Shown: in pieces, positions 1 to 64,000 of the stretch
Numbering within the stretch: the stretch's first letter is position 1
Layout of the letters: each line of letters starts with the position of its first letter
Source of the DNA: Candidatus Latescibacterota bacterium
GTDB taxonomy: Bacteria > Latescibacterota > UBA2968 > UBA8231
Reading direction: 5' to 3'
Assembly (NCBI GenBank): GCA_965223905.1
Contig: CBDCXV010000001.1
Location: 128,001-192,000 of the forward strand
DNA length: 64,000 nucleotides
Position numbers and translations under genes: made by a program
Notes under the pieces: model-generated
Seen by the model: the letters and a program-made list of their open reading frames with translations, nothing else
Told to the model about the DNA's origin: nothing
Database searches by the model: none

Positions 1-68
1 CGAACCCACACGACCTGATGGTCACTGGATTTTGAATCCAGCGCGTCTACCAGTTCCGCCACTTCGGC
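1..68 (-). tRNA. tRNA-Leu (anticodon CAA), 3' end cut off by the window start
   Basis: The reverse complement reads GCCGAAGTGGCGGAACTGGTAGACGCG-CTGGA-TTCAAAA-TCCAG-TGACCATCAGGTCGT-GTGGGTTCG. This gives a D-loop GG, anticodon stem CTGGA/TCCAG with CAA, a long variable arm and T-loop GGTTCG. Confidence 0.95.
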
Positions 69-99
69 TGTTGGAGCCAGGAGATGGCTCGACCGCCCT

Positions 100-711
100 T
101 TATCCGTACAGCTCGTCTGTCCTGTCTGCCTTGGGCTTCCCGAAAATCTCGGCGTAGACGATGGCGTCCCGCGCCGTTTTTCGGGTGAGGCTCCACTTGC
201 CGCGGCGTTTTCGCTTCGAAACTTGTACCGTCTTTACCGGCTTGAGCCGCGGCGTGGCACGCTCCCGGACGCGCTCGGCAGGTTGGCGACCGCTCGCCCT
301 CTGTTCGAGCTGGCGGACCCGCTCCTGGTCGGCGCGAACCCGCTCATCCTCGGCACGGGCGCGTCCTTCCTCTTCCCGGGCGAAATCCTCGAGCCGCTGG
401 AAAATATTGGGGCGGCTCGGCGGCTCCGGCTCCTCCCGGTCGCCGACAACTTCGGCCGCCGCCGGCTCCGGGGAGCGTTCCTCCCCCAGCTCTTCCTCCG
501 CCGGCCGGGAAGACCGGCGCGGGCGCACCGGCTCGAAGGGATCTCCCCCCATGGGAAAGGGCCACGTCTCTTCCCTTTCTTCCTCCCGTTCCGCCTTCTC
601 CGGCGTGCCGGCCTTGCGCTGCTCTTCGCGCTGCCTCTTGCGCTTGCGTCGCTCGAGCAGCGCCGAGACAACGCTGAAGAGCACGAACAGCAGGAATAGT
701 AGTTGCTCCAC
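100..711 (-). CDS. Hypothetical membrane-anchored charged protein, YqfB-like position downstream of floA
   Basis: N-terminal TM helix (MEQLLFLLFVLFSVVSALL), low-complexity charged body, C-terminal ARDAIVYAEIFGKPKA motif; last gene of the nfeD-floA operon. Confidence 0.7.
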   Translation of the reverse strand: MEQLLFLLFVLFSVVSALLERRKRKRQREEQRKAGTPEKAEREEEREETWPFPMGGDPFEPVRPRRSSRPAEEELGEERSPEPAAAEVVGDREEPEPPSRPNIFQRLEDFAREEEGRARAEDERVRADQERVRQLEQRASGRQPAERVRERATPRLKPVKTVQVSKRKRRGKWSLTRKTARDAIVYAEIFGKPKADRTDELYG

Positions 712-757
712 GACTCCTACCGCTCCTCAGCGCGCCTCGAAGCCGACCGCGGACGGG

Positions 758-1735
758 CTACTCATCTTCTGCGCCGTCCGTCTCCGAAATCGAGGTCCGC
801 ATTTCGGTGTCGGACTGAATGTTGCGCATGCGGTAATAATCCATGATCCCGAGGTTGCCGCTGCGGAACGCCTCCGCCATCGCGCGCGGTACCTCGGCCT
901 CCGCTTCCTTGACCCGGGCGCTCATCTCCTCGACAAGTGCGTTCATCTCCTGCTCGCGGGCCTGCGCCATGGCGCGGCGCTCTTCCGCCTTCGCCTGGGC
1001 GATTTTGAGATCGGCGTCGGCCTGCTCGGTCTGCAGCTTGGCGCCGATGTTCTCGCCGACATCGACATCGGCGATGTCGATCGACAGAATCTCGAAGGCG
1101 GTGTTGGAATCGAGTCCCTTCCCCAGCACCGTCTTGGAGATGTTGTCCGGATTCTCGAGCACCTGCTTGTGCGTCGACGCCGATCCGACCGTGGTGACGA
1201 TCCCCTCGCCGACCCGGGCTATTATGGTCTCTTCGCCCGCGCCTCCTACCAAGCGATCGATGTTTGCGCGCACGGTGACGCGGCAGGTCGCCTTCACCTG
1301 GATACCGTCCTTGGCGATGGCGGCGATCAGCGGTGTATTGATCACCTTCGGGTTGACGCTGACCTTGACCGCTTCCAGCACGTCGCGTCCGGCCAGATCG
1401 ATCGCCGTCGCGCGTGCGAAGGCGAGCTCGATGTTGGCCTTGTCTGCCGAAATCAATGCCAGGATCACCGCCTCGACATTTCCGCCAGCCAGGTAGTGGG
1501 CTTCCATGCGGTCCAACTCTACGTCCAAGCCCGCCTTGGTGGCGCTTATTTTCGGCCTGACGATCGCTGCGGGCGGAACCTTGCGCAGCCGCATTCCCAC
1601 GAGGTCGCGGAAGATCCCCACTTTGACGCCGGAGAAGTACGCCGTGATCCACAGCCCGATCGGAACGAAATAGGTGAACAGGCTCAAAAAAATGATGATC
1701 GCGAACAGAATCGCGACATAGAACAGTGCTTCCAT
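758..1735 (-). CDS. floA: Flotillin-like protein FloA (YqfA family)
   Basis: [68 protein letters not shown]; AGGAGG RBS upstream. Confidence 0.95.
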
Positions 1736-1797
1736 TACCGCCTCCTTCGTTGCACAGGTAGCCGCCGGTGCCTCGTTGGCGCCCGCGGTCAGTGCAC

Positions 1798-2313
1798 CTA
1801 TGAATCGCTCTCCGGTCGTGGCTCCTGAACCACGACCCGGTTGCCGTGCACCTGCATCACTTCCACCCGGGATCCTGGATTAATGAAATCCCCCTCGGTC
1901 ACGACGTCCACGACGCGGTCGCCGAACTGCGCCCGGCCGCTGGGCCGCAGCGGGGTAAGGGCGACCCCTTTCTGCGCCAGCAACTCGGTGAACCCGACCG
2001 GCGTCGACTCGTAGCCGGAAGCCTTGTCGGTTTCGGTTTCGAGCACCAGCCGCTGCCAGGCGCGGTTGCGGATCAGAAATACGACCAGGGAGACCGTGCC
2101 GGCCAGTCCCAGAAGCCCGACCACAACCGCCGCTTCCACCCCCAGTTTCCTGTAGGCCAGGAGGACGCCGACACAGACCGTGCCGAACCCCATGATGCCG
2201 AAGATGTTGAACCCCGGGATGACGAAGATCTCGAGCAGGATGAGCACGAACCCGAGAATCAAAAGCCCGATCGAGTAGAGCCACGGCATGAGCTCGGGAC
2301 CGAAGGCGCTCAC
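1798..2313 (-). CDS. Short NfeD-like protein (TM helices plus OB-fold)
   Basis: [13 protein letters not shown] and [29 protein letters not shown]. Start placed at GTG 2313, overlapping the upstream TGA; ATG 2289 is an alternative. Confidence 0.85.
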
Positions 2314-3782
2314 GACGGCCTCACGATAACCCGGTTGCCGCGCGCCTCCACGACCCTCACGGCTGTGTGCTCCTCGACGAACTCTCCCTCGGCAATGATA
2401 TCCAGCCGCTTGCCGCCGAACATCCCCATACCGGTTGGCCGCAGGGCGGTCAGGGTTACCCCCTCCTGCCCGACGAGACCCGAATCCCGGTCCGTAGGCG
2501 TACCGACGTACCCCTCCTTCGCGGAGGTTTCGCTGCGGAGGATGAGCCGGTTGAACAGGGCGAACCTCGGCAGCGCCCGCAACAGGATGGCGGCGCCGAC
2601 GATGGCGAGTATCATCGAAAGGGCCAGCTGTCCGATCACCGCGGAGATCTGGTCGAGGCTCCACCACTGGTAGGAGGGAAGGCGGGTCAGCAAGAGGCTG
2701 GCGACCATGCAGAGAATACCTGCCAGGCCCACGATCCCGAACCCGGGAATGAAGGCGATCTCGACGACCAGCAGGACGAGGCCGACTACGAACAGCGCAA
2801 GCTCGTCCCATTCCGCCAGATGCACCACGAGGTGACTGCCGAAGAAAAGCGCCAGGGCGATCAGCGCCATCGTGCCTCCCAGGCCCCACCCCGGGGTCCG
2901 CACCTCGGCGATCAGCCCGAAAATCGCAACCGATAGCAGTATGGAGGTGATGATGGGATTGGTCAGGAACCGCACCACCTGCTCGGCCCAGTTGATCTCC
3001 ACCTCGACGATTTCGGCATCTTCGAGGTCGTAAATCCGCAGCACGCCGTGAAGGGTTTCCGCGGTCTCGTCGGCGACCCCGTACTGCAGCGCCTCCTTGG
3101 TCGTCAGCGTCGCCGGACGGCCGACCACCTCGCTGAAACCCTCGATCTCGATGCGCTCGTCGACCATCGCTTCGGCGATCTCGGGATCCCTGCCGGTGCG
3201 CTCAGCCGTCGCCCGCATCTCGGCGCGCATCACGGAGACGTACTTGTCCCCCGCCTTTTCACCGCCACCCGAGACTGGCGTGACCGCTCCGATTTCGCCC
3301 CCCTTGACCATGACGATCTTGTCGCAGGACAGCGCGATCAGCGCGCCCGCGGAAATCGCCCTTTTGTTGATGAACGCGATGGTCAGCGGATCGGCGTCGA
3401 TGATGGCGTCCCGGATCACCGTGGCCGCGTCGACGCGGCCACCGAACGTATCGATGTCGAAAACGATGGCGTCGACGCCGGCTTCATCGGAGTCCCTGAT
3501 CGCCCGTTCGACGAAAGCGGTGATTCCGGGATCGATCATCTCCTGCTCGGTGCTGACCGTGTGCATCTCGAGCAGGTGAACGATCGGACGCTCCTTCCCG
3601 TTTTCCCCTTCCGTCTCGTTCGCAGCCGCGGTCTCGGGTACAGGCGCTTCAGCCGGCGCCTCGCTGTCGCTGGCGTCCGCCGCGGCTCCAGGGTCCGGAA
3701 AGAGGCAGAGCATCGCGGCCAGGAAGCCCGTCGAAAACCTGGTGCGGCGTTGTCTTCTTCGATGTAACTGCTTGTGTTTCAT
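2310..3782 (-). CDS. nfeD: NfeD/YqeZ membrane-bound serine protease (ClpP-like domain, TM region, OB-fold)
   Basis: IDTFGGRVDAA, AISAGALIALSCD (catalytic Ser), DKYVS, TALRPTG; start ATG 3782 lies downstream of the predicted promoter. Confidence 0.9.
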   Translation of the reverse strand: MKHKQLHRRRQRRTRFSTGFLAAMLCLFPDPGAAADASDSEAPAEAPVPETAAANETEGENGKERPIVHLLEMHTVSTEQEMIDPGITAFVERAIRDSDEAGVDAIVFDIDTFGGRVDAATVIRDAIIDADPLTIAFINKRAISAGALIALSCDKIVMVKGGEIGAVTPVSGGGEKAGDKYVSVMRAEMRATAERTGRDPEIAEAMVDERIEIEGFSEVVGRPATLTTKEALQYGVADETAETLHGVLRIYDLEDAEIVEVEINWAEQVVRFLTNPIITSILLSVAIFGLIAEVRTPGWGLGGTMALIALALFFGSHLVVHLAEWDELALFVVGLVLLVVEIAFIPGFGIVGLAGILCMVASLLLTRLPSYQWWSLDQISAVIGQLALSMILAIVGAAILLRALPRFALFNRLILRSETSAKEGYVGTPTDRDSGLVGQEGVTLTALRPTGMGMFGGKRLDIIAEGEFVEEHTAVRVVEARGNRVIVRPS

Positions 3783-3806
3783 GGCTGTTGTATCGTCAAA
3801 CCCTAG

Positions 3807-3836
3807 AGTGTACTCCGCCGCGGCGATCGATGTCAA
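3807..3836 (-). promoter_or_regulatory. Sigma70-type promoter for the nfeD-floA operon
   Basis: Minus strand TTGACA (3836-3831), 18 nt, TACACT (3812-3807). Confidence 0.6.
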
Positions 3837-3853
3837 CACGGACAGGACCTGTT

Positions 3854-3882
3854 TTGACCGGCCCCTTGAAGCCCGCTACATT
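3854..3882 (+). promoter_or_regulatory. Sigma70-type promoter for the Gfo/Idh/MocA gene (divergent)
   Basis: TTGACC (3854-3859), 17 nt, TACATT (3877-3882). Confidence 0.5.
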
Positions 3883-4018
3883 CAGCGCTCGCGGGCACCT
3901 CCGACGATCCGGAGGAACAGGAAAACCTGCCTGCCAGCCGGACACGACGCCAACCCGATCGCGAGCCAGCCAGTCGCTCAATTCTCTCACTCATTCCGGT
4001 TCTTCAAATAGTCAATAG

Positions 4019-5011
4019 ATGGATACGATCCGCTGGGGAATCATCGGCTGCGGTGACGTCACCGAGCTGAAGTCCGGACCGCCGCTCTACAAATGCGGCG
4101 GCTCGGAGTTGGTCGCCGTGATGCGCCGCAACGGAGACCTTGCAGCCGACTACGCCCGGCGCCACGGCGTTCCGCGCTGGTACGACGACGCCGACGCCCT
4201 GATAGCCGACGGCGAGGTGAACGCGGTCTACATCGCCACCCCGCCGGATTCCCACTGTGAATACACCTTGCGGGTTGCCGCCGCGGGAAAGCCGGTCTAC
4301 GTCGAAAAACCGATGGCCCTCACCCATGCCCAGTGCCGGCAGATGAACGAGGCCTGCGCCGCAGCCCGAGCACCGCTGTTCGTCGCCTACTACCGCCGCT
4401 GTCTGCCCGCCTTCGTCAAGGTCGCCGAGCTGTTGCAGGCAGGGGCCGTCGGAGAGGTTCGCTTTGCCACCATTCAGCAGTACGGTCCGCCGAGCGCGGA
4501 CGATCTCGACCTGAACCGTCAGCCCTGGCGGGTCCTGCCGGAAATCGCCGGGGACGGCTACTTCTTCGACCTCGGCTGCCACCAGCTCGACCTGCTCGAT
4601 TTCCTGGTGGGACCGGTCGCCACAGCTAGTGGAATCACCGGGAATCAGGCCGGGCACTACCCTTCCGACGACATCGTCAGCGCCTCTTTCCGGTTCGAAT
4701 CCGGTGCCTTGGGTGCAGGATTGTGGTGCTTCACCACCCATGCCGGAGCCGCCCGCGACCGCACCGAGATCGTCGGCAGCGAGGGCAGCATCTCGTACTC
4801 CGCTTTCGCCCTCGACGAACCGGTCGTCCTCACCACCGATTCCGGCCGGGAGGAGTTTCACCTGCCGCAGCCCGAACACGTGCAGCAGCCGCTGATCCAG
4901 TCGATTGTCGACGCCCTGCGCGGCGAGGGGGAGTGTCCGAGCACCGGGGAGACCGGGGCGCGCACAAACCGCGTTCTGGACCAGATCGTCGCCGCCCCGC
5001 GGCCCGGGTAA
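4019..5011 (+). CDS. Gfo/Idh/MocA family oxidoreductase
   Basis: WGIIGCG, VYIATPPDSH, VYVEKPMA, DLGCHQLD. Confidence 0.92.
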   Translation: MDTIRWGIIGCGDVTELKSGPPLYKCGGSELVAVMRRNGDLAADYARRHGVPRWYDDADALIADGEVNAVYIATPPDSHCEYTLRVAAAGKPVYVEKPMALTHAQCRQMNEACAAARAPLFVAYYRRCLPAFVKVAELLQAGAVGEVRFATIQQYGPPSADDLDLNRQPWRVLPEIAGDGYFFDLGCHQLDLLDFLVGPVATASGITGNQAGHYPSDDIVSASFRFESGALGAGLWCFTTHAGAARDRTEIVGSEGSISYSAFALDEPVVLTTDSGREEFHLPQPEHVQQPLIQSIVDALRGEGECPSTGETGARTNRVLDQIVAAPRPG

Positions 5012-5315
5012 TTGCCCGCCAAAGGGCGTTGAAACGCCGGACCGCAGGCAACCTCCATAACATGCGACTCGCCTTCATTGCCTGCCGATGGAAGCGGATG
5101 TTTTCGAGAACATCCGCTTACTATGGAGTTCTGGGGGACCCCTCTCCCGGTGCCGCTGGCAGCTGCTTCTGTTGCACCGCGCGATAGCCGTCAGCCCGGG
5201 TGAGGGGTACTGAAGTTCGCATTTCCAGGACGCACTATTTACAAAAAAAATCATGCGCGAGCCTGTGACCTTCGCCTCGTGGGGGCTTGCGAATAGTACC
5301 AGCCTGAGACGCTGA

Positions 5316-6239
5316 ATGGAGAGACGAATGTCACGAGAACCGAACCGCTACATCAATCCCGACCGGGTGATGCTTGGAGAGAATACCCGCAAGGAGGTCC
5401 GTCAGGCGCTGCAAAGCGGCCGGTTGAAAGCGGCCATCGTCCCGATCGGCGCCATCGAGCAGCACAACGAGCACCTTGCCCTCAACGTAGACATTGTCGT
5501 CTCGACGTTTCTTGCCCGGCAGGCTGCCCTGCAGCTTTATCCACAGGTCGTGGTGGCTCCGGGTTGTCCGGTCGGGTACTCCCCCTACCACATGGCGCGC
5601 GAGGGCACCCTGACCCTGCGCAAGGAAACCCTGCGAGCCTACCTGTTCGATGTCGTACAAAGCCTCAAGACGCACGGCATCGCCACCATTCTGGTAGTCA
5701 ACGGACACGGCGGCAACCACGGTCTGCTGCGGGACGTGCTGCCCGAGTGGCGCCGCCGCCTGGGCGTGGTACTGGACGAGGTCTCCTACGCTTCAGGACT
5801 GACCGACGAGGAACGCGCGGATATTCTGCAAGGATACCGGGATCTCAGGGAGGGAAGGCTGGACACCGTAGCACGCCAGACCGCCCTCAACCATGCATCG
5901 GAGGAGGAGACCTCCCTGGTGCTGGCGATTTGCCCTCAGCGCGTTCGCGCCTTCACCATGGAGGAGTACGACCAGGAAGGGCTGGACTATGCGCGCGAAC
6001 TTTCCCCTGAAGTCGAGGAATATCTGGAGCCATTCTCGAAGGAGGGCTGGCCCCGGGCGGGGCCCAACCCCGAGAACCCACGGGACCGCGCCCGGCAGGA
6101 GAACGCCTTGCTCGCCTCGGCGGAAAAGGGGGAGGTGTTGATCGCATGCTACAGCAAGTTTATCGCGGAGAAACTGCAGGGAATGATCGACGGGGCGGAA
6201 GGAGACTCGGCTGGCTTCCGGCACAGTGATGGCTCGTGA
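5316..6239 (+). CDS. Creatininase family amidohydrolase
   Basis: PIGAIEQHNEHL..D, GYSPYH, VNGHGGN, HASEEETS. Confidence 0.88.
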   Translation: MERRMSREPNRYINPDRVMLGENTRKEVRQALQSGRLKAAIVPIGAIEQHNEHLALNVDIVVSTFLARQAALQLYPQVVVAPGCPVGYSPYHMAREGTLTLRKETLRAYLFDVVQSLKTHGIATILVVNGHGGNHGLLRDVLPEWRRRLGVVLDEVSYASGLTDEERADILQGYRDLREGRLDTVARQTALNHASEEETSLVLAICPQRVRAFTMEEYDQEGLDYARELSPEVEEYLEPFSKEGWPRAGPNPENPRDRARQENALLASAEKGEVLIACYSKFIAEKLQGMIDGAEGDSAGFRHSDGS

Positions 6240-6358
6240 CCAGAATCTCCCGTCTTCCCCTTCACCCTTGCCGCCACGATTCGCAGCCCTTAGCCCTGCA
6301 CAGCGTCCCAACCAACTCTTCGGGGGTGTACGCATGCCCCAATGGCATAGGTGTCTGC

Positions 6359-8857
6359 ATGAAAACTGCGCTTTTGCTGAGAGTCGCCGTTTCAATCGCA
6401 GTTGCCTCCGGCGTCGGCGTAGCAGCGGTCGAACCGCACCCGGATTGGGTCAACGCCCTTCAGCCTCGGGGCGCCCCCGGCCCTGAACTGACGCTGGCGC
6501 GGGAGGGTGGCACCGATTACGTCATCCTGCTGCCTTCTGCGCCCACAGGACAGGACGAGAAGGCCGCACAGGAGCTGGAACGGTGGCTCGAGGAGATGAC
6601 AGGCGCTCAATTCCCCGTCGTAACCGAGGGGGACCAGAGCCGGGATCGGGGAAAGGTGATCAGCATCGGCCGTACCTCCCGGTTGGAAGCTGCCGTTCTT
6701 CCCCAGAAGGAAGCGGACCTGGGTGCGGAAGGGATCGCCATCGGCGCCGAGGGAACCGACCTGTATCTGTGGGGCGGACGTCTGCGGGGTGCGATCAATA
6801 CGGTGTTCGTCCTCCTCGAGGAGAACCTTGGGTGCCGTTGGTACAGCTCCGAACACCCACCGGTCATCCCCGAACGACCCACTCTCATCTTTCGACCCGT
6901 ACCGCGGGTACACCTGCCGCCGTTGGAGTTGCGAGATCCGTTCTACGGCGCTGCACTGGTTCCGGAGTGGAGCCTGCAGAACCGGACCAACTCGCGCAGC
7001 CTGGAGATACCGTCCGAATGGGGCGGATGGCCGAAGAGCGTACCGAAGATGGTCCATACGTCGGAGCTGTTCGTGTCATCGGAGAAGTATTTCGAGACGA
7101 ACCCCGAGTACTTCGCCATGAACGCCGAGGGCGAGCGAGAGCCCACGCAATTGTGTCTGACCAATCCGGACGTGAGGCGCATCAGCATCGAGCGGGCGCT
7201 GAAGTTTCTCGACGAGAACCCGGATGCGCGGTTCCTCGATTTCTCCGCCAATGACTGGCGAGGATACTGCCTGTGCCCGACCTGCAAGGCTCTGGACGAG
7301 GCCGAGGCGACCGACCACGGCTACGGCAGCCGCTACGGATCGCACGCCGGCACGACCATTTCAATGGTCAATGCCCTGGCCGAGGCAACCGCCGAGAAGC
7401 ATCCCCACGTCCTGGTCACGGCGCTTGCCTATCTCGGCACCCTCGAACCGCCGAGGGCGCTAAGACCACATGAGAATGTGCGCATCGTCATGACGACGAC
7501 GGCCCACTGGGGAACGATTTGCCGCTACGTAACGGAAAGCGCGATGCAAGCCGACATCATGCGGGGCTGGCATCGCGTCGGCGCCAGGCTCATCATCTGG
7601 CACTACCCGATCGTGTACGGGCCCGCTTTCGTCGGTCCCGTGCTCAACCTCAAGGTGCTCAGTGGCGACATGCGTTTCTTCATCAACAACGGCGCCAGGG
7701 GGATCATGCTGCAGGCGCTGGATACATTCACCCGCGGAGTCGACCGCGAATTTCTTCGCACCTGGGTTTTCGCCAAACAGATGTGGAACCCTCGGCTCAA
7801 CACGGACGAGCTGGTGCGCGACTTCACTTACGGCTTCTACGGGGCTGCGGCAGAGCCTGTGCTGCGATTGTGGGAACTTATGGCCAGGACCTGGGATGAC
7901 GAGCATATGGAACCGTCGCTTCAGTACGGCTCCATTCCGGAGGCCGTCTTCGAACCTCGGTTCCTCGACCCGGCCATGGCCTGTCTCGACGAGGCGGAGC
8001 AGCTGGCCAAGGACGACGCGGACTTGCGCGCGCGCGTGCGACTGGCCAGGCTGCCGATCTGGTACTGCCAGTCGAGGCGCGGGCCGGTAGACGGGCTGCC
8101 CGCCTACCGTGCCCTGCTTGACGAGATGCAACAGTTCGGAGAGCAGGAGTACGAGCGGCACAAGTACGGTCTTCCCCGCTTGGAATGGGCCTCCATGTCC
8201 AGCTTCTTCGAAGACGTAAACCACCGGCGGGCGATCGCCGAGTTCGATGCCGAAGACGGCGACTTCTTCTGCCTGGGTCCGCAGTGGGAATACCGGGCCG
8301 ATCCGCACGAGCAAGGTGCAGAGCAACGTTGGTTCGAGTCTGCGAAAGCGCCACAGAATTGGCGGACCTTGAACGACGATCAGGTCGAAGGTTTCAATCC
8401 ACAGGGGTTGAACGAGTTGACCGGCGATGTTTGGTTCCGCACCCAATTCACCGTACCCGATGGCTTCGACTCCCGGACCTACTACTGGATGCTCCTGGAT
8501 GCTTTCGACCGCGAAGACACTTGGGTCTACCTCGACGGGGAACTCGTCTTCAAACAGGTGGCTGCCGAGATGGCGCACGGGACGCCCGTGCTCTCCGGCG
8601 TGATGCAGTGGCCGGTCATGCTGGCCGCGCGAAAGCTGCTCGAGCCGGGCGGTATATATGAGATGGCGCTACGGGTGCGCTATCGCGACCGTGCGGACGG
8701 TCGCCGCCTGCAGCCGGTATCCCTGATCAGCAGCAATCTGCCGCCGATGACCCATGGGGGGAGCTTCCCCGATGCCTATCCCGGCTTCGTCCGGGAGCTG
8801 CCCCGCGTCTGGCCGGCTGCAATCGCGGAACACCGGCGCCTGCGAGGCAGGCTCTGA
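6359..8857 (+). CDS. Secreted DUF4838-like putative glycoside hydrolase with C-terminal GH2-N-like jelly-roll
   Basis: Signal peptide (MKTALLLRVAV...), LEENLGCRW, PEYFA...QLCLTNPDV, YCLCPTC, LAYLGT, GARGIMLQ; C-terminal WFRTQF...VYLDGELVF. Start chosen at ATG 6359; the ORF is open from 6236. Confidence 0.7.
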   Translation: MKTALLLRVAVSIAVASGVGVAAVEPHPDWVNALQPRGAPGPELTLAREGGTDYVILLPSAPTGQDEKAAQELERWLEEMTGAQFPVVTEGDQSRDRGKVISIGRTSRLEAAVLPQKEADLGAEGIAIGAEGTDLYLWGGRLRGAINTVFVLLEENLGCRWYSSEHPPVIPERPTLIFRPVPRVHLPPLELRDPFYGAALVPEWSLQNRTNSRSLEIPSEWGGWPKSVPKMVHTSELFVSSEKYFETNPEYFAMNAEGEREPTQLCLTNPDVRRISIERALKFLDENPDARFLDFSANDWRGYCLCPTCKALDEAEATDHGYGSRYGSHAGTTISMVNALAEATAEKHPHVLVTALAYLGTLEPPRALRPHENVRIVMTTTAHWGTICRYVTESAMQADIMRGWHRVGARLIIWHYPIVYGPAFVGPVLNLKVLSGDMRFFINNGARGIMLQALDTFTRGVDREFLRTWVFAKQMWNPRLNTDELVRDFTYGFYGAAAEPVLRLWELMARTWDDEHMEPSLQYGSIPEAVFEPRFLDPAMACLDEAEQLAKDDADLRARVRLARLPIWYCQSRRGPVDGLPAYRALLDEMQQFGEQEYERHKYGLPRLEWASMSSFFEDVNHRRAIAEFDAEDGDFFCLGPQWEYRADPHEQGAEQRWFESAKAPQNWRTLNDDQVEGFNPQGLNELTGDVWFRTQFTVPDGFDSRTYYWMLLDAFDREDTWVYLDGELVFKQVAAEMAHGTPVLSGVMQWPVMLAARKLLEPGGIYEMALRVRYRDRADGRRLQPVSLISSNLPPMTHGGSFPDAYPGFVRELPRVWPAAIAEHRRLRGRL

Positions 8858-8929
8858 GGTAAGCGGCGCATGGCGCGAGCGCGACCCCGGCGAAATCCCC
8901 TGCTCGAATCCAACCCCTGAAGGTATCCA

Positions 8930-9823
8930 ATGAAAGTGAAAAGAATCGTCTACCTGATTCATTCCATGATCTACAGCAACCTCGCCGCCAGGGATCCGCA
9001 GACCATTCACAACACGAACGCCGGGATCTATCTCGAGCGCGAGTTGCTGTGCGAACGGCGCTGGCGGGCGGCGATCGGTCAACTTGAACCCAATGCGGTT
9101 TACGCTCAGCTCGCCTCCGATGTCGGCGGGGGAGACGAGATCCTCTCCTACGCCAGGCAGCAACTCGGCGACGACCGCGTCATCGTGCCGGAGGCCGAGT
9201 GGCACGACGGGATCGACCCGGAGCACTACAAGCAGAATCTGACCGACTCGTTTCTATCGCAACTGGCCGACAAGGGTCATGACCTCGACCGGGAAACCAC
9301 TGAACTGGAACTGTGGGGTGAGTCGTTCACCGGATGTGTCTACGGGTACGGCACCGCCCTGTGTCGACAGGTCGGTCTGAATAATCCTGCATTCGTCAAC
9401 TTCGACATGACCGTGCCCGACGAGCGCCTTCTCTGCAAGGCCGAGTTGGTGACGCATTTCCTCCTTCCGGACAGCGCCACTCGAGGCTACCTCTTCGACA
9501 GTCCTTTGGGCTATCCGATCGGCCTTTTCATCGACGGCTTCAGGAGGTCTGACGCAGGGGCGACGGGCACGATCAAGCTCACCCTGGACACAAGCAAGGT
9601 GATGCTGGAAAGCCCTACAGGCATCACCCTGTACGCCCATCTCAGCGTCGACCGACCCAACCGCAGAATCCCCGTCATGCCCACGCGCGATTCCAACGAC
9701 ATCGCCGCCACGGCTGAGGGTTTGGAGATACCCCAGGGCTGCGCGCACTCCATCCTGGGTGTTCTTATGAGCCCGGCAGCCCTGCTCGCAGCCATGCAGA
9801 CGGCCACGGTCCGCGACGCGTGA
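8930..9823 (+). CDS. Hypothetical protein; weak resemblance to the cysteine-hydrolase G-x-x-x-x-x-C-V motif
   Basis: 297-aa ORF with RBS-like GAAGGT and normal codon usage; LELWGESFTGCVYG. Confidence 0.6.
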   Translation: MKVKRIVYLIHSMIYSNLAARDPQTIHNTNAGIYLERELLCERRWRAAIGQLEPNAVYAQLASDVGGGDEILSYARQQLGDDRVIVPEAEWHDGIDPEHYKQNLTDSFLSQLADKGHDLDRETTELELWGESFTGCVYGYGTALCRQVGLNNPAFVNFDMTVPDERLLCKAELVTHFLLPDSATRGYLFDSPLGYPIGLFIDGFRRSDAGATGTIKLTLDTSKVMLESPTGITLYAHLSVDRPNRRIPVMPTRDSNDIAATAEGLEIPQGCAHSILGVLMSPAALLAAMQTATVRDA

Positions 9824-9859
9824 TGATCGCTACCCCGACGACGAAGATGAGGATGGGGG

Positions 9860-11860
9860 TTAGTACGCCACGGAGATTACGCCGCTCCGCTCGTCGCGCC
9901 GTTCATCCGTCTCCACCGAGATGAAATAGATGTAGTTCCCCGGCGGAACCAGTTGGTCCCCGTCGTCACTTCCATCCCAGAACCATTCGTGCCTGCCGCT
10001 GAGGAGGGGGCCCCTCTGCAGCCGCCGAACCGTGCGACCGGCGAGGTCGTAGAGCGTGACCTGGGATTCGCCCGCCTCGCTCAGGTGGAGTAGCGCATAG
10101 GAAAGGACAGCCTGATCGTTGATCTGGTCCCCATTTGGGGTCAACACGCGGGGCGTCACCTGCAAGGCGTCGATAAGCTGTCCGCTTAAGGGGAAGGTCA
10201 CCGCAACCCCGCTGCCGGTGTAGAGACTGGAAGCATCGCCCCCGTCCACGAGCTGACGGACCTCGTCCAAGTCCTGGTCGAAAATCCAACTCCTGAACTC
10301 CGCGCCGTATCTGACTACCTGAGCCTCGAAAACGACTTCCAAGGGCGTCTTCGACTTCTCGATTCCCTGGAGTTGCTCGAAGTGCACGATGAGCCGGTCG
10401 TCGAGTATCTCAAGCGCGTCTGTTCGGGGAAGGCACGGAGCACACACGGTATCGGCGCCGACCCGCAGAGAGCGGACGGACGAAGGCCTCACGAATGTCT
10501 CGATCTCCAGGCTGTCGAAGCCGAGGTTGGTGTCTGTGAGCGTGGGTAGAACGGTGTAGGTAAAGACCGTATCCACGCCCGCCTGCACCTCGCGGGGGAA
10601 TATTTCGGCTACAGCCCGGCTGGCACTGGGCGGTTTGGAGAAGTCGAAGCCGACCGCCTCCAGCCGGGCGCCGTCGGTGATGGTGTTGTGGAAATCGATG
10701 CGGAACTGGAAGTAGCGCGCCGGCCCCGGGGACGTCAGCGGCACGCCCTCCACGCCACGGTCGAAATCGTAAGGCGGCGACCAGAAACTCCAGTTTTCGG
10801 TGTCGTATTCCCTGGGTCCGCGCTGGGTAGGCGGCAGTCTGTTGAAATCTCTCAGCGTCAGCGGCCGGCCGTCCAATGTCAGCGCGGCCATCTCGTCTCC
10901 CCGCCCCGGAATCCACCAGTAGACACTCGGATCCGGTGGGTCCTCGTCAAGGCCGGTTCGGGTCCGGATGACCACGCGGGCGTTCTCGTCTTTTGAACCG
11001 AGCCAGTGCAGCCGGCCCCAGCTGGCCTGCGTGCCGGGTAGATCCGGAAACACCTGAGATATATCGATGATCTCGGAGATGTAGGTTGCCTTTGGAACAA
11101 AACCTTCGCCGTAGATTTCAAGCTCGGCGATTTCCGCGGGCTTGCGGTTCGAGAACCGGAAGGCTTCCCTGGGATTCCGGGCGCGATTCTGCTGCTTGAT
11201 GGAGACATGACGGACCAGGCGGAGTGGAAACTCGGAGACGACTTCCCAATCCGTATTCTCGGTCTCCATGCGAATCTCGCAAGGCAGCGGCTCACAGTAC
11301 TCGTCCCATCTTGGGCTGCCCCCACCGGTGAGATTCTGTGGATCGCCATCGTTTACGTAGAGGGTGAACCAGTCGATGGTCTTCGTGACCCGATCCGGGT
11401 GGGTGTAGAACCGGATGCGATTGACCGGGAAGACGCCGCCCAGATCCAGTTTCGGCCAGCATAAAAATTTGGTGACCGGGAACACGAAAAAGGTCTCGAT
11501 ATTCCCGTCCAAGGCCGGGGAAAAATCGCAGAATTCGGAGGAAAGCCTGCCGCCCCGCTCCTCATACCCCAGACTCAGGTTGATGTCTGGCGTCACGGAG
11601 AACGGGGCCACGTGGGTCGCGGAAATGTCGAGCTGGATCATTCCGCGGGTAGTCTTGTTGAAGTCGGGGTAGATGCCCTCCTCCCCGTGTGCCGCGGTCT
11701 CCATCCAGCCGCGCGTCTCCTTCTCCAGTCCCGGGGACGTGGGCCACAGCCCATCGGTCGAACCGATAACGAGCAGGGCACGCGCCAGTGTTCCTTCGGG
11801 AAGGGCGAGGCTGAAGAGCGTTGCCGCCAGAAGGAGACAGGAGAAGCCTTTTGCATTCAT
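9860..11860 (-). CDS. Secreted multidomain protein (discoidin-like, Ig-like, C-terminal FlgD-Ig/type-B-CTD-like), paralog A
   Basis: Signal peptide MNAKGFSCLLLAATLF; LDLGGVFPVNRIRFY; EIYGEGFVP; WSFWSPPY; TPNGDQIND...LYDLAGRTVR...WDGSDDGDQLVPPGNY...VAY. Confidence 0.8.
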   Translation of the reverse strand: MNAKGFSCLLLAATLFSLALPEGTLARALLVIGSTDGLWPTSPGLEKETRGWMETAAHGEEGIYPDFNKTTRGMIQLDISATHVAPFSVTPDINLSLGYEERGGRLSSEFCDFSPALDGNIETFFVFPVTKFLCWPKLDLGGVFPVNRIRFYTHPDRVTKTIDWFTLYVNDGDPQNLTGGGSPRWDEYCEPLPCEIRMETENTDWEVVSEFPLRLVRHVSIKQQNRARNPREAFRFSNRKPAEIAELEIYGEGFVPKATYISEIIDISQVFPDLPGTQASWGRLHWLGSKDENARVVIRTRTGLDEDPPDPSVYWWIPGRGDEMAALTLDGRPLTLRDFNRLPPTQRGPREYDTENWSFWSPPYDFDRGVEGVPLTSPGPARYFQFRIDFHNTITDGARLEAVGFDFSKPPSASRAVAEIFPREVQAGVDTVFTYTVLPTLTDTNLGFDSLEIETFVRPSSVRSLRVGADTVCAPCLPRTDALEILDDRLIVHFEQLQGIEKSKTPLEVVFEAQVVRYGAEFRSWIFDQDLDEVRQLVDGGDASSLYTGSGVAVTFPLSGQLIDALQVTPRVLTPNGDQINDQAVLSYALLHLSEAGESQVTLYDLAGRTVRRLQRGPLLSGRHEWFWDGSDDGDQLVPPGNYIYFISVETDERRDERSGVISVAY

Positions 11861-12019
11861 CGGGCAAAACTCCCTTTGTCGAGATACCTCCTGGTGGAGG
11901 TAGAGCAGACCCCACAAAAGGGCGAAGAAACCAAGTTGAGGGCGGTGATCCAGGGACGACCGGAATGCCAGCGGTAGTGCTGTTTTAAGGTTTGCAACAC
12001 CGCGGGTGCATCATGTTGG

Positions 12020-15000
12020 TCAATAGGCCACGCTCACGACCCGGACCAGGGCGGTATCAGAGCCCGAGTCGCTGTCCACGTGGATGCGGCACAAATAGAG
12101 CCCGGGCGGCACCAAGTCTCCGGCGGCGGTCCGACCGTCCCACTCCAGCACCTCCTCGCCGCCCCTGCCCAGAGTCGACTCCACGGCCACCACCTCACCA
12201 CCGAGGGTAAAAAAACGGGCCTCGATCGGGCGCGGTACGTTGATGTTCACCACCGACAGCACCATGCGCAGACGATCATTGATGCCGTCGCCATTTGGTG
12301 TGAACGGATTGGAGGTGATTTCCAGACTGTGCAGGGCGCGTTGCGCGATCGGGGAAAACACGGACGTACCATGGCCCTCGATCCGCTCCATTGCGTCCCC
12401 CGGGTCCACTCGCTGCCACGATCCGGGTATTCGGGAGTTGGCCACTTCAGACGAAAAGGTCGTGCCGTTCAGGAAGATTCGGGAGCGGAAGCGCAGCTCA
12501 ACCACCTCGCCTTCGCGCACGACTACCCCTTTCCGATTGCCCAGGCGATTGTAACGGCTCCGGGTCAGCGGCTCTCCGTCGTTGTCCAAGGCTACCTCCT
12601 CGCCTTGGAAGAGCTGTCGGAAGTAGCGCACCGGTCCCTGCGATGCGAAGGGCAGCTTGCCGTAGGTTCCCTTGTCCACCAGGCGCAGAATGGAAACAGG
12701 GGTCGCCCCGCTGCTGTCCATACCCGCGACCTCGAAGTATTCGATGCGACCCTGCTCCTCTGCCGGCAGCTGAGTATACTCATACCGCGAGAGAGGGCCG
12801 CCGGACTTGTTGAGCGGGGCCTCATCCCCGGCCAGGGCGATGCGATGGTACACCGGCTCCAGATCGGCATTCACCTCCACCAGTTCGGGAAGCTTGATCC
12901 ATATACTGTCGGGCCCGGTGGGTCGGACTTCGAGAGCCTCTCCCGATTTATTGGCAAATGTGCCGCCACCATCGTCCCCGAATACCTCGACTTCGTCTCC
13001 CGGAAGTCCTTCGCCCCCCAGCAACTCCTCCCGTCCCCCCAGACGCACTTCGATCAACGCCATCTCCGTCCGCTGCGAGGCCATTACCCGGATCTCGTCG
13101 AAACGGGGGCTCGCATCCGGCTGCTCCACGAACAACGGCCGCACATACAGCGAAAACGTGTCGGCTTCAACGCTGCGCACCTCCATCCGGGGCGTGATTT
13201 CGGCAACCAGCTGCCGCGCCAGGGGATCGGTGAGGTGCACGATCAGCGAATCCAGCGTCGCAAACAGATCCGGCCGGCTCGACCGCAACTTGGCCTGCAG
13301 CTTGAGAAACCGCCTCGGCGAAGGCGACAGAAAAGCGTCTCCGGGATGCTCATACGCCTTGCTCCACGGGCTCCAGTCCACCCCGGGAGCGTAGGTTGCA
13401 GTCGAATCGCCGCGACGCGACGCGACCTTTCTGGAATACTGCTGGCGCGTGATTTCCTTGCCGTTCGAGTCGAAAAAGTGCCATTCCGGGATCAGCTCGT
13501 TCCCGGTCTGGGTGCGGATCTCGATACCGGTTCCCGGCGGGGTCTCGCCGACCCATGACACCCGCGTCAGGTTGCGCTCTTGGGACCCGCCGTCACTGTT
13601 CTTGAACTCGATGAGCGGCGAGGTAAGCGTCACCTCGGGAACATACCCTTCCCCGAACAATTGGATCTCGGAAAACGGCCGTTCCTCTCCGTGGACGGCC
13701 GTATACCTGCCGGTACCGTCGAGATGCCTGACTTCAAGGAAGCGAACCGGGCGCGATTCGAAGCGGTCCTCGAAATACAGCACCTTTGAAGCATTGATTT
13801 CGCGCTCCACCGGACTGATGGAATCCCAGACCAGGGTCCTGTCCGAAGCCCTGGATCCGTCCGAGACCCGCGTTACATACCCGTGTAACCAGGCTCTCAT
13901 GTTACTGAATTCAGGGAAGGGGAGAAGGCGGACGGTGTCGATCCAGAACGTGGACCCGAGGTCGGCCGTCATCCGCCCGCCCTTTGTGGCCGCGGGTCCC
14001 TCGGCAGCGAAGACCGGGGCCAACCAGAAGGTGCCCCACTGCCCGTCGAATGCATTCAAGGCCACTTGTCTAGTGGCAGCGTCGCCGGTAACCTCGATCG
14101 CCCCGCCCCTCTCCAGGATCCCCAGACCCAGGTTGTCCCCAAGCGTGTGAACCTCCACGTCCGCCAGTCGCGGCCGCTCCCGCCGGTAGAACCGCACCGT
14201 ATCCTGGCGCTCAGGGTTGGCCTCGAATTCGCGCTTGCTGGCCCGGTTGGCCCCCCCGTCCATACTCTTCAGGTAGTAATCCACGGCGCCCCGCTGCACC
14301 GCGGGCAGGGCGGCGTGAGCGGCCCTGCTGATCTCCTCGGCCCGGTCGAGGTTGCTGTCGGTCACCACGATCCGCACGTACTGCACCGGCATTCCGGTGA
14401 AACCTTGCACTGCAACGTCGTCCGGCTCGAGCAGATACTCGAACAGCCGCTGGTCGCGCACCCCACGGGTCGTACCCCCGATGATGCGGTAGTTCATCAA
14501 CTGTTTGTTGCCAAAGGCAAAGTCCCCCCTGCTTGCCAGCACCCTGAACTGAAAAAACGGATCGCCCAGATCCTCCTCGACGAAACGCAAAACGATCTTC
14601 TCCGCTGCCACCAGTCGGCCGAGATCCAGCTCCAGCCACCACTCGTTCGGCGGCCGGTCCAGATCCGGACCCCAGAAGGTCTCGAAGCGATCTGCACCCC
14701 GGTCGATCGCACCCCCCGCCCGCGCCTGGTTGCAGCCCGCATCCTTGATGCCGCCCCGAGCAAGGAGAGCCGACCCCTTCTCGAAGGTGTTGATGAAAAA
14801 ATCCTTCTGTGTGTTCTCGATGGGATGGGTGAATGAGGCGGCCTCGCTCACCGCGTCCACCTTTTTTCTGATCAATTTCGGTCGGAACTGTCCCGCCCGG
14901 GTGATTTCCACCGCATCCTGGCGGCTCTCGCCGACTGGCTCCTGCAGATCCCCCAGGCTCCACTCGTTCCAGTCCCGCTCCCGGGCCACTGTAAGCCGCT

Positions 15001-15094
15001 GGCCGTGCAACTGGAAGCCTTGGGCGAACACCGAACCAGTCCAGAGCGCAAAGGCCAATCCCAGGAACGCGGCTTTTTTCAAATTTTCATGCAT
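12020..15094 (-). CDS. Secreted multidomain protein with two discoidin-like domains and FlgD-Ig/type-B-CTD-like C-terminus, paralog B
   Basis: Signal peptide; LDLGRLV, ADLGSTFWID; EIQLFGEGYVP; WSPWSKAY; NPFTPNGDGIND...WDGRTAAGDLVPPGLY...VAY. Confidence 0.8.
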   Translation of the reverse strand: MHENLKKAAFLGLAFALWTGSVFAQGFQLHGQRLTVARERDWNEWSLGDLQEPVGESRQDAVEITRAGQFRPKLIRKKVDAVSEAASFTHPIENTQKDFFINTFEKGSALLARGGIKDAGCNQARAGGAIDRGADRFETFWGPDLDRPPNEWWLELDLGRLVAAEKIVLRFVEEDLGDPFFQFRVLASRGDFAFGNKQLMNYRIIGGTTRGVRDQRLFEYLLEPDDVAVQGFTGMPVQYVRIVVTDSNLDRAEEISRAAHAALPAVQRGAVDYYLKSMDGGANRASKREFEANPERQDTVRFYRRERPRLADVEVHTLGDNLGLGILERGGAIEVTGDAATRQVALNAFDGQWGTFWLAPVFAAEGPAATKGGRMTADLGSTFWIDTVRLLPFPEFSNMRAWLHGYVTRVSDGSRASDRTLVWDSISPVEREINASKVLYFEDRFESRPVRFLEVRHLDGTGRYTAVHGEERPFSEIQLFGEGYVPEVTLTSPLIEFKNSDGGSQERNLTRVSWVGETPPGTGIEIRTQTGNELIPEWHFFDSNGKEITRQQYSRKVASRRGDSTATYAPGVDWSPWSKAYEHPGDAFLSPSPRRFLKLQAKLRSSRPDLFATLDSLIVHLTDPLARQLVAEITPRMEVRSVEADTFSLYVRPLFVEQPDASPRFDEIRVMASQRTEMALIEVRLGGREELLGGEGLPGDEVEVFGDDGGGTFANKSGEALEVRPTGPDSIWIKLPELVEVNADLEPVYHRIALAGDEAPLNKSGGPLSRYEYTQLPAEEQGRIEYFEVAGMDSSGATPVSILRLVDKGTYGKLPFASQGPVRYFRQLFQGEEVALDNDGEPLTRSRYNRLGNRKGVVVREGEVVELRFRSRIFLNGTTFSSEVANSRIPGSWQRVDPGDAMERIEGHGTSVFSPIAQRALHSLEITSNPFTPNGDGINDRLRMVLSVVNINVPRPIEARFFTLGGEVVAVESTLGRGGEEVLEWDGRTAAGDLVPPGLYLCRIHVDSDSGSDTALVRVVSVAY

Positions 15095-15102
15095 CGTCGG
15101 AG

Positions 15103-15141
15103 AAAAAAAAGCGAGGGAGGCCTTACATCCTCCCTCGCTTT
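15103..15141 (-). terminator. Rho-independent terminator after the 15196-16095 gene, just upstream of the paralog B start
   Basis: Minus strand AAAGCGAGGGAGG-ATGTAAGG-CCTCCCTCGC followed by TTTTTTTT. Confidence 0.85.
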
Positions 15142-15195
15142 CAGGCAGTTACGCCTCTTCTTCAGTGCCGATTTTACTTCTATCTACCCTTCCAC

Positions 15196-16095
15196 CTAGT
15201 GGAAGCGGGACTTCAACCGGCCCCAGGTCTCATTCTCGACCGCTGTATCTTCGGCGGGGGCGAGGAAGAAATCGCTCGTATCGTTGCCGCCGTCGAAACC
15301 TCCGGTGGCCCAGAAGCCGTCGTAGGTGTTATTGGGGCCGTCTTCCACGGGCGGGTTGTCGCCCAATGGTCCGTCGAAGTCCGCGAAGACCATGGAGAAG
15401 CCCACTGTCCCGCCCGTCTCGAAGTCGCTCCTGGTGGCTGCGCTGAGATCTTCGTTGTGGATCAGCACGTCCCACGCGGCGAGGCTGATCTCGTAGAAGT
15501 AGGTGCTCTCGCCAAATTCGTCGCCCTCGAACGACCAGGTGATGTTCATGTACGGCGGCAACGCAGCTTCCGGTTGTTTGTTTTCGCCAACCACACTGTT
15601 CGCCGCGTTGGGTCCGCCTTCGACCGGGGGCACCATGACACCCCACCACTGATACCCGTGATTTTTCGCAAGTGCTCTGGTCTCGTCGTCGACGTCCTCC
15701 ACCTTACCCCAATCCTCTATGTGGGGACTCCCGTCGTGATTGCCGTCGATGTGGAGCTCGACCGTGTCGTCTCTGATGCCATCGTCCGACTCGTGAAAGT
15801 CATCGAACACCCAACCGGCTACATAGAACAAGTCGTTGTTCGGGTTGTACCCCACCTTGAAGCGGATATCGAGGTCGTCCTTCTCGATCTCATATTGATA
15901 AATGACGTCATACGTGATATCGGTCGTGATGGCATACGCCTGATCGGGAACGATGTCCCACTCACTTATGTCCCCGTCAAGGGTGGGCAGCATGCCGTCC
16001 GGCCACAGGAACGCGTTGAACTCCAAGCCATCGTGTGCCCGCATCGGAGTGGCCAAAAAAGCTGTGGCCAAACACAACAACAAGATTTTACTCAT
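15196..16095 (-). CDS. Secreted acidic CBM9/DOMON-like putative ligand-binding protein with C-terminal VENETWGRLK tag
   Basis: Signal peptide MSKILLLCLATAFLATPMRA-H; PTLDGDISEW, DTVELHIDGNHDG, VGFSMVFADFD; GAGGAGG RBS. Confidence 0.75.
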   Translation of the reverse strand: MSKILLLCLATAFLATPMRAHDGLEFNAFLWPDGMLPTLDGDISEWDIVPDQAYAITTDITYDVIYQYEIEKDDLDIRFKVGYNPNNDLFYVAGWVFDDFHESDDGIRDDTVELHIDGNHDGSPHIEDWGKVEDVDDETRALAKNHGYQWWGVMVPPVEGGPNAANSVVGENKQPEAALPPYMNITWSFEGDEFGESTYFYEISLAAWDVLIHNEDLSAATRSDFETGGTVGFSMVFADFDGPLGDNPPVEDGPNNTYDGFWATGGFDGGNDTSDFFLAPAEDTAVENETWGRLKSRFH

Positions 16096-16140
16096 AACGT
16101 CCTCCTCTAAGGTTGGTTGAAAATCCGAGAGGTCGGATTT

Positions 16141-16166
16141 AGTTGATATAGAGCTGAGTTGATATA
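16141..16166. repeat. 10-bp direct repeat AGTTGATATA x2 (period 16) in the divergent promoter region
   Basis: Exact copies at 16141-16150 and 16157-16166. Confidence 0.8.
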
Positions 16167-16192
16167 ATGGTTCATTAAAAACGGGATGTCAA
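16164..16192 (-). promoter_or_regulatory. Sigma70-type promoter for the leftward unit
   Basis: Minus strand TTGACA (16192-16187), 17 nt, CATTAT (16169-16164). Confidence 0.55.
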
Positions 16193-16200
16193 GCAAAACG

Positions 16201-16230
16201 TTGACAAGCCTCCCGTCTCAGTCGTATAAT
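16201..16230 (+). promoter_or_regulatory. Consensus sigma70 promoter for the rightward unit
   Basis: TTGACA (16201-16206), 18 nt, TATAAT (16225-16230). Confidence 0.75.
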
Positions 16231-16348
16231 CCACCCGCATTCTGGAGAATGTGACGCGGCCGGTATAACTATCTGATTTTCAAGAAGATATAAGAATTAA
16301 AATTTAAATCCTGGCGACCGGACTCGCCGGTCTGGCCTGAACGGGTGG

Positions 16349-18766
16349 ATGATCATGCGGTACCTGGCTCTCATGTGCCGCTGCATCGCGAGCTGCGGGT
16401 TCCTCGGGTGGGGTCCCTTTTCCCTCCAGGAGAGTCATGCGTTGGATACCCTCGTCGTCGGTGAGGCCGAACGCCCCTGGATCGAGGGCGGCGGGGATGA
16501 GAACACATCGCCTCCCGGCCTCACGCCGATGTTCCGCCTGACCCCCCGCACCGTTGGCACCGGCAACACTCCCGGGGAGGTCGTCGATTTCGCCACCGAT
16601 CCCGACTGGATCGCGCCTACCCAGATCGACCCAGAGCGCAACATTTTCCAGCTCATCCGCGAGCAGGGAGGGGCTTACAGTATCTCTTCCCCAAACAACA
16701 GCGATCTGTCCAGGGCTGAAGCGCGCCAGGTGCTGATCGGCGTCACCGACGGCAGCGCCACGGTCTACCTCCGCAAACCCACCCCGACACAGCCGAACGT
16801 CAATCCGAATGGCGAGCACATCGACATCGACCTGGGCGCCCCCTACGGCCTCGAACGGATCGTGTTCTATCCCAGCTCCTTCTTCCTCTCGGACTTCCTC
16901 AGAGCTTTCGAAATCAAGGTCAACGACGGCACGATTCTCACCGATTCCGGCAACCCCGACTGGCGCGCGACCCCCCTGGCCTTCCGGGAAGGTCTGAATA
17001 CCCGCAGCCGGACCGACGTGCGGATACCGCTTCAGTTCGTGCGCTACATGCGCCTGACGTCTCGGACCGCCATCGGCTTCGAGATCGACGAAATCGAGCT
17101 CCACGGCCGCGGATACGTGCCGACCAGCCGCTACCTCTCCGACATTTTCGATCTGGGAGAGAAAGGCGCCCTGTGGGGCCGTATTCACTGGTCGGCCGAG
17201 GCCGTCGGCGACCCTTCCCGATCCAGCATGTCCGTGCGCACCCGTAGCGGCAGCACCCCCTCCAACCTGGTCTTCACCCGCAGGGTATCGGAGGGAACTC
17301 TGGGCCGGGAACCCTTCCTCGTCGAGATGGATCGGATATCCTACGACCGGGCCCTGGTCGGCTTCGTTCTGGGGCCGGTGGAGGTGCCGGAGCAGACCCT
17401 GGAACCTGCGGACTACAGCCTACTGTCCGAGGAAGTGAGGGAGTGGCTCGATCAACAGGGAGCCGCCTACACAGTGCTCGACGAGGAGGATGACGAGCAA
17501 CCGGCAAACCGGGCGGAATACGATGTGGTCGCACTCGCGCGTCAAGGCCGGGTTTCGTTGGCGGCCCTCCAGATCGATCCGGATATCTACCAGATTTTGG
17601 AAGGCCCGGTCAGGAACTGGCTGCAGGAGCGCGGAGCTCGGTATTTCCGCCGAGCCAACATCGGCGCGGACGTGCCCTACGGCATCGATGGACAGCTGCT
17701 GAACGCCACCACCTACAACCGTCTGCCTGCGGTCCAGCGTGGACCCATGCTGGACGACACCGAGAATTGGAGCCCGTGGTCGGCACCCTACCTGACGAAG
17801 CCAGGCCAGGAGGGGATCCAGATCACCTCCCCCGCCCCCCGGCAGTTCTTTCAATTCGAGATCCGCTTCACCAGCAGGGACCTGGCGTCGGCGCGCCGGG
17901 TAGACTTCCTCTCCTTCGAGGTCTCGTTCCCGCCGGTAGCCCAGTTCCTGGTTGCGGAGATCTTCCCGCGCCAGGTACAGCCCGGCGTGAGCGTGGAATT
18001 CGTGTATGCGGTGCGGACCTCGCTGGTTCCCTCCGACCCGGGATACGACAGCTTCGAGATTCGGACCTCGACCCCCATCGAGCGCCTTGAAGAGATCCAG
18101 ATCCTCGATGCGCAGGGAGCCATCCTGGACGAACAGGTTTTCGGAGTAGACGTGGAGGGGCTGGCCCTTCCTTACTCACCAGATGGGCACGAAGAATGGG
18201 CTCTGGTATCCGTGGATCCCACCCGCTTCCGGGTGCGTTTTCCGAGGATCGATGCCGACGGGACCGTGCTTCGCCTCCGTTTCGTCACATCGGTTCTGCG
18301 CTACGGCCTCACCTTTGACGGCTGGGGGTTCGAGGAGGGATCCGGGGAGCTGCCGCAGCCTGCGGTTCCCGGCAACGTCATACAGCTGGCCCCCAACGAT
18401 GCGGACAACCGTTCGAACCTGACGGTTCTCGTCGACCTGAAGGGGGACCTGCTGCGCGCGGTGCGCGTGGTCCCCAACCCGTTTACGCCGAACGGCGACG
18501 GCGTCAACGATGTCGCCGAGATTCGCTACGACCTGTTCAAACTGACCGAGGCGACGCCAGTTGAGATCGTCATCTACGATCTTTCGGGCCGGCGCATCGA
18601 CGTCGTGGCCGCCCGCGAGATCGAAAGCGGACGCTATGCCGTGCCGTGGAACGGAACCGACAGAGGTGACCGGCTCGTGCCACCCGGGCTGTATCTGTTC
18701 GAAATCCGGATAGAAGCAGACACGAAACCGGAAGAGGCGCTGGGAACAATCGCCGTCGTCTATTGA
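16349..18766 (+). CDS. Secreted multidomain protein with FlgD-Ig/type-B-CTD-like C-terminus, paralog C
   Basis: IDLGAPYGLERIVFYP; EIELHGRGYVP; WSPWSAPY; PNPFTPNGDGVND...IYDLSGRRI...WNGTDRGDRLVPPGLY...VVY. Confidence 0.8.
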   Translation: MIMRYLALMCRCIASCGFLGWGPFSLQESHALDTLVVGEAERPWIEGGGDENTSPPGLTPMFRLTPRTVGTGNTPGEVVDFATDPDWIAPTQIDPERNIFQLIREQGGAYSISSPNNSDLSRAEARQVLIGVTDGSATVYLRKPTPTQPNVNPNGEHIDIDLGAPYGLERIVFYPSSFFLSDFLRAFEIKVNDGTILTDSGNPDWRATPLAFREGLNTRSRTDVRIPLQFVRYMRLTSRTAIGFEIDEIELHGRGYVPTSRYLSDIFDLGEKGALWGRIHWSAEAVGDPSRSSMSVRTRSGSTPSNLVFTRRVSEGTLGREPFLVEMDRISYDRALVGFVLGPVEVPEQTLEPADYSLLSEEVREWLDQQGAAYTVLDEEDDEQPANRAEYDVVALARQGRVSLAALQIDPDIYQILEGPVRNWLQERGARYFRRANIGADVPYGIDGQLLNATTYNRLPAVQRGPMLDDTENWSPWSAPYLTKPGQEGIQITSPAPRQFFQFEIRFTSRDLASARRVDFLSFEVSFPPVAQFLVAEIFPRQVQPGVSVEFVYAVRTSLVPSDPGYDSFEIRTSTPIERLEEIQILDAQGAILDEQVFGVDVEGLALPYSPDGHEEWALVSVDPTRFRVRFPRIDADGTVLRLRFVTSVLRYGLTFDGWGFEEGSGELPQPAVPGNVIQLAPNDADNRSNLTVLVDLKGDLLRAVRVVPNPFTPNGDGVNDVAEIRYDLFKLTEATPVEIVIYDLSGRRIDVVAAREIESGRYAVPWNGTDRGDRLVPPGLYLFEIRIEADTKPEEALGTIAVVY

Positions 18767-18835
18767 GAAGACACCTCATTCGCGGTCGTGGATATCAATG
18801 CGTTGACGAGCCCAGGCCGGGCTTCGAGCCATTGC

Positions 18836-18877
18836 CGGGATTCCTCCATTCTGTCTCGGGATTCCTCCATTCTGTCT
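18836..18877. repeat. Perfect 21-bp tandem repeat x2 (CGGGATTCCTCCATTCTGTCT)
   Basis: Copies at 18836-18856 and 18857-18877, between paralog C and the 901-aa gene. Confidence 0.9.
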
Positions 18878-18953
18878 CCGGAACCGGCGTCGTCAACAGA
18901 CTGATCGGGCCGGTTGTGAGTTTGGAGGGGGTGTATCCGCAGGAGGGCTTTCT

Positions 18954-21659
18954 GTGAAAAGACCGATTCTACCCAACCGAGTTGCTCTGTTCGCGCTGAT
19001 CCTGATCCTGGGGTCCGGCGCCACCCTCGCGCAGGAGGACTATGGCTCGCGTCTGGGCGTCCGCAAGGCGGATGCCTTCAGCTATGAACCGCAGGGAGCG
19101 GGAGTGCTCCTTCACGCCCTGGACCCGGCCATGCGCAAGTGGTACGTGCCACAAGAGCTTTACCTGGCATACCGCTGGCGCCAGTGGGAGTACACCAACT
19201 ACGCCCGGGAACCCTTCCAGCGTTACGTCAGCGTGGATCTGGAAGGGGACTATTTCTACGATCTCTACGGCCGCTTCGTGACGAAGGGCTGGCTCATCTA
19301 CGACCAGACCCAGACACAGCCCCAGACCCAGTTCGGCAGTTCCATTTACAAGGATCCGAGATTCGCGGGATGGTTCAATGGGCTGTTGATCGCCTCCGAC
19401 GGAAAGGGACAGTATCACTACTCCCTGGGCATCGGGAGCCAACTGCGAACGGTCCTGACCCCGCTGACCTTTGCCAAATCCCGGTTCAACGGCCTTCAGT
19501 GGGACTTGGCCTCAGACAAGTACGAGGCAACCGTCCTCTATTCCCGCATCAGCGCGGGAGGCGGCGACCCGCCTGTCAGGAACACCAACAACACCACCCT
19601 GTTCGGCAGCCGGATTTCCGCCCAGGTGGGTGATTTCATCACCCTTGGCGCCAATCTGGTCAACGCCCATCACTCTCACACCCAGCTCTCCGGATTCAAG
19701 GGCAGTGCCATCAAAGGGGAGCTGACGGTCGATCAGAACTCGGTCCCCGTGTCCTGGGTGGAGGTCATTCTGCGGGACGATTCGCCGGAAGACGGCGTGG
19801 GAGGGGCCGCCTTCTTCGAGGGCGGCTCGGATCTCATCATCACCTACATCGACGGCTTCGAGGAGACGGCCAACGAGATCGGCTTCGAACCGATCATCGA
19901 CGGTGGGTTCCCGCGGGCCGGCTTCCGCGCTGCGGACGGAAGCGAATCCATCACGGTGCGCTACGATTTCGACGCCACCGGATTCGTGGCCGGGGCACAC
20001 GGAGACAAATCCGAGATCGCCAAGGTCCGCTTCCGCCTGGCGGTAGGCAACGACTACCAGATCTGGATGAACTCCAGCCGCCAGACCACGGCCGGCACCG
20101 CCAAGCTGGGCTCGCGCGGCGAGCAACCCACGCCCCTGCTCGTTGCCCGCGCTGCGGGGAACGTACAGGACAATTCCAATCTGCGCCTCCTCAGCTTCGA
20201 GTACGGTCTCCCCACGGCATCCCATATCGTCGGCGCCACCGTCGAAATGAGGAATGTGGCCGGCTTCAACCTCTATGGTGAGTTCGACCGGTCCTTCAGC
20301 TACCGGATGTATCCCAACCCCAACCTGATCACTCACGACGCCGCCTCCGGCATCGTCGGCAATCCCGCTTCAGATGCCTGGATGGTAAACGTCTCGAAGC
20401 AGGCCCATCCCTATTTCCTGTTCGGCGAAGCCTTCAGCATGGAGCACGGCTACTCGACCACTGCCTTCGTCACCGAGACGAGACCGCGCCCCGGATTCGT
20501 GGACTACCAGGATACCCGCAACTTCTTCGAATTCGTCGACGACAACGACGACCAGGACCGCTTCCCCGACAACCAGCGCAGGGACTATCAAACCGGCGAC
20601 TTCGAGGTGTTCCCGGGCTGGGACGAAAACAACGACTTCATTTCCGACTTCAACCAGAACGACAACCGCCGCAGCCAACGCCCCAACGAGTTTCCGGACT
20701 ACGAAGAGCCGTTCCTTCGTTTCAACGTCGATCGGCCGGAATTTCTGTTCGGCCCCGACATGAACAACAACGGCTGGATCGACCGGTTCGAAAACGACGA
20801 GGAGCCGGACTACCCCTACCGCCGGGACCACAGCGGCTACAATATTTACGCCGGCGCCGACATCACCCCGGAACTTCGGGTGACGGCCGGCCGCATCGAC
20901 GAACGCCTGCTGTCCGCAGCCCGCGACAACGAGACCAACTACTTGCTGGCTACCCTCGACCGCGACTATCCGGGGTTCGGTCGCTTACGCGTCTTCGATA
21001 TGCTCAAACGCACGAAGGACGACATCCACGAGAACCTCTTCCAGTGGGTGTACTCGAGCAATGAATCACAGGGGGAACTGCGCCGCATTACCGACCCCCT
21101 GCTGTTCGAGGACGCCTGGCACAACAGCCTTTGGCTCGGTCATGACTACACCGGCGTGCAAAACCTCAAGGTCATCAATAAGGTTAAATGGGACGTTGCG
21201 CATACCTTTCTCGACAGCACCGAGCGCAGGGTCCGCAGCCTGGTGCAGAACGAGCACTTCTTCGGACTCGTCAACAAGGTCGGCTACCGACTGGAAGTAG
21301 GCTTTCTTGAGCTGGAGCCAAGATGGAAAAGCGAGTACCGGCACCAGTCGCGGGATCTTTTCAGCGCGACCAAGCGCGAAGAGCTCACCGAGATGGTCTC
21401 CGTGCTCGGCCGTTTTCCATTCCTCAGAAGAAGCTTTGTCGAGGCTGGGGTGGAATACCTGTGGTTCAAAGACCTGCGGGAGGACCAGAACGATTTGTCC
21501 AATCGGATCCTGGCCGTGCAATTCACCAACAGAGTGGACTATCTGGGCTACAAGCTGACCACGCAGTTCGGAATGAAGCTCGACCGCCGCGACCCGAAGG
21601 GGGAAGAGGCCATCACCACGCAGGAAAATTTCATCATCGTCTACGCCGGCCTGGAGTGA
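18954..21659 (+). CDS. Large exported protein, putative outer-membrane beta-barrel with Asp/Asn-rich Ca-binding-like loops
   Basis: GTG start with AGGAGGG RBS; signal peptide; DDNDDQDRFPD, DENNDFISD, DMNNNGWID motifs; C-terminal third of alternating amphipathic strands ending FIIVYAGLE. Confidence 0.6.
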   Translation: MKRPILPNRVALFALILILGSGATLAQEDYGSRLGVRKADAFSYEPQGAGVLLHALDPAMRKWYVPQELYLAYRWRQWEYTNYAREPFQRYVSVDLEGDYFYDLYGRFVTKGWLIYDQTQTQPQTQFGSSIYKDPRFAGWFNGLLIASDGKGQYHYSLGIGSQLRTVLTPLTFAKSRFNGLQWDLASDKYEATVLYSRISAGGGDPPVRNTNNTTLFGSRISAQVGDFITLGANLVNAHHSHTQLSGFKGSAIKGELTVDQNSVPVSWVEVILRDDSPEDGVGGAAFFEGGSDLIITYIDGFEETANEIGFEPIIDGGFPRAGFRAADGSESITVRYDFDATGFVAGAHGDKSEIAKVRFRLAVGNDYQIWMNSSRQTTAGTAKLGSRGEQPTPLLVARAAGNVQDNSNLRLLSFEYGLPTASHIVGATVEMRNVAGFNLYGEFDRSFSYRMYPNPNLITHDAASGIVGNPASDAWMVNVSKQAHPYFLFGEAFSMEHGYSTTAFVTETRPRPGFVDYQDTRNFFEFVDDNDDQDRFPDNQRRDYQTGDFEVFPGWDENNDFISDFNQNDNRRSQRPNEFPDYEEPFLRFNVDRPEFLFGPDMNNNGWIDRFENDEEPDYPYRRDHSGYNIYAGADITPELRVTAGRIDERLLSAARDNETNYLLATLDRDYPGFGRLRVFDMLKRTKDDIHENLFQWVYSSNESQGELRRITDPLLFEDAWHNSLWLGHDYTGVQNLKVINKVKWDVAHTFLDSTERRVRSLVQNEHFFGLVNKVGYRLEVGFLELEPRWKSEYRHQSRDLFSATKREELTEMVSVLGRFPFLRRSFVEAGVEYLWFKDLREDQNDLSNRILAVQFTNRVDYLGYKLTTQFGMKLDRRDPKGEEAITTQENFIIVYAGLE

Positions 21660-21710
21660 TTTTTTTTCGCGCCGGGAACCGAAATCAAGGCGTGACCAAG
21701 GTCCATTCGG

Positions 21711-22100
21711 TCAAACAGCCCCCCTCGTCTCAACTTCGATCACTACGTCCTCTACGCTGTTCGGGGGAGGACTGACAACTATGAAGATGCGGACGGTATC
21801 ACCCGCCTGGGCTACCTGGGTGTACCGCGCCTCCCCGATCTCGCCCCGGGTTCTCTCGATATTGATGTTGAAGATCTCGACATCTTCCGCCACGGGTACT
21901 CTCACCGCCTTTCGGGTTCCGCCTCTCAAGGTGAAATCCGCCGTGGTCCCCACTACCGTGATCCGGTAGGTATGATCGGGTGTGTCATTGATGAACAGGA
22001 TTTCGTCGTCCGCTCCCCCTGTATCCGCAAGCCTTTGTCCGCCGCAACCGGAGACCAGACAGAACGATAGCGCCACGATCGACCGAGTCCACCTGCTCAT
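21711..22100 (-). CDS. Putative small lipoprotein
   Basis: MSRWTRSIVALSFCLVSG-C lipobox; GAGGAGG RBS upstream of ATG 22100; beta-rich mature part. Confidence 0.7.
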   Translation of the reverse strand: MSRWTRSIVALSFCLVSGCGGQRLADTGGADDEILFINDTPDHTYRITVVGTTADFTLRGGTRKAVRVPVAEDVEIFNINIERTRGEIGEARYTQVAQAGDTVRIFIVVSPPPNSVEDVVIEVETRGAV

Positions 22101-22240
22101 GGGGTGATCCTCCTCACTCCGGTCCTTAGTGTCCAGTCCACGGAAATTCCTCCGTTTTTCGCGTCGATCAATCCAAGCTCGCTGTGTACACCGAAATTCA
22201 TTGCGCGCCATTGGACGCCTGAGAATATAGCATTTAACCC

Positions 22241-24244
22241 ATGCCAGCATCTGAGACCATGCCGGTCGAGCAGTCCTCTTCCAGCCAGCCCAGGGACCGC
22301 AGGACTGCGGACCCGGACAGGGGATGCACCCTGAGAGCCTTGATCGCAGGAATGGCCGGGGCTCTTTGTATCGGACTCGGATCGACCTACAACGACCTGG
22401 TTATAAAAAGCTCCAGACTCGCTATCTGGAACGTGACCCCGGCCGCCATCTTCCTCTTCTTCGTGCTGGTCGCGCTCGTCAATGTCGTCCTGCGGTGGAT
22501 CCATCCCCGCCTCTCCCTCAAACGGGGAGAGCTGGCAGTCGTCTATTTCCTCATCCTGTTGGCCAACACCCTGACCGGCCGGGCCTTCTCGGGCATGGTG
22601 CTCCCGGTGATAACGGGGGCCTTTTACTACGCCACCCCGGAAAACAACTGGGTCGAGGTGATACAGCCCTATCTGCCTGCATGGCCGGTCCCGCAGGGCG
22701 ACGAGATAATCCGAGGTCTCTACGAGGGGGGAGGCGTCGCCAGCGTGCCATGGGAGGCGTGGTTGCATCCCCTGTCCCACTGGCTGGCCTTCGGCCTCGC
22801 CCTTTTTCTGGCGATGGTCTGTCTGATGGTCATCGTGCGGCGGCAGTGGGTGAAGCACGAACGGCTGGTCTATCCCATGGTGCAACTGCCGCTTGCCATG
22901 ATCGGAGACGACGGGAAAGACTCCGCCATAAAACCCCTGTTCCGCAGCGGCCTGATGTGGGTAGGTTTCGCAATCGTTTTTGGGGCAGGCACGCTCAATG
23001 CCCTGCACAGTTACTTCCCAAGCGTCCCCGCCATCAGGTTTTCTCTGGGCAATTTTACGCTCTACCAAGAGGTGGGCATCAGACTGAGCGTCAATCCGTC
23101 GATGTTCGGTTTTTCCTATTTCATCCCTCAGAACGTGTCCCTGGGGCTGAGTTTCTTTCATCTCATGAACCAGCTGCAGTTGGGCCTTTTCCACGCCCTG
23201 GGTTGGCAGCAGCGTGAAGCGGCCATGGGGATCTACAGCACCTACACCGATTCCAACATCGTCCATCAGTCGATGGGTGGGATGATCGTCCTGGTCCTGG
23301 GAACGTTGTGGGTCGGCCGGCGCCACCTGATGGCCGTGTGGCGCAAGGCAATGGGCCTTGACCCCTCCGTGGACGACGCGGACGAGATCCTCTCCTATAG
23401 ATTCGCGGTCCTGGGCACCATAGTGAGCTTTGTGGCCATGGGCGTGTGGCTTTGGCAGACCGGCATTCCCCTGTTATTCGTCCCGATACTTCTGTTCGGC
23501 GCCTTCGTCATCTTCATGACCATCACCCGCGTCGTCGCCCAAGGGGGAGTTGCGGCGATGTTTCCGCCGACAAACGCGCCGGACTTCGTCATTTCCGGAG
23601 TGGGGGCTTCGGCCCTGGGGCCTAAAGGCGTAGCGGGACTGGCTCTGAGCTACGGCTGGGGCGTGGACACCCTCATCCTGCTGATGAGTGCCTGCGCCAA
23701 CGGACTGAAGCTGATCAGCGAAGTAGCCCTGCCTCACCGCCGGCGGCTCTTTGGGGGGATTGTCGCCGTGATCGTGCTGACCTTGGCAGGTTCTATTGGG
23801 ACGACGCTCTACCTGAGCCACAAACACGGAGCCATCAATCTGGAGCCGGGCTTTTTCGAGGCGGTCGGCCAGTACCCCTACTGGTTCATGGAGAAGAGCA
23901 TCCACAATCCGGCCGGCCCGAATTTGAGCGGCTGGATCCACAAAGGAGTGGGGGCCGCCATCATGGCCGGATTGATGGTGGCGAACCACCGATGGGTCTG
24001 GTGGCCCTTTCATCCGGTGGGTTACCCCATCAGCTGCGTATTCCGCACCATGTTCTTCAGCGTCTTCGCCGCCTGGATGATCAAGGCGTTTATTCTCAAG
24101 TACTGGGGCCTGGGGCTTTTCAACCGGCTCAAGCCGCTGTTTCTGGGTTTTATTCTGGGTGAGGCGGTGGTGGCGGGAACCTGGGTCATCATCGATTACT
24201 TTACCGGCATGCACAACAACCGGCTCGGGGTCGTCATGCAGTGA
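22241..24244 (+). CDS. Polytopic inner-membrane protein, DUF6785/DUF6784-like (OPT-related putative transporter)
   Basis: Many TM helices; ELAVVY, VPWEAWLHPL, RRQWVKHERLVYPMVQLP, WWPFHPVGY, KPLFLGFILGE. Confidence 0.7.
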   Translation: MPASETMPVEQSSSSQPRDRRTADPDRGCTLRALIAGMAGALCIGLGSTYNDLVIKSSRLAIWNVTPAAIFLFFVLVALVNVVLRWIHPRLSLKRGELAVVYFLILLANTLTGRAFSGMVLPVITGAFYYATPENNWVEVIQPYLPAWPVPQGDEIIRGLYEGGGVASVPWEAWLHPLSHWLAFGLALFLAMVCLMVIVRRQWVKHERLVYPMVQLPLAMIGDDGKDSAIKPLFRSGLMWVGFAIVFGAGTLNALHSYFPSVPAIRFSLGNFTLYQEVGIRLSVNPSMFGFSYFIPQNVSLGLSFFHLMNQLQLGLFHALGWQQREAAMGIYSTYTDSNIVHQSMGGMIVLVLGTLWVGRRHLMAVWRKAMGLDPSVDDADEILSYRFAVLGTIVSFVAMGVWLWQTGIPLLFVPILLFGAFVIFMTITRVVAQGGVAAMFPPTNAPDFVISGVGASALGPKGVAGLALSYGWGVDTLILLMSACANGLKLISEVALPHRRRLFGGIVAVIVLTLAGSIGTTLYLSHKHGAINLEPGFFEAVGQYPYWFMEKSIHNPAGPNLSGWIHKGVGAAIMAGLMVANHRWVWWPFHPVGYPISCVFRTMFFSVFAAWMIKAFILKYWGLGLFNRLKPLFLGFILGEAVVAGTWVIIDYFTGMHNNRLGVVMQ

Positions 24245-24250
24245 TCCGAC

Positions 24251-25174
24251 CTACTCCTCTGCGTGGATCCCGGTTTCGTCGGCATAAACGGCGACGGGGT
24301 CGGAGATCTTGTGGTTGTCGCCGTCGTCTACGGTCGCCATCAGATGCCACTTGTCGCGCAGGTTGACCAGTTGGGCAGCATAGAAGTACTCGTCGTTCTC
24401 CCGGTGAACCATGAGCCCCGTGCCGTGAAGGTGAAACGGCCCCAGAGGGGAGCTGCCCACCAGAGAGAAGTTGCCTCTGCCCGGGGCTCCCTCTGCGAAA
24501 CTGCGGGCGAAGCTGGGCGCCAGTAGACGCCCGGGAGTGCAGAAGACGAGATACCAGCGCCCGTCGATGTGGTAGAGCTGCGGCACCTCCATTTCCTCGG
24601 CGATCCGATCGTGCTCGAGCGGGCCCAGGATATCCCAGTTGACCATGTCCGTGCTCCGGGCCACTGCCACAGTTCCGCGCGTCGTCACCTCACCATCGCT
24701 GCGGCGGGCGCACACGAACTGGTAGGCGGCGTCGCCGTGTTCGAAGAGGAAGGGATCGCGCCAGTGGATCATCTCTCGCTTCCCGGTGCCTATCTGTTCG
24801 TAGTGGGGGGGTTCGGCCTGCGTCCGCGGATTTTCCGGAACCTTCTCCCACTGGATCAGGTCGTCGGACACGGCCATGCCCACGCGCTGCGTCCTGAACC
24901 CTTCGTCTTCACAGCCGGTGAAGGCCATCCAGTACCTGCCGCCCCACTCCATGACGCTGCCCGTCGCCAGCGTGTGCCCGTCCCACGCCCCCTCGGGCCC
25001 GGGTTCGAGCGCCACTCCGACGTACTCCCAGTTTATCAGATCCCGGCTGATTGCGTGACCGATATCCCAGCGACCCTCGCGCTCCAGCGGGAAGGCGAGA
25101 AAAAACATGTGCGCCGTGTCACCGGCGACGAAATACCAGGAATCGCCTATGTAGTGGTTTTCGAGTGCGAACAT
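24251..25174 (-). CDS. GH32-like five-bladed beta-propeller glycoside hydrolase (no signal peptide)
   Basis: IGDSW, IGHAISRDLINW, WDGHTLATGSV, HWRDPF, EMEVPQ. Confidence 0.75.
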   Translation of the reverse strand: MFALENHYIGDSWYFVAGDTAHMFFLAFPLEREGRWDIGHAISRDLINWEYVGVALEPGPEGAWDGHTLATGSVMEWGGRYWMAFTGCEDEGFRTQRVGMAVSDDLIQWEKVPENPRTQAEPPHYEQIGTGKREMIHWRDPFLFEHGDAAYQFVCARRSDGEVTTRGTVAVARSTDMVNWDILGPLEHDRIAEEMEVPQLYHIDGRWYLVFCTPGRLLAPSFARSFAEGAPGRGNFSLVGSSPLGPFHLHGTGLMVHRENDEYFYAAQLVNLRDKWHLMATVDDGDNHKISDPVAVYADETGIHAEE

Positions 25175-25262
25175 ATCCCTCTCCTTACTCGGCTCTCCGG
25201 CCGACGGCCTGCTTTCCGGGTGATCCGAACGCGAGCGGACGAATCTCGCGGTCGGCGGTGAA

Positions 25263-28200
25263 ATGATACGGATATTCGTTCTGTACGCGATGTCGGGGTT
25301 CGTGAGTCTGGGCTACCAGGTAGCCTGGTTTCGCATCTTCACCGACTGGTTCGGCTCGACGAACCAGACCTTTGCGCTGGTCGTCTGCAATTTCATCGGC
25401 GGTCTCGGTCTGGGCGCGCTGTTGAGTGCGCGCATCGCCGACAGCCTCGCCAGCGGGCTGCGCCTCAGGGATCCCCTTCGGGTCTATGGGGTAACGGAGC
25501 TTTGTGTGGGCGGTACGGCGCTGCTGACGGTGCTGGCTCCGCACCTTTCGGCACCGGATTGGTGGGGGCCGTTTCCCTACGTGCTGGACAATGGCATCCG
25601 GGTGCAAGCCATCAGTTACCGCCTGGCGCAGGTCGGGCTCGCGGCCGCCTGCGTGTTCATTCCCTGCCTGTTCATGGGCGTCACCTTCCCGCTGTTGTGC
25701 AAGACTTTCAGAGGAATCCCGGTAGGCGGGCGCGTACCGGCAGCGTTTTACGCGTGGAACACCCTCGGCGCCTGCAGCGGGGTGTTGGTGTGTCAGTTCC
25801 TGATGCTTCCGAGGCTGGGCCATGGGCCGACGCTCTGGATGATGGCGGTCCTGAACCTGCTGCTCGGCGCCTATTTCCTGGTCACCGGAGGTGCGCCCGC
25901 GGCTGCGTCCGAGCCGCCCGCACATGCGCCACCCAAGCCAAGGGTCGAGGAGGCGGTCGGAATTCACCGTGTGCTGCTGCTGTGCGCAGTCTTGAGCGGT
26001 CTGCTGTCGGGAGCGCTGGAGGGCGACCTGTTCAAACGCATCAGTTTCCTGATCGAGCTGAACCCGGGAGCGACGATGTCGTTCATCTCGTTCTGGGCGA
26101 TTCTGGCGATTTTCCTGGCCAGTGCGCTCGTGCACCGGCTGGGGGGGCTGCGGCTCGGGCACATCAAAATGGCGTTCTTGCTGGCGCTGGCCTATTACGG
26201 CCTCACCTGGATCTTCGTCGAAGACATCATGGAGCTCATCGCGACCTGGTTTGCGTTTCAACCGCCAGGAGTTTCGCTGGAAACAAGTGGTATGATCTTC
26301 CCTGCAAACCTCCTTCAACTGTTCCTGACCACGGGGACCTTCGTGTTCGCCCCGTACTCTCTGATCTCCCTGCTGTTGCCCTACGCCTGCAACCAGCTCC
26401 AGGCAGATGGCCGGCATCTCGGTCTTGCATACGGTTTGAACACGCTCGCGTTCTGTATCGGCCTGATCGGCTTCACCCTCGTCGCCCCGCGCGTGAACAT
26501 CTTCTATTCGCTGAAATTGTTCATGGTGGTGTTCGCCTTCGGGACGTTGCTGCTGGTCCTCGTGTCCGAGCGCCGGCACCTGCGGGCATGGCAGCCCGCG
26601 CTCGTGGCGGCCTTGTTCGCCGGCGCTTGCATGTTCACCCCGAGCGGATTCGACCGCAGCTATTTCCGTCCCGGCAGCCTGCCGGCGACCAGCGCCATAC
26701 GCGCCGTCAAAAGCAACGGAGCCCATACGACCTTCGTCGCCGAGACCAGCCGCGACGGGCAGTCATCCCGCCTCTATTTCGGCCGTCTTTCGATGTCCAG
26801 CACCAACGCAAAATCGCAGACCTACATGCGCCTCATGGCCCACTTTCCCCTGCTCGCACATCCGCAGCCCGAAAAGGCCTTGCTCATCTGTTTCGGTGTC
26901 GGCAACACGGCCTCGGCCATCGCCGCTCACCAGACGGTCCGGCAGATAGACGTCGTCGATCTGAACGAAAAAGTGTTCGAGACGGCGCCGGAGTTCGCTT
27001 CCACCAACCAGGGTGTGTCCGGCGATCCCCGGGTGCGCTTCATCCATGACGACGGCCGCAACTTTCTCAACCTGACCGACGAGCGCTACGACCTGATCAC
27101 GAGCGAACCGCCTCCACCGATGGCGGCCGGTGTCTACCGGTTGTACTCACGCGAGTACTACGATTCGGTACTGGCCCACCTGACCCCGCTCGGTATGATG
27201 GCCCAGTGGCTGCCGGTCTACCAGATGCCGCCCGAGGCCGTCGACCTTGCCGTTGGAACCTTTCTGGCGGTGTTCCCGCATGCCCTTCTGTTCTCGGGGT
27301 TCGAACAGGAATTCATCCTCGTCGGAAGCGGCTCCCCGATCGAACTGTCCCTGATCGAAGAGCGTTTGTCCGCGTCCGAGGGAGTGGCAGCCGATCTCGC
27401 GAGAATCGAGATAGACGACTGGTTGTCCCTAATCGCCCGTATCGTGCAAGGTGACGCAGAACTGCGCGAGCACTACGCAGGCGGACGCGTGATCGGGGAT
27501 CAGCACAACGATCTCGAGCATCTCTTCTTCCAGCCGTGGAATGAGACAACCGTCGCATACAGTCCGACCCGTGTTCTGGCTGGTCTGGTCGCGCAACTGC
27601 CACGGGCGCAGAAGGAGCTCGAATACGCGCTGCTGCACCTGGGCCGCCTGCGGCACCTCGTCTTCGGCTTTCCGCTGGAGCTGTTCGCCGCGATCGACGC
27701 GAGCGCGGAACCCGGCGTCGTCCTGGCTGACGCGGACTGGAATACGATCTCCAGACTGCAGAACAAGACCCGTCGCGCCCACGAGGCAGGCCGCCGTCGC
27801 GAGGCAATCACCCTGCTCGAGCGTTCTCTCTGGATTGTGCCGGACCAGGTCGACGTCCTGTATCGGCTCGCCTCCCTGAGAGTCGCCGAGGGACAGTACC
27901 TGGCCGCGGTCTCAGATCTGAGGCGGTTTCAGAAGCTGCAGGAAGGGGACTTCGACGGGCATTACCTGCTCGGCTACGCGCTCATGAGATCGGGACGCTC
28001 GATCGACACGCTGGACCAGTTTCGGGAAGCCGCGCGCCTCGAGCCCGACAGCCATCGCCCGCTCGATCACATGGCATGGATACTGGCGACCCATCCGGAT
28101 CCGCAGCGGCGCGATTCGCGAGAGGCCATCGCCCTCGCTGAGCGCGCAGCCGGCCTGACGCAACGGCGTGACATCGCCGTCCTGAGAACGCTGGCCGCGG

Positions 28201-28364
28201 CCTATGCCGCCGACGGACAGTTCGATCACGCGATCCAGATAGGGGAAGACACGATCGAATCATTCTCAGGCGATCCCGATGCCAACCTGGCCGGAATCAC
28301 CCGTCATTTGCGGCTATACGAGGAGGGACGGATCGTAGTCGATGAATCTCTGGCAACCCGTTGA
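25263..28364 (+). CDS. Fused membrane (MFS-like) / spermidine-synthase-like protein with C-terminal TPRs
   Basis: SGFVSLGYQVAWFR, FMGVTFPLL, YAWNTLGA, LICFGVGNTA, DDGRNFL...YDLITSEPP, MAQWLP; C-terminal TPR-like helices. Confidence 0.85.
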   Translation: MIRIFVLYAMSGFVSLGYQVAWFRIFTDWFGSTNQTFALVVCNFIGGLGLGALLSARIADSLASGLRLRDPLRVYGVTELCVGGTALLTVLAPHLSAPDWWGPFPYVLDNGIRVQAISYRLAQVGLAAACVFIPCLFMGVTFPLLCKTFRGIPVGGRVPAAFYAWNTLGACSGVLVCQFLMLPRLGHGPTLWMMAVLNLLLGAYFLVTGGAPAAASEPPAHAPPKPRVEEAVGIHRVLLLCAVLSGLLSGALEGDLFKRISFLIELNPGATMSFISFWAILAIFLASALVHRLGGLRLGHIKMAFLLALAYYGLTWIFVEDIMELIATWFAFQPPGVSLETSGMIFPANLLQLFLTTGTFVFAPYSLISLLLPYACNQLQADGRHLGLAYGLNTLAFCIGLIGFTLVAPRVNIFYSLKLFMVVFAFGTLLLVLVSERRHLRAWQPALVAALFAGACMFTPSGFDRSYFRPGSLPATSAIRAVKSNGAHTTFVAETSRDGQSSRLYFGRLSMSSTNAKSQTYMRLMAHFPLLAHPQPEKALLICFGVGNTASAIAAHQTVRQIDVVDLNEKVFETAPEFASTNQGVSGDPRVRFIHDDGRNFLNLTDERYDLITSEPPPPMAAGVYRLYSREYYDSVLAHLTPLGMMAQWLPVYQMPPEAVDLAVGTFLAVFPHALLFSGFEQEFILVGSGSPIELSLIEERLSASEGVAADLARIEIDDWLSLIARIVQGDAELREHYAGGRVIGDQHNDLEHLFFQPWNETTVAYSPTRVLAGLVAQLPRAQKELEYALLHLGRLRHLVFGFPLELFAAIDASAEPGVVLADADWNTISRLQNKTRRAHEAGRRREAITLLERSLWIVPDQVDVLYRLASLRVAEGQYLAAVSDLRRFQKLQEGDFDGHYLLGYALMRSGRSIDTLDQFREAARLEPDSHRPLDHMAWILATHPDPQRRDSREAIALAERAAGLTQRRDIAVLRTLAAAYAADGQFDHAIQIGEDTIESFSGDPDANLAGITRHLRLYEEGRIVVDESLATR

Positions 28365-28432
28365 CGGCATAGAGTCTCCCTGCTTATGTCCTTCCAAGCT
28401 ATCTCACCTGTTCGTGACTACATAGGTCGACC

Positions 28433-29416
28433 ATGGTGGACAAACCTCTCGTCCGAGTCGGTATACTGACGTGCGAACGCTACGCCCACATCAAAGATAT
28501 CTGGGGACCGATCATCCAGCCCTGCGGTGAGAGAAGATTTCTGAACGTAACCACGCCCATGACCGGCATGGTCATGACGCACGTGTGGGACCTGGACAGA
28601 AAGGCTTCCGAGGCTTTCGCGAACTGTTTCGGAGGGATCGAGGTCGCCGATCACTACGCGGATATGGTCGGCGAAGTCGACGGCGTTATCCTGTCGGACT
28701 TCGATTCCTGCATCCACTACCCGGAGCTGGCGAGGCCGTATCTCGAGGCCGGTGTGCCGATCTTCATCAATCGCCCGTTTGCCCTCAATCTCGAGGATGC
28801 ACAGGGCATGATCGAGGTGGCCCGCAGGCACGACACGCCGATCATGTCCGGATCGAGCTTCGAATACGTGCCCCAGGTCGAGGAAATCAGGGCAGAGATA
28901 GCGGATCTACAGCCGATCAGCGGGTACGCCGCGGCCGTTTCCACCTCGGACTACGCCACGCACGGGGTTCACGGGTTGTTCTTCGCGTACGCCTGTGTGG
29001 GAGGTGGGATCCGAAAGGTGGCCTACCAGACGCCCGACTGGAGAGAGCCGAACGGCATCGTCGTCATCGAGCACGGCAGAGAGGGCGAGACGCCGTTCTG
29101 CGGATCGGTCCTGCAGATCAAAGGCCCGTTGGGATGGATGCGGATTTTCGGGGGCCGCCCCCGGCGGAGTTTCGAGCAGTCGGTCGGGGGCGGCATCTAT
29201 TTCTGGCTGCCGATCCTGATCGAAATGCAGAGGATGTTCGAGACGCGCCGGATGCCGGAGCCGTATGAGGCCATCTACGAGAAGACCCAGCTTTTCCTCG
29301 CCGGGTTCAAGTCCCACCTCGAGTGCGGGGGCAGGCCGGTGGCGCTGTCGGAGATCGGAGACTGGAGGGCTCCCCCGCTGAATCCGGATCCCTATCCCGA
29401 GGGATACTTCGGTTAG
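28433..29416 (+). CDS. Gfo/Idh/MocA-like oxidoreductase (divergent)
   Basis: DMVGEVDGVIL, LARPYLEAGVPIFINRPFA, PIMSGSS, YATHGVH. Confidence 0.75.
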   Translation: MVDKPLVRVGILTCERYAHIKDIWGPIIQPCGERRFLNVTTPMTGMVMTHVWDLDRKASEAFANCFGGIEVADHYADMVGEVDGVILSDFDSCIHYPELARPYLEAGVPIFINRPFALNLEDAQGMIEVARRHDTPIMSGSSFEYVPQVEEIRAEIADLQPISGYAAAVSTSDYATHGVHGLFFAYACVGGGIRKVAYQTPDWREPNGIVVIEHGREGETPFCGSVLQIKGPLGWMRIFGGRPRRSFEQSVGGGIYFWLPILIEMQRMFETRRMPEPYEAIYEKTQLFLAGFKSHLECGGRPVALSEIGDWRAPPLNPDPYPEGYFG

Positions 29417-29579
29417 GGCTGCGAGATTTCCCTTATCCCCGGGAAGCTTTCCGGCGAACGCTCCACACCACAACGCGGGCCTTGGTCCGGCAAAAAGAGC
29501 GGCGAGTCGGTAAGGATTCTCCGAGCTTGACCACAGTGGAGAGATGGAAGAAAATCGGCGGCAGACACAGGGAGGTCTC

Positions 29580-30593
29580 ATGAAGATTCCCATACTGCAC
29601 GGTCCACGCGACCTGCGCATCGAGGACCAGGAGCTGGACACGAGCGACCTGAAGCCCAGCGAGGTCTGGATAGAGACCGAGATCTCCGCCTTCAAGATCG
29701 GCACCGACCGCGGCAACTACGAAGGCGCCGAGGATGTGCCCGGGGCGCCGATCTATCCGCGTCCCGTGGGGGACAGCAGCCTCGGTTTTGTGCGAGGGGT
29801 GGGAAGCGCGGTGGCAGGCCTCGAGGTCGGCGAGCGTGTGTTCACGCGAAACTGGCACCAGTCGGAGTACATCCTCGATCGGGCGACGAAACCCATCGTC
29901 AAGGTTCCGGACAACGTCGATTCCGAGGATGCGGTGTACACCGGACTCTACACCCTTAGCGCCCATTGCTACCGCAAGGCGATGTTCACGCCGGGGGAGA
30001 ACGTGGCGGTCGTCGGTCTGGGAACCCTCGGCCTGGGGGCGGTGGGAGTGGGACGGGTCTTCGGAGCGCGGGTGGTCGGACTGGCCAACAGCCCGACCCG
30101 GCTCGAGATGGGGGAGCGCATGGGGACGCATGCCGGCTTTTTGTCGGACGATCCGGATCTCGAGGCCGGACTGGAGGAATTTACCGGGGGGGCCGGCATC
30201 GATCTGGTCATTCTCACGGCCAATCCGTGGCCGGCCTATCGCACCGCCCTGCAGGTGGTGCGTCCCGGCGGCCGGGTCTCGATCGTCAGTCTGCTCGAGC
30301 GCGGCGAGAAGCCGCTCGACTTCAATCCTCTGTCCATGCAGTTGTTCTATACCAAGGGGATCTCGCTGATCGCGGTGAACGGGCACGCCGGATACTCCTA
30401 CCCGGGGCCGGAAGCGCGCTTCACCGACGAACGCAACATGGCCCACACCCTCTCGCTGATGGCCGACGGAGGCCTGGAACCCAAGCGCCTGATCACCCAC
30501 CGGCTGCACTACACGGAGATGGTGCAGGCCTACGAGATGGCCTTTCGCCGGGAGAAATCGATGCTCGGCGTCCTGTTCCGGTGGAAGGATTGA
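29580..30593 (+). CDS. Medium-chain (MDR) dehydrogenase
   Basis: GGAGG RBS; GPRDLRIED, VAVVGLGTLG, LITHRL; the canonical catalytic-Zn Cys and GHE are replaced (IGTD, VGDS). Confidence 0.85.
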   Translation: MKIPILHGPRDLRIEDQELDTSDLKPSEVWIETEISAFKIGTDRGNYEGAEDVPGAPIYPRPVGDSSLGFVRGVGSAVAGLEVGERVFTRNWHQSEYILDRATKPIVKVPDNVDSEDAVYTGLYTLSAHCYRKAMFTPGENVAVVGLGTLGLGAVGVGRVFGARVVGLANSPTRLEMGERMGTHAGFLSDDPDLEAGLEEFTGGAGIDLVILTANPWPAYRTALQVVRPGGRVSIVSLLERGEKPLDFNPLSMQLFYTKGISLIAVNGHAGYSYPGPEARFTDERNMAHTLSLMADGGLEPKRLITHRLHYTEMVQAYEMAFRREKSMLGVLFRWKD

Positions 30594-30600
30594 GGCCGGC

Positions 30601-31533
30601 ATGGCTGACTCATGGGAGTCGACTTTGCGGCATCTGTCTGAACATGGATACGTCGTCCTCGAAGGGGTGCTGGCCGATGCCGAGCTCGGGGCGATCCGAG
30701 GCGAGGTCGATGATCTATTGGCGCGGGAACGGGCGGCTCCCTTCGAGCCCGAAGAGAGGGACGCCAGTTCCGACGACGCGTCGATGGAAACATACCTGTC
30801 CGAGAACTACCCCGTCAGCCCTGCCGAGCTGGCGCGCATCATGCGGCGCATCCGTCACACGCGCAAGGCGAATCTCGACACACCCTGGCCCGTCGATGCC
30901 GCAGAGGTCAACAAGCTGTTCCTGCACTTGCCGACTTTGTTCGATCTCGACCGCTCGCAGCGAATCTGGAATCTTGCCGGCAAGGCCGACGGGGTCGCGG
31001 ACCTTATCGAACATCCCACCGTGCTCGCCCTGGCTCGCGCTACTTTGGGGCAGGACTGCGTCCTTTCCGATTGCAGCGCAACCAGCATCGGAGCCCACAC
31101 GGAGGGGGGTTCCTGGCACGTCGATGTCCCGCTGGGACAGCTGGGCGAACCGCTGCCCGATTTCCCACTGACGACCCAGAACGTGTGGATGCTGGACGAC
31201 TTCACCGAGGAGAACGGCGCTACGCGCGTGGTGCCGGGCAGCCATCGCACCCGCCGCAAACCGAAGTGGTCGGAAGATTCGGTGGAGGAGGATGAGATCG
31301 CGCTGACGGCGCCGGCGGGCTCTGTCGCCATGTGGCTGTCGAGTACCTGGCATCGCTCCGGTCCCAACCGCACGGAGAAGCCGCGAAGAGCCGTTCTCTG
31401 TTACTACGGCCGTTCGTGGATCAAGCCGTTCAGTGATTTCCGCACCGCTATCCCGGCGGAAAGAGCCAGACGGTTCTCGCCGACGTTGCGCTACTTGATC
31501 GGCCATTCGGCCAATCCCCCTGCTCGCCGCTGA
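30601..31533 (+). CDS. Phytanoyl-CoA dioxygenase (PhyH) family 2OG-Fe(II) oxygenase
   Basis: WHVD, WMLDDFTEENGATRVVPGSH, WHRSGPN...RRA. Confidence 0.9.
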   Translation: MADSWESTLRHLSEHGYVVLEGVLADAELGAIRGEVDDLLARERAAPFEPEERDASSDDASMETYLSENYPVSPAELARIMRRIRHTRKANLDTPWPVDAAEVNKLFLHLPTLFDLDRSQRIWNLAGKADGVADLIEHPTVLALARATLGQDCVLSDCSATSIGAHTEGGSWHVDVPLGQLGEPLPDFPLTTQNVWMLDDFTEENGATRVVPGSHRTRRKPKWSEDSVEEDEIALTAPAGSVAMWLSSTWHRSGPNRTEKPRRAVLCYYGRSWIKPFSDFRTAIPAERARRFSPTLRYLIGHSANPPARR

Positions 31534-31553
31534 CGGAGAAGGCTGGAGATGGA

Positions 31554-32627
31554 GTGACGGATATGAGCCAGATTTACATCGACTATCGCGACAGCGATCG
31601 ACAGATCTGGGAAGAAGAGCTGGGGGAGTTCGTTCCTTCCCGCATGCTCGATGCCCACATCCATTGCTACCGGCTCTGCGACTATCCCGAGGGTCCACCG
31701 GACTGGAAGGGTCCCCCGAACTTGAGGGGTGGGGACCACGACCTGGAGGCGCTGAACCGGTGCGCCGAAGTGCTGTACCCCGGCAGGCGGATGCAGTATC
31801 TCATTCTCGGCACCCCCTCCCCGGGAATCGACGTCGCCAGGCATACTGAATCGGTGCGCCGGGACATCGAAGAGGTAGCGGGTGTCCGGCACCACCGGCT
31901 GGTGACACCGGCGTGCGACCTCGAGGAGATCGAGCGCGATCTGGAGAACCCCCGGTTCATCGGCCTCAAACCGTATCGCACCTATTCAGTCACCGGGGAC
32001 ATCGCCCAGTGCCGCATCCACGAGTTTCTGCCCCACGAGCAGATGGAGCTCGCCGACGAGCGCGGCTGCTGGGTGACGATGCACCTGTCCAGGTTCCACG
32101 GGTGCGCCGACCGGCGCAACCTCGACGATCTCGAGGAGTACACCACAAGGCGCTATCCCAACATCCGCTGGCTGCTCGCCCACTGCGCGCGCAGTTTCAC
32201 CTACTGGCCGATTCGCAACGCGGTCGAGAGACTCCGGGACCTGCCCAACATTCACTACGACACCTCGGCGGTCACCGACGTCCGGCCCTACATCACGCTG
32301 CTGACCCAGGAGAGGACGGAGCGCATTTTCTGGGGTACGGACGGCGTCGGCGCAGCCTTCTTCCACGGACATTACGCGGCCCTGGGCCGGTCCTGGCAGC
32401 ACTACGACGCCGACGAGGGTGGGCTGCAGTTTCCGCACTGTGACGGGCGTCCGATCCTGGCGGTGTACGAGCAGCTCCTTTCGCTCAAGTTGGCCTCCGA
32501 AATCGCGGGGCTGTCGCGCCACCAGATCGAGGGAATCTTCTGGCGCCATGCGGCGACAGCCCTGGGAATCGGCGAGGAGGAGGGCTTCGCCAACGGCGAT
32601 CGAAGCGGCGGCGCCACCGGTTCCTGA
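31554..32627 (+). CDS. Amidohydrolase family (TIM-barrel metallo-hydrolase)
   Basis: DAHIH, GLKPY, MHL, LAHCAR, YDTS, WGTD. Confidence 0.85.
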   Translation: MTDMSQIYIDYRDSDRQIWEEELGEFVPSRMLDAHIHCYRLCDYPEGPPDWKGPPNLRGGDHDLEALNRCAEVLYPGRRMQYLILGTPSPGIDVARHTESVRRDIEEVAGVRHHRLVTPACDLEEIERDLENPRFIGLKPYRTYSVTGDIAQCRIHEFLPHEQMELADERGCWVTMHLSRFHGCADRRNLDDLEEYTTRRYPNIRWLLAHCARSFTYWPIRNAVERLRDLPNIHYDTSAVTDVRPYITLLTQERTERIFWGTDGVGAAFFHGHYAALGRSWQHYDADEGGLQFPHCDGRPILAVYEQLLSLKLASEIAGLSRHQIEGIFWRHAATALGIGEEEGFANGDRSGGATGS

Positions 32628-32756
32628 AAGACCCCGGGACAACGAGCAGGAGACGGGTTTTTTCCGCCATGACGGCACGGGCACAGCGCGGGGCACAGTC
32701 GGGTTCCCACTTCGACAACGCCGGCGATGCGCCGGGGGCGGCCGCTTCCGGGTTCC

Positions 32757-34562
32757 ATGTCGTCGCCTGAAAAGGCGCGTCCCGGAGGCGCGGTCGATCC
32801 GATTACCCGTGAAATCATTCAGCACGCCCTGGCATCGGCCGCCGACGAGATGGCCCTGGCCCTGTACCGCACTGCGTACTCGACCATCGTCCGGGACGCC
32901 CTGGACTTCTCGACCTCTCTGTGCGACGGCGACGGCGAATTGATAGGACAGGGGGTCACCCTCCCGCACCACATTGCCTCGGTGCCGGCTGCGATGGAAA
33001 CGCTGTTCGCGAAGTTCGCCGGCGACATCGAACCCGGGGATGTATTCATCCTCAACGACCCTTTCGACGGGGGCATGCACATCCCCGACATCTTCATCGT
33101 CAAGCCGGTCTTCTGGGAAGGCCAGCGAGTGGCGTTCGCCGTCAGCACCGCCCACCACATGGACCTGGGAGGACGCCTTCCCGGCAGCGCCGCCTGCGAC
33201 AATACCGAGATTTTTCAGGAAGGCTTGCGCATCCCCTGGCTGAAGCTGCATCACCGGGGCGAAGCGGACGCGGCGATCCGGACGCTGCTGCGCGCGAATG
33301 TGCGGGCGCCGCACATGACCATGGGCGACATCAACGCCCAGTTGGCAGCCTGCCATGCAGGGGAGGTCGCCATTCACGGTCTGATAAGGCGCTACGGTTT
33401 GCAGAAATTTACCGCGTGCTGCGCCGATCTGATCGACCACACGGAGCGCCTTGTGCGCGCGGAAATCAGCTCCTGGCCGGACGGCAGCCAGGCGTTCACC
33501 GATTTCATGGACAGCGACGGCACAGGCGGCCCTCCCGTGCGTATCCAGGTCACTGTAACCGTGGAAGGGGACACCCTCACCGCCGATTTCACCGGAACGG
33601 CCCCACAGGTTGCCGGCGGCATCAACTGCACGCGCTCGTTCACGGTTTCGGTGGTCACCGTGTGCGTGAGACAGATGCTGCGGGAAGATATTCCAAATAC
33701 CGCGGGCATGTTCAGACCCCTGAAGATCATCGCCCCGGAGGGGACGGTCTGCAACGGAGTCATGCCCGCGGCTTCCTCGATGCGCGGGGTCACCGGGTTT
33801 CGACTCGCCGACGCCGTTCGCGGCGCCCTGGCCGGACTGCTTCCCGACCGGGTTCCGGCGGCCGGCGAGGGAGGAAACAGTCTCGTCATCATCGGCGGAC
33901 AGCGGGACGACGGCAGGCCCTATGTCTTTTACGAACTGGTAGCGGGCACCTGGGGAGCGCGGCCGGGCCGGGACGGCAACGACGGGTTGTGCAACCCATC
34001 CACGACCGAGAGCAACGTCCCCGTCGAGGAGGCGGAAGCAGAGTATCCCGTTCGCGTCGAACGCTACGGCCTGGTGCGCGACAGCGGCGGCGCAGGCCGA
34101 TTCCGCGGCGGCATGGCGGTCGAACGCGAATGGCGGCTGTTGGCGGGAGAAGCGAGCTTGACGATCCGTTCCGACCGGAGGGATCACCTGCCCTACGGCC
34201 TCTGCGGCGGCGGACCGGGGACGGCGTCGACGAATATCCTCTACCGCGGGGATGATCGGGAACGGGAACCGGAAGTGCTGCCGACGATGATCTCGACGAC
34301 GATGAAGGCTGGCGAACGGATCTATCACCGCCAGGCGGGCGCCGGAGGCTGGGGAGACCCACTGCTGCGATCTCCGGCTGCCGTGGCTCGCGATGTCGCC
34401 GACGACAGGGTTTCGCTGCGGGGGGCGCGGGATCAGTACGGGGTGGTCCTGAACGAGCGCACGCTGGAGGTGGATGCGGACGCCACCGCGTCGCTGCGCC
34501 GGCGCATGCGCGGCGACGAACCCGGACAGACGAGGGAAGGTGGATATGGATCTGCTGATTAG
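32757..34562 (+). CDS. Hydantoinase B / 5-oxoprolinase subunit
   Basis: VDPITREII, RTAYSTIVRDALDFS, NDPFDGGMHIPD, HHMDLGG, DSGGAGRFRGG, GAGGWGDP. Confidence 0.92.
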   Translation: MSSPEKARPGGAVDPITREIIQHALASAADEMALALYRTAYSTIVRDALDFSTSLCDGDGELIGQGVTLPHHIASVPAAMETLFAKFAGDIEPGDVFILNDPFDGGMHIPDIFIVKPVFWEGQRVAFAVSTAHHMDLGGRLPGSAACDNTEIFQEGLRIPWLKLHHRGEADAAIRTLLRANVRAPHMTMGDINAQLAACHAGEVAIHGLIRRYGLQKFTACCADLIDHTERLVRAEISSWPDGSQAFTDFMDSDGTGGPPVRIQVTVTVEGDTLTADFTGTAPQVAGGINCTRSFTVSVVTVCVRQMLREDIPNTAGMFRPLKIIAPEGTVCNGVMPAASSMRGVTGFRLADAVRGALAGLLPDRVPAAGEGGNSLVIIGGQRDDGRPYVFYELVAGTWGARPGRDGNDGLCNPSTTESNVPVEEAEAEYPVRVERYGLVRDSGGAGRFRGGMAVEREWRLLAGEASLTIRSDRRDHLPYGLCGGGPGTASTNILYRGDDREREPEVLPTMISTTMKAGERIYHRQAGAGGWGDPLLRSPAAVARDVADDRVSLRGARDQYGVVLNERTLEVDADATASLRRRMRGDEPGQTREGGYGSAD

Positions 34563-36135
34563 CGGCGGCAGCGTCGTGGACGGTACCGGGAACCCACCAC
34601 GGCGCGCCGACGTGGCGGTCGAAGATGGGCGCATCCTCGACGTGGGACCCATCGAAAAACGGGAAGAAGTGCCCTGTCTCTACGCCAGCGGCCTGCTGGT
34701 GGCCCCCGGCTTCATCGACATCCACAGTCATTCGGACTTCACCCTGATCGTCGACCCCCGCGCGGTGAGCTCGATCACCCAGGGCGTGACCTTGGAAGTG
34801 GTCGGCAACTGCGGTCACGGGTGCGCGCCCATCGTCGACGCCGAGCTGGCCAGGTCGAACATCTACGGCAGTCGCGCTGACTCGGAGATCGACTGGCATA
34901 CGATGGCCGAATACCTCGAACGTCTCGAAGCAGGAAGACCGGCGGTCAACGTAGCGACTCTGGTTCCAAACGGCATCCTGCGGCTTGCCGCCGTCGAGCA
35001 GCTCGACCGCCCGTCGACGCCAGACGAGCTCGAGCAGATGAAACGGCTGCTCGCCCAAGGGTTGGAGGAAGGGGCGATCGGCTTTTCCACCGGACTCGAA
35101 TACGGCCCGGAAACGGCCTGCCCGGAGGAGGAGATCGTCGAACTCTGCCGGGTAGCAGCGCAGGCCGGGGGTTTGTACGCGACGCACACCCGGAACCGCT
35201 ACGGGGAAGCACACGAGACCATCGCCGAGGCGATCCGCACCAGCACCGCCTCCGGCGTCCCCCTTCAAATCTCACATATTCAAGTAGTGGCGCGATTGGG
35301 CGAGGACGGCCGGGAGGCGTTCGAGCATGCCCTCCAACAGGTCGAACAGGCGCGGGATCAGGGGGTGGATATCGGCTTCGACATGCACACCCGCCTGTTC
35401 GGGACCACGCACCTGAGCACCGCCCTGCCGCCGTGGGCGGTCAAGGGGGACAAGGCGGCCATCGCGGCGCGGTTGCGGGACCGCGGCGTGCGCGCAGAGC
35501 TGAAGAGCTACCGCAGCCACCTGCGCTCGCTGGTTCAGGACGACTGGAATAAAATCATTCTGTTTGACAGCAAAACGGCGCCCGAGCTGTCCCGCAGGAG
35601 CATCGCCGAGATCGCGGAGCTGACGGGCGTCGACCCATTCGATGCCATCTGCGACCTCCTGCTCGGCGAAATCGGCGACATGCACAGCCTGATGGTGATC
35701 GCCCTGACCTACCGGGAGGAAGAAAACAGAATCGCCTTCGAGCATCGCCACTGCATGGTCGCCTCCGACGCCACCGCGCTGGCGATCGATGGTCCCCTGC
35801 AGGGCACCTCGTTCCACGGGGCCTACACCTGGGCTTCCTGGTTTTACCGCCATTTCGTCCGCGACACCGCGACCTTCAGTCCCCAGGAGGCGGTGCGACG
35901 GCTCACCTCCCTCCCGGCGCGGCGGCTCGGCATCAGCGACCGGGGAGTCCTCCGCAAAGGCGCGTGGGCCGATCTGGCGATTTTCGATCCGCAGACGTTC
36001 GGCGAGCGCGGCACCACCTACGAGCCGAACCAGACCGCTGCCGGCATGATCCACGTCGTCGTCAACGGTATCGTTTCTGTAGAGAACGGCGAGCTTACGG
36101 GAATGCGCGGGGGACAGGTGGTGCGCAGCGGATAG
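34546..36135 (+). CDS. N-acyl-D-amino-acid deacylase (D-aminoacylase)
   Basis: PGFIDIHSHSD, QGVTLEVVGNCG, GFSTGLEY, THTR, ISH, DRGVLRKGAWADLAIFDP; start overlaps the hydantoinase B gene. Confidence 0.9.
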   Translation: MDLLISGGSVVDGTGNPPRRADVAVEDGRILDVGPIEKREEVPCLYASGLLVAPGFIDIHSHSDFTLIVDPRAVSSITQGVTLEVVGNCGHGCAPIVDAELARSNIYGSRADSEIDWHTMAEYLERLEAGRPAVNVATLVPNGILRLAAVEQLDRPSTPDELEQMKRLLAQGLEEGAIGFSTGLEYGPETACPEEEIVELCRVAAQAGGLYATHTRNRYGEAHETIAEAIRTSTASGVPLQISHIQVVARLGEDGREAFEHALQQVEQARDQGVDIGFDMHTRLFGTTHLSTALPPWAVKGDKAAIAARLRDRGVRAELKSYRSHLRSLVQDDWNKIILFDSKTAPELSRRSIAEIAELTGVDPFDAICDLLLGEIGDMHSLMVIALTYREEENRIAFEHRHCMVASDATALAIDGPLQGTSFHGAYTWASWFYRHFVRDTATFSPQEAVRRLTSLPARRLGISDRGVLRKGAWADLAIFDPQTFGERGTTYEPNQTAAGMIHVVVNGIVSVENGELTGMRGGQVVRSG

Positions 36136-36140
36136 GATCC

Positions 36141-37136
36141 TCAAAACCGGGTGTGGTCGTAGTCTCCAAAGGGCACATCCACCCCAAGCTCCGCGGCGAT
36201 CTCCTCCAAAGCTTGCCGGTGCTCGGGACCGACCGGGATGCCGTGCCGCCGGTGCTCCCGCTCCCAGGCCCACTCGATACCCCCGGCCAGCTCGGCCCTG
36301 TCCGTGCCGGGCAAGGGCTGCATGGCGCGGGCCTGGCCGATAAAGCGGTCCATCTCCTTCTTGAACTCATCCACCGGCAGAAAGCGCCCCACGTCGAAGA
36401 AGGCGACGAAGGCGCCTTGATTGGTCTGCCAGGGAGTCTGCGGTTCCTGAAATTCGGGCCGGTAGATGCCGGGGAGGATCGCCCCCAGGGCCTGGATCAC
36501 CGCGCCCAGGCCCAAGGTCTTGAAAACCAGCGCGGGGTATTGCTCGAACAGTCCCGGGTATACCGGGTTGGCCATGTCCAACACCAGGGGGGGTTGTTCC
36601 CCTGCGGGAAGAGCGATGCTGAAGGGTGAGTTGATACCGGCCGCGGAGACGGGTTTGTCCGGCTCGGGCCAGTAGCGGTGCGACGAGGTCGCGATACCGA
36701 TGAGTTGGCGCGACAGCCCCATGCGGGAATAGAGGCCGGCGGCGCCGAAGTGGTAGTGGTTGCGGGTAGTGAGCGCGGCCATCCCGCACTCGGCGACCTT
36801 GTCGATGAGCTGCTCGGCCCCGCGCCAGCACGGGAAGTAACCCAGGCCGCCGTCGCCGTCCAATACCAGGGTGGTAGCGGATTCCTGGACCACCTCGATT
36901 TCGGGTCGCGGGTTGACCTTGCCTTCAAGAATCAAAGGGAGATAGTGCGCCACCAGTTTGGTACCATGGCTGAACACGCAGCGCAGATCGCTGCCGACGA
37001 GCAGATCCGCCAGGAGTTCGGCGTCCAGTCGCCGGAGACCTGCCCGTTCGCCGAGGGTGGTCACCAGCTTTCGAAGAACGCCGGCTGGCACACGGATGCC
37101 TTCTTCGGGTGGAAAATTGCCTGAGGGATGTTTCAC
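36141..37136 (-). CDS. Ldh_2 family (malate/L-lactate/ureidoglycolate-type) oxidoreductase
   Basis: DLRCVFSHG, DGDGGLG, RNHYHFGAAGLY, LVLDMA; start placed at GTG 37136. Confidence 0.85.
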   Translation of the reverse strand: MKHPSGNFPPEEGIRVPAGVLRKLVTTLGERAGLRRLDAELLADLLVGSDLRCVFSHGTKLVAHYLPLILEGKVNPRPEIEVVQESATTLVLDGDGGLGYFPCWRGAEQLIDKVAECGMAALTTRNHYHFGAAGLYSRMGLSRQLIGIATSSHRYWPEPDKPVSAAGINSPFSIALPAGEQPPLVLDMANPVYPGLFEQYPALVFKTLGLGAVIQALGAILPGIYRPEFQEPQTPWQTNQGAFVAFFDVGRFLPVDEFKKEMDRFIGQARAMQPLPGTDRAELAGGIEWAWEREHRRHGIPVGPEHRQALEEIAAELGVDVPFGDYDHTRF

Positions 37137-37179
37137 GGACGGGCAAAGTAGGCCGTGCCGGACGGAGCAGCCAGTCGTT

Positions 37180-37208
37180 TTGACACGCAAAATCCGAACA
37201 GCTATTCT
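37180..37208 (+). promoter_or_regulatory. Sigma70-type promoter for the PPIase-TPR gene
   Basis: TTGACA (37180-37185), 17 nt, TATTCT (37203-37208). Confidence 0.6.
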
Positions 37209-37260
37209 CCCGCCGCTCACCGTATATCCCAATCCTTGAAGATTGCACACGAATAGGCAG

Positions 37261-39687
37261 ATGTCCTACCAGAGGTTCATGTGGGGCTGCAGAGTTCTCT
37301 GCACACTGACTTGCCTGAGCACTGCGTGCACCGAACCGCCTGCACAACATGAGGGAACGGTAGCCCTGGTCGCTCAGGAGGCCATCAGCGGTGCTGAACT
37401 GGAGGAGTTTGCCGCGGGATTGCTGCCCGGGTTGCGCTCAAAAAAGAGCGGACAGGAAGCCCGGGTCGATTATGTGCGCACCCTGATCGACGAGAAGCTG
37501 CTCGTCCTCGAAGCTCGCTCACGGGGACTCGATACCACCCGGACCTTCAGGACGAATCTCGAACAGGCGTTCCGTGCCCACGTCGTCGAGTATTACCGAG
37601 CACGCCACCTGTATCCACAGATAGAGATTTCAGAAAAGGAGATTCGCGATCGGTTCGTACAAGACAGCTTCAGCCGCGAAAGGGAGATGCGGCTGCTGGT
37701 GGTCTCGACGGCGGCGGCGGCGACTCGACTCCGTGAGCAGATCGAGAAGCGAGGAGCCGACTTCTCCGAGCTTGCCCGGTCTCACAGCATCGACAAGCGC
37801 AGGGCTCCCGAGGGAGGGTACGTCGGATTCGTCAACACGCACCGGGCTGAGAGATTCTTCGTTCCGCGCCAGGTCTTCGACACCCTTCCCACCGGGGAGG
37901 TATCTCGACCCCTGCCCGTGCGGGACCTCTTTCAGCTCGCCCTGTTCACGCAGGAACGGGCAGGGGACTTCACCCGCGGTAGAGGGAGAATCAGAGGCCG
38001 CCTTTGGAAAGAGAGACTTGCCATTCACAGCCAAGCCCTGGCCGAGGAGCTGGCCCTCAGGTTCGGCCTCGGAATGGACGGCGAGGGACTGAAGGTTCTG
38101 CGGCAGGGGAAGGGGCAAGCGGCATCGCCAGGGCCGAAGCTGACGTCCTCGGAAGCAGGGACAGTGCTCTACGGCTACGATCGCGGACGGATAACGGTCG
38201 CCGAGTACCTCGATGCATTCCGCGGCACCGGCGCCCGCCCGGGCATAGGAGACAGTCTCGAGGTGGCCGGAGCCGCCTGGAAGCACGTGATACCCAGGGT
38301 GTTGTTCTGGGAAGCCGCACGCCAGGAGGGCTATCACGAGCTGCCGTCCATGCTCGAGTGGAGGGACCGGGAAGAGACCGACCAGCTGCTCAAGGCCTTG
38401 CGCCAAAAAGAGGTCGCCGAACAGATAGTCATCGATGAGGAAGAGGTGGAGCAGTTCTACCGCGACACCCCGGCATTGTTCGCGGAGGCGGAGGCGGTCT
38501 GGATCCGGGAGGTGCTGGTCGAGGATGCAGACCAGGCCACCCAGCTGCGGCGACGTCTGGATTCAGGGGAGGAGATGGATTCCCTCGTCCATCTGAGCCG
38601 CCGTCCCGGAGCCGATGAGAACGAGGGGAAGTTGCACATCCACCCCGACCAGAGGCCGACTTTCGGGAACCTCGTGGACCGGGCCCTTGCCGCCGAGGTG
38701 GGCCAGGTGGTCGGCCCGGTGGAGACGAAGGACGGTTACTCCCTCTTCCGTGTGCTGGAAAAAAGCGGGGGTCAGTTGCCGTTTACCGAAGTCGCGAAAC
38801 GGGCGAGGGCCACCCTCCGGCTTCGCGAGGAGAACCGGCTCTTCAACGTCATGGTCGGCGCGATCCGAGAGAAATACGCCGATCAGGTGCAGATTTTCGA
38901 GGAAGAGCTCAGTGCCGTGCAGATTCCGGGAAAGGATACGCCACCCCCCCATGTGCAGCAGCGACGCCGCAACAAGCTAAACAAGCTCGCTGCGGAGCAC
39001 TTCAATGGAGGCAGGTACGACAAGGCTGCGGAAACCTACCAGAAGGTTCTGGAAATGGATTCTTCCCTCGTGGACGCGCACTACAATCTCGGCGCGGCCT
39101 ACCAGAAAATGGGTCGTGTCGACGAGGCGATCTCGGCCTACGAGACCGCCATCCGCGTGGATTCGACCTTCATTCCCACATATCACGATCTCGCCCTCGC
39201 CCTCGTGCACGGGAGAGATTTCGGGGCGGCATACAGACAGTTGGAAAGGGCTCTTCGGATCGAGCCTGGGTCAGCGGATACCTACCGCACCCTGGCCTTT
39301 TTCTATTCTGCCCAGGAGCAGTTCGACCGCGCAGAGGAAGCCCTGTCGAAGGCAGTAGAGGCCGACTCCAGCAGTGCGGGAGCGTGGCGTGAACTCGGCA
39401 TCCTGTACAGACAACTGGGACGGTCCGAGGATGCGGAGGCCCCGCTGTTGCGGGCGGTCGAGCTCGATCCGGCCGACAAGGAGGCCTTGAATGAGCTAGG
39501 TGGACTGTATGCGGAGGAAGGGCGCTACGACGAGGCGGAGAGGAGTCTGCAGCAGGCCCTGGAGATCGATCCGGATTACGCCGAAGCCTACTACAACCTG
39601 TCGCAGCTGCGCTCAGCGCAGGGAATGGTGGAAGAAGCGCAAAGGATGCTCGAGCGCTTCGACAGCCTTTCTACACAAGCGAGATGA
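37261..39687 (+). CDS. Lipoprotein with SurA-like and two parvulin (PpiC) domains fused to a C-terminal TPR array
   Basis: LSTA-C lipobox; LIDEKLLVLEARSRGLD; DFSELARSHSID...GGYVGF; GQVVGPVETKDGYSLFRV; multiple TPRs (AHYNLGAAY, AYYNLSQL). Exact start uncertain (37243/37261/37279). Confidence 0.8.
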   Translation: MSYQRFMWGCRVLCTLTCLSTACTEPPAQHEGTVALVAQEAISGAELEEFAAGLLPGLRSKKSGQEARVDYVRTLIDEKLLVLEARSRGLDTTRTFRTNLEQAFRAHVVEYYRARHLYPQIEISEKEIRDRFVQDSFSREREMRLLVVSTAAAATRLREQIEKRGADFSELARSHSIDKRRAPEGGYVGFVNTHRAERFFVPRQVFDTLPTGEVSRPLPVRDLFQLALFTQERAGDFTRGRGRIRGRLWKERLAIHSQALAEELALRFGLGMDGEGLKVLRQGKGQAASPGPKLTSSEAGTVLYGYDRGRITVAEYLDAFRGTGARPGIGDSLEVAGAAWKHVIPRVLFWEAARQEGYHELPSMLEWRDREETDQLLKALRQKEVAEQIVIDEEEVEQFYRDTPALFAEAEAVWIREVLVEDADQATQLRRRLDSGEEMDSLVHLSRRPGADENEGKLHIHPDQRPTFGNLVDRALAAEVGQVVGPVETKDGYSLFRVLEKSGGQLPFTEVAKRARATLRLREENRLFNVMVGAIREKYADQVQIFEEELSAVQIPGKDTPPPHVQQRRRNKLNKLAAEHFNGGRYDKAAETYQKVLEMDSSLVDAHYNLGAAYQKMGRVDEAISAYETAIRVDSTFIPTYHDLALALVHGRDFGAAYRQLERALRIEPGSADTYRTLAFFYSAQEQFDRAEEALSKAVEADSSSAGAWRELGILYRQLGRSEDAEAPLLRAVELDPADKEALNELGGLYAEEGRYDEAERSLQQALEIDPDYAEAYYNLSQLRSAQGMVEEAQRMLERFDSLSTQAR

Positions 39688-39696
39688 AGTGACCGA

Positions 39697-40467
39697 TCAT
39701 CGGTACTGATCCAGGTCGCCCCGGTACTGGAGTCCGAGTACTTCTCGAGAGCGCGCCACGTTGCAGTGCGCATCGGCCTCGGGTGTGCCCACGATGTGGA
39801 AGATGTCGAAATCGATGGAATCCGATTCAATCGCCAGTCTGCAGGCCTCGGCCAAATCGTGCCGGCAGACCCAGCCATTCGCCCGGGGTGACCCTCCCGG
39901 CCCCAATTTTTCTCGCGCGCGGCCCAGGCCCAGCCTGCTGTCGACGATGTAGTCGGGCCGCAACACGATGATCCTGAGCCCGTAGGCCTCGTGGTGCTGC
40001 CGGCACATCTCCTCCTGCAGCCGCTTTGAGATGGCGTACGGACTGCCGTCCGGTCTCCTCACCTCGGAGGTGAAGAACACGCCCCAGGGGTGCACGGTAG
40101 GACACGAGCCCAGGTGCACGACGCGCCTGACACCGTGCTGGCGGGCCGATTCGAGGACATTCCAGAGCCCCTTCAGGTTGAAGAGGTAGGGCCGCTCGTC
40201 GTCCACGGTGTAGGCGTTCGGGGCAGCGGCGTAGAGGACGGCGGCGTGAATGACGGCATCCGAGCCGGCGACCGCCCGGTCCACCATTGAGTAATCCGCG
40301 ATGTCGCCATGGACGATCTCGCCGTCGTCCCAGGTTCCGTCCACATCCTTCCACGCGTCCCAGGCCTCGGGGGAGTAGTCGGCGGCGCGAACTTCGTGCC
40401 GGCCGGACAGATTCTGCAGTATGGCTCGTCCCAGCCAGCCGGCAGCGCCAAACACTACCACCTTCAC
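39697..40467 (-). CDS. NAD-dependent epimerase/dehydratase (extended SDR)
   Basis: GAAGWLG, YAISK, GGAGG RBS with GTG start. Confidence 0.88.
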   Translation of the reverse strand: MKVVVFGAAGWLGRAILQNLSGRHEVRAADYSPEAWDAWKDVDGTWDDGEIVHGDIADYSMVDRAVAGSDAVIHAAVLYAAAPNAYTVDDERPYLFNLKGLWNVLESARQHGVRRVVHLGSCPTVHPWGVFFTSEVRRPDGSPYAISKRLQEEMCRQHHEAYGLRIIVLRPDYIVDSRLGLGRAREKLGPGGSPRANGWVCRHDLAEACRLAIESDSIDFDIFHIVGTPEADAHCNVARSREVLGLQYRGDLDQYR

Positions 40468-40572
40468 GTCTCTACCTCCTGCAAGTGGGGGTTGAAGTTG
40501 AGAACTCCTCGCCGGGCTGGTCCTCCGTATATCAGGTCCACGATCGTCATTCTGCCTCCCAACTGAGTCGCT

Positions 40573-42948
40573 TCAGGGCGTCGCCTTCGGCTTGCGCAGT
40601 TTGACGAGGGCGAGAATTTGCGCATGCGAAAGTTCCCGATCGCTGGCGATCAGCTGGACCGGCTTCCACACCCCTCCCATGCCATCCGTGTTCTTGACTC
40701 GCACAGCCAGCGCGTCACCTCCGCGAAGTTGCCCGGTCAGCGGCACGGTGAAGGGGACCCTCCAGATCTCCCACGAGATCAGGCCGGTCGTCTCCAGGCT
40801 GTGGTCGAAGATCAACCGCCCGTTCAGGTACACCCAGCAGTCCTCGTCCACCCCGCCGAAGAACAGGTACCGGTGCTTCTTCGCCAGATCCTCGACCGCC
40901 AGGGGCAGCGCGGTGCGGTACCAGCCGTATCCGGCGTTGTCCCTGGTGCCGTATCGCGCTGAATCCCACCCCTTGTCCACGTCGGTGCGGATCTCCTCCC
41001 ACTCGCTGATGTCGACGCTCTCTCCAAACCATCGCCCCTCGATACCCTCGTCGTCCTGGTCGGGCTTGAACCTCCAAGGCTCGGGGATGGTCGTGAGTCG
41101 CAGCTGGTCGAGGTCGATGTCGGCGAACATCTCCTCCGGCGACAACCTGCGATAACCCAGGCCTTGAAGGGCGATGATGCGCCGGGCCATCTCGCTACGG
41201 ATGGCGTCGAGGTCGCCCTCGGCGGCGTCGACCTGCCGGAGCCAGTTCCAGGTATCCTCCACGAGCGGCTCGTCAGGGAACCGTCCGGCAGACTCTCCGA
41301 GTCGGGCCAAAAGGGTCGTTAGGTAGCGCACGTCGTAGACACCTTCGCGAAAGCCCTCCCAGGTCAGCCCGTCGAGCACTCCATCTTCGGTGCGGTAGAC
41401 CATGCCGTAGATCATGGGCTGGTCGGCTCTGTCTTTTGACTCGATGTGTGCGTAGGCCCAGTTCATGGCGCCGTCGAAGCCGACGCGCCACATGCCGAGA
41501 CCGTTGTTGCGGCGGTGCAGACCGGGAACGGGAAAGCCGGCCTGCGGATTCATGTAGGTGAAAATCTTGCGGCCCTGGCGGTGCATCCCGTCGATCGCCT
41601 CGCGGTACCTGGGATCGTTCGCCTGTCGCGTGAAGGTGCCGGCCTCGCCGAGCTCGTGCATCTTTCGCAGGCCCTCCTGCGCCGACCATGCCTTGCGCTG
41701 ATGATCGAGGTGATACAGGACGCTGGACAGGAGCACGGGGCGCGTCAGCACATCGCCGACGCGTTCGAAAAACGTCGTGAACATCACGGCGACGAAGGTG
41801 GAGCCGCCCGCCTCTTCGATGGCGATCATGCTGTCGCGCTCGAGCGAGAGGTGGTCGCCCCACGACTCGTCCGGCATCGCCATGAACACGTCGTCATATC
41901 CTCGGCCCCGGGCCCAGGCATTGATGGCGGCTACACGGGTTTTCACCTGGCGATGTTCCTCCTCGGTCAGGGGGCGCAACGGCCTGGGCACGTGAGGGCT
42001 GATCATGTAGAGCACCCGCGGCCTCAGCCCGGCCTGCTCGCGCAGGTCGAGGATGCGATCGAGCTTTTTGAACTCGAAGCCGCCATCCGGCATGATCTCG
42101 GGACCGTCGTAGATGTTCGGGTTCGTCAGGCCGTGGTCGCGCATGTTGCGAAACTCGGCGAGCATCTGCTCGGCGCTCAGATCGCCGAACTTGTACCTGC
42201 TGGTATCGGGTGTTCCGGCTTCGAGGTAAGCCGGGTAGTAGATCGAATACTCGATCATCGGCGGCAGCAGATCGAAGGGATGGATTTCGATGGCGACGTC
42301 GAACTCCGTCGTTTCGCTGTTGCCCGGTGCGATATGAACTGTGGTCTGGTAGGTGCCCGCCCTGGCTTTCTCCGGAATCTGGATCGTCACCCAGAATTGT
42401 CTGCGCATGGCGATATCGACCGGCTGCAGCGAATCGGCATCCCGCAGCGGGCCTCTGGCGACGTTCGCCAGGCGATCGGGACGGCGCTCCGTAGGAGCCG
42501 GCTCGATCGCCAGGAAGCTGTCGTCGTGGACGAGGAGCGAAGGCATCACCGCCCAGCGGCTGGCCACCGTGTTGCGGTAGTAATCCTTGACGACGCGCAC
42601 GTCGACCGCAGTGGCCGGCCAGGTGCGTCCCTCACCGCGGACCGGGTCGACCTCGACGCCGACCTTCTCGAGCGGCTTCGAGGCACTGACAACGAAGGCG
42701 AGCGGCAGAAACTGACCGCGGCAACCGTGCAGCTCAATGTCCTCTACGGGCCGGCACACCGGCGGCAGCGGGCCGTCGGGAAGGATGGCGTGGTCGGTGA
42801 TGGGCGGGTCGACCAGGTGGACCTGGTAATCCGCGGCGACTGCGGGCAGCGCAATCAGGGTGAAAAGCAGTTGAGGTATCCCATACTTGGGTCGCCTGAA
42901 CCGAATTCTCCCCGCAGCGAGGGTCCTGAAGATGTTTCCACGTTCCAT
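40573..42948 (-). CDS. Secreted putative glycoside hydrolase (GH123-like architecture?) with C-terminal GH2-N-like jelly-roll
   Basis: Signal-like LLFTLIALPAVAA; QFWVTIQIP, MPDE, WEGFREGVYDVRYL; C-terminal GYGWYRT...FGGVDEDCWVYLNG...GGVWKPV. Confidence 0.6.
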   Translation of the reverse strand: MERGNIFRTLAAGRIRFRRPKYGIPQLLFTLIALPAVAADYQVHLVDPPITDHAILPDGPLPPVCRPVEDIELHGCRGQFLPLAFVVSASKPLEKVGVEVDPVRGEGRTWPATAVDVRVVKDYYRNTVASRWAVMPSLLVHDDSFLAIEPAPTERRPDRLANVARGPLRDADSLQPVDIAMRRQFWVTIQIPEKARAGTYQTTVHIAPGNSETTEFDVAIEIHPFDLLPPMIEYSIYYPAYLEAGTPDTSRYKFGDLSAEQMLAEFRNMRDHGLTNPNIYDGPEIMPDGGFEFKKLDRILDLREQAGLRPRVLYMISPHVPRPLRPLTEEEHRQVKTRVAAINAWARGRGYDDVFMAMPDESWGDHLSLERDSMIAIEEAGGSTFVAVMFTTFFERVGDVLTRPVLLSSVLYHLDHQRKAWSAQEGLRKMHELGEAGTFTRQANDPRYREAIDGMHRQGRKIFTYMNPQAGFPVPGLHRRNNGLGMWRVGFDGAMNWAYAHIESKDRADQPMIYGMVYRTEDGVLDGLTWEGFREGVYDVRYLTTLLARLGESAGRFPDEPLVEDTWNWLRQVDAAEGDLDAIRSEMARRIIALQGLGYRRLSPEEMFADIDLDQLRLTTIPEPWRFKPDQDDEGIEGRWFGESVDISEWEEIRTDVDKGWDSARYGTRDNAGYGWYRTALPLAVEDLAKKHRYLFFGGVDEDCWVYLNGRLIFDHSLETTGLISWEIWRVPFTVPLTGQLRGGDALAVRVKNTDGMGGVWKPVQLIASDRELSHAQILALVKLRKPKATP

Positions 42949-43126
42949 CGTCCTGCTCCGAATCTCGAACGGATCAGGATTCAGCAAAGGTGCTCTCGGG
43001 ATGATACAACGCCGTCCACGTTGCCACCTGTATCCGCGTAGTGATCGACGACCTCGACCGGGGATCGCCCCTTGATAATGCGGTGTTTTCGGTGCAATGT
43101 AGTCAATAGACCTGCGGACGAAAGCG

Positions 43127-43588
43127 ATGGTATCCTACCTGAAGCACCCGATGGTGCTGGCGTTAACCGGGCTCATAGCCGTGCTGGTACCCGGGCTGGC
43201 TCTGCTCACCCAGGCTTACGACGAGGCGCGCGATCGGTATTTCGACAGTTCCCTGCCGGCAGTACCCACAGATACAGAGATAGCGGCTATAGCTCGGCGA
43301 TTGTCTCCTGAGGAGACGGTGCTGCGCCTTACTGGCAACGTGCATGCTCCGGATTCCCCGCTTCGGTCAGGACTCGTTCGGGTCGATGCGGCCACGGATG
43401 ACAGGGGCGGGGAGTACTACGTCGCCCCTCGACCCTTGGGCTACAAAGTCCTCGAAGGTGCGTCCGCAGATGAGCCCGACGCACTTGATTGGGCCGCGCT
43501 TTCTCACGGCCTTCGGTTGACCCAGGAGGAATCGGTCTGCCACACCCCGGTCCTCCTCAGTGAAGTGATTACCGAACCAAAGATATAA
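43127..43588 (+). CDS. Hypothetical protein with N-terminal TM/signal helix, immediately upstream of the paralog array
   Basis: 153-aa ORF whose stop is adjacent to the RBS of the first array gene. Confidence 0.5.
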   Translation: MVSYLKHPMVLALTGLIAVLVPGLALLTQAYDEARDRYFDSSLPAVPTDTEIAAIARRLSPEETVLRLTGNVHAPDSPLRSGLVRVDAATDDRGGEYYVAPRPLGYKVLEGASADEPDALDWAALSHGLRLTQEESVCHTPVLLSEVITEPKI

Positions 43589-43600
43589 GGAGGGGGTGAC

Positions 43601-44521
43601 ATGGGAGTACACGGGTTGCTCACAGCAACAGCAGGGTTTTTTCTGGTTGGTGTCAGCGTGACGCTGGGACACATTGGCGACCGGGTGGTTCCGTTTTACG
43701 AAATCACCGAGGAGCTGCGGGAGACGATCGATCTGAATGACGGCTCAGTCGAGGATTGGATAGAGGTGGGGCCGCCCACTTTGACGCTGCTGGACTTCTT
43801 TGTTAGGAGTTCTATGCCCCCCAACACACAGCGCGATCCCGGCGATCTGGATATCCAGATCTGGCTGGGCTGGATGAAGTCTCCCCCCCGGATCTACGTG
43901 GCCGCTGTCCGAGCCGACAACGACTACGTGAACGAGTATCCGGATATTGAGGGGGATATGCTGATCTACGACTCGATCTCCCTGGGAGTCGACGGCGATC
44001 ACAGCGGAGGACAGCTGTTCGGCGAAGGTGGTAGCGAGACAGAGGAAGCTCGATTGATGCTCAACAAGCAAGTGCAACTTTACTCCGCCCTGCCCGAGGT
44101 GCCGGAGGGAAGCAATGTACAGTTGATTTTATCGTCGATGTGGAAGTGGCTCGTATGGCCGAATGAGCCGCCGTTCAGTCTTGGCGGCGGGGCGGTCGCA
44201 GGAGAGAATCCGTTCGTGTCGATTACCGAATTCTACGTGACGCCGTTCGATCTCTTCGTGTATAACAGCCCGGAGGAGAGCGTGGAATCGGAGTTGTACG
44301 CGGGCAAGACGATCGGCTTCAGACTCTTTGTGTTTGATAGGGCACCCGGCGTTTACTGGGTGATATATGAGCTGCAATCCGATTCTCCTTGGGAGCTTGA
44401 TGGGGAGTTCAACGACGGCATATTGCTTGGGGCGGACGATCTGAGCGGGCAAGACGCCGGTGACGGGTCTGTGGTGAAGCCCGACTCATGGGCCCGAATC
44501 AAGGCGTCGTTCGCGGAGTGA
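43601..44521 (+). CDS. Secreted CBM9/DOMON-like protein, array copy 1 (type I), C-terminal VKPDSWARIK tag
   Basis: Signal peptide ending LG-H; DLNDGSVEDW, DGDHSGG, EFYVTPFD; strong RBS. Confidence 0.8.
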   Translation: MGVHGLLTATAGFFLVGVSVTLGHIGDRVVPFYEITEELRETIDLNDGSVEDWIEVGPPTLTLLDFFVRSSMPPNTQRDPGDLDIQIWLGWMKSPPRIYVAAVRADNDYVNEYPDIEGDMLIYDSISLGVDGDHSGGQLFGEGGSETEEARLMLNKQVQLYSALPEVPEGSNVQLILSSMWKWLVWPNEPPFSLGGGAVAGENPFVSITEFYVTPFDLFVYNSPEESVESELYAGKTIGFRLFVFDRAPGVYWVIYELQSDSPWELDGEFNDGILLGADDLSGQDAGDGSVVKPDSWARIKASFAE

Positions 44522-44774
44522 AGCCGGACGGGCGGCACATCTGCTTCCACGGCAACTCCTCTCCGTAATACAGCAAGACCTTCGCATCACTCACCCTTAT
44601 TTTTCCACTCGCACTCATCGAGAAACTCGCCACTCGTCAATGACGAGCCCTTCCCGCCCGCGCAGCATTCGCTCGGGAGTCCGGGGAAGCGCCTCGCGGA
44701 TTTCAGACCCTTAACGCGATGGATGAAGCGCACATGGGGCGACTGAGCCTGAGATAAAGGGAGGAGGCGATGAC

Positions 44775-45680
44775 ATGGGAACACACGGACTGCTAGCGGC
44801 AACAGCAGGGTTTTATCTGTTCGGTGTCAGCGTGACGCTGGGACACACAGGCGACCGGGTGTATCCGTTTTACGAAATCACCGAGGAGCTGCGGGAGACG
44901 ATCGATCTGAATGACGGCTCAATCGAGGATTGGATAGAGGTGGGGCCGCCCAGTTTGACGCTGCTGGATTTCTTTGTTACGGGGCCCAGTTCCACCAACA
45001 TACAGCGCGATCCCGGCGATCTGGATATCCAGATCTGGCTGGGCTGGATGAAGTCTCCCCCCCGGATCTACGTGGCCGCTGTCCGAGCCGACAACGACTA
45101 TGTGAACGAGTATCCGGATATTGATGGGGATATGATGATCCACGACTCGATCTCTCTGGGAGTCGACGGCGATCACAGCGGAGGATCGCTGTTCGACTTC
45201 GACGAATTGATGCACAGCAAGCAAGCGCAACTTTACTCCGCCCTACCCGAGGTGCCGGAGGGAAGCAATGTCCAGTTGGGTTTATCGGCGAGTTGGAAGT
45301 GGCTCGTATGGCCGTCAGAGCCGCCGTTCAGTCTTGGCGGCGGGGCGGTCGCAGGAGAGAATCCGTTCGTGTCGATAACCGAATTCTACGTGACGCCGTT
45401 CGATCTTTTCGTGTCTACGAGCCCGGAGGAGAGCGTGGAATCGGAGTTGTACGCGGGCAAGACGATCGGCTTCAGACTCTTTGTGTTTGATAGGGATTCG
45501 GCACCCGGCTTGTACTGGGCGATGTATGATCTGCAATCCGATCCTCTCTGGGAGCTTGATCGGGAGTTCAACGACGGCATATTGCTTGGGGCGGACGATC
45601 TGAGCGGTCAAGACGCCGGTGACGGCTCGGTGGTGGAGGCCGATTCGTGGGCGCGGATCAAAGCGTCGTTGGCGGAGTGA
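44775..45680 (+). CDS. Secreted CBM9/DOMON-like protein, array copy 2 (type I)
   Basis: Near-identical framework to copy 1; tag VEADSWARIK. Confidence 0.8.
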   Translation: MGTHGLLAATAGFYLFGVSVTLGHTGDRVYPFYEITEELRETIDLNDGSIEDWIEVGPPSLTLLDFFVTGPSSTNIQRDPGDLDIQIWLGWMKSPPRIYVAAVRADNDYVNEYPDIDGDMMIHDSISLGVDGDHSGGSLFDFDELMHSKQAQLYSALPEVPEGSNVQLGLSASWKWLVWPSEPPFSLGGGAVAGENPFVSITEFYVTPFDLFVSTSPEESVESELYAGKTIGFRLFVFDRDSAPGLYWAMYDLQSDPLWELDREFNDGILLGADDLSGQDAGDGSVVEADSWARIKASLAE

Positions 45681-45709
45681 AACCGAACAAGCTCGGAAGG
45701 GGGAAGGTG

Positions 45710-46570
45710 ATGTCCGTGCTGATGAGATATGTAGGGTTGATGGCCCTCGTGAATCTCGGCGTCCCGCTCGCCGCAGATGCCCATACCGGGGATCGCGTCT
45801 ATCCCATTGTCGAGTTGACGGACGAAATGCTCGCGCAGATCGATCTCAAGGACGTATCGGTGCAGGACTGGATAGACCTCCTGGGTGAGCCGGTGTTGAC
45901 GGCCCTCGATTTTGAAACGCGCGATGGAGACAGCTACAATCCCGGCGACATGGACTTTCGGATATGGTTGGCATGGCATGACGAGTCCGACAAGCTGTTT
46001 GTTGCCGGTCAATTTGCCGACGACGCTACCCAGGTAAAGAACAGCATCTATGATAATGTTCTCCGGGTAGACACTGTTTTGCTGTTTGTTGACGGCGATC
46101 ACAGCGGACCGCCGTATACTGGACCAGAAGGTATCACTCAAGGCTCGAGTTACATAGCGACACCATTCGTAGCGGAGGGGCCGGTTGTTGGCTGGCTTGG
46201 TCCACCCCATTGGGTGTCGAGCCCACCCTACAGTGATGGAGGGGGAGGAGTGTTCAATGAGAGTCCGATCCTCTGGGTCATCGAATTTCTGGTCACCCCG
46301 TTCGATGTTTTTGGCTGGGATGATGATTCTCCGGACGGGAGCATAGCCTCCACCCTGGAGGCCGGCGAAGTGATCGGATTAGGCATCGAAGTCTTGGATT
46401 TGGACGCTTTAGGGGTGAAGGAAGGCACGCGCTTCGCCCTGTCCGGTGTCCATTGGTGGCAGGACGATTTGCTTGACGGTCTCCTGCTTGGGGCGGGTGA
46501 AATCCTCGACGACGGCTCGGTGGTAGAGGCCGATTCGTGGGCGCGGATCAAGGCGACGTTCGAGGAGTGA
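45710..46570 (+). CDS. Secreted CBM9/DOMON-like protein, array copy 3 (type II)
   Basis: Signal peptide ending ADA-H; DGDHSG, EFLVTPFD; tag VEADSWARIK; start inferred from alignment with copy 4. Confidence 0.8.
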   Translation: MSVLMRYVGLMALVNLGVPLAADAHTGDRVYPIVELTDEMLAQIDLKDVSVQDWIDLLGEPVLTALDFETRDGDSYNPGDMDFRIWLAWHDESDKLFVAGQFADDATQVKNSIYDNVLRVDTVLLFVDGDHSGPPYTGPEGITQGSSYIATPFVAEGPVVGWLGPPHWVSSPPYSDGGGGVFNESPILWVIEFLVTPFDVFGWDDDSPDGSIASTLEAGEVIGLGIEVLDLDALGVKEGTRFALSGVHWWQDDLLDGLLLGAGEILDDGSVVEADSWARIKATFEE

Positions 46571-46598
46571 GACTAACAGACCCGCAAGGAGGTAGGTG

Positions 46599-47465
46599 AT
46601 GTCCGTGCTGATGAGATATGTAGTGTCGATGGCCCTCGTGAATCTCGGCGTTCCGCTCGCAGCAGATGCCCATACCGGGGATCGCGTCTATCCCATTGTC
46701 GAGTTGACGGACGAGATGCTCGCGCAGATCGATCTCAAGGACGTATCGGTGCAGGACTGGATAGATGTCCTGGGTGAACCGGTGTTGACGGCCCTGAATT
46801 TTGAAACGGATATAGGCAGTTACGATCCCGGGGACATGGACTTTCGAATATGGTTGGCATGGCATGACGAGTCCGACAAGCTGTTTGTTGCCGGCCAATT
46901 TGCCGACGACGCTACCCAGGTAGAGGGCAGCATCTATGAGAATGCTCGCTGGGAGATAGACAGGGTTTCGCTGTTCGTTGACGGCGATCACAGCGAACCG
47001 CCGTATGCTGGGCCAGAAGGTTTCCATCAAGGCACGTGGTACATAGCGACACCATTCCTGGCGGAGGATCCGGATGTACTCTTCCCTGCTGATGAACCCC
47101 ATTGGGCGTCGAGTCCACCCTACAGCGATGGAGGAGGAGGAGTGTTCAATGAGAGTCCGATCCTCTGGGTCATCGAATTTCTGGTCACCCCGTTCGATGT
47201 TTTTGGCTGGGATGAGGATTCTCCGGACGGAAGCATAGCCTCCACCCTGGAGGCCGGCGAAGTGATCGGACTGGCCATCGAAGTCCATGATAACGACGAT
47301 TTTAGGGTGAAGGAGCGCACGCGCTTCGCCCTGTCCGGTGTCCTTTGGTGGCAGGACGATTTGCTGCTTGACGGTCTCCTGCTTGGGGCAGGTGAAATCC
47401 TCGACGACGGCTCGGTGGTGGAGGCCGATTCGTGGGCGCGGATCAAGGCGACGTTCGAGGAGTGA
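46599..47465 (+). CDS. Secreted CBM9/DOMON-like protein, array copy 4 (type II)
   Basis: Near-identical framework to copy 3; AGGAGG RBS. Confidence 0.8.
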   Translation: MSVLMRYVVSMALVNLGVPLAADAHTGDRVYPIVELTDEMLAQIDLKDVSVQDWIDVLGEPVLTALNFETDIGSYDPGDMDFRIWLAWHDESDKLFVAGQFADDATQVEGSIYENARWEIDRVSLFVDGDHSEPPYAGPEGFHQGTWYIATPFLAEDPDVLFPADEPHWASSPPYSDGGGGVFNESPILWVIEFLVTPFDVFGWDEDSPDGSIASTLEAGEVIGLAIEVHDNDDFRVKERTRFALSGVLWWQDDLLLDGLLLGAGEILDDGSVVEADSWARIKATFEE

Positions 47466-47495
47466 AAGCTGAACTAACCGGCGTGGTTGATTTAA

Positions 47496-47585
47496 CATCT
47501 GATTGAATTCTTCCGTGCCACCTGGGATAGGTTCCTCAAGGGCAAGAAGCTCGAGAACATCATCGACAAGAAACTCGGTTATTGA
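47496..47585 (+). pseudogene. C-terminal remnant of a D-2-hydroxyacid dehydrogenase
   Basis: Translates HLIEFFRATWDRFLKGKKLENIIDKKLGY*, matching the family's C-terminal pattern (F..N..RFL.G..L.N.VD...GY); in-frame TAA at 47493 and no start codon. Confidence 0.6.
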
Positions 47586-47688
47586 TTTGCCGATTCCCTC
47601 CGTCCTGCTCCCACCCACCGGTTGGCTTCGGGCCTGGATCTTCGACAGTGGACTCTGCCGGTCATTGTCGCGGGCCCCCGTCCTTTCT

Positions 47689-48492
47689 TCAGTATCCCAA
47701 TCGCTTCAGATACTCGCGAGTCCCCCTGCTCCGCTGCGCCTCTGTAACCGGTTCGTCCCCGGGCGGGGGCTGGCCGGGACAGCAGGTGACGCAGCGATCG
47801 AAGCCCTGGTCTGCCAGCAACTTCAGTATTCCCGGGAAATCCATGTTGTCGCCTTGCCCCACATCGCACCAGACCGGCAGGTAGTATCCGTCCTGTCGCC
47901 GCGACGTGGAGGTGTAGTCCTGTAGGTGGACATAGTTGAGCTGATCCCAAAAATTGACGATGGACTCCAGCGGATCGTACCCCCACAGCTGGGAATGGGA
48001 AACGTCGATACAGAGCTTCGCCTTGCGCAGGCAGCTCATGTAGAGGCGCCAGTGTTCGATTGAGTCCACCAGCGTGTTGGTGTGGATGTGATAGCTCACC
48101 TCCAGATCCAACCGCGCGGCGTATTCCGCCCAGGACTCGGCACTCTCAGCGGCGGCCCTGATGTCGTCATCACCTGCCGCACGACCCTCCGGCTTGGGGC
48201 CGCTCATGAACATGAAACAGTCGGCCTCGACCTCAGCGGCGAATTCCATGCGCCGCCGGTTCCTCTCCACGTGCTCCCACTCCGTGTTGTCCGGCGAGCC
48301 ACGGGCAGCGAGCACGTACATCGGCATTCCGGTGTCGGCGCAGATTCGGCGCAGCCTCGCAGGCGAGCCAAGCCAGTCGAGAGGAAGGCGACACTCCCAG
48401 CCATCCCACCCGGCCCTCTTGAGCTCTTCCAAGGCAACCTCAAGGTCTGGTGTTTGCCAGAACAGAGTACTGTAGCACATCGTGAATGCCAT
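47689..48492 (-). CDS. Sugar phosphate isomerase/epimerase (xylose-isomerase-like TIM barrel)
   Basis: AGWDGWE, YHIHTNT, CIDVSH, YVHLQD, VGQG; AGGAGG RBS. Confidence 0.85.
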   Translation of the reverse strand: MAFTMCYSTLFWQTPDLEVALEELKRAGWDGWECRLPLDWLGSPARLRRICADTGMPMYVLAARGSPDNTEWEHVERNRRRMEFAAEVEADCFMFMSGPKPEGRAAGDDDIRAAAESAESWAEYAARLDLEVSYHIHTNTLVDSIEHWRLYMSCLRKAKLCIDVSHSQLWGYDPLESIVNFWDQLNYVHLQDYTSTSRRQDGYYLPVWCDVGQGDNMDFPGILKLLADQGFDRCVTCCPGQPPPGDEPVTEAQRSRGTREYLKRLGY

Positions 48493-48754
48493 ACACGACC
48501 TCCTCTCTTCAGAGATCACTTCGATCCGATCGGAAGAAAGCTCTTCTGAACCGTGGAGTCCGCATGAACAGTATTATCGCCTGTCTGGTCAAGATTTTCA
48601 GCTTGCTTTGTGAGGCGTTGCGGTGGTCGATGTGCTGGCCGGCCCGGAAGAGGATCGAGCCGCAGCGGCGGCGCGCTGAAATTTCCGGCTGTGAGGAAGA
48701 GCTGAACAAGACCCCTACTGCGCCAGCCTCCACTTCAATTAGGGCTGCATTTTC

Positions 48755-49636
48755 TCAACGCTCGAAAAAGAACCTCGCCGCCGTGCCGCCGAGAATCTGC
48801 TCTTTCTGGGGGGCAGTGAGGAATTCCGCCTCGGCGATCACGGCGATTGCAGCTGGATAATCCTGGAGAGGGTTTTCCATCCCGACCGGGCCGCCGCTGT
48901 CGCTTTCCCACATGCAGCGTTCGGCGCCGAAGGCTTCGACGACCGGCCGGACGAGCTCCCGTGTTTCGTGGAACGGCGCGCGGCGATCGCCGACGCCGTG
49001 CAGGGGCCCCAGTTTCACCATCACCCGCGGATGCCGGGCAAGTCCGCACAGGGCCTGCAGATCCCCCCGGTCGATTCCGCCGTCCCTGACACGAACGCCG
49101 CCGAAGTGATCGACGATGACGGGCGTTTCCGTAAAACGCGAACACATGCGGTCGAGCTCGGGCAAGTCCTGCGGTCCCATGAGAAAGCTGAGCGCCAGAT
49201 TGTCTTCGGCGCCGGCTGCAAACATCTGCTCGTACCCCTCCTGGTCGAGCCAGCGGTCCACCTGTCCCCACTGCGGCTGCGCCCCACCGCCGCGAATTCT
49301 GAAGGCGTAGACCCCGCACCTGGCCAAGTCCCTCATCGCTCGATCGGGCGGTGCCAGCGCCACGTCGCTGACGGCAGGGACGATCCCGGTACCGCCGAAC
49401 GTGTCCGGGTCGGACGCTATCAGATCGATGATGTAGCGGTGGTCGAGGCCGTACCAGGTCATCTGCACAAGGTTGATGCGCACCTTCCCCACCTGCCGGC
49501 TGTAGCGAAAATGGTCGTCGGGCGTAAACGACGGCTGCCACAGATCGGATTCTGCAAACCCTGGAGCCAGGGGATAGCGCTCGAAATCTCCGCTCCAGAC
49601 GTGTATGTGTGCGTCTACGATTCTTCCCATGTCCAT
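48755..49636 (-). CDS. Amidohydrolase_2 family (sugar lactonase-like)
   Basis: DAHIHVW, VIVDHFG, VMVKL, FGAERCMWESD, ILGGTAARF. Confidence 0.88.
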   Translation of the reverse strand: MDMGRIVDAHIHVWSGDFERYPLAPGFAESDLWQPSFTPDDHFRYSRQVGKVRINLVQMTWYGLDHRYIIDLIASDPDTFGGTGIVPAVSDVALAPPDRAMRDLARCGVYAFRIRGGGAQPQWGQVDRWLDQEGYEQMFAAGAEDNLALSFLMGPQDLPELDRMCSRFTETPVIVDHFGGVRVRDGGIDRGDLQALCGLARHPRVMVKLGPLHGVGDRRAPFHETRELVRPVVEAFGAERCMWESDSGGPVGMENPLQDYPAAIAVIAEAEFLTAPQKEQILGGTAARFFFER

Positions 49637-49954
49637 ATCTCGACCTTTCTGACCTTTCCAGCGTATTCGGCGCCGGCCTCCCGGCAGCCTCGCCCGGCGG
49701 CAACACGAGAGCTGCCCCCGGCGACCGCATTGTTCACGCGTTCAGGCCTGTCGCGCCACCCCGGACGCTGGTGACCCCAGGGTGCATGGTCGCTGCCTTC
49801 ACGCGCCTCCGCGGCGATCCGCCGATCCCAACGCCAACCTGGCCGGAAGGCATCATTTGTGGCTATGCGAGGAGAGTCGGATCGGGATCGGCCAATCTCC
49901 AGCCAAGTGACTCATTGGCCGGAACTCGAATATCCGCAACGGTATCTGATCCTC

Positions 49955-51697
49955 CTACAGACGTCTCCGGAGGCTGCGTGGAGCGCCCGCGGCCCCTTCC
50001 ACCAGCTCGATCGAGCGACCCGACTGCACCGCATAGAGCCGATCGATCACACCAGACGGCCAATCCACGCGCACACTGTCCACAACACTGCTGGTTCCCA
50101 GCCCGAAGTGGACACGCAGATCGTTCCCCCCGAGAAAGCTGGAGCCTGCGGCGACTTCGCGGACCTGCCTGCGGCCGCCGGTAAAGGCCGTTACCCTCGC
50201 GCCGACGGCACTCCGGTTGCTCTGCTGCCCGATCAGGTTCAGCAACAGCCAGTTCCCGGAAGACGCGTCGTTGCGCAGCAACGTTGGCCGGTCGTCCAGA
50301 TTCAGAACCAGCAGGTCGAAATCGCCGTCGTTGTCGTAGTCTCCCGCGCAGCTCCCACGGCTGACCCGGCGCAGCGCCAAAGCGTCCACACCACCCACTT
50401 CTCCGAAGGTGCCGTCCCCCCTGTTCTCGAACAGCTGATTCGGCTGCGAGTAGGTCTCCTCGCCCAGCTCGAGCCGGTCGATCTGGGGATAGGCATGACC
50501 GTTGGCCACGAACAGATCCAGGTCGCCGTCGTGGTCGTAGTCGATGAAATTGGTCCCCCATCCCACGTACGGCTGGCTCTTGCTTCCCAATCCAGCCTGC
50601 ATGGTGATGTCCAGGAAGTGACGGCCGGCTTGGTTGCGGTACAGGGCGTTGTAGTCGCTGGCAAAATGGGTCACGAACAGGTCGGGAAATCCATCCCCGT
50701 TGAAGTCGCCAAATGCCGCTCCCATCCCGGCCTGCCCCTTCCCCTGGTAGTTGTAGGCCACGCCTGCGGCAAGGGCCACCTCGCGAAAGGATCCATCGCC
50801 ACGGTTGTGGTAGAGCAGGTTAGGGGTCGAGTCATTGGCGATGAACAGGTCGGGCCAGCCGTCCAGATCGTAATCCCCGAACAGGGCGGCAAATCCGTAG
50901 TATTCGTTCTTGTCCTCCACTCCCGCATCCGCGGTCGCCTCGAGAAATCGGCCGTCCCCTTCGTTGCGGTAGAGACGGTCGGCCGCACCCCCCAGGCTGC
51001 GCGGACCGCAAAAGACATCCACCGACTTCCACTGGCAGAATGGACGATTCTCCCGCTCCAGGTGTGGGTCGAAATTGACGTAGTTGACCACGTAGAGGTC
51101 CAGGTCCCCGTCCAGATCGTAGTCGCCGAATGCCGCTCCCGTGCTCCACCTTGAGTCACCGACGCCGGCAAAGCCGGAAATCTCCGAAAAGTGGCCGTCG
51201 CCTTCGTTGCGGTAAAACCGATTGGTCCCATAGTTGGTGACGTACAGGTCCGTATCCGAGTCGTTGTCGTAATCGGCGGCGACGCAACCCATCCCCCATC
51301 CGGTATCCCCGACTCCCGCCGCCTCGGTAACGTCGCCGAAGGTGCCATCCGTCTCGTTGCGGTAGAGCGCATTGTGCCTGGGAATCCCGCTGGCATGAGC
51401 TTCGAGCTTCGATCCATTGACGAAATAGATGTCGACATAGCCGTCGCCGTCGTAGTCGAAAAAGGCGCCCCCGCCACCCTTGGCTTCGACGATATGCCAT
51501 TTTTCCGGACCACCCGATCCATGCACCCAATCCAGTCCTGCCTCTGCGGTCACGTCGACGATCTGTGGCCTCGTCGCAGGCGCGGATCTCACGTTTTCAT
51601 GTCGAGTAAGGCTCGGATCCTCCGGCGACGGGGAACTGCAGGCGCTCAGGCAGCACGCGCCTATCCATGCAGGGAGCAGATGGAAAACGCGATTCAT
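49955..51697 (-). CDS. CRTAC1-family protein (FG-GAP/VCBS repeats plus ASPIC/UnbV), lipoprotein
   Basis: LSA-C lipobox; repeated DYDxDGDxDLYV; NRSAVGARV...VHFGLG. Confidence 0.92.
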   Translation of the reverse strand: MNRVFHLLPAWIGACCLSACSSPSPEDPSLTRHENVRSAPATRPQIVDVTAEAGLDWVHGSGGPEKWHIVEAKGGGGAFFDYDGDGYVDIYFVNGSKLEAHASGIPRHNALYRNETDGTFGDVTEAAGVGDTGWGMGCVAADYDNDSDTDLYVTNYGTNRFYRNEGDGHFSEISGFAGVGDSRWSTGAAFGDYDLDGDLDLYVVNYVNFDPHLERENRPFCQWKSVDVFCGPRSLGGAADRLYRNEGDGRFLEATADAGVEDKNEYYGFAALFGDYDLDGWPDLFIANDSTPNLLYHNRGDGSFREVALAAGVAYNYQGKGQAGMGAAFGDFNGDGFPDLFVTHFASDYNALYRNQAGRHFLDITMQAGLGSKSQPYVGWGTNFIDYDHDGDLDLFVANGHAYPQIDRLELGEETYSQPNQLFENRGDGTFGEVGGVDALALRRVSRGSCAGDYDNDGDFDLLVLNLDDRPTLLRNDASSGNWLLLNLIGQQSNRSAVGARVTAFTGGRRQVREVAAGSSFLGGNDLRVHFGLGTSSVVDSVRVDWPSGVIDRLYAVQSGRSIELVEGAAGAPRSLRRRL

Positions 51698-53424
51698 TCA
51701 AGCACTCCCTCAGACCCCGCCCACTGTTCCACGCCCCTTCCCTCGACAACGGTGAGAAACTGATTGGCGTCGACGCCCTGGAATCTTTCCATGGCGCCGC
51801 CCGGCCACCTGACCTCGACGACATCGGCCCTCGTTCGGTGGCCGAGTCCGAAGCTCACCCGCGTGTCACTCTGCGACAGGTAGCTGTAGCTGCCCTTGAC
51901 CTCCTTCGTCTGGGCCAGATCGCCTGCCTTGACGAGGATACGAGCCCCGATGCTGTGCCGCTTGCTCAAAGCTCCGACGGCACTGATGGACAACCAGTTG
52001 CCGGCATTGCCTCCGTCGTTGCGCAACAAAGCTGCCCGCCCGCCCGAGTTGCCCACGAGGATGTCGACATCGCCGTCGTTGTCATAGTCGCCGAATGCAC
52101 ATCCCCTTCCGACGTTTACCAGCCTGAGACCGGCGCCGGCCACGTCCGATACGTCCTCGAACCTGTATCGCCCGCTCTCGTCCGGACCGCTGTTGCGTAA
52201 CAGCAGATCCTGTTGCGCGTAGGATGTGTACGGGTCGACTACGTCCGCGTGGTCCTGAACGTGGCCGTTGGCGACGAACAAGTCCTGGAAACCATCGTTG
52301 TCGTAGTCGACAAAACCGATGCCGAATCCCAGGGGGCGCAGACTCGCCAGCCCGGCGCCGGACGTGTAGGAAGCGTTGGAAAACCGGAGTCTCTGTTTGT
52401 ACTCGTACAAGCTGTTGGGCTCATTCTGAAAGTTCGCAACGACGATGTCCATGTCCCCGTCGTTGTCGTAGTCTCCCGCATCCACTCCCATGCCGGCCTC
52501 TTTCTGGCCGTCGAGGCCGTAGGCCACACCCGCCATTGCACCGATCTCCCGGAACGAACCGTCTCCGGTGCCGTGGTAGAGGAAGTTCCTCGACGCGTCG
52601 TTGGCCACATAGAGATCGACCAGGCCATCCCCGTCAAAATCCGTTGCAACGACTCCCAGTCCCCGACCTTCCGTCTCGACGGTGTCCACCAGCCCGGCGC
52701 CATTCGTCACGTCGAAGAACATGCCGTCTCCTTCGTTGCGGTATAGGATATCGGCCGCCCCACTGAAATTGCGGGGGTGGGGATAGGATTTGAGATTCCG
52801 CACCGAAATGGATCCAGCCAAGTAAGGCTCCAGCTCCAGAGCTGCGAACGACAGATCGTACTTCACGTAGTTGGCGACGTACAGGTCCAGGTCCCCGTCG
52901 TTGTCGAAGTCGAGGAATGCCGCGCTGGTGCTCCAGCTGGTGTCCCCGACAGCCGCCCGCCGGGTGGCATCGAGGAAGCGACCGTTACCCTGGTTTCTAT
53001 AGATCGCGTTGGCGCCGTAGTTGGTCACCAGGAGGTCGAGGTGGCCATCGTTGTCGTAGTCGGCGGCGGCACAGCCCATCCCGTAGCCAAGGTCATTCGC
53101 TCCCGCTGCCTCGCTGATCTGTTTGAATATCCCACTTCCCCTGTTGCGGTAGAGCGCGTTGCCCGTTTCGGAGGTCGCTCGATACCCGGGCAGGGGTGCG
53201 CCGTTGACCAGGTAGACATCGAGATGGTCATCCCCGTCGTAGTCCAGGAAGGCGACCCCTCCTCCCATGGTCTCGGGGAAGTACTTCTGCCCACTGGCGC
53301 CGTTCACGTGCTGGAAGTCGATGCCGGCCTCGGCGGATACCTCGACAAACCGGACTCCGAGAACGGGATCGGCCAGCACCAACAGAAACATGTAGACACC
53401 CCAACGAAAAAACCGATTCGTCAT
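51694..53424 (-). CDS. CRTAC1-family protein (FG-GAP/VCBS repeats plus ASPIC/UnbV)
   Basis: ETMGGGVAFLDYDGD; repeated DYDNDG; SYLSQSD..VSFGLG; stop overlaps the next start (ATGA). Confidence 0.92.
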   Translation of the reverse strand: MTNRFFRWGVYMFLLVLADPVLGVRFVEVSAEAGIDFQHVNGASGQKYFPETMGGGVAFLDYDGDDHLDVYLVNGAPLPGYRATSETGNALYRNRGSGIFKQISEAAGANDLGYGMGCAAADYDNDGHLDLLVTNYGANAIYRNQGNGRFLDATRRAAVGDTSWSTSAAFLDFDNDGDLDLYVANYVKYDLSFAALELEPYLAGSISVRNLKSYPHPRNFSGAADILYRNEGDGMFFDVTNGAGLVDTVETEGRGLGVVATDFDGDGLVDLYVANDASRNFLYHGTGDGSFREIGAMAGVAYGLDGQKEAGMGVDAGDYDNDGDMDIVVANFQNEPNSLYEYKQRLRFSNASYTSGAGLASLRPLGFGIGFVDYDNDGFQDLFVANGHVQDHADVVDPYTSYAQQDLLLRNSGPDESGRYRFEDVSDVAGAGLRLVNVGRGCAFGDYDNDGDVDILVGNSGGRAALLRNDGGNAGNWLSISAVGALSKRHSIGARILVKAGDLAQTKEVKGSYSYLSQSDTRVSFGLGHRTRADVVEVRWPGGAMERFQGVDANQFLTVVEGRGVEQWAGSEGVLE

Positions 53425-53508
53425 ATTCGATCGAGGAATTTCACCTTCTCGCAAGCACTCGAGTTGGGCCGCGCGCGTATCTCGACTCGAGGCCGGGATG
53501 GCAGAGCC

Positions 53509-54705
53509 CTACCTGCCTTCCGCCGACACTCTCCTGGCCATTTGCCGGGCTCGCCGCTCTTTTTGGTGATCCCCGCTTTGTCGGTACGCGGTGGCCAGCT
53601 GATCGTACAGTCCCGCCTGGCCGGAATCGATTTCGGCCGCCTTTTCCAGCATTCGGACGGCCCGTTCGTACCTCTTCAAAAGCAGGTAGGCCTTGCCGAG
53701 CCCGAAATAGGCTGCACCCAGAGAGCTGTCGAGTTCGATAGCCTTGAGGTAGTGCGTTTCGGCGGGCCCCGGTTCCCCTTCGCGGAAGAAGGCAGAGGCC
53801 AAGCGAAGATGTGTATTGGCGTTTCCTGGATCGGCTTCGACTTCGGCAAGGAGCACGGAGGCATCCTCCGCGAGGCTCGTCAGCACCCGGAATCGCTGCA
53901 AGGCATTTTCTGCTGCTTCTTCCCGCCCGAGCGCCAGGTAGAGCTGGCCGAGGTTGGAATAGGCCATGGCCAGATTGGTGTCCAGCATGGCGGCCTTCTC
54001 CAGCAATTCCAGAGCCTCGGCAAGGCGTGTGTCGGCCCGGTAAAAAACCGCAAGCTCACACATGGCCTCGGCGTGCTCCGGGCGCAGTTCCAGCAGTTTG
54101 CGGTAAGCCTCTTCGGCCTCCGAGGAGCGGCCCTGGAACTTGAAGAGGCCCCCGAGCCGTTCATAGGCAGGGGCCAGTGCCGGATCCAGACTCAGCGAGC
54201 GGCGGTAGGCGACCTCGGCGGAATCCAGATCCCCTCCATGGGTGTAGAGGTTTCCAAGGGTATAGAAATAGGCCTTGCTGTCTGGGTCCAACCGAACGGC
54301 CCTTTGCGCCTCGGCCACGGCGGAATCCAGTAAAGGACCGCGATGAGTCTCCAGGAACTGGTCCAGAAGCAGCTCCGCGCGGGCAAAAGGCACCTCCGCA
54401 CGCGATCTGTCCAGGGATGCCGCCCGCTGCAGCGCTTCCCCGGCCTGCACTCTGTCCCCCATGCCCAGGTGGGAACGGCTCAATCCCGAATATGCCCGGA
54501 CAGAATCTTCTCCTCCTTCGAGGGCCGCCTGGAAAGCTTGCAGAGCCCGCTCGTGGCGTCGATTGCCAAGATGCGTTTCCCCCAGGCGATTCTGCAGGTC
54601 GAGGCCATCCGGCCTGGATTCGGGCAGAAAGATCCCATCCTGCCCCGGCTCCGAGCACCCCCACCAGAGGGAAAGGATGGAACAGATCCTTATCGCCCGA
54701 AGCAT
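53509..54705 (-). CDS. TPR-repeat protein (probable lipoprotein)
   Basis: LWWG-C; multiple TPRs (YTLGNLY, AYERLG, AYSNLGQLY, AYFGLGKAY). The ORF is open to 54795. Confidence 0.85.
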   Translation of the reverse strand: MLRAIRICSILSLWWGCSEPGQDGIFLPESRPDGLDLQNRLGETHLGNRRHERALQAFQAALEGGEDSVRAYSGLSRSHLGMGDRVQAGEALQRAASLDRSRAEVPFARAELLLDQFLETHRGPLLDSAVAEAQRAVRLDPDSKAYFYTLGNLYTHGGDLDSAEVAYRRSLSLDPALAPAYERLGGLFKFQGRSSEAEEAYRKLLELRPEHAEAMCELAVFYRADTRLAEALELLEKAAMLDTNLAMAYSNLGQLYLALGREEAAENALQRFRVLTSLAEDASVLLAEVEADPGNANTHLRLASAFFREGEPGPAETHYLKAIELDSSLGAAYFGLGKAYLLLKRYERAVRMLEKAAEIDSGQAGLYDQLATAYRQSGDHQKERRARQMARRVSAEGR

Positions 54706-54791
54706 CGCGAATCTCGCCGGACTCGGTGAAGTGACTCGGATAGATGGACGCACACATACCGCCCTGTTCTTCCTCCGTGCAAAAGGCATTG

Positions 54792-56045
54792 TCATTGCCC
54801 CCGGCCCATGCCGGCCAAGCCGCTGTCCGGATCAGCTGCCAGGGCGCGGAAGTCCGCGCCGGCAGGTTGCTGGAACACCCGCAGGTCGAACTCGGGCACC
54901 ACCGCGAGCAGGTGGTCGAAGATGTCGGCCTGGATCGTCTCGTAGTTCGCCCACACGGTGTCGTTGGTAAATACGTAGATCTCGATCGGCAGGCCGGCGT
55001 CGCCCGGTTGCAGCTGGCGCACGAGAAAAGTGAGGTCCTGGCGGATCCTGGGGTGGCGGCGCAGGTAGGCGATCACGTACGCCCTGAAAGTCCCGACGTT
55101 GGTCAGTCTCCTGCCGTTGATCAGTTGGCTCGTGTCGACCTCGGTGGAGGCGTTGTAGTCGGCGACTTCCCGCCGCCTCTCGCGCACGTATTCCCGAATC
55201 AGCTCGAACTTCTCGAACCGCTCCAGCATCTCGTCGCTGCATATCCGGATCGTCTGCATGTCGATGAACAGCGAGCGCTTGATGCGCCGGCCGCCGCTCT
55301 CCTTCATGCCGCGCCAGTTCTTGAAGGAGGCGTCGATCAGCTTGGGAGTCGGGATGGTGGTAATCGTCTTGTCCCAGTTCTGGACCTGGATCGTGTGCAG
55401 GGAGATGTCGATGACGTCGCCGTCCGCTCCGAAAGCCGGCGCCTCGATCCAGTCCCCCTCGTCGACGAGGTTCTGCGAGCGGATCTGAATGCTGGCGACC
55501 AGGGACAGGATGGTGTCGCGGAAAATCAGCAGCACGACCGCGGTCATGGCGCCGATGCCGCCCAGCAGGCCCAGGGGCGAGCGCCCCAGCATCAGCGCCG
55601 CCACCACCAGCGAGCCCACCACGTACAGGGCGATTCTGGTGATCTGCACGTAGCTCCTGATCGGGACCTTCTCCGCCACGGGGAGCCGCCCGTAGAACCC
55701 GTCGAATGCGCTCAGCATCGAACCGCCGATGAGCAGCCCCAACACGCCTACGACTGCCACCAGGATTTGCCGGATCAGCTCGGGCGGACCGGGAAGGACT
55801 TCGGCGCCGTGGAACAGGACGGCGGCCGGCACCAGCATGGCAGAGCGTCTGAGAACACCGGTATCGAGCAGAAGGTCGTCGAGGTCGGTGCGGCTGCGCC
55901 GGATCAGTCGCTCCAGGACGCGGAGAAAGACGTTGCGGGCAAGGAAGTAGCTGAGCCAGACCAGCCCCAGCAGAAGCGCGGTCTGTCCGAATTCATGGGC
56001 TACCCGGCGGGCCAGTTGTGCGGACATCTCGACTATTCCGTCCAT
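54792..56045 (-). CDS. ybdG: Mechanosensitive channel, MscS family, YbdG type
   Basis: VQNWDKTITTIP, FKNWRGMKESGGRRIKRS, LTNVGTFRAY, VRQLQP...GLPIEIY, QADIFDHL. Confidence 0.9.
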   Translation of the reverse strand: MDGIVEMSAQLARRVAHEFGQTALLLGLVWLSYFLARNVFLRVLERLIRRSRTDLDDLLLDTGVLRRSAMLVPAAVLFHGAEVLPGPPELIRQILVAVVGVLGLLIGGSMLSAFDGFYGRLPVAEKVPIRSYVQITRIALYVVGSLVVAALMLGRSPLGLLGGIGAMTAVVLLIFRDTILSLVASIQIRSQNLVDEGDWIEAPAFGADGDVIDISLHTIQVQNWDKTITTIPTPKLIDASFKNWRGMKESGGRRIKRSLFIDMQTIRICSDEMLERFEKFELIREYVRERRREVADYNASTEVDTSQLINGRRLTNVGTFRAYVIAYLRRHPRIRQDLTFLVRQLQPGDAGLPIEIYVFTNDTVWANYETIQADIFDHLLAVVPEFDLRVFQQPAGADFRALAADPDSGLAGMGRGQ

Positions 56046-56179
56046 GGGTTCAAATGTATCAACACCGGAAGGGTTGCGCCCGGGTTCCGGGTGGATGTGC
56101 CCGCCCTCTTCTTCTCACCTCCCGTACTGCAGGCGTTATGTTTGAAACATGCCCGTACTGCTGTTTGCGAATCTGAACC

Positions 56180-59100
56180 ATGCCGATGCCTGACGACGCC
56201 GACCCGGTTGCCGACCTCGAGGCGGCCCTGGATGACTGCCTGCTCGGCGACCGCGTGCACATCGGCCGCCGCCTGAAGGACCTGCGCAGCGCTCCGTCCG
56301 GGGGGTCTCACGGAAGCCAGTCCCGCGAGCTCGACCGGCTGCGCGAGCGCGTCGAGGCCTCGAGGCGGCTGCGCTCCGAGCGCCTCCGCCTCATCCCCGC
56401 GGTTTCCTACCCGGAAGAGCTGCCGATCACCGCGCGCAAGGAGGAGATTCTCCGGGCGATCGCGGGGCACCAGGTCGTCGTCGTAGCCGGGGAGACCGGG
56501 TCGGGGAAAACCACCCAGCTTCCCAAGATCTGCCTCGAAGCGGGGCGCGGCCGCGACGCGCGCATCGTCTGCACACAGCCGCGCCGGGTGGCGGCGCTGT
56601 CGCTGTCGAGGCGCCTGGCCGAAGAGCTCGGTGTCACCTGGGGCCGCGAGGTGGGTTGCAAGATCCGCTTCCGGGACCGGACCGAGTCCGAGACCCTGAT
56701 CAAGCTGGTCACCGACGGCATGCTGCTGAGCGAAATCCGCGGCGACCCCGACCTTCTCGAGTACGACACCGTCATCCTCGACGAGGCCCACGAACGCAGC
56801 CTCAACATCGATTTCCTGCTGGGGTACCTGCGCCTGCTTCTGAAAAGGCGGCCCGGCCTCAAGCTCGTCATCACCTCGGCGACCATCGACGTCGAGAAGT
56901 TCTCGCGAGCCTTCGGCGGCGCCCCTGTCGTCGAGGTCTCGGGGCGGATGTACCCTGTCGAGGTCCGGTACCGGCCGCTCGAAGAGATTCTCGGAGAAGG
57001 AGAGGAGCTCTCCTACACCGACGCCGCGGTGGCCGAGGTGCAACAACTGCTGGACGAGTCCCCCTCGGGGGACGTCCTCGTCTTCATGCCGGGGGAGCGG
57101 GACATACGCGAAACCAGCGACCTCCTGCACCACCGGCTGGCAAAACGGAACGTCGAGATCCTGCCGCTGTTCAGCCGTCTGACCGCTGCCGAGCAGCAGC
57201 GGGTGTTCGACCGCCGGGGACGCCGCCGGGTCGTCGTCGCCACCAACATCGCCGAAACATCGCTGACGATTCCCGGCATCCGCTACGTCGTCGACCCGGG
57301 ACTGGCACGGATCAACCGCTACAACCCGCGCACGCATACGCAACGGCTGCCGATCGAGGCGATTTCCCGCAGCAGCGCCGAGCAGCGCAAGGGCCGATGC
57401 GGCCGCGTCGCCGAAGGGGTGTGCGTGCGCCTCTACAGCGAGGAGGAGTTCCTGGCGAGGCCGGAGTACACGGCCCCCGAGATTCAGCGCTCGGACCTGG
57501 CCGACATAATCCTGCGCATGCTCGACCTTCAGCTCGGCAAGGTAGAGGAGTTCCCTTTCGTCGACCCGCCGTCGCCGCGGGCGATCAACAGCGGCTACGT
57601 GCAGCTGCAGGAGCTGGGCGCTCTCGATTCCGGTCGCCGGCTGACCCGCCTCGGCCGCGACATGGCGCGCCTGCCGATCGCCCCGACGGTGTCCCGCATG
57701 ATCCTGCAGGCCCAGGCCGAAGGTGCGCTGTCGGAGCTGCTCGTCATCGCCGCGGCCATCGGCATCCAGGATCCGCGCGAGCGGCCGCTCGCGCACCGCG
57801 ACGAAGCGGACCGCACGCACCGGCAGTTCGTCGACAGGCACTCCGACTTCCTGACCTTGCTCAACATCTGGAACCGCTATCACGAGCGCTTCGAGCAGCT
57901 CGAAACCCAGAGCCAGATGCGCAAGTTCTGCCGCAGCCACTTCCTCTCCTTCACACGCATGCGCGAGTGGCGGGACATTCACGCCCAGCTGACCGAGGTC
58001 CTGTCCGAACTCGGGGGGTTCCGCCTGCAGCCCGGCAGGCGCCCTGCCGGGTACGAGGCGATCCACAGGTCGATTGTGACCGGCCTGTTGAGCAGCATCG
58101 CCCGGAAGAAGGAGCACAACCTCTACCGGGCGGCGCGCAGCAGGGATGTGATGCTCTTTCCCGGGTCGGGCCTTTTCGTGCGGCGGGAGGCCGCCGCTGG
58201 AAAGGACGAAAGGGAAGTGCAGGCTGAAGGCGCCCCGCCTGAGTGGATCGTGGCGGCCGAGATTGTGGAGACCTCCCGCCTGTTCGCCCGCACCGCCGCA
58301 CGCATCCGGGAAGGTTGGCTGCCCGACCTCGGCGGCCACCTGTGCCGCAGTTCATACGGAGATCCGTACTGGAGCCGCAGCGCCGGGCGCGTCCTCGTGC
58401 AGGAGACGGTGCACCTCCACGGGCTGCAGATCGCCAGGCGCCGCGTTCCCGGCCAGCAGGTGAAGCCGCGCGAGGCCGCGGAGGTCTTCATCCGCGATGC
58501 GCTGGTCGCCGGAGATGTCGACACCCCTCGCGAGTTTCTGGCGCGCAACCGCCAACTGGCCGACCGCATAGAGACCTGGCAAACGCGTACGCGTCGCACC
58601 GCCATCGACGTCGACGAGGCGGTTCGCCGGTTTTATGCCTCGCGTCTCGAGGAGGATTTCTCCTCTGTGCACGATCTCAATCGCATCGTCAACGCGCGCC
58701 CGGACGGCGACCGCTTCCTGCACATGGAAGAGGCGGACCTGCTCGGTGCGGGCGAGGCATCCTTCGACCGCGACGCCTTTCCCGACCGAATCGAGCTCGA
58801 CGGCGAGGCAGTCGAGCTGGCGTACGCATACGAACCGGGCCGGGAAGAGGACGGCATCACGGTCCGTCTCCCGTACCGGTTGATGGACGCCATCAACCCG
58901 GAGTTGCTCGACTGGCTGGTCCCCGGCGTTCGCGAAGAGCGAATCACCTGCCTGCTGCGCTCCCTTCCCAAGCAGAAGCGCAAGCAGTTGCTGCCGATTC
59001 CGCAAACCGCCAGGAGGATCGCCGCGGAGCTCGAGCCGACCCATCCCTCCTTCCTCGAGTCGCTCAAGGAGCACCTGGCGGACCGCTACCGGTTGCAGGT

Positions 59101-60130
59101 GCGGCGCACCGACTGGAAACCGGAGGCGATTCCCGAGCATCTGCGCCTGCGCGTCGAGGTCCGTGGGAGCGACGGTCAGGCGGTGGCGGCAGGGCGGGAC
59201 CTCGAGCAGCTGAGCGCGAAGCTGCAACGCCACGACACCCCGGTCGAGCAGGATGCCTGGCGAAAGGCGGCGGCCCGTTGGGAGCGGGACGACATGACCT
59301 CCTGGGATTGCGGCGACCTTCCGGAGAAGGTCGAGGTGAGCGAGATCGCCGGCATCCCGCTGCTCGCCTATCCGGGGCTGCTGTGCCGCGGCGAGGGAGT
59401 CGGCCTGCGCCTCTTCAGGAAACGGGCGGATGCCGAGCAGGCGAGCCGGGAGGGTATCGTCCGACTGTCGGAGCTGGTGCTGAAGGAGCAGATGCGGCAG
59501 TTGCGCAGGGACTTGGCCGAGCTGCGGCGGTTGCAACCCCTCTGGGCCTCATTCGGGGGGGCCTCCGAGCTCGAGCAGCAGGCATACACCTGCCTGCTCC
59601 GCTACCTGTTCGGACGCCAGCCGGCCATCCCCCTGAGCCGTGAGAGTTTCGAGGAGGGCTGCTGGCAGGCCCGCCGGAAACTGGCCGGGGCCGCCGAAAA
59701 AATGGTCGGCCTGGTCGAGACCTTGCTGGAAACCCGCCGCCTGATCGTCACCTGTCCCCAGCCTTACCCCGGGATGGAGGAGGACCTGGACCGGCTGTTG
59801 CCGCCCGGTTTTCTCGCCGCCGCCGATTTCGAACGGCTGCCCCATCTGTGCCGCTATCTCAAGGGAGTTTTCGTGCGCGCCGACCGCGCCCGCGGCGATG
59901 CCGCCAGAGACTGCCGCAAGGCGCAACTAATCACGCCCTATCAGCACGCTCTCGACGAGCTTTCGTCCGCTGCCGACCCTGCGAATGGAGAGCACCTGCG
60001 GAGGATCGAGGAGTTCCGCCGGCTCCTGGAGGAGTGGCGCATATCGGTATTCGCCCAGGAGCTGGGCACAGCAGGCAAGGTGTCGGCACGACGGCTCGAC
60101 AAGAAACTCGAGGAAATCAGGAAGGTGTAG
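56180..60130 (+). CDS. hrpA: ATP-dependent RNA helicase HrpA
   Basis: GETGSGKTTQLPK, TQPRRVAA, DEAHERSLNIDF, SAT, QRKGRCGR; DUF3418-type C-terminus EEWRISVFAQELGT. Confidence 0.95.
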   Translation: MPMPDDADPVADLEAALDDCLLGDRVHIGRRLKDLRSAPSGGSHGSQSRELDRLRERVEASRRLRSERLRLIPAVSYPEELPITARKEEILRAIAGHQVVVVAGETGSGKTTQLPKICLEAGRGRDARIVCTQPRRVAALSLSRRLAEELGVTWGREVGCKIRFRDRTESETLIKLVTDGMLLSEIRGDPDLLEYDTVILDEAHERSLNIDFLLGYLRLLLKRRPGLKLVITSATIDVEKFSRAFGGAPVVEVSGRMYPVEVRYRPLEEILGEGEELSYTDAAVAEVQQLLDESPSGDVLVFMPGERDIRETSDLLHHRLAKRNVEILPLFSRLTAAEQQRVFDRRGRRRVVVATNIAETSLTIPGIRYVVDPGLARINRYNPRTHTQRLPIEAISRSSAEQRKGRCGRVAEGVCVRLYSEEEFLARPEYTAPEIQRSDLADIILRMLDLQLGKVEEFPFVDPPSPRAINSGYVQLQELGALDSGRRLTRLGRDMARLPIAPTVSRMILQAQAEGALSELLVIAAAIGIQDPRERPLAHRDEADRTHRQFVDRHSDFLTLLNIWNRYHERFEQLETQSQMRKFCRSHFLSFTRMREWRDIHAQLTEVLSELGGFRLQPGRRPAGYEAIHRSIVTGLLSSIARKKEHNLYRAARSRDVMLFPGSGLFVRREAAAGKDEREVQAEGAPPEWIVAAEIVETSRLFARTAARIREGWLPDLGGHLCRSSYGDPYWSRSAGRVLVQETVHLHGLQIARRRVPGQQVKPREAAEVFIRDALVAGDVDTPREFLARNRQLADRIETWQTRTRRTAIDVDEAVRRFYASRLEEDFSSVHDLNRIVNARPDGDRFLHMEEADLLGAGEASFDRDAFPDRIELDGEAVELAYAYEPGREEDGITVRLPYRLMDAINPELLDWLVPGVREERITCLLRSLPKQKRKQLLPIPQTARRIAAELEPTHPSFLESLKEHLADRYRLQVRRTDWKPEAIPEHLRLRVEVRGSDGQAVAAGRDLEQLSAKLQRHDTPVEQDAWRKAAARWERDDMTSWDCGDLPEKVEVSEIAGIPLLAYPGLLCRGEGVGLRLFRKRADAEQASREGIVRLSELVLKEQMRQLRRDLAELRRLQPLWASFGGASELEQQAYTCLLRYLFGRQPAIPLSRESFEEGCWQARRKLAGAAEKMVGLVETLLETRRLIVTCPQPYPGMEEDLDRLLPPGFLAAADFERLPHLCRYLKGVFVRADRARGDAARDCRKAQLITPYQHALDELSSAADPANGEHLRRIEEFRRLLEEWRISVFAQELGTAGKVSARRLDKKLEEIRKV

Positions 60131-60133
60131 CCG

Positions 60134-60430
60134 ATGTCCAAATCCATCCATACTTCGCCAAGTCCGCCGAGTGTGTGGTCCCGGCAAAAGGGCGAGATCG
60201 TTGTCGAACTCACACCAGATCAAGTCGATTTCCTGAACCGGCGTCTACGAGGGCAAGGGGGCTACCAATCCCTTCTCGCACGGCTCCAGAGCAACATTAA
60301 CAGAAACTTTCTCAGACTGACGCAGGACGACTGCGAGAAAGTGGTCCGCTATGCCACGCAATACGGGCAAGGCGGCTTCCAAGAACGCCTGAAATCCATT
60401 GTTCAACTAGCGGAACAATTCAACGCTTGA
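60134..60430 (+). CDS. Small hypothetical protein with duplicated GQGG[YF]Q-x-x-L motif
   Basis: Sits 3 nt after the hrpA stop and 19 nt before the methyltransferase; GQGGYQSLL and GQGGFQERL. Confidence 0.75.
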   Translation: MSKSIHTSPSPPSVWSRQKGEIVVELTPDQVDFLNRRLRGQGGYQSLLARLQSNINRNFLRLTQDDCEKVVRYATQYGQGGFQERLKSIVQLAEQFNA

Positions 60431-60449
60431 TTTTGCCGACTGAGACAAA

Positions 60450-61346
60450 ATGGAGACAACTGAGTTCCGGCATACATCACAAGGCGGCGAAATCATCCTC
60501 CATCGGCGGGACTGCATCTCGGGAATGCAGGAGCTGCTGAAGCCTGAGTCGATCGACGTCGTGGTGACCTCGCCCCCCTACAACCTCGGGGTCGCCTACC
60601 GGTCCTACGACGACACCGCCCCGCGAAATGAGTACCTCGACTGGATCGAGGCCTGGGGAGAGGCGCTCCACAGGGTATTGAGCCGCCGCGGATCGCTGTT
60701 CCTCAACGTGTCGGGAAAACCGTCGGATCCCTGGGGGCCCTTCGAGATTCTTCAGCGGCTACGGAACCGGTTCGCACTTCAGAACACGCTGCATTGGATA
60801 AAATCGATCGCAATCGACGCGGACCTCGTAGGGAGCACCAGTGCGCTCGCGACGAACGTCGCAGTCGGCCACTACAAGCCGATAAACAGCAGGCGTTACG
60901 TAAACGACTGCCACGAATACATCTTCCACCTGACCAAGTTCGGCGATGTCGAATTGGATCGACTCGCAGTCGGAGTAGAGTACCAGGACAAGTCCAACGT
61001 GGACAGATGGTCGGGAGCAAAGGATGACCTGCGCTGCCGCGGCAACACCTGGTTCATTCCGTACCGGACGATTCAGAGCCGCGACCGGGAACGGCCGCAC
61101 CCTGCAACGTTTCCGGTCAGGGTGCCCGAGATGTGCATCCGCCTGCACGGACTGCAACGAGTCGACCGCGCCATGGATCCATTCCTTGGGCTCGGACACA
61201 CCGCATTGGCATGCAAGGCACTGGGGGTCCCCTTCCTGGGCTTCGAGCTGGACGAAGGGTACTTCTCGGAGGCGTGCCATCTGCTTGAAAGCTTTGATCC
61301 CGCGCCGATGGAAAGTCGGTCCCAGGATCAGTTATCCCTTTTCTGA
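60450..61346 (+). CDS. Site-specific DNA methyltransferase, beta class (N4-C or N6-A)
   Basis: Motif IV VTSPPY near the N-terminus; HPATFP; motif I DPFLGLG near the C-terminus; GFELD. Confidence 0.92.
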   Translation: METTEFRHTSQGGEIILHRRDCISGMQELLKPESIDVVVTSPPYNLGVAYRSYDDTAPRNEYLDWIEAWGEALHRVLSRRGSLFLNVSGKPSDPWGPFEILQRLRNRFALQNTLHWIKSIAIDADLVGSTSALATNVAVGHYKPINSRRYVNDCHEYIFHLTKFGDVELDRLAVGVEYQDKSNVDRWSGAKDDLRCRGNTWFIPYRTIQSRDRERPHPATFPVRVPEMCIRLHGLQRVDRAMDPFLGLGHTALACKALGVPFLGFELDEGYFSEACHLLESFDPAPMESRSQDQLSLF

Positions 61347-61356
61347 AGGAAAAAAC

Positions 61357-61482
61357 GTGGCAGGGTTAAGCGGGGCGCTCGGCAACCAGATCGCCAAGAC
61401 CAACAAGAGCCTTGAATCCCGCTTCACGTGGCTCATAACCATAATGGTGGCGCTAGGCTTCCTCATCGCCGTTATCAAATGA
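61357..61482 (+). CDS. 41-aa peptide with C-terminal TM helix (DUF1640-like tail; possibly a remnant)
   Basis: GTG start after AAGGA; ...KSLESRFTWLITIMVALGFLIAVIK*. Confidence 0.4.
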   Translation: MAGLSGALGNQIAKTNKSLESRFTWLITIMVALGFLIAVIK

Positions 61483-61647
61483 GATGGGTCGCTCCGTCGG
61501 GAAAACCACGGCTTCGAATTTCGACCTCTTGCAACTGCTCAGCGTCCTGACTGTTAGTGAAGGAGACCCGATTTCAGGAAGAATAACCATGCCTGAGTAG
61601 CCCCCCTTTGCTGTTGGGTCTTCGTTTCCTTCCTCAAATTCACTCAC

Positions 61648-62102
61648 ATGGCAGATCCAGAGATGGAGTCAAACTTCATGCCAACAGATTCCAAGACTAT
61701 TGCTGAATCGGTACAACAGCTCACAGACAGCATCTTGAAACTGAGTACGGCTCTCCTGATTGTGCCAGTAGTTTTTCTCCGGTTTGTTGCTAAATCGGAC
61801 GAGTTACTTACCCAGAAGCTCTGCGGGGAGTCTACCCTGTAGGGAATCTGCTAAAGACCGGGATATTTGTTCCTCTTGGTGTGGGTATCGTTCTGGGACT
61901 ACTAGCAAAGTTCCAGTTAATGCACAAGCTCAATTCCGATTCGCTCGGATCCGGAAACGCCCTTTCAAAATCCATTCTTCTTCCTGCTTGGGGCTCTGGA
62001 ATCTGTCTTCTAATTGGACTTGCCTTTCTCATAGTCCTCTTTTACCAACTCCCAATTGACATCCCGGAACCGTTCAGATTGAATAGATCACATCTTGGCT
62101 GA
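61648..62102 (+). pseudogene. Frameshifted ~150-aa three-TM membrane protein in lower-GC DNA
   Basis: One frame gives ...ILKLSTALLIVPVVFLRFVAK and stops at 61842. A second frame, open from 61794, continues VTYPEALRGVYPVGNLLKTGIFVPLGVGIVLGLLAKF...GICLLIGLAFLIVLFY. Confidence 0.5.
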
Positions 62103-62177
62103 ATGTAAGTCCGTGTGGCTAGCATGCACCCCCTCGATGCAAAACATGATGGGCCAGTTGCCGGACACCCTGACCGA
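62088..62177 (-). pseudogene. Degenerate HigB/RelE-family toxin C-terminal remnant
   Basis: The minus strand translates SVRVSGNWPIMFCIEGVHASHTDLH, resembling the HigB pattern S-[IV]-R-V-S-G-N-W-R-I-x-F-x-F-E-x-x-x-A-x-x-V-D. Confidence 0.5.
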
Positions 62178-62240
62178 CCCTGTCCCGGAAATGGAAGTGT
62201 CGGATTCGGTCCCCACATCATCACCTCGATACGCCCGCTC

Positions 62241-63056
62241 TCACACGTGGTCGGTCATCCACTCGAAACACTTCTCGAACCCCACCGCTCCCTCGGCCTC
62301 CTCTCCCTCGTACTCGACCGCCCAGACCCCGTCGTACCCGGCCTGTTTCACGCAGGCGACCGCGTGCCCGAGGTCGATTTCCCCTTCCCCCAGAACCATT
62401 CCCCGGTACTGCTGCCGCGAGCCGGTCCCGTCCTTTATATGGACGTGGAACACGTGCGGCGCCACCAACTCGTAGAAGCGGTTGCAGCGCTCCCGGTCCC
62501 AACCGGCCCAGCGGTAGTTCATGGTGTCGAGGTTGACCCCGAGCCGCTCGGACCCGACCCGTTCTATCAGGCTCACCTGCCACTCGCCGTCGTTGGTCGC
62601 CATCCCGTGGTTGTCGAGGGCGATGCGCACCCCTGAGGCCTCGGCGAAATCGCCGCAGCGCTTGAACGCCTCCAGCATCATGCCGTCCCACTGATCCCGG
62701 GGAACCTCCTCGCCCCAGCCGCCGTCGCTGCGCACGATGTCGGTGCCGGTGTGAGGTATCCATTCGCACAGCTTGCGGTAGCGGTCGATCTCCGCTTCCT
62801 GTTGCACTGGGTCCGCCCGGAGGAAGTTGTTGCCCGCCGAAACAGCGCTCACCGCCATGCCGTGGCGCTCGAGCATTTCCCGGACCATTACGGCAGCACG
62901 TTCGCCGCCCCGGGTTTCGTCCGGCCACACGTCCCGGAACTGCAACTCGCAGTAGCGGTAACCGATCTCGGCCGCCCTGGCGGCGAAACCCTCCAGGTCG
63001 TAGCCGCCCCAGTTGTGATGAACCACCCCTGTTTTCGCCATGTTCCGTGTCCTCAT
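62241..63056 (-). CDS. Sugar phosphate isomerase/epimerase (TIM barrel)
   Basis: IGYRYCEL, IALDNHG, VNLDTMN, HVHIKD, LGEGEID, AVEYEG. Confidence 0.88.
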   Translation of the reverse strand: MRTRNMAKTGVVHHNWGGYDLEGFAARAAEIGYRYCELQFRDVWPDETRGGERAAVMVREMLERHGMAVSAVSAGNNFLRADPVQQEAEIDRYRKLCEWIPHTGTDIVRSDGGWGEEVPRDQWDGMMLEAFKRCGDFAEASGVRIALDNHGMATNDGEWQVSLIERVGSERLGVNLDTMNYRWAGWDRERCNRFYELVAPHVFHVHIKDGTGSRQQYRGMVLGEGEIDLGHAVACVKQAGYDGVWAVEYEGEEAEGAVGFEKCFEWMTDHV

Positions 63057-63060
63057 CGGT

Positions 63061-63999
63061 TCAGTAAAGGCGGAAGACCGCGGTCTGCAGCGGCAGCACC
63101 CGCATCTCGAGGCCGCCGTCCGCCCTTGCCGACCACCGCAACGCGGACCCCTCCGGTGCCAACCCGGGGGCGCGGTAGGAGTCGAACAGCAGCTCCATCG
63201 GCGCCGCCCGCCTCCGCAGGTAGTCGAAGCGGCAGGTGACCGCTCGCGCCGCCCGGTGGTCGAGGTTGTGAATCATCAGAAGGGCGCTTTCGCAATCGTA
63301 GCGCACGTACCCGAACACCCGGTCTTCCGGGTCTCCCCCTTCAAAGCTGTTGCGATGGTAATGGACTGCTCCCGTGGGAATCGGCGTCCACTCCGGCAGC
63401 CTGCGATACAGGGCTGAGTAGGCCCGCTCGCATCGGGCTCCCACCTTGCGCACGCACACTTCCATCACCGGCGGGCAGGCCGCCACCCAGTCCGGGCTGA
63501 CGGCGATAACGCGGTCGCGGTTTTCGCCGATGTCGTTGAGAGGGATCCACTCCTTTTCGCCGGTGCCGGTTGCGAAGGAATCGGCCGAAAACTCCGCGGT
63601 GCAGGTATGGACCCGCGTCTCCTGCAGCTGCAAGGAAGGGGACTCGAATACCAGGTTGCCGTCCGCCAGCTCGGGATCCCCGGACGGGTTGCAGACGAGA
63701 TTCATCGGAAGAAAGCGGCCGGCCCCCGGCGTTCCGGGCCGATCGATCCGCAGGCGCACATCGACGTCGGCTGCCCGTACGCGTATCGCCTCGACCTCGG
63801 CAACAAACAGCTCGACCCGGACCTTGGCTTCGACCTGGGGTTTTCCCGGACCGACATAGCCTCGCGCAAGAACCGAATCGAAGCGCTGACCGTCGAGCTG
63901 AATCGTGAGGTTTCCCGCCCAGACCACCCAGTTGTCGAAGGCGCCAGGGGCAAAGCGGCGGTGGAGCTGATCGAAGAAGATGGCGCGGCTGCCCTCGGC
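63061..63999 (-). CDS. Partial protein (5' end outside the window) ending in an alpha-amylase/GH13-like C-terminal beta domain
   Basis: The frame is open to the window end; C-terminal DRVFGYVRY...LLMIHNLD...VLPLQTAVFRL. Confidence 0.55.
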   Translation of the reverse strand, partial: AEGSRAIFFDQLHRRFAPGAFDNWVVWAGNLTIQLDGQRFDSVLARGYVGPGKPQVEAKVRVELFVAEVEAIRVRAADVDVRLRIDRPGTPGAGRFLPMNLVCNPSGDPELADGNLVFESPSLQLQETRVHTCTAEFSADSFATGTGEKEWIPLNDIGENRDRVIAVSPDWVAACPPVMEVCVRKVGARCERAYSALYRRLPEWTPIPTGAVHYHRNSFEGGDPEDRVFGYVRYDCESALLMIHNLDHRAARAVTCRFDYLRRRAAPMELLFDSYRAPGLAPEGSALRWSARADGGLEMRVLPLQTAVFRLY

Positions 64000-64000
64000 G

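Follow-up and report, generated by a model that had tools for sequence, protein, structure and literature searches.

Five genes of a Latescibacterota bacterium, here called A, B, W, C and O, form a cassette whose members are conserved together, duplicated together and present in RNA libraries. Three of them encode paralogous exported proteins (the D family), which are flanked on the same locus by a small exported protein (W) and a predicted giant outer-membrane β-barrel (O). We give an even chance to the reading that this modular cassette, of which the locus is one copy, builds a SusCD/utilisome-like surface glycan-capture complex, in which T9SS-type signals would direct the lectins to a barrel of their own.

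Organization, RNA contigs and flanks of the locus

The window, that is, the whole stretch of 64,000 nucleotides analyzed, comes from an uncultured sponge-associated Latescibacterota bacterium with a 7.9 Mb genome that is 93.6% complete. All five open reading frames were found at the positions given in an earlier sequence-only reading, and they are arranged, as it had described, around a divergent promoter region, which is AT-rich. The features of the locus and its flanks are as follows, with positions numbered within the window.

9860..11917, minus strand: A, 685 aa, D class A; the likelier start is M20 (11860)
12020..15094, minus strand: B, 1024 aa, D class B
15107..15142, minus strand: hairpin resembling an intrinsic terminator (14-bp stem, then a T run), immediately 3' of W
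15196..16095, minus strand: W, 299 aa, predicted exported, CBM9-like protein tagged at its C-terminus with TAVENETWGRLKSRFH
16164..16192, minus strand: sigma-70-like promoter match, 10/12 to consensus, facing W
16201..16230, plus strand: perfect sigma-70 consensus match (TTGACA-18-TATAAT), facing C and O
16349..18766, plus strand: C, 805 aa, D class C, directly upstream of O
18954..21659, plus strand: O, 901 aa, predicted clade-I giant outer-membrane β-barrel
22241..24244, plus strand: DUF6785/DUF6784 polytopic membrane protein, a recurrent cassette neighbour and candidate inner-membrane partner
25263..28364, plus strand: spermidine-synthase-like fusion, 1033 aa, a recurrent cassette neighbour
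37243..39687, plus strand: SurA-like double PPIase and TPR fusion, 814 aa; other copies of the cassette normally include a SurA-like PPIase, which is missing next to this O

The N-termini of all five proteins were signal-peptide-like when judged by eye. As for the back-to-back promoters proposed for this locus, consensus matches are indeed present on both strands, but the region is not enriched in such sites (4, versus 2.8 ± 1.7 in shuffled sequence). RNA evidence was available as contigs only, from four metatranscriptome runs of one study. All five genes were touched by these contigs, with parts of C and O lying outside them, a gap that says nothing about expression of those parts; one contig, 15134-16149, extends from the predicted W promoter to the W terminator, and contigs of three runs end at 16149, near the W promoter match. 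The word depth was 18-30 for contigs over W versus 2-5 elsewhere, although such depths cannot rank genes rigorously. The contigs hint at expression of the cassette genes, with W appearing as its own abundant contig.

This locus is flanked by DUF4838, a GH32/43-like gene and DUF6785. The DUF6785 family also flanks the related loci L029, L030, L031, L049 and L075, with two copies in each of the last two, while the spermidine-synthase-like architecture flanks L031, L035, L068 and L075, some copies carrying MFS and/or TPR matches. When the flanks of 14 loci were scanned, SurA-like PPIase genes were present in 11, lying directly after O in the orthologous loci L028 and L029, and PMT_2-TPR genes recurred. 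Carbohydrate-active enzymes were only occasional, in that 94 flank ORFs from the 14 loci gave PcRGLX-like, GHL10 and GDSL matches together with many unrelated genes; the analogy with polysaccharide utilization loci (PULs) is therefore weaker than in Bacteroidota.

Cassette copies and their conservation

A profile search of the own genome afforded 35 O genes and 56 D genes. Among the D-core genes, 47/56 have an O gene no more than 10 kb away; conversely, a D gene lies at this distance or closer for 31 of the 35 O genes. A FastTree tree divided the O genes into clades I and II: each of the 22 clade-I genes has two to four TPNGD-type D genes within 12 kb, and the 13 clade-II genes have only 0-1. 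Checked for module copy number, the genome thus proved to hold about 20 paralogous cassettes, this locus among them.

The sequence-only reading had staked its proposal on the genes occurring together elsewhere, and this was borne out in 80 related loci found with a 26-row alignment. A D gene with a C-terminal domain (CTD) lies beside O in 79 of them, the sole exception (L070) being cut at a contig end, and a gene of the W family or with its tail is present in 67. The 215 D genes of these loci divide into 71 of class A, 71 of class B and 73 of class C, in recurrent orders such as bOcaOW (14 loci), bOcaW (9), WcOab (8) and cOWab (7). This conserved 1:1:1 triad, the roughly 20 cassettes and the genome-wide WGRLK tag described below had been overlooked by the earlier reading. 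Among 61 sampled Latescibacterota genomes, O was detected in 37 and D in 22, all 22 D-positive genomes being O-positive as well; wherever the O match was close (best E = 0; 18 genomes) D was present too, and the 24 genomes without O all lacked D as well.

The cassette was not found described in the open literature, subscription journals lying outside the search. The same search returned nothing on Latescibacteria with type IX secretion, nothing relevant among the papers listed for T9SS with FCB phyla, and only unrelated papers for the tail-motif strings.

Predicted folds and terminal signals of the cassette proteins

A, B and C are co-linear paralogs, as had been recognized from their shared motifs. 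BLASTP gave 9e-60 for A-C (37% identity over 363 aa, with a further co-linear N-terminal segment at 1e-14), 3e-19 for B-C, accompanied by additional co-linear segments, and 1e-15 and 8e-13 for A-B. Their common plan starts with a predicted signal peptide, continues with a lectin domain of the CBM32 fold and with Ig-like sandwiches, and ends in a T9SS-type CTD. B represents a long class with an extra N-terminal discoidin-like region (median 1018 aa in 71 class B relatives), and C, whose orthologs are present in loci L028 and L029, carries an insertion at about aa 310-445. The discoidin-like domain reported earlier remained below the Pfam cut-offs at the sequence level (C scored 14.7 bits with PF00754, and B 17.3 bits with PF22633), but its assignment held at the level of fold: in the AlphaFold2 model of A (pLDDT 81.1) the domain matched CBM32, with 4zxe at Z 16.2 (rmsd 2.2 Å, 126 aa aligned), 4a42, also a CBM32, at Z 15.9, and 4a44 at TMt 0.73. 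A, B and C are probably exported proteins of the lectin, sugar-binding type.

The CTDs carry the motifs TPNGDQIND...SVAY in A, TPNGDGIND...SVAY in B and TPNGDGVND...AVVY in C. Their assignment to CHU_C and FlgD_ig stood for A (29.7 and 34.9 bits) and C (35.1 and 28.1 bits), both above the Pfam cut-offs of 27, but not for B (19.0 and 14.2 bits). CHU_C (PF13585) was found in 119 of 120 A homologs among the matches listed. With the NCBIfam model TIGR04131 (cut-off 35), A reached only 21.6 and C only 26.3, and B was not matched. In the model of A, the CTD resembles the C-terminal domain of PorU (6za2_B, Z 12.1, rmsd 2.7 Å, 99 aa), so that as modelled it looks like a regular Ig sandwich of the type-A/PorU type, unlike the fold described for type B; we know of no solved type B CTD structure for comparison. 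Since the fold resembles type A and the sequence motif type B, the receptor of these CTDs cannot be inferred from Bacteroidota.

Genome-wide, TPNGDxxND occurs in the last 140 aa of 47 ORFs, 46 of which belong to the D family. The C-terminal residue of the D proteins is aromatic without exception, both in the own genome (51/51) and in the related loci (215/215), whereas 39/47 other CTD proteins of the genome ('NYPNPFN...LLR') end in R or K; only four of these others end in Y, three of them beside clade-II O genes. The O-linked CTD class is thus distinct from the generic one, and in this genome it is nearly confined to the neighbourhood of O genes.

W ends in ...ETWGRLKSRFH, and this WGRLK tail is a genome-wide tag. 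The W protein of this locus gave no Pfam match, and its sequence matched no solved structure. In its family, 8 of 31 aligned members match CBM9_1 (PF06452; best E 3.9e-5), the nearest sequence-atlas clusters carry CBM9_1 in 13-100% of their members, and the family profile reached the CBM9 structure 1i82 only at E 0.22. From these sequence comparisons we describe W as a CBM9-like binding protein. W was also considered as a missing PorP-like barrel and rejected in that role, given the CBM9_1 matches of its family and the different appearance of true PorV/Q-like barrels.

O gave no Pfam or NCBIfam match at E <= 0.1. The sequence-only reading had supposed it to be a barrel, and the AlphaFold2 model (pLDDT 81.1, pTM 0.78) indeed predicts a very large outer-membrane β-barrel of about 28-30 long strands. 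The N-terminal extension of O (aa 26-95) is conserved and rich in aromatic residues, and an insert at aa 527-625 is rich in Asp and Asn; residues 22-93 are modelled as low-confidence coil. The best Foldseek match was SlpA/SDBC (E about 3e-8), and the fold matches comprised SlpA/SDBC, MtrB, LptD, SprA and FimD at TM 0.2-0.25, and FhaC and TamA at Z 13-14. As judged from the model, the structural matches of O are only generic or giant outer-membrane barrels. TonB-dependent transporters such as SusC combine an N-terminal Plug domain with a 22-strand TonB_dep_Rec barrel; O matched neither domain in Pfam, its model contains no globular plug, no TonB-box-like feature was recognized, and structures of such transporters appeared among its fold matches only as generic barrels. 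Nor is O a PorP/SprF protein, with no match to the HMMs and 901 aa versus a barrel of about 300 aa. The sequence atlas also hinted at a likeness of O to DUF6029 (score 0.88), without Pfam support. O is a member of an undescribed, unannotated barrel family with hundreds of members. When the last 116 residues of C were co-folded with O (residues 26-901), without controls, the score was 0.00 (mark 0.32), which speaks neither for nor against binding.

Secretion route, known systems and competing readings

To our knowledge, T9SS is usually said to be confined to Bacteroidota. The proposal of a cognate barrel had assumed that no complete canonical T9SS is at work here, and none was detected. The genome gave matches to SprA (607 bits), to PorU (617 bits) with an adjacent PorV-like gene (91 bits, below the cut-off of 250), and to part of the GldK model (92 bits). 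GldL, GldM and GldN gave no match in the 93.6%-complete genome, and neither did PorP/SprF (TIGR03519, PF11751); because these models matched no control genome either, their absence and the function of the T9SS are uncertain. SprA was matched in all 22 D-positive genomes, although below the family cut-off in one that is 78% complete (G029). Dozens of other CTD proteins, together with SprA, PorU and the PorV-like protein, imply a working T9SS-type route.

The glycan-capture reading would then run as follows. All cassette proteins would cross the inner membrane by Sec, and A, B and C would use their CTDs to cross the outer membrane through the SprA-type translocon of the genome. The CTD class would direct them to the cognate barrel O, on which they would stay and, together with W, make up a hetero-oligomeric crown that binds glycans. 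O would serve at least as an anchor and probably also as a conduit, passing captured substrate to the periplasm and to the recurrent DUF6785 membrane protein. The pairing logic would be that of type-B T9SS cargo with a cognate barrel, and the roughly 20 cassettes would offer alternative specificities.

The SusC/SusD PULs, or utilisomes, of Bacteroidota (such as BT2261-2264, PDB 5fq8; BT1762-1763, PDB 5t3r) are similar in that a genome holds many paralogous loci, in each of which a large barrel of the outer membrane is combined with proteins that bind glycans at the surface, in a context of some carbohydrate-enzyme and inner-membrane transporter genes. However, O lacks Plug and TonB_dep_Rec domains and shows only generic barrel similarity, it is accompanied by proteins with T9SS-type CTDs and by one with a C-terminal tag instead of SusD-like lipoproteins, and no Ton motor gene lies near clade-I O. 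ExbB, in particular, was absent near all 22 clade-I O genes, this cassette included, and with no plug and no TonB-box-like feature either, energised import is unsupported for clade-I O. Ordinary Plug-domain (TonB-dependent) receptors, at least 27 of them, are still encoded in the genome, so O is also not needed as a replacement for them. The barrels of the clade-II clusters are of the O family, scoring 650-855 bits with the O profile, and these clusters have an adjoining CTD protein ending in ...V[AV]Y, but differ from the cassette in their two or three tandem barrels and a single CTD protein without the A/B/C triad; they sometimes contain a PorV/PorQ-like small barrel, and ExbB lies within 3.5-11 kb of 6 of the 13 clade-II O genes. 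This ExbB-linked branch suggests a transport ancestry. The Deinococcus SlpA/S-layer deinoxanthin-binding complex (PDB 8ae1, 8agd, 7zgx) likewise has a giant outer-membrane barrel carrying surface structures, but because of the low TM (0.21-0.25) and identity (9-10%) and the lack of an SLH domain or coiled-coil stalk in O, the likeness is generic.

Passages of two reports on Bacteroidota (PMC12618676, PMC9143113) describe type B cargo, as in SprB-SprF and PG1035-PorP-PorE, as requiring a cognate PorP/SprF barrel encoded directly downstream. The cassette shares with these systems the FTPNGDGxND-type CTD motif with its CHU_C match, the coupling of a cargo gene to a barrel gene that is often directly downstream, and several such pairs per genome. 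Such pairing lends weight to a rival, which we consider unlikely, that O is a non-homologous PorP/SprF replacement taking type-B-like CTD proteins from SprA and holding adhesins on the surface, for host, particles or prey, without transport. It is further favoured by the failure of the PorP/SprF models to match the own genome, by the O-linked CTD class differing from the generic one, and by the position of O after the D genes in most cassettes. In addition, PF11751-type matches are concentrated in genus g6 (14/14 genomes), a lineage from which O and D are missing, so that the distributions complement each other in part. However, the cassette barrel, at about 900 aa and 28-30 strands, is three times the size of PorP/SprF without matching it in sequence. 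The cassette differs from the Bacteroidota systems further in that its CTD is PorU/type-A-like in the model, scores below the TIGR04131 cut-off and always ends in V[AV]Y, its cargo is a fixed triad, and its host is a Latescibacterota bacterium in which GldL/M/N were not detected. PorV/PorQ-family small barrels sit between D and O in the relatives G031, G035 and G001, in the first two alongside close O genes, so that O need not be the shuttle, and such a barrel, instead of O, may be the CTD partner; the PorV/Q-like small-barrel profile gave no match in the 80 related loci. The transport ancestry suggested by clade II also weighs against pure anchoring, and about 20 cassettes with three lectin subunits each would be much for adhesion alone. 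Of the earlier proposal that O is a cognate export or scaffold barrel, the predicted barrel, the co-occurrence and the failure to detect a complete T9SS thus hold up, but its role as a PorP/SprF stand-in is weakened by the PorU-type CTD, the PorV/PorQ genes and the ExbB branch.

It seems still less probable that O itself translocates or assembles A, B and C in a manner like an usher or two-partner secretion, independently of SprA, reading TPNGD...VAY perhaps through the N-terminal extension that is specific to clade I, while the SurA-like PPIase would act as chaperone in the periplasm. O would be large enough, its fold matches include FimD, FhaC and TamA, the PPIase genes recur in 11 of the 14 scanned loci, and T9SS motor genes were not detected in the genome. 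A C-terminal aromatic residue is reminiscent of the signals read by outer-membrane assembly factors, and the D proteins have one. However, these fold matches are generic, with TM values of 0.2-0.25 or Z scores typical of any barrel, the CTD fold matches that of a T9SS CTD, and the T9SS-type route implied by SprA, PorU, the PorV-like protein and the many other CTD proteins argues against a separate pore. High-GC MAGs are rich in exported β-rich proteins and the cassette flanks are heterogeneous, which might recommend the view that ordinary T9SS cargo genes merely neighbour an unrelated porin-like gene; with the 79/80 loci, the 71:71:73 triad, the strict co-occurrence across 61 genomes and the O-specific CTD class all contradicting it, we find this view scarcely credible.

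A bolder form of the glycan-capture reading, toward which we remain doubtful, would take TPNGDGxND...V[AV]Y as a third T9SS-type sorting or anchoring signal, whose end strand, invariably aromatic at its C-terminus, would dock on a specialised and hitherto undescribed barrel with some 30 strands. A Latescibacterota cell would then carry at least 20 alternative hetero-oligomeric lectin complexes of A, B, C and W on O, and the logic of PULs and utilisomes would have been reinvented independently, without SusC, SusD and TonB.

Latescibacterota are widespread and uncultured. The available text of a genomic survey of the phylum ascribes outer-membrane transit to 'non-specific porins' (PMC4454575). 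The O family, with 35 copies in one genome, and the fixed lectin triad with its own CTD class offer a testable candidate for the main substrate-capture device of the phylum. They also bear on how T9SS-type signals work outside Bacteroidota, and on whether the pairing of cargo and barrel can be re-invented with a non-homologous barrel.

A conserved multi-copy cassette

All five genes that the sequence-only reading had placed in a divergent locus were confirmed as open reading frames (ORFs):

A, 9860-11917, minus strand, ORF of 685 aa
B, 12020-15094, minus strand, ORF of 1024 aa
W, 15196-16095, minus strand, ORF of 299 aa, the tagged protein, with the C-terminal end ...TAVENETWGRLKSRFH
C, 16349-18766, plus strand, ORF of 805 aa
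O, 18954-21659, plus strand, ORF of 901 aa, the exported protein

The likelier start of A is the Met at codon 20, which precedes a hydrophobic stretch. The paralogy claimed for A, B and C (together the D family, with classes A, B and C) was borne out by co-linear BLASTP segments (A-C 9e-60, B-C 3e-19, A-B 1e-15). The W-C spacer (253 bp, AT-rich) contains a perfect sigma-70 consensus match in the direction of C and one of 10/12 in that of W; both of the proposed back-to-back promoters were found, as consensus matches only. A strong hairpin with a T-run lies directly 3' of W.

All five genes are touched by near-identical contigs from four metatranscriptome runs that belong to a single study ('sponge metagenome'). 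One contig of 1019 nt corresponds to 15134-16149; one of its ends lies inside the terminator hairpin of W, and contigs of two further runs likewise end at 16149, 15 nt downstream from the -10 element predicted for W. The word depth of the contigs was 18-30 over W in all four runs versus 2-5 on A, B, C and O, a hint that W forms a separate, abundant transcript; such contigs prove neither transcript ends nor gene ranking, and DNA carry-over is possible. In three runs, contigs also join positions 18501 and 18673 of the window, leaving out 171 bases, and have long loose ends on either side; most likely they stem from paralogous D genes whose only shared stretch, a short one, lies in the C-terminal T9SS-type domain (CTD), and do not represent processed C.

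The window locus is one copy of a conserved multi-copy cassette. Its genome (7.9 Mb) encodes 35 O genes, by a family profile search, and 56 D ORFs, of which 51 carry the CTD. An O gene is present within 10 kb of 47 of the 56 D ORFs, and a D gene within 10 kb of 31 of the 35 O genes; the genome maps repeatedly show W with one to three D and one to three O genes; a paralogous locus on contig C11 (C11:1735914-1746708) is fully syntenic with that of the window. We also scanned one genome per species (528 relatives, best 80 loci kept) for the co-occurrence that had been named as a check. A D gene with CTD was found beside O in 79/80 loci, the remaining one ending at a contig edge, and a W-family or tail-bearing gene in 67/80; two orthologous loci, L028 and L029, share the window's divergent layout. 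The full D genes of the 80 loci (n=215) match best to A (71), B (71) and C (73), and a typical cassette holds one D of each class, the recurrent gene orders being bOcaOW (14), bOcaW (9), WcOab (8) and cOWab (7). Since three non-redundant subunits were kept 1:1:1 through many duplications, we argue for a hetero-oligomer.

The O barrel and the D triad

O belongs to a new, unannotated giant-barrel family. Neither O nor W had a match in Pfam or NCBIfam. O has at least 851 relatives in a 90%-clustered collection and 735 cluster representatives at E <= 1e-3 in a 50%-clustered library; among the 120 relatives listed, none carries a Pfam domain, and the source-named ones are 'hypothetical' proteins of Latescibacteria or Handelsmanbacteria MAGs. 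The AF2 model of O (62 homologs, pLDDT 81.1, pTM 0.78) gave a giant barrel, in agreement with the putative outer-membrane barrel proposed from sequence, with about 28-30 long strands between residues ~144 and 899 as counted on the DSSP string alone. An aromatic-rich N-terminal segment (residues 22-93) has low model confidence yet is highly conserved, and residues 527-625 form an Asp/Asn-rich coil insert. Foldseek placed Deinococcus SlpA/SDBC, MtrB, LptD, SprA and FimD on top (TM 0.2-0.25), and VIA-align retrieved FhaC, TamA, Sam50 and porins (Z 11-14); on these matches O is an outer-membrane barrel of generic type, close to no one structure in particular.

A midpoint-rooted FastTree tree of O split into clade I (22 genes, including the window's O) and clade II (13 genes). 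Two to four TPNGD-type D genes lie within 12 kb of each clade-I gene, and zero or one near those of clade II. ExbB genes of the same genome, which also encodes at least 27 Plug-domain receptors, lie within 3.5-11 kb of 6/13 clade-II and near 0/22 clade-I genes. Clade-II loci (C2:278827-297481, C11:908093-919098, C3:1-5973, C1:1494106-1506832, C10:2104863-2115939, C8:36642-43654) combine two to three tandem barrels with one CTD protein ending ...V[AV]Y, some with an added PorV/Q-like small barrel (C2:294808, C11:911074).

The D proteins form a fixed triad of CBM32/Ig proteins bearing a T9SS-type C-terminal domain of a class of their own. Both CHU_C and FlgD_ig match the last ~100 residues of A, B and C; the C-termini of this type suggested earlier stand for A and C, above the Pfam cut-offs, while B falls below. 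The scores of the NCBIfam type-B model TIGR04131 stay under its own cut-off. PF13585 is present in 119 of the 120 homologs of A listed, a few of which are named 'gliding motility-associated C-terminal domain-containing protein', the public annotation thus being type B. The AF2 model of A is an all-beta string (pLDDT 81.1, pTM 0.71) in which one domain has the CBM32/discoidin fold (4zxe, Z 16.2, rmsd 2.2 A; CpGH89 CBM32, Z 15.9), the remaining ones are sandwiches resembling Ig-like, MG-like and FN3-like folds, and the last ~105 residues align with the PorU C-terminal domain (6za2_B, Z 12.1, rmsd 2.7 A, 99 aa).

TPNGDxxND occurs within the last 140 residues of 47 ORFs of the genome, 46 of them of the D family, and an aromatic C-terminal residue, mostly in VAY or VVY, ends 51/51 D proteins there and 215/215 in the related loci. 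Such a terminal residue may resemble outer-membrane-protein assembly signals. The genome's other 47 CTD-bearing ORFs have domains starting 'NYPNPFN...', and 39/47 end in R or K; four end in Y, three of which adjoin clade-II O genes. As motif, terminus and location split in this way, the genome holds two classes of T9SS-type domain, one tied to O-family neighbourhoods.

W, its tail and the flanking genes

W, a cassette component, is a protein, probably CBM9-like, whose C-terminal tag recurs throughout the genome. The CBM9-like assignment is probable from sequence, since the atlas clusters nearest W carry CBM9_1 and 8/31 aligned family members match it (best E 3.9e-5); the W-family profile reached only E 0.22 against the CBM9 structure 1i82. 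The C-terminal codons of W lie at 15196-15246. In ORFs of at least 100 aa of the genome, WG.[ILVM]K occurs 103 times, 62 of them inside the last 13 residues, where uniform placement predicts 3.5; the tail consensus is T-A-V-E-x-x-[ST]-W-G-R-I-K-A-S-[LF], and the median carrier length is ~300 aa (n=62). Since only 17/62 carriers have an O gene within 10 kb and 28 fall outside W's wider family (94 ORFs), which supplies the other 34, the tail is a general and not a cassette-specific signal. It looks like a signal for sorting or anchoring that has no transmembrane helix; a literature search found no published description of it. The best homolog of the PorV/PorQ-like small barrels in this genome (C2:361691-362641, 249 bits to a purpose-built profile) closely follows two ORFs with the tail (C2:357225-357716 and about 359754-360741), and an ExbB gene (C2:366184) is 3.5 kb away from it; the neighbourhood C2:357225-362641 may be a clue to the reader of the tag.

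Near the cassette, the window encodes a glycosidase-like DUF4838 protein, a DUF6785/6784 membrane protein and a GH32/43-like gene; farther out are a spermidine-synthase-like fusion protein, PhyH, amidohydrolases and a SurA-like PPIase-TPR protein. We ran Pfam on 94 of 171 selected flanking ORFs from 14 related loci. A SurA-like double PPIase of ~550 aa was found in 11/14 loci, and a protein of ~740 aa with PMT_2 (GT-C glycosyltransferase-like) and TPR recurs, often directly 3' of O. DUF6785/6784, FG-GAP/UnbV_ASPIC proteins and Spermine_synth fusions, some copies with MFS and/or TPR, also recur, and carbohydrate-active enzymes are only occasional. L028 and L029 have the PMT_2-TPR gene between the A and B orthologs and the PPIase directly after O, whereas the window lacks both (11917-12020 and 21659-22241); its PPIase-TPR fusion lies at 37243-39687, 15 kb further on from O. 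PMT_2-TPR genes directly follow O at L030:12690-14906, L031:12723-14933, L035:12710-14986, L041:12698-14683, L046:10926-13280 and L058:12630-14876, with an N-terminal PMT_2 membrane domain and C-terminal TPR repeats. This architecture presumably resembles that of eukaryotic TMTC O-mannosyltransferases, which act on Ig-like domains, and by analogy the protein might glycosylate D proteins. A catabolic gene run (28433-37250) encodes a GFO/IDH/MocA oxidoreductase, PhyH dioxygenase, Amidohydro_2, hydantoinase B, Amidohydro_3 and Ldh_2, and a creatininase lies upstream (5316-6239); creatininase, PhyH and Amidohydro_2 recur beside cassettes of other genomes.

Proposed secretion route and role of the cassette

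The search for T9SS components found SprA (607 bits summed), PorU (617 bits) and, directly 3' of PorU, a PorV-like gene below cut-off (91 bits), GldK matched only partially (92 bits), and a complete canonical T9SS was not demonstrated. PorP/SprF, GldL, GldM and GldN were not found; their absence is not proven, because the genome is 93.6% complete and the same models were silent in all control genomes. Type B signals are paired with PorP/SprF in PMC12618676 and PMC9143113. PF11751 matched weakly in 18 of 61 sampled Latescibacterota genomes, chiefly in genus g6 (14/14), which has neither O nor D. In G031, G035 and G001, the matching ORFs are PorV/PorQ-family barrels of ~300 aa (NF033709, 48-92 bits) that sit between O and a D gene or immediately follow O, the adjoining O in G031 and G035 being of the close type (best E = 0). 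Such small barrels are found in none of the 80 closest loci, and the window's genome has them next to clade-II O genes or in other places. A second PorU-like ORF, giant at 1840 aa (C1:110954-116476, about 11.5 kb before the window start), matches NF033707 with 259 bits over model positions 7-736 and separately with 42.8 bits over 959-1091, and carries a type-A-like C-terminal domain of its own, which ends ...LVIVR.

In the 61 genomes, where kin are not independent, O was found in 37 and D in 22; all 22 D-positive genomes have O, and D occurs in 0/24 O-negative ones. Where O is close (best E = 0), D accompanies it in 18/18 genomes; another 15 genomes have distant O genes only and no D. That the genes are coincidental neighbours is, to us, barely credible. 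SprA is present in 56/61 genomes and was matched in 22/22 D-positive ones, the G029 match lying below the family cut-off. O itself as a dedicated export pore appears improbable. The sequence-only reading, a narrower role for O as no more than a cognate anchor for the CTD proteins, is considered less improbable but still unlikely.

We hold with middling confidence to a broader reading, in which the A/B/C triad would be exported by an SprA-type route and directed by its special C-terminal domain to the cognate barrel O. Together with W, the triad on O would form a surface complex for glycan capture, and O would probably also conduct substrate inwards, towards DUF6785. A literature search found no publication describing the cassette. 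PMC4454575 ascribes outer-membrane transit in Latescibacteria to non-specific porins, and its text nowhere mentions 'discoidin'. Among known systems, the cassette would be closest to PUL-like capture loci and T9SS cargo/barrel pairs.
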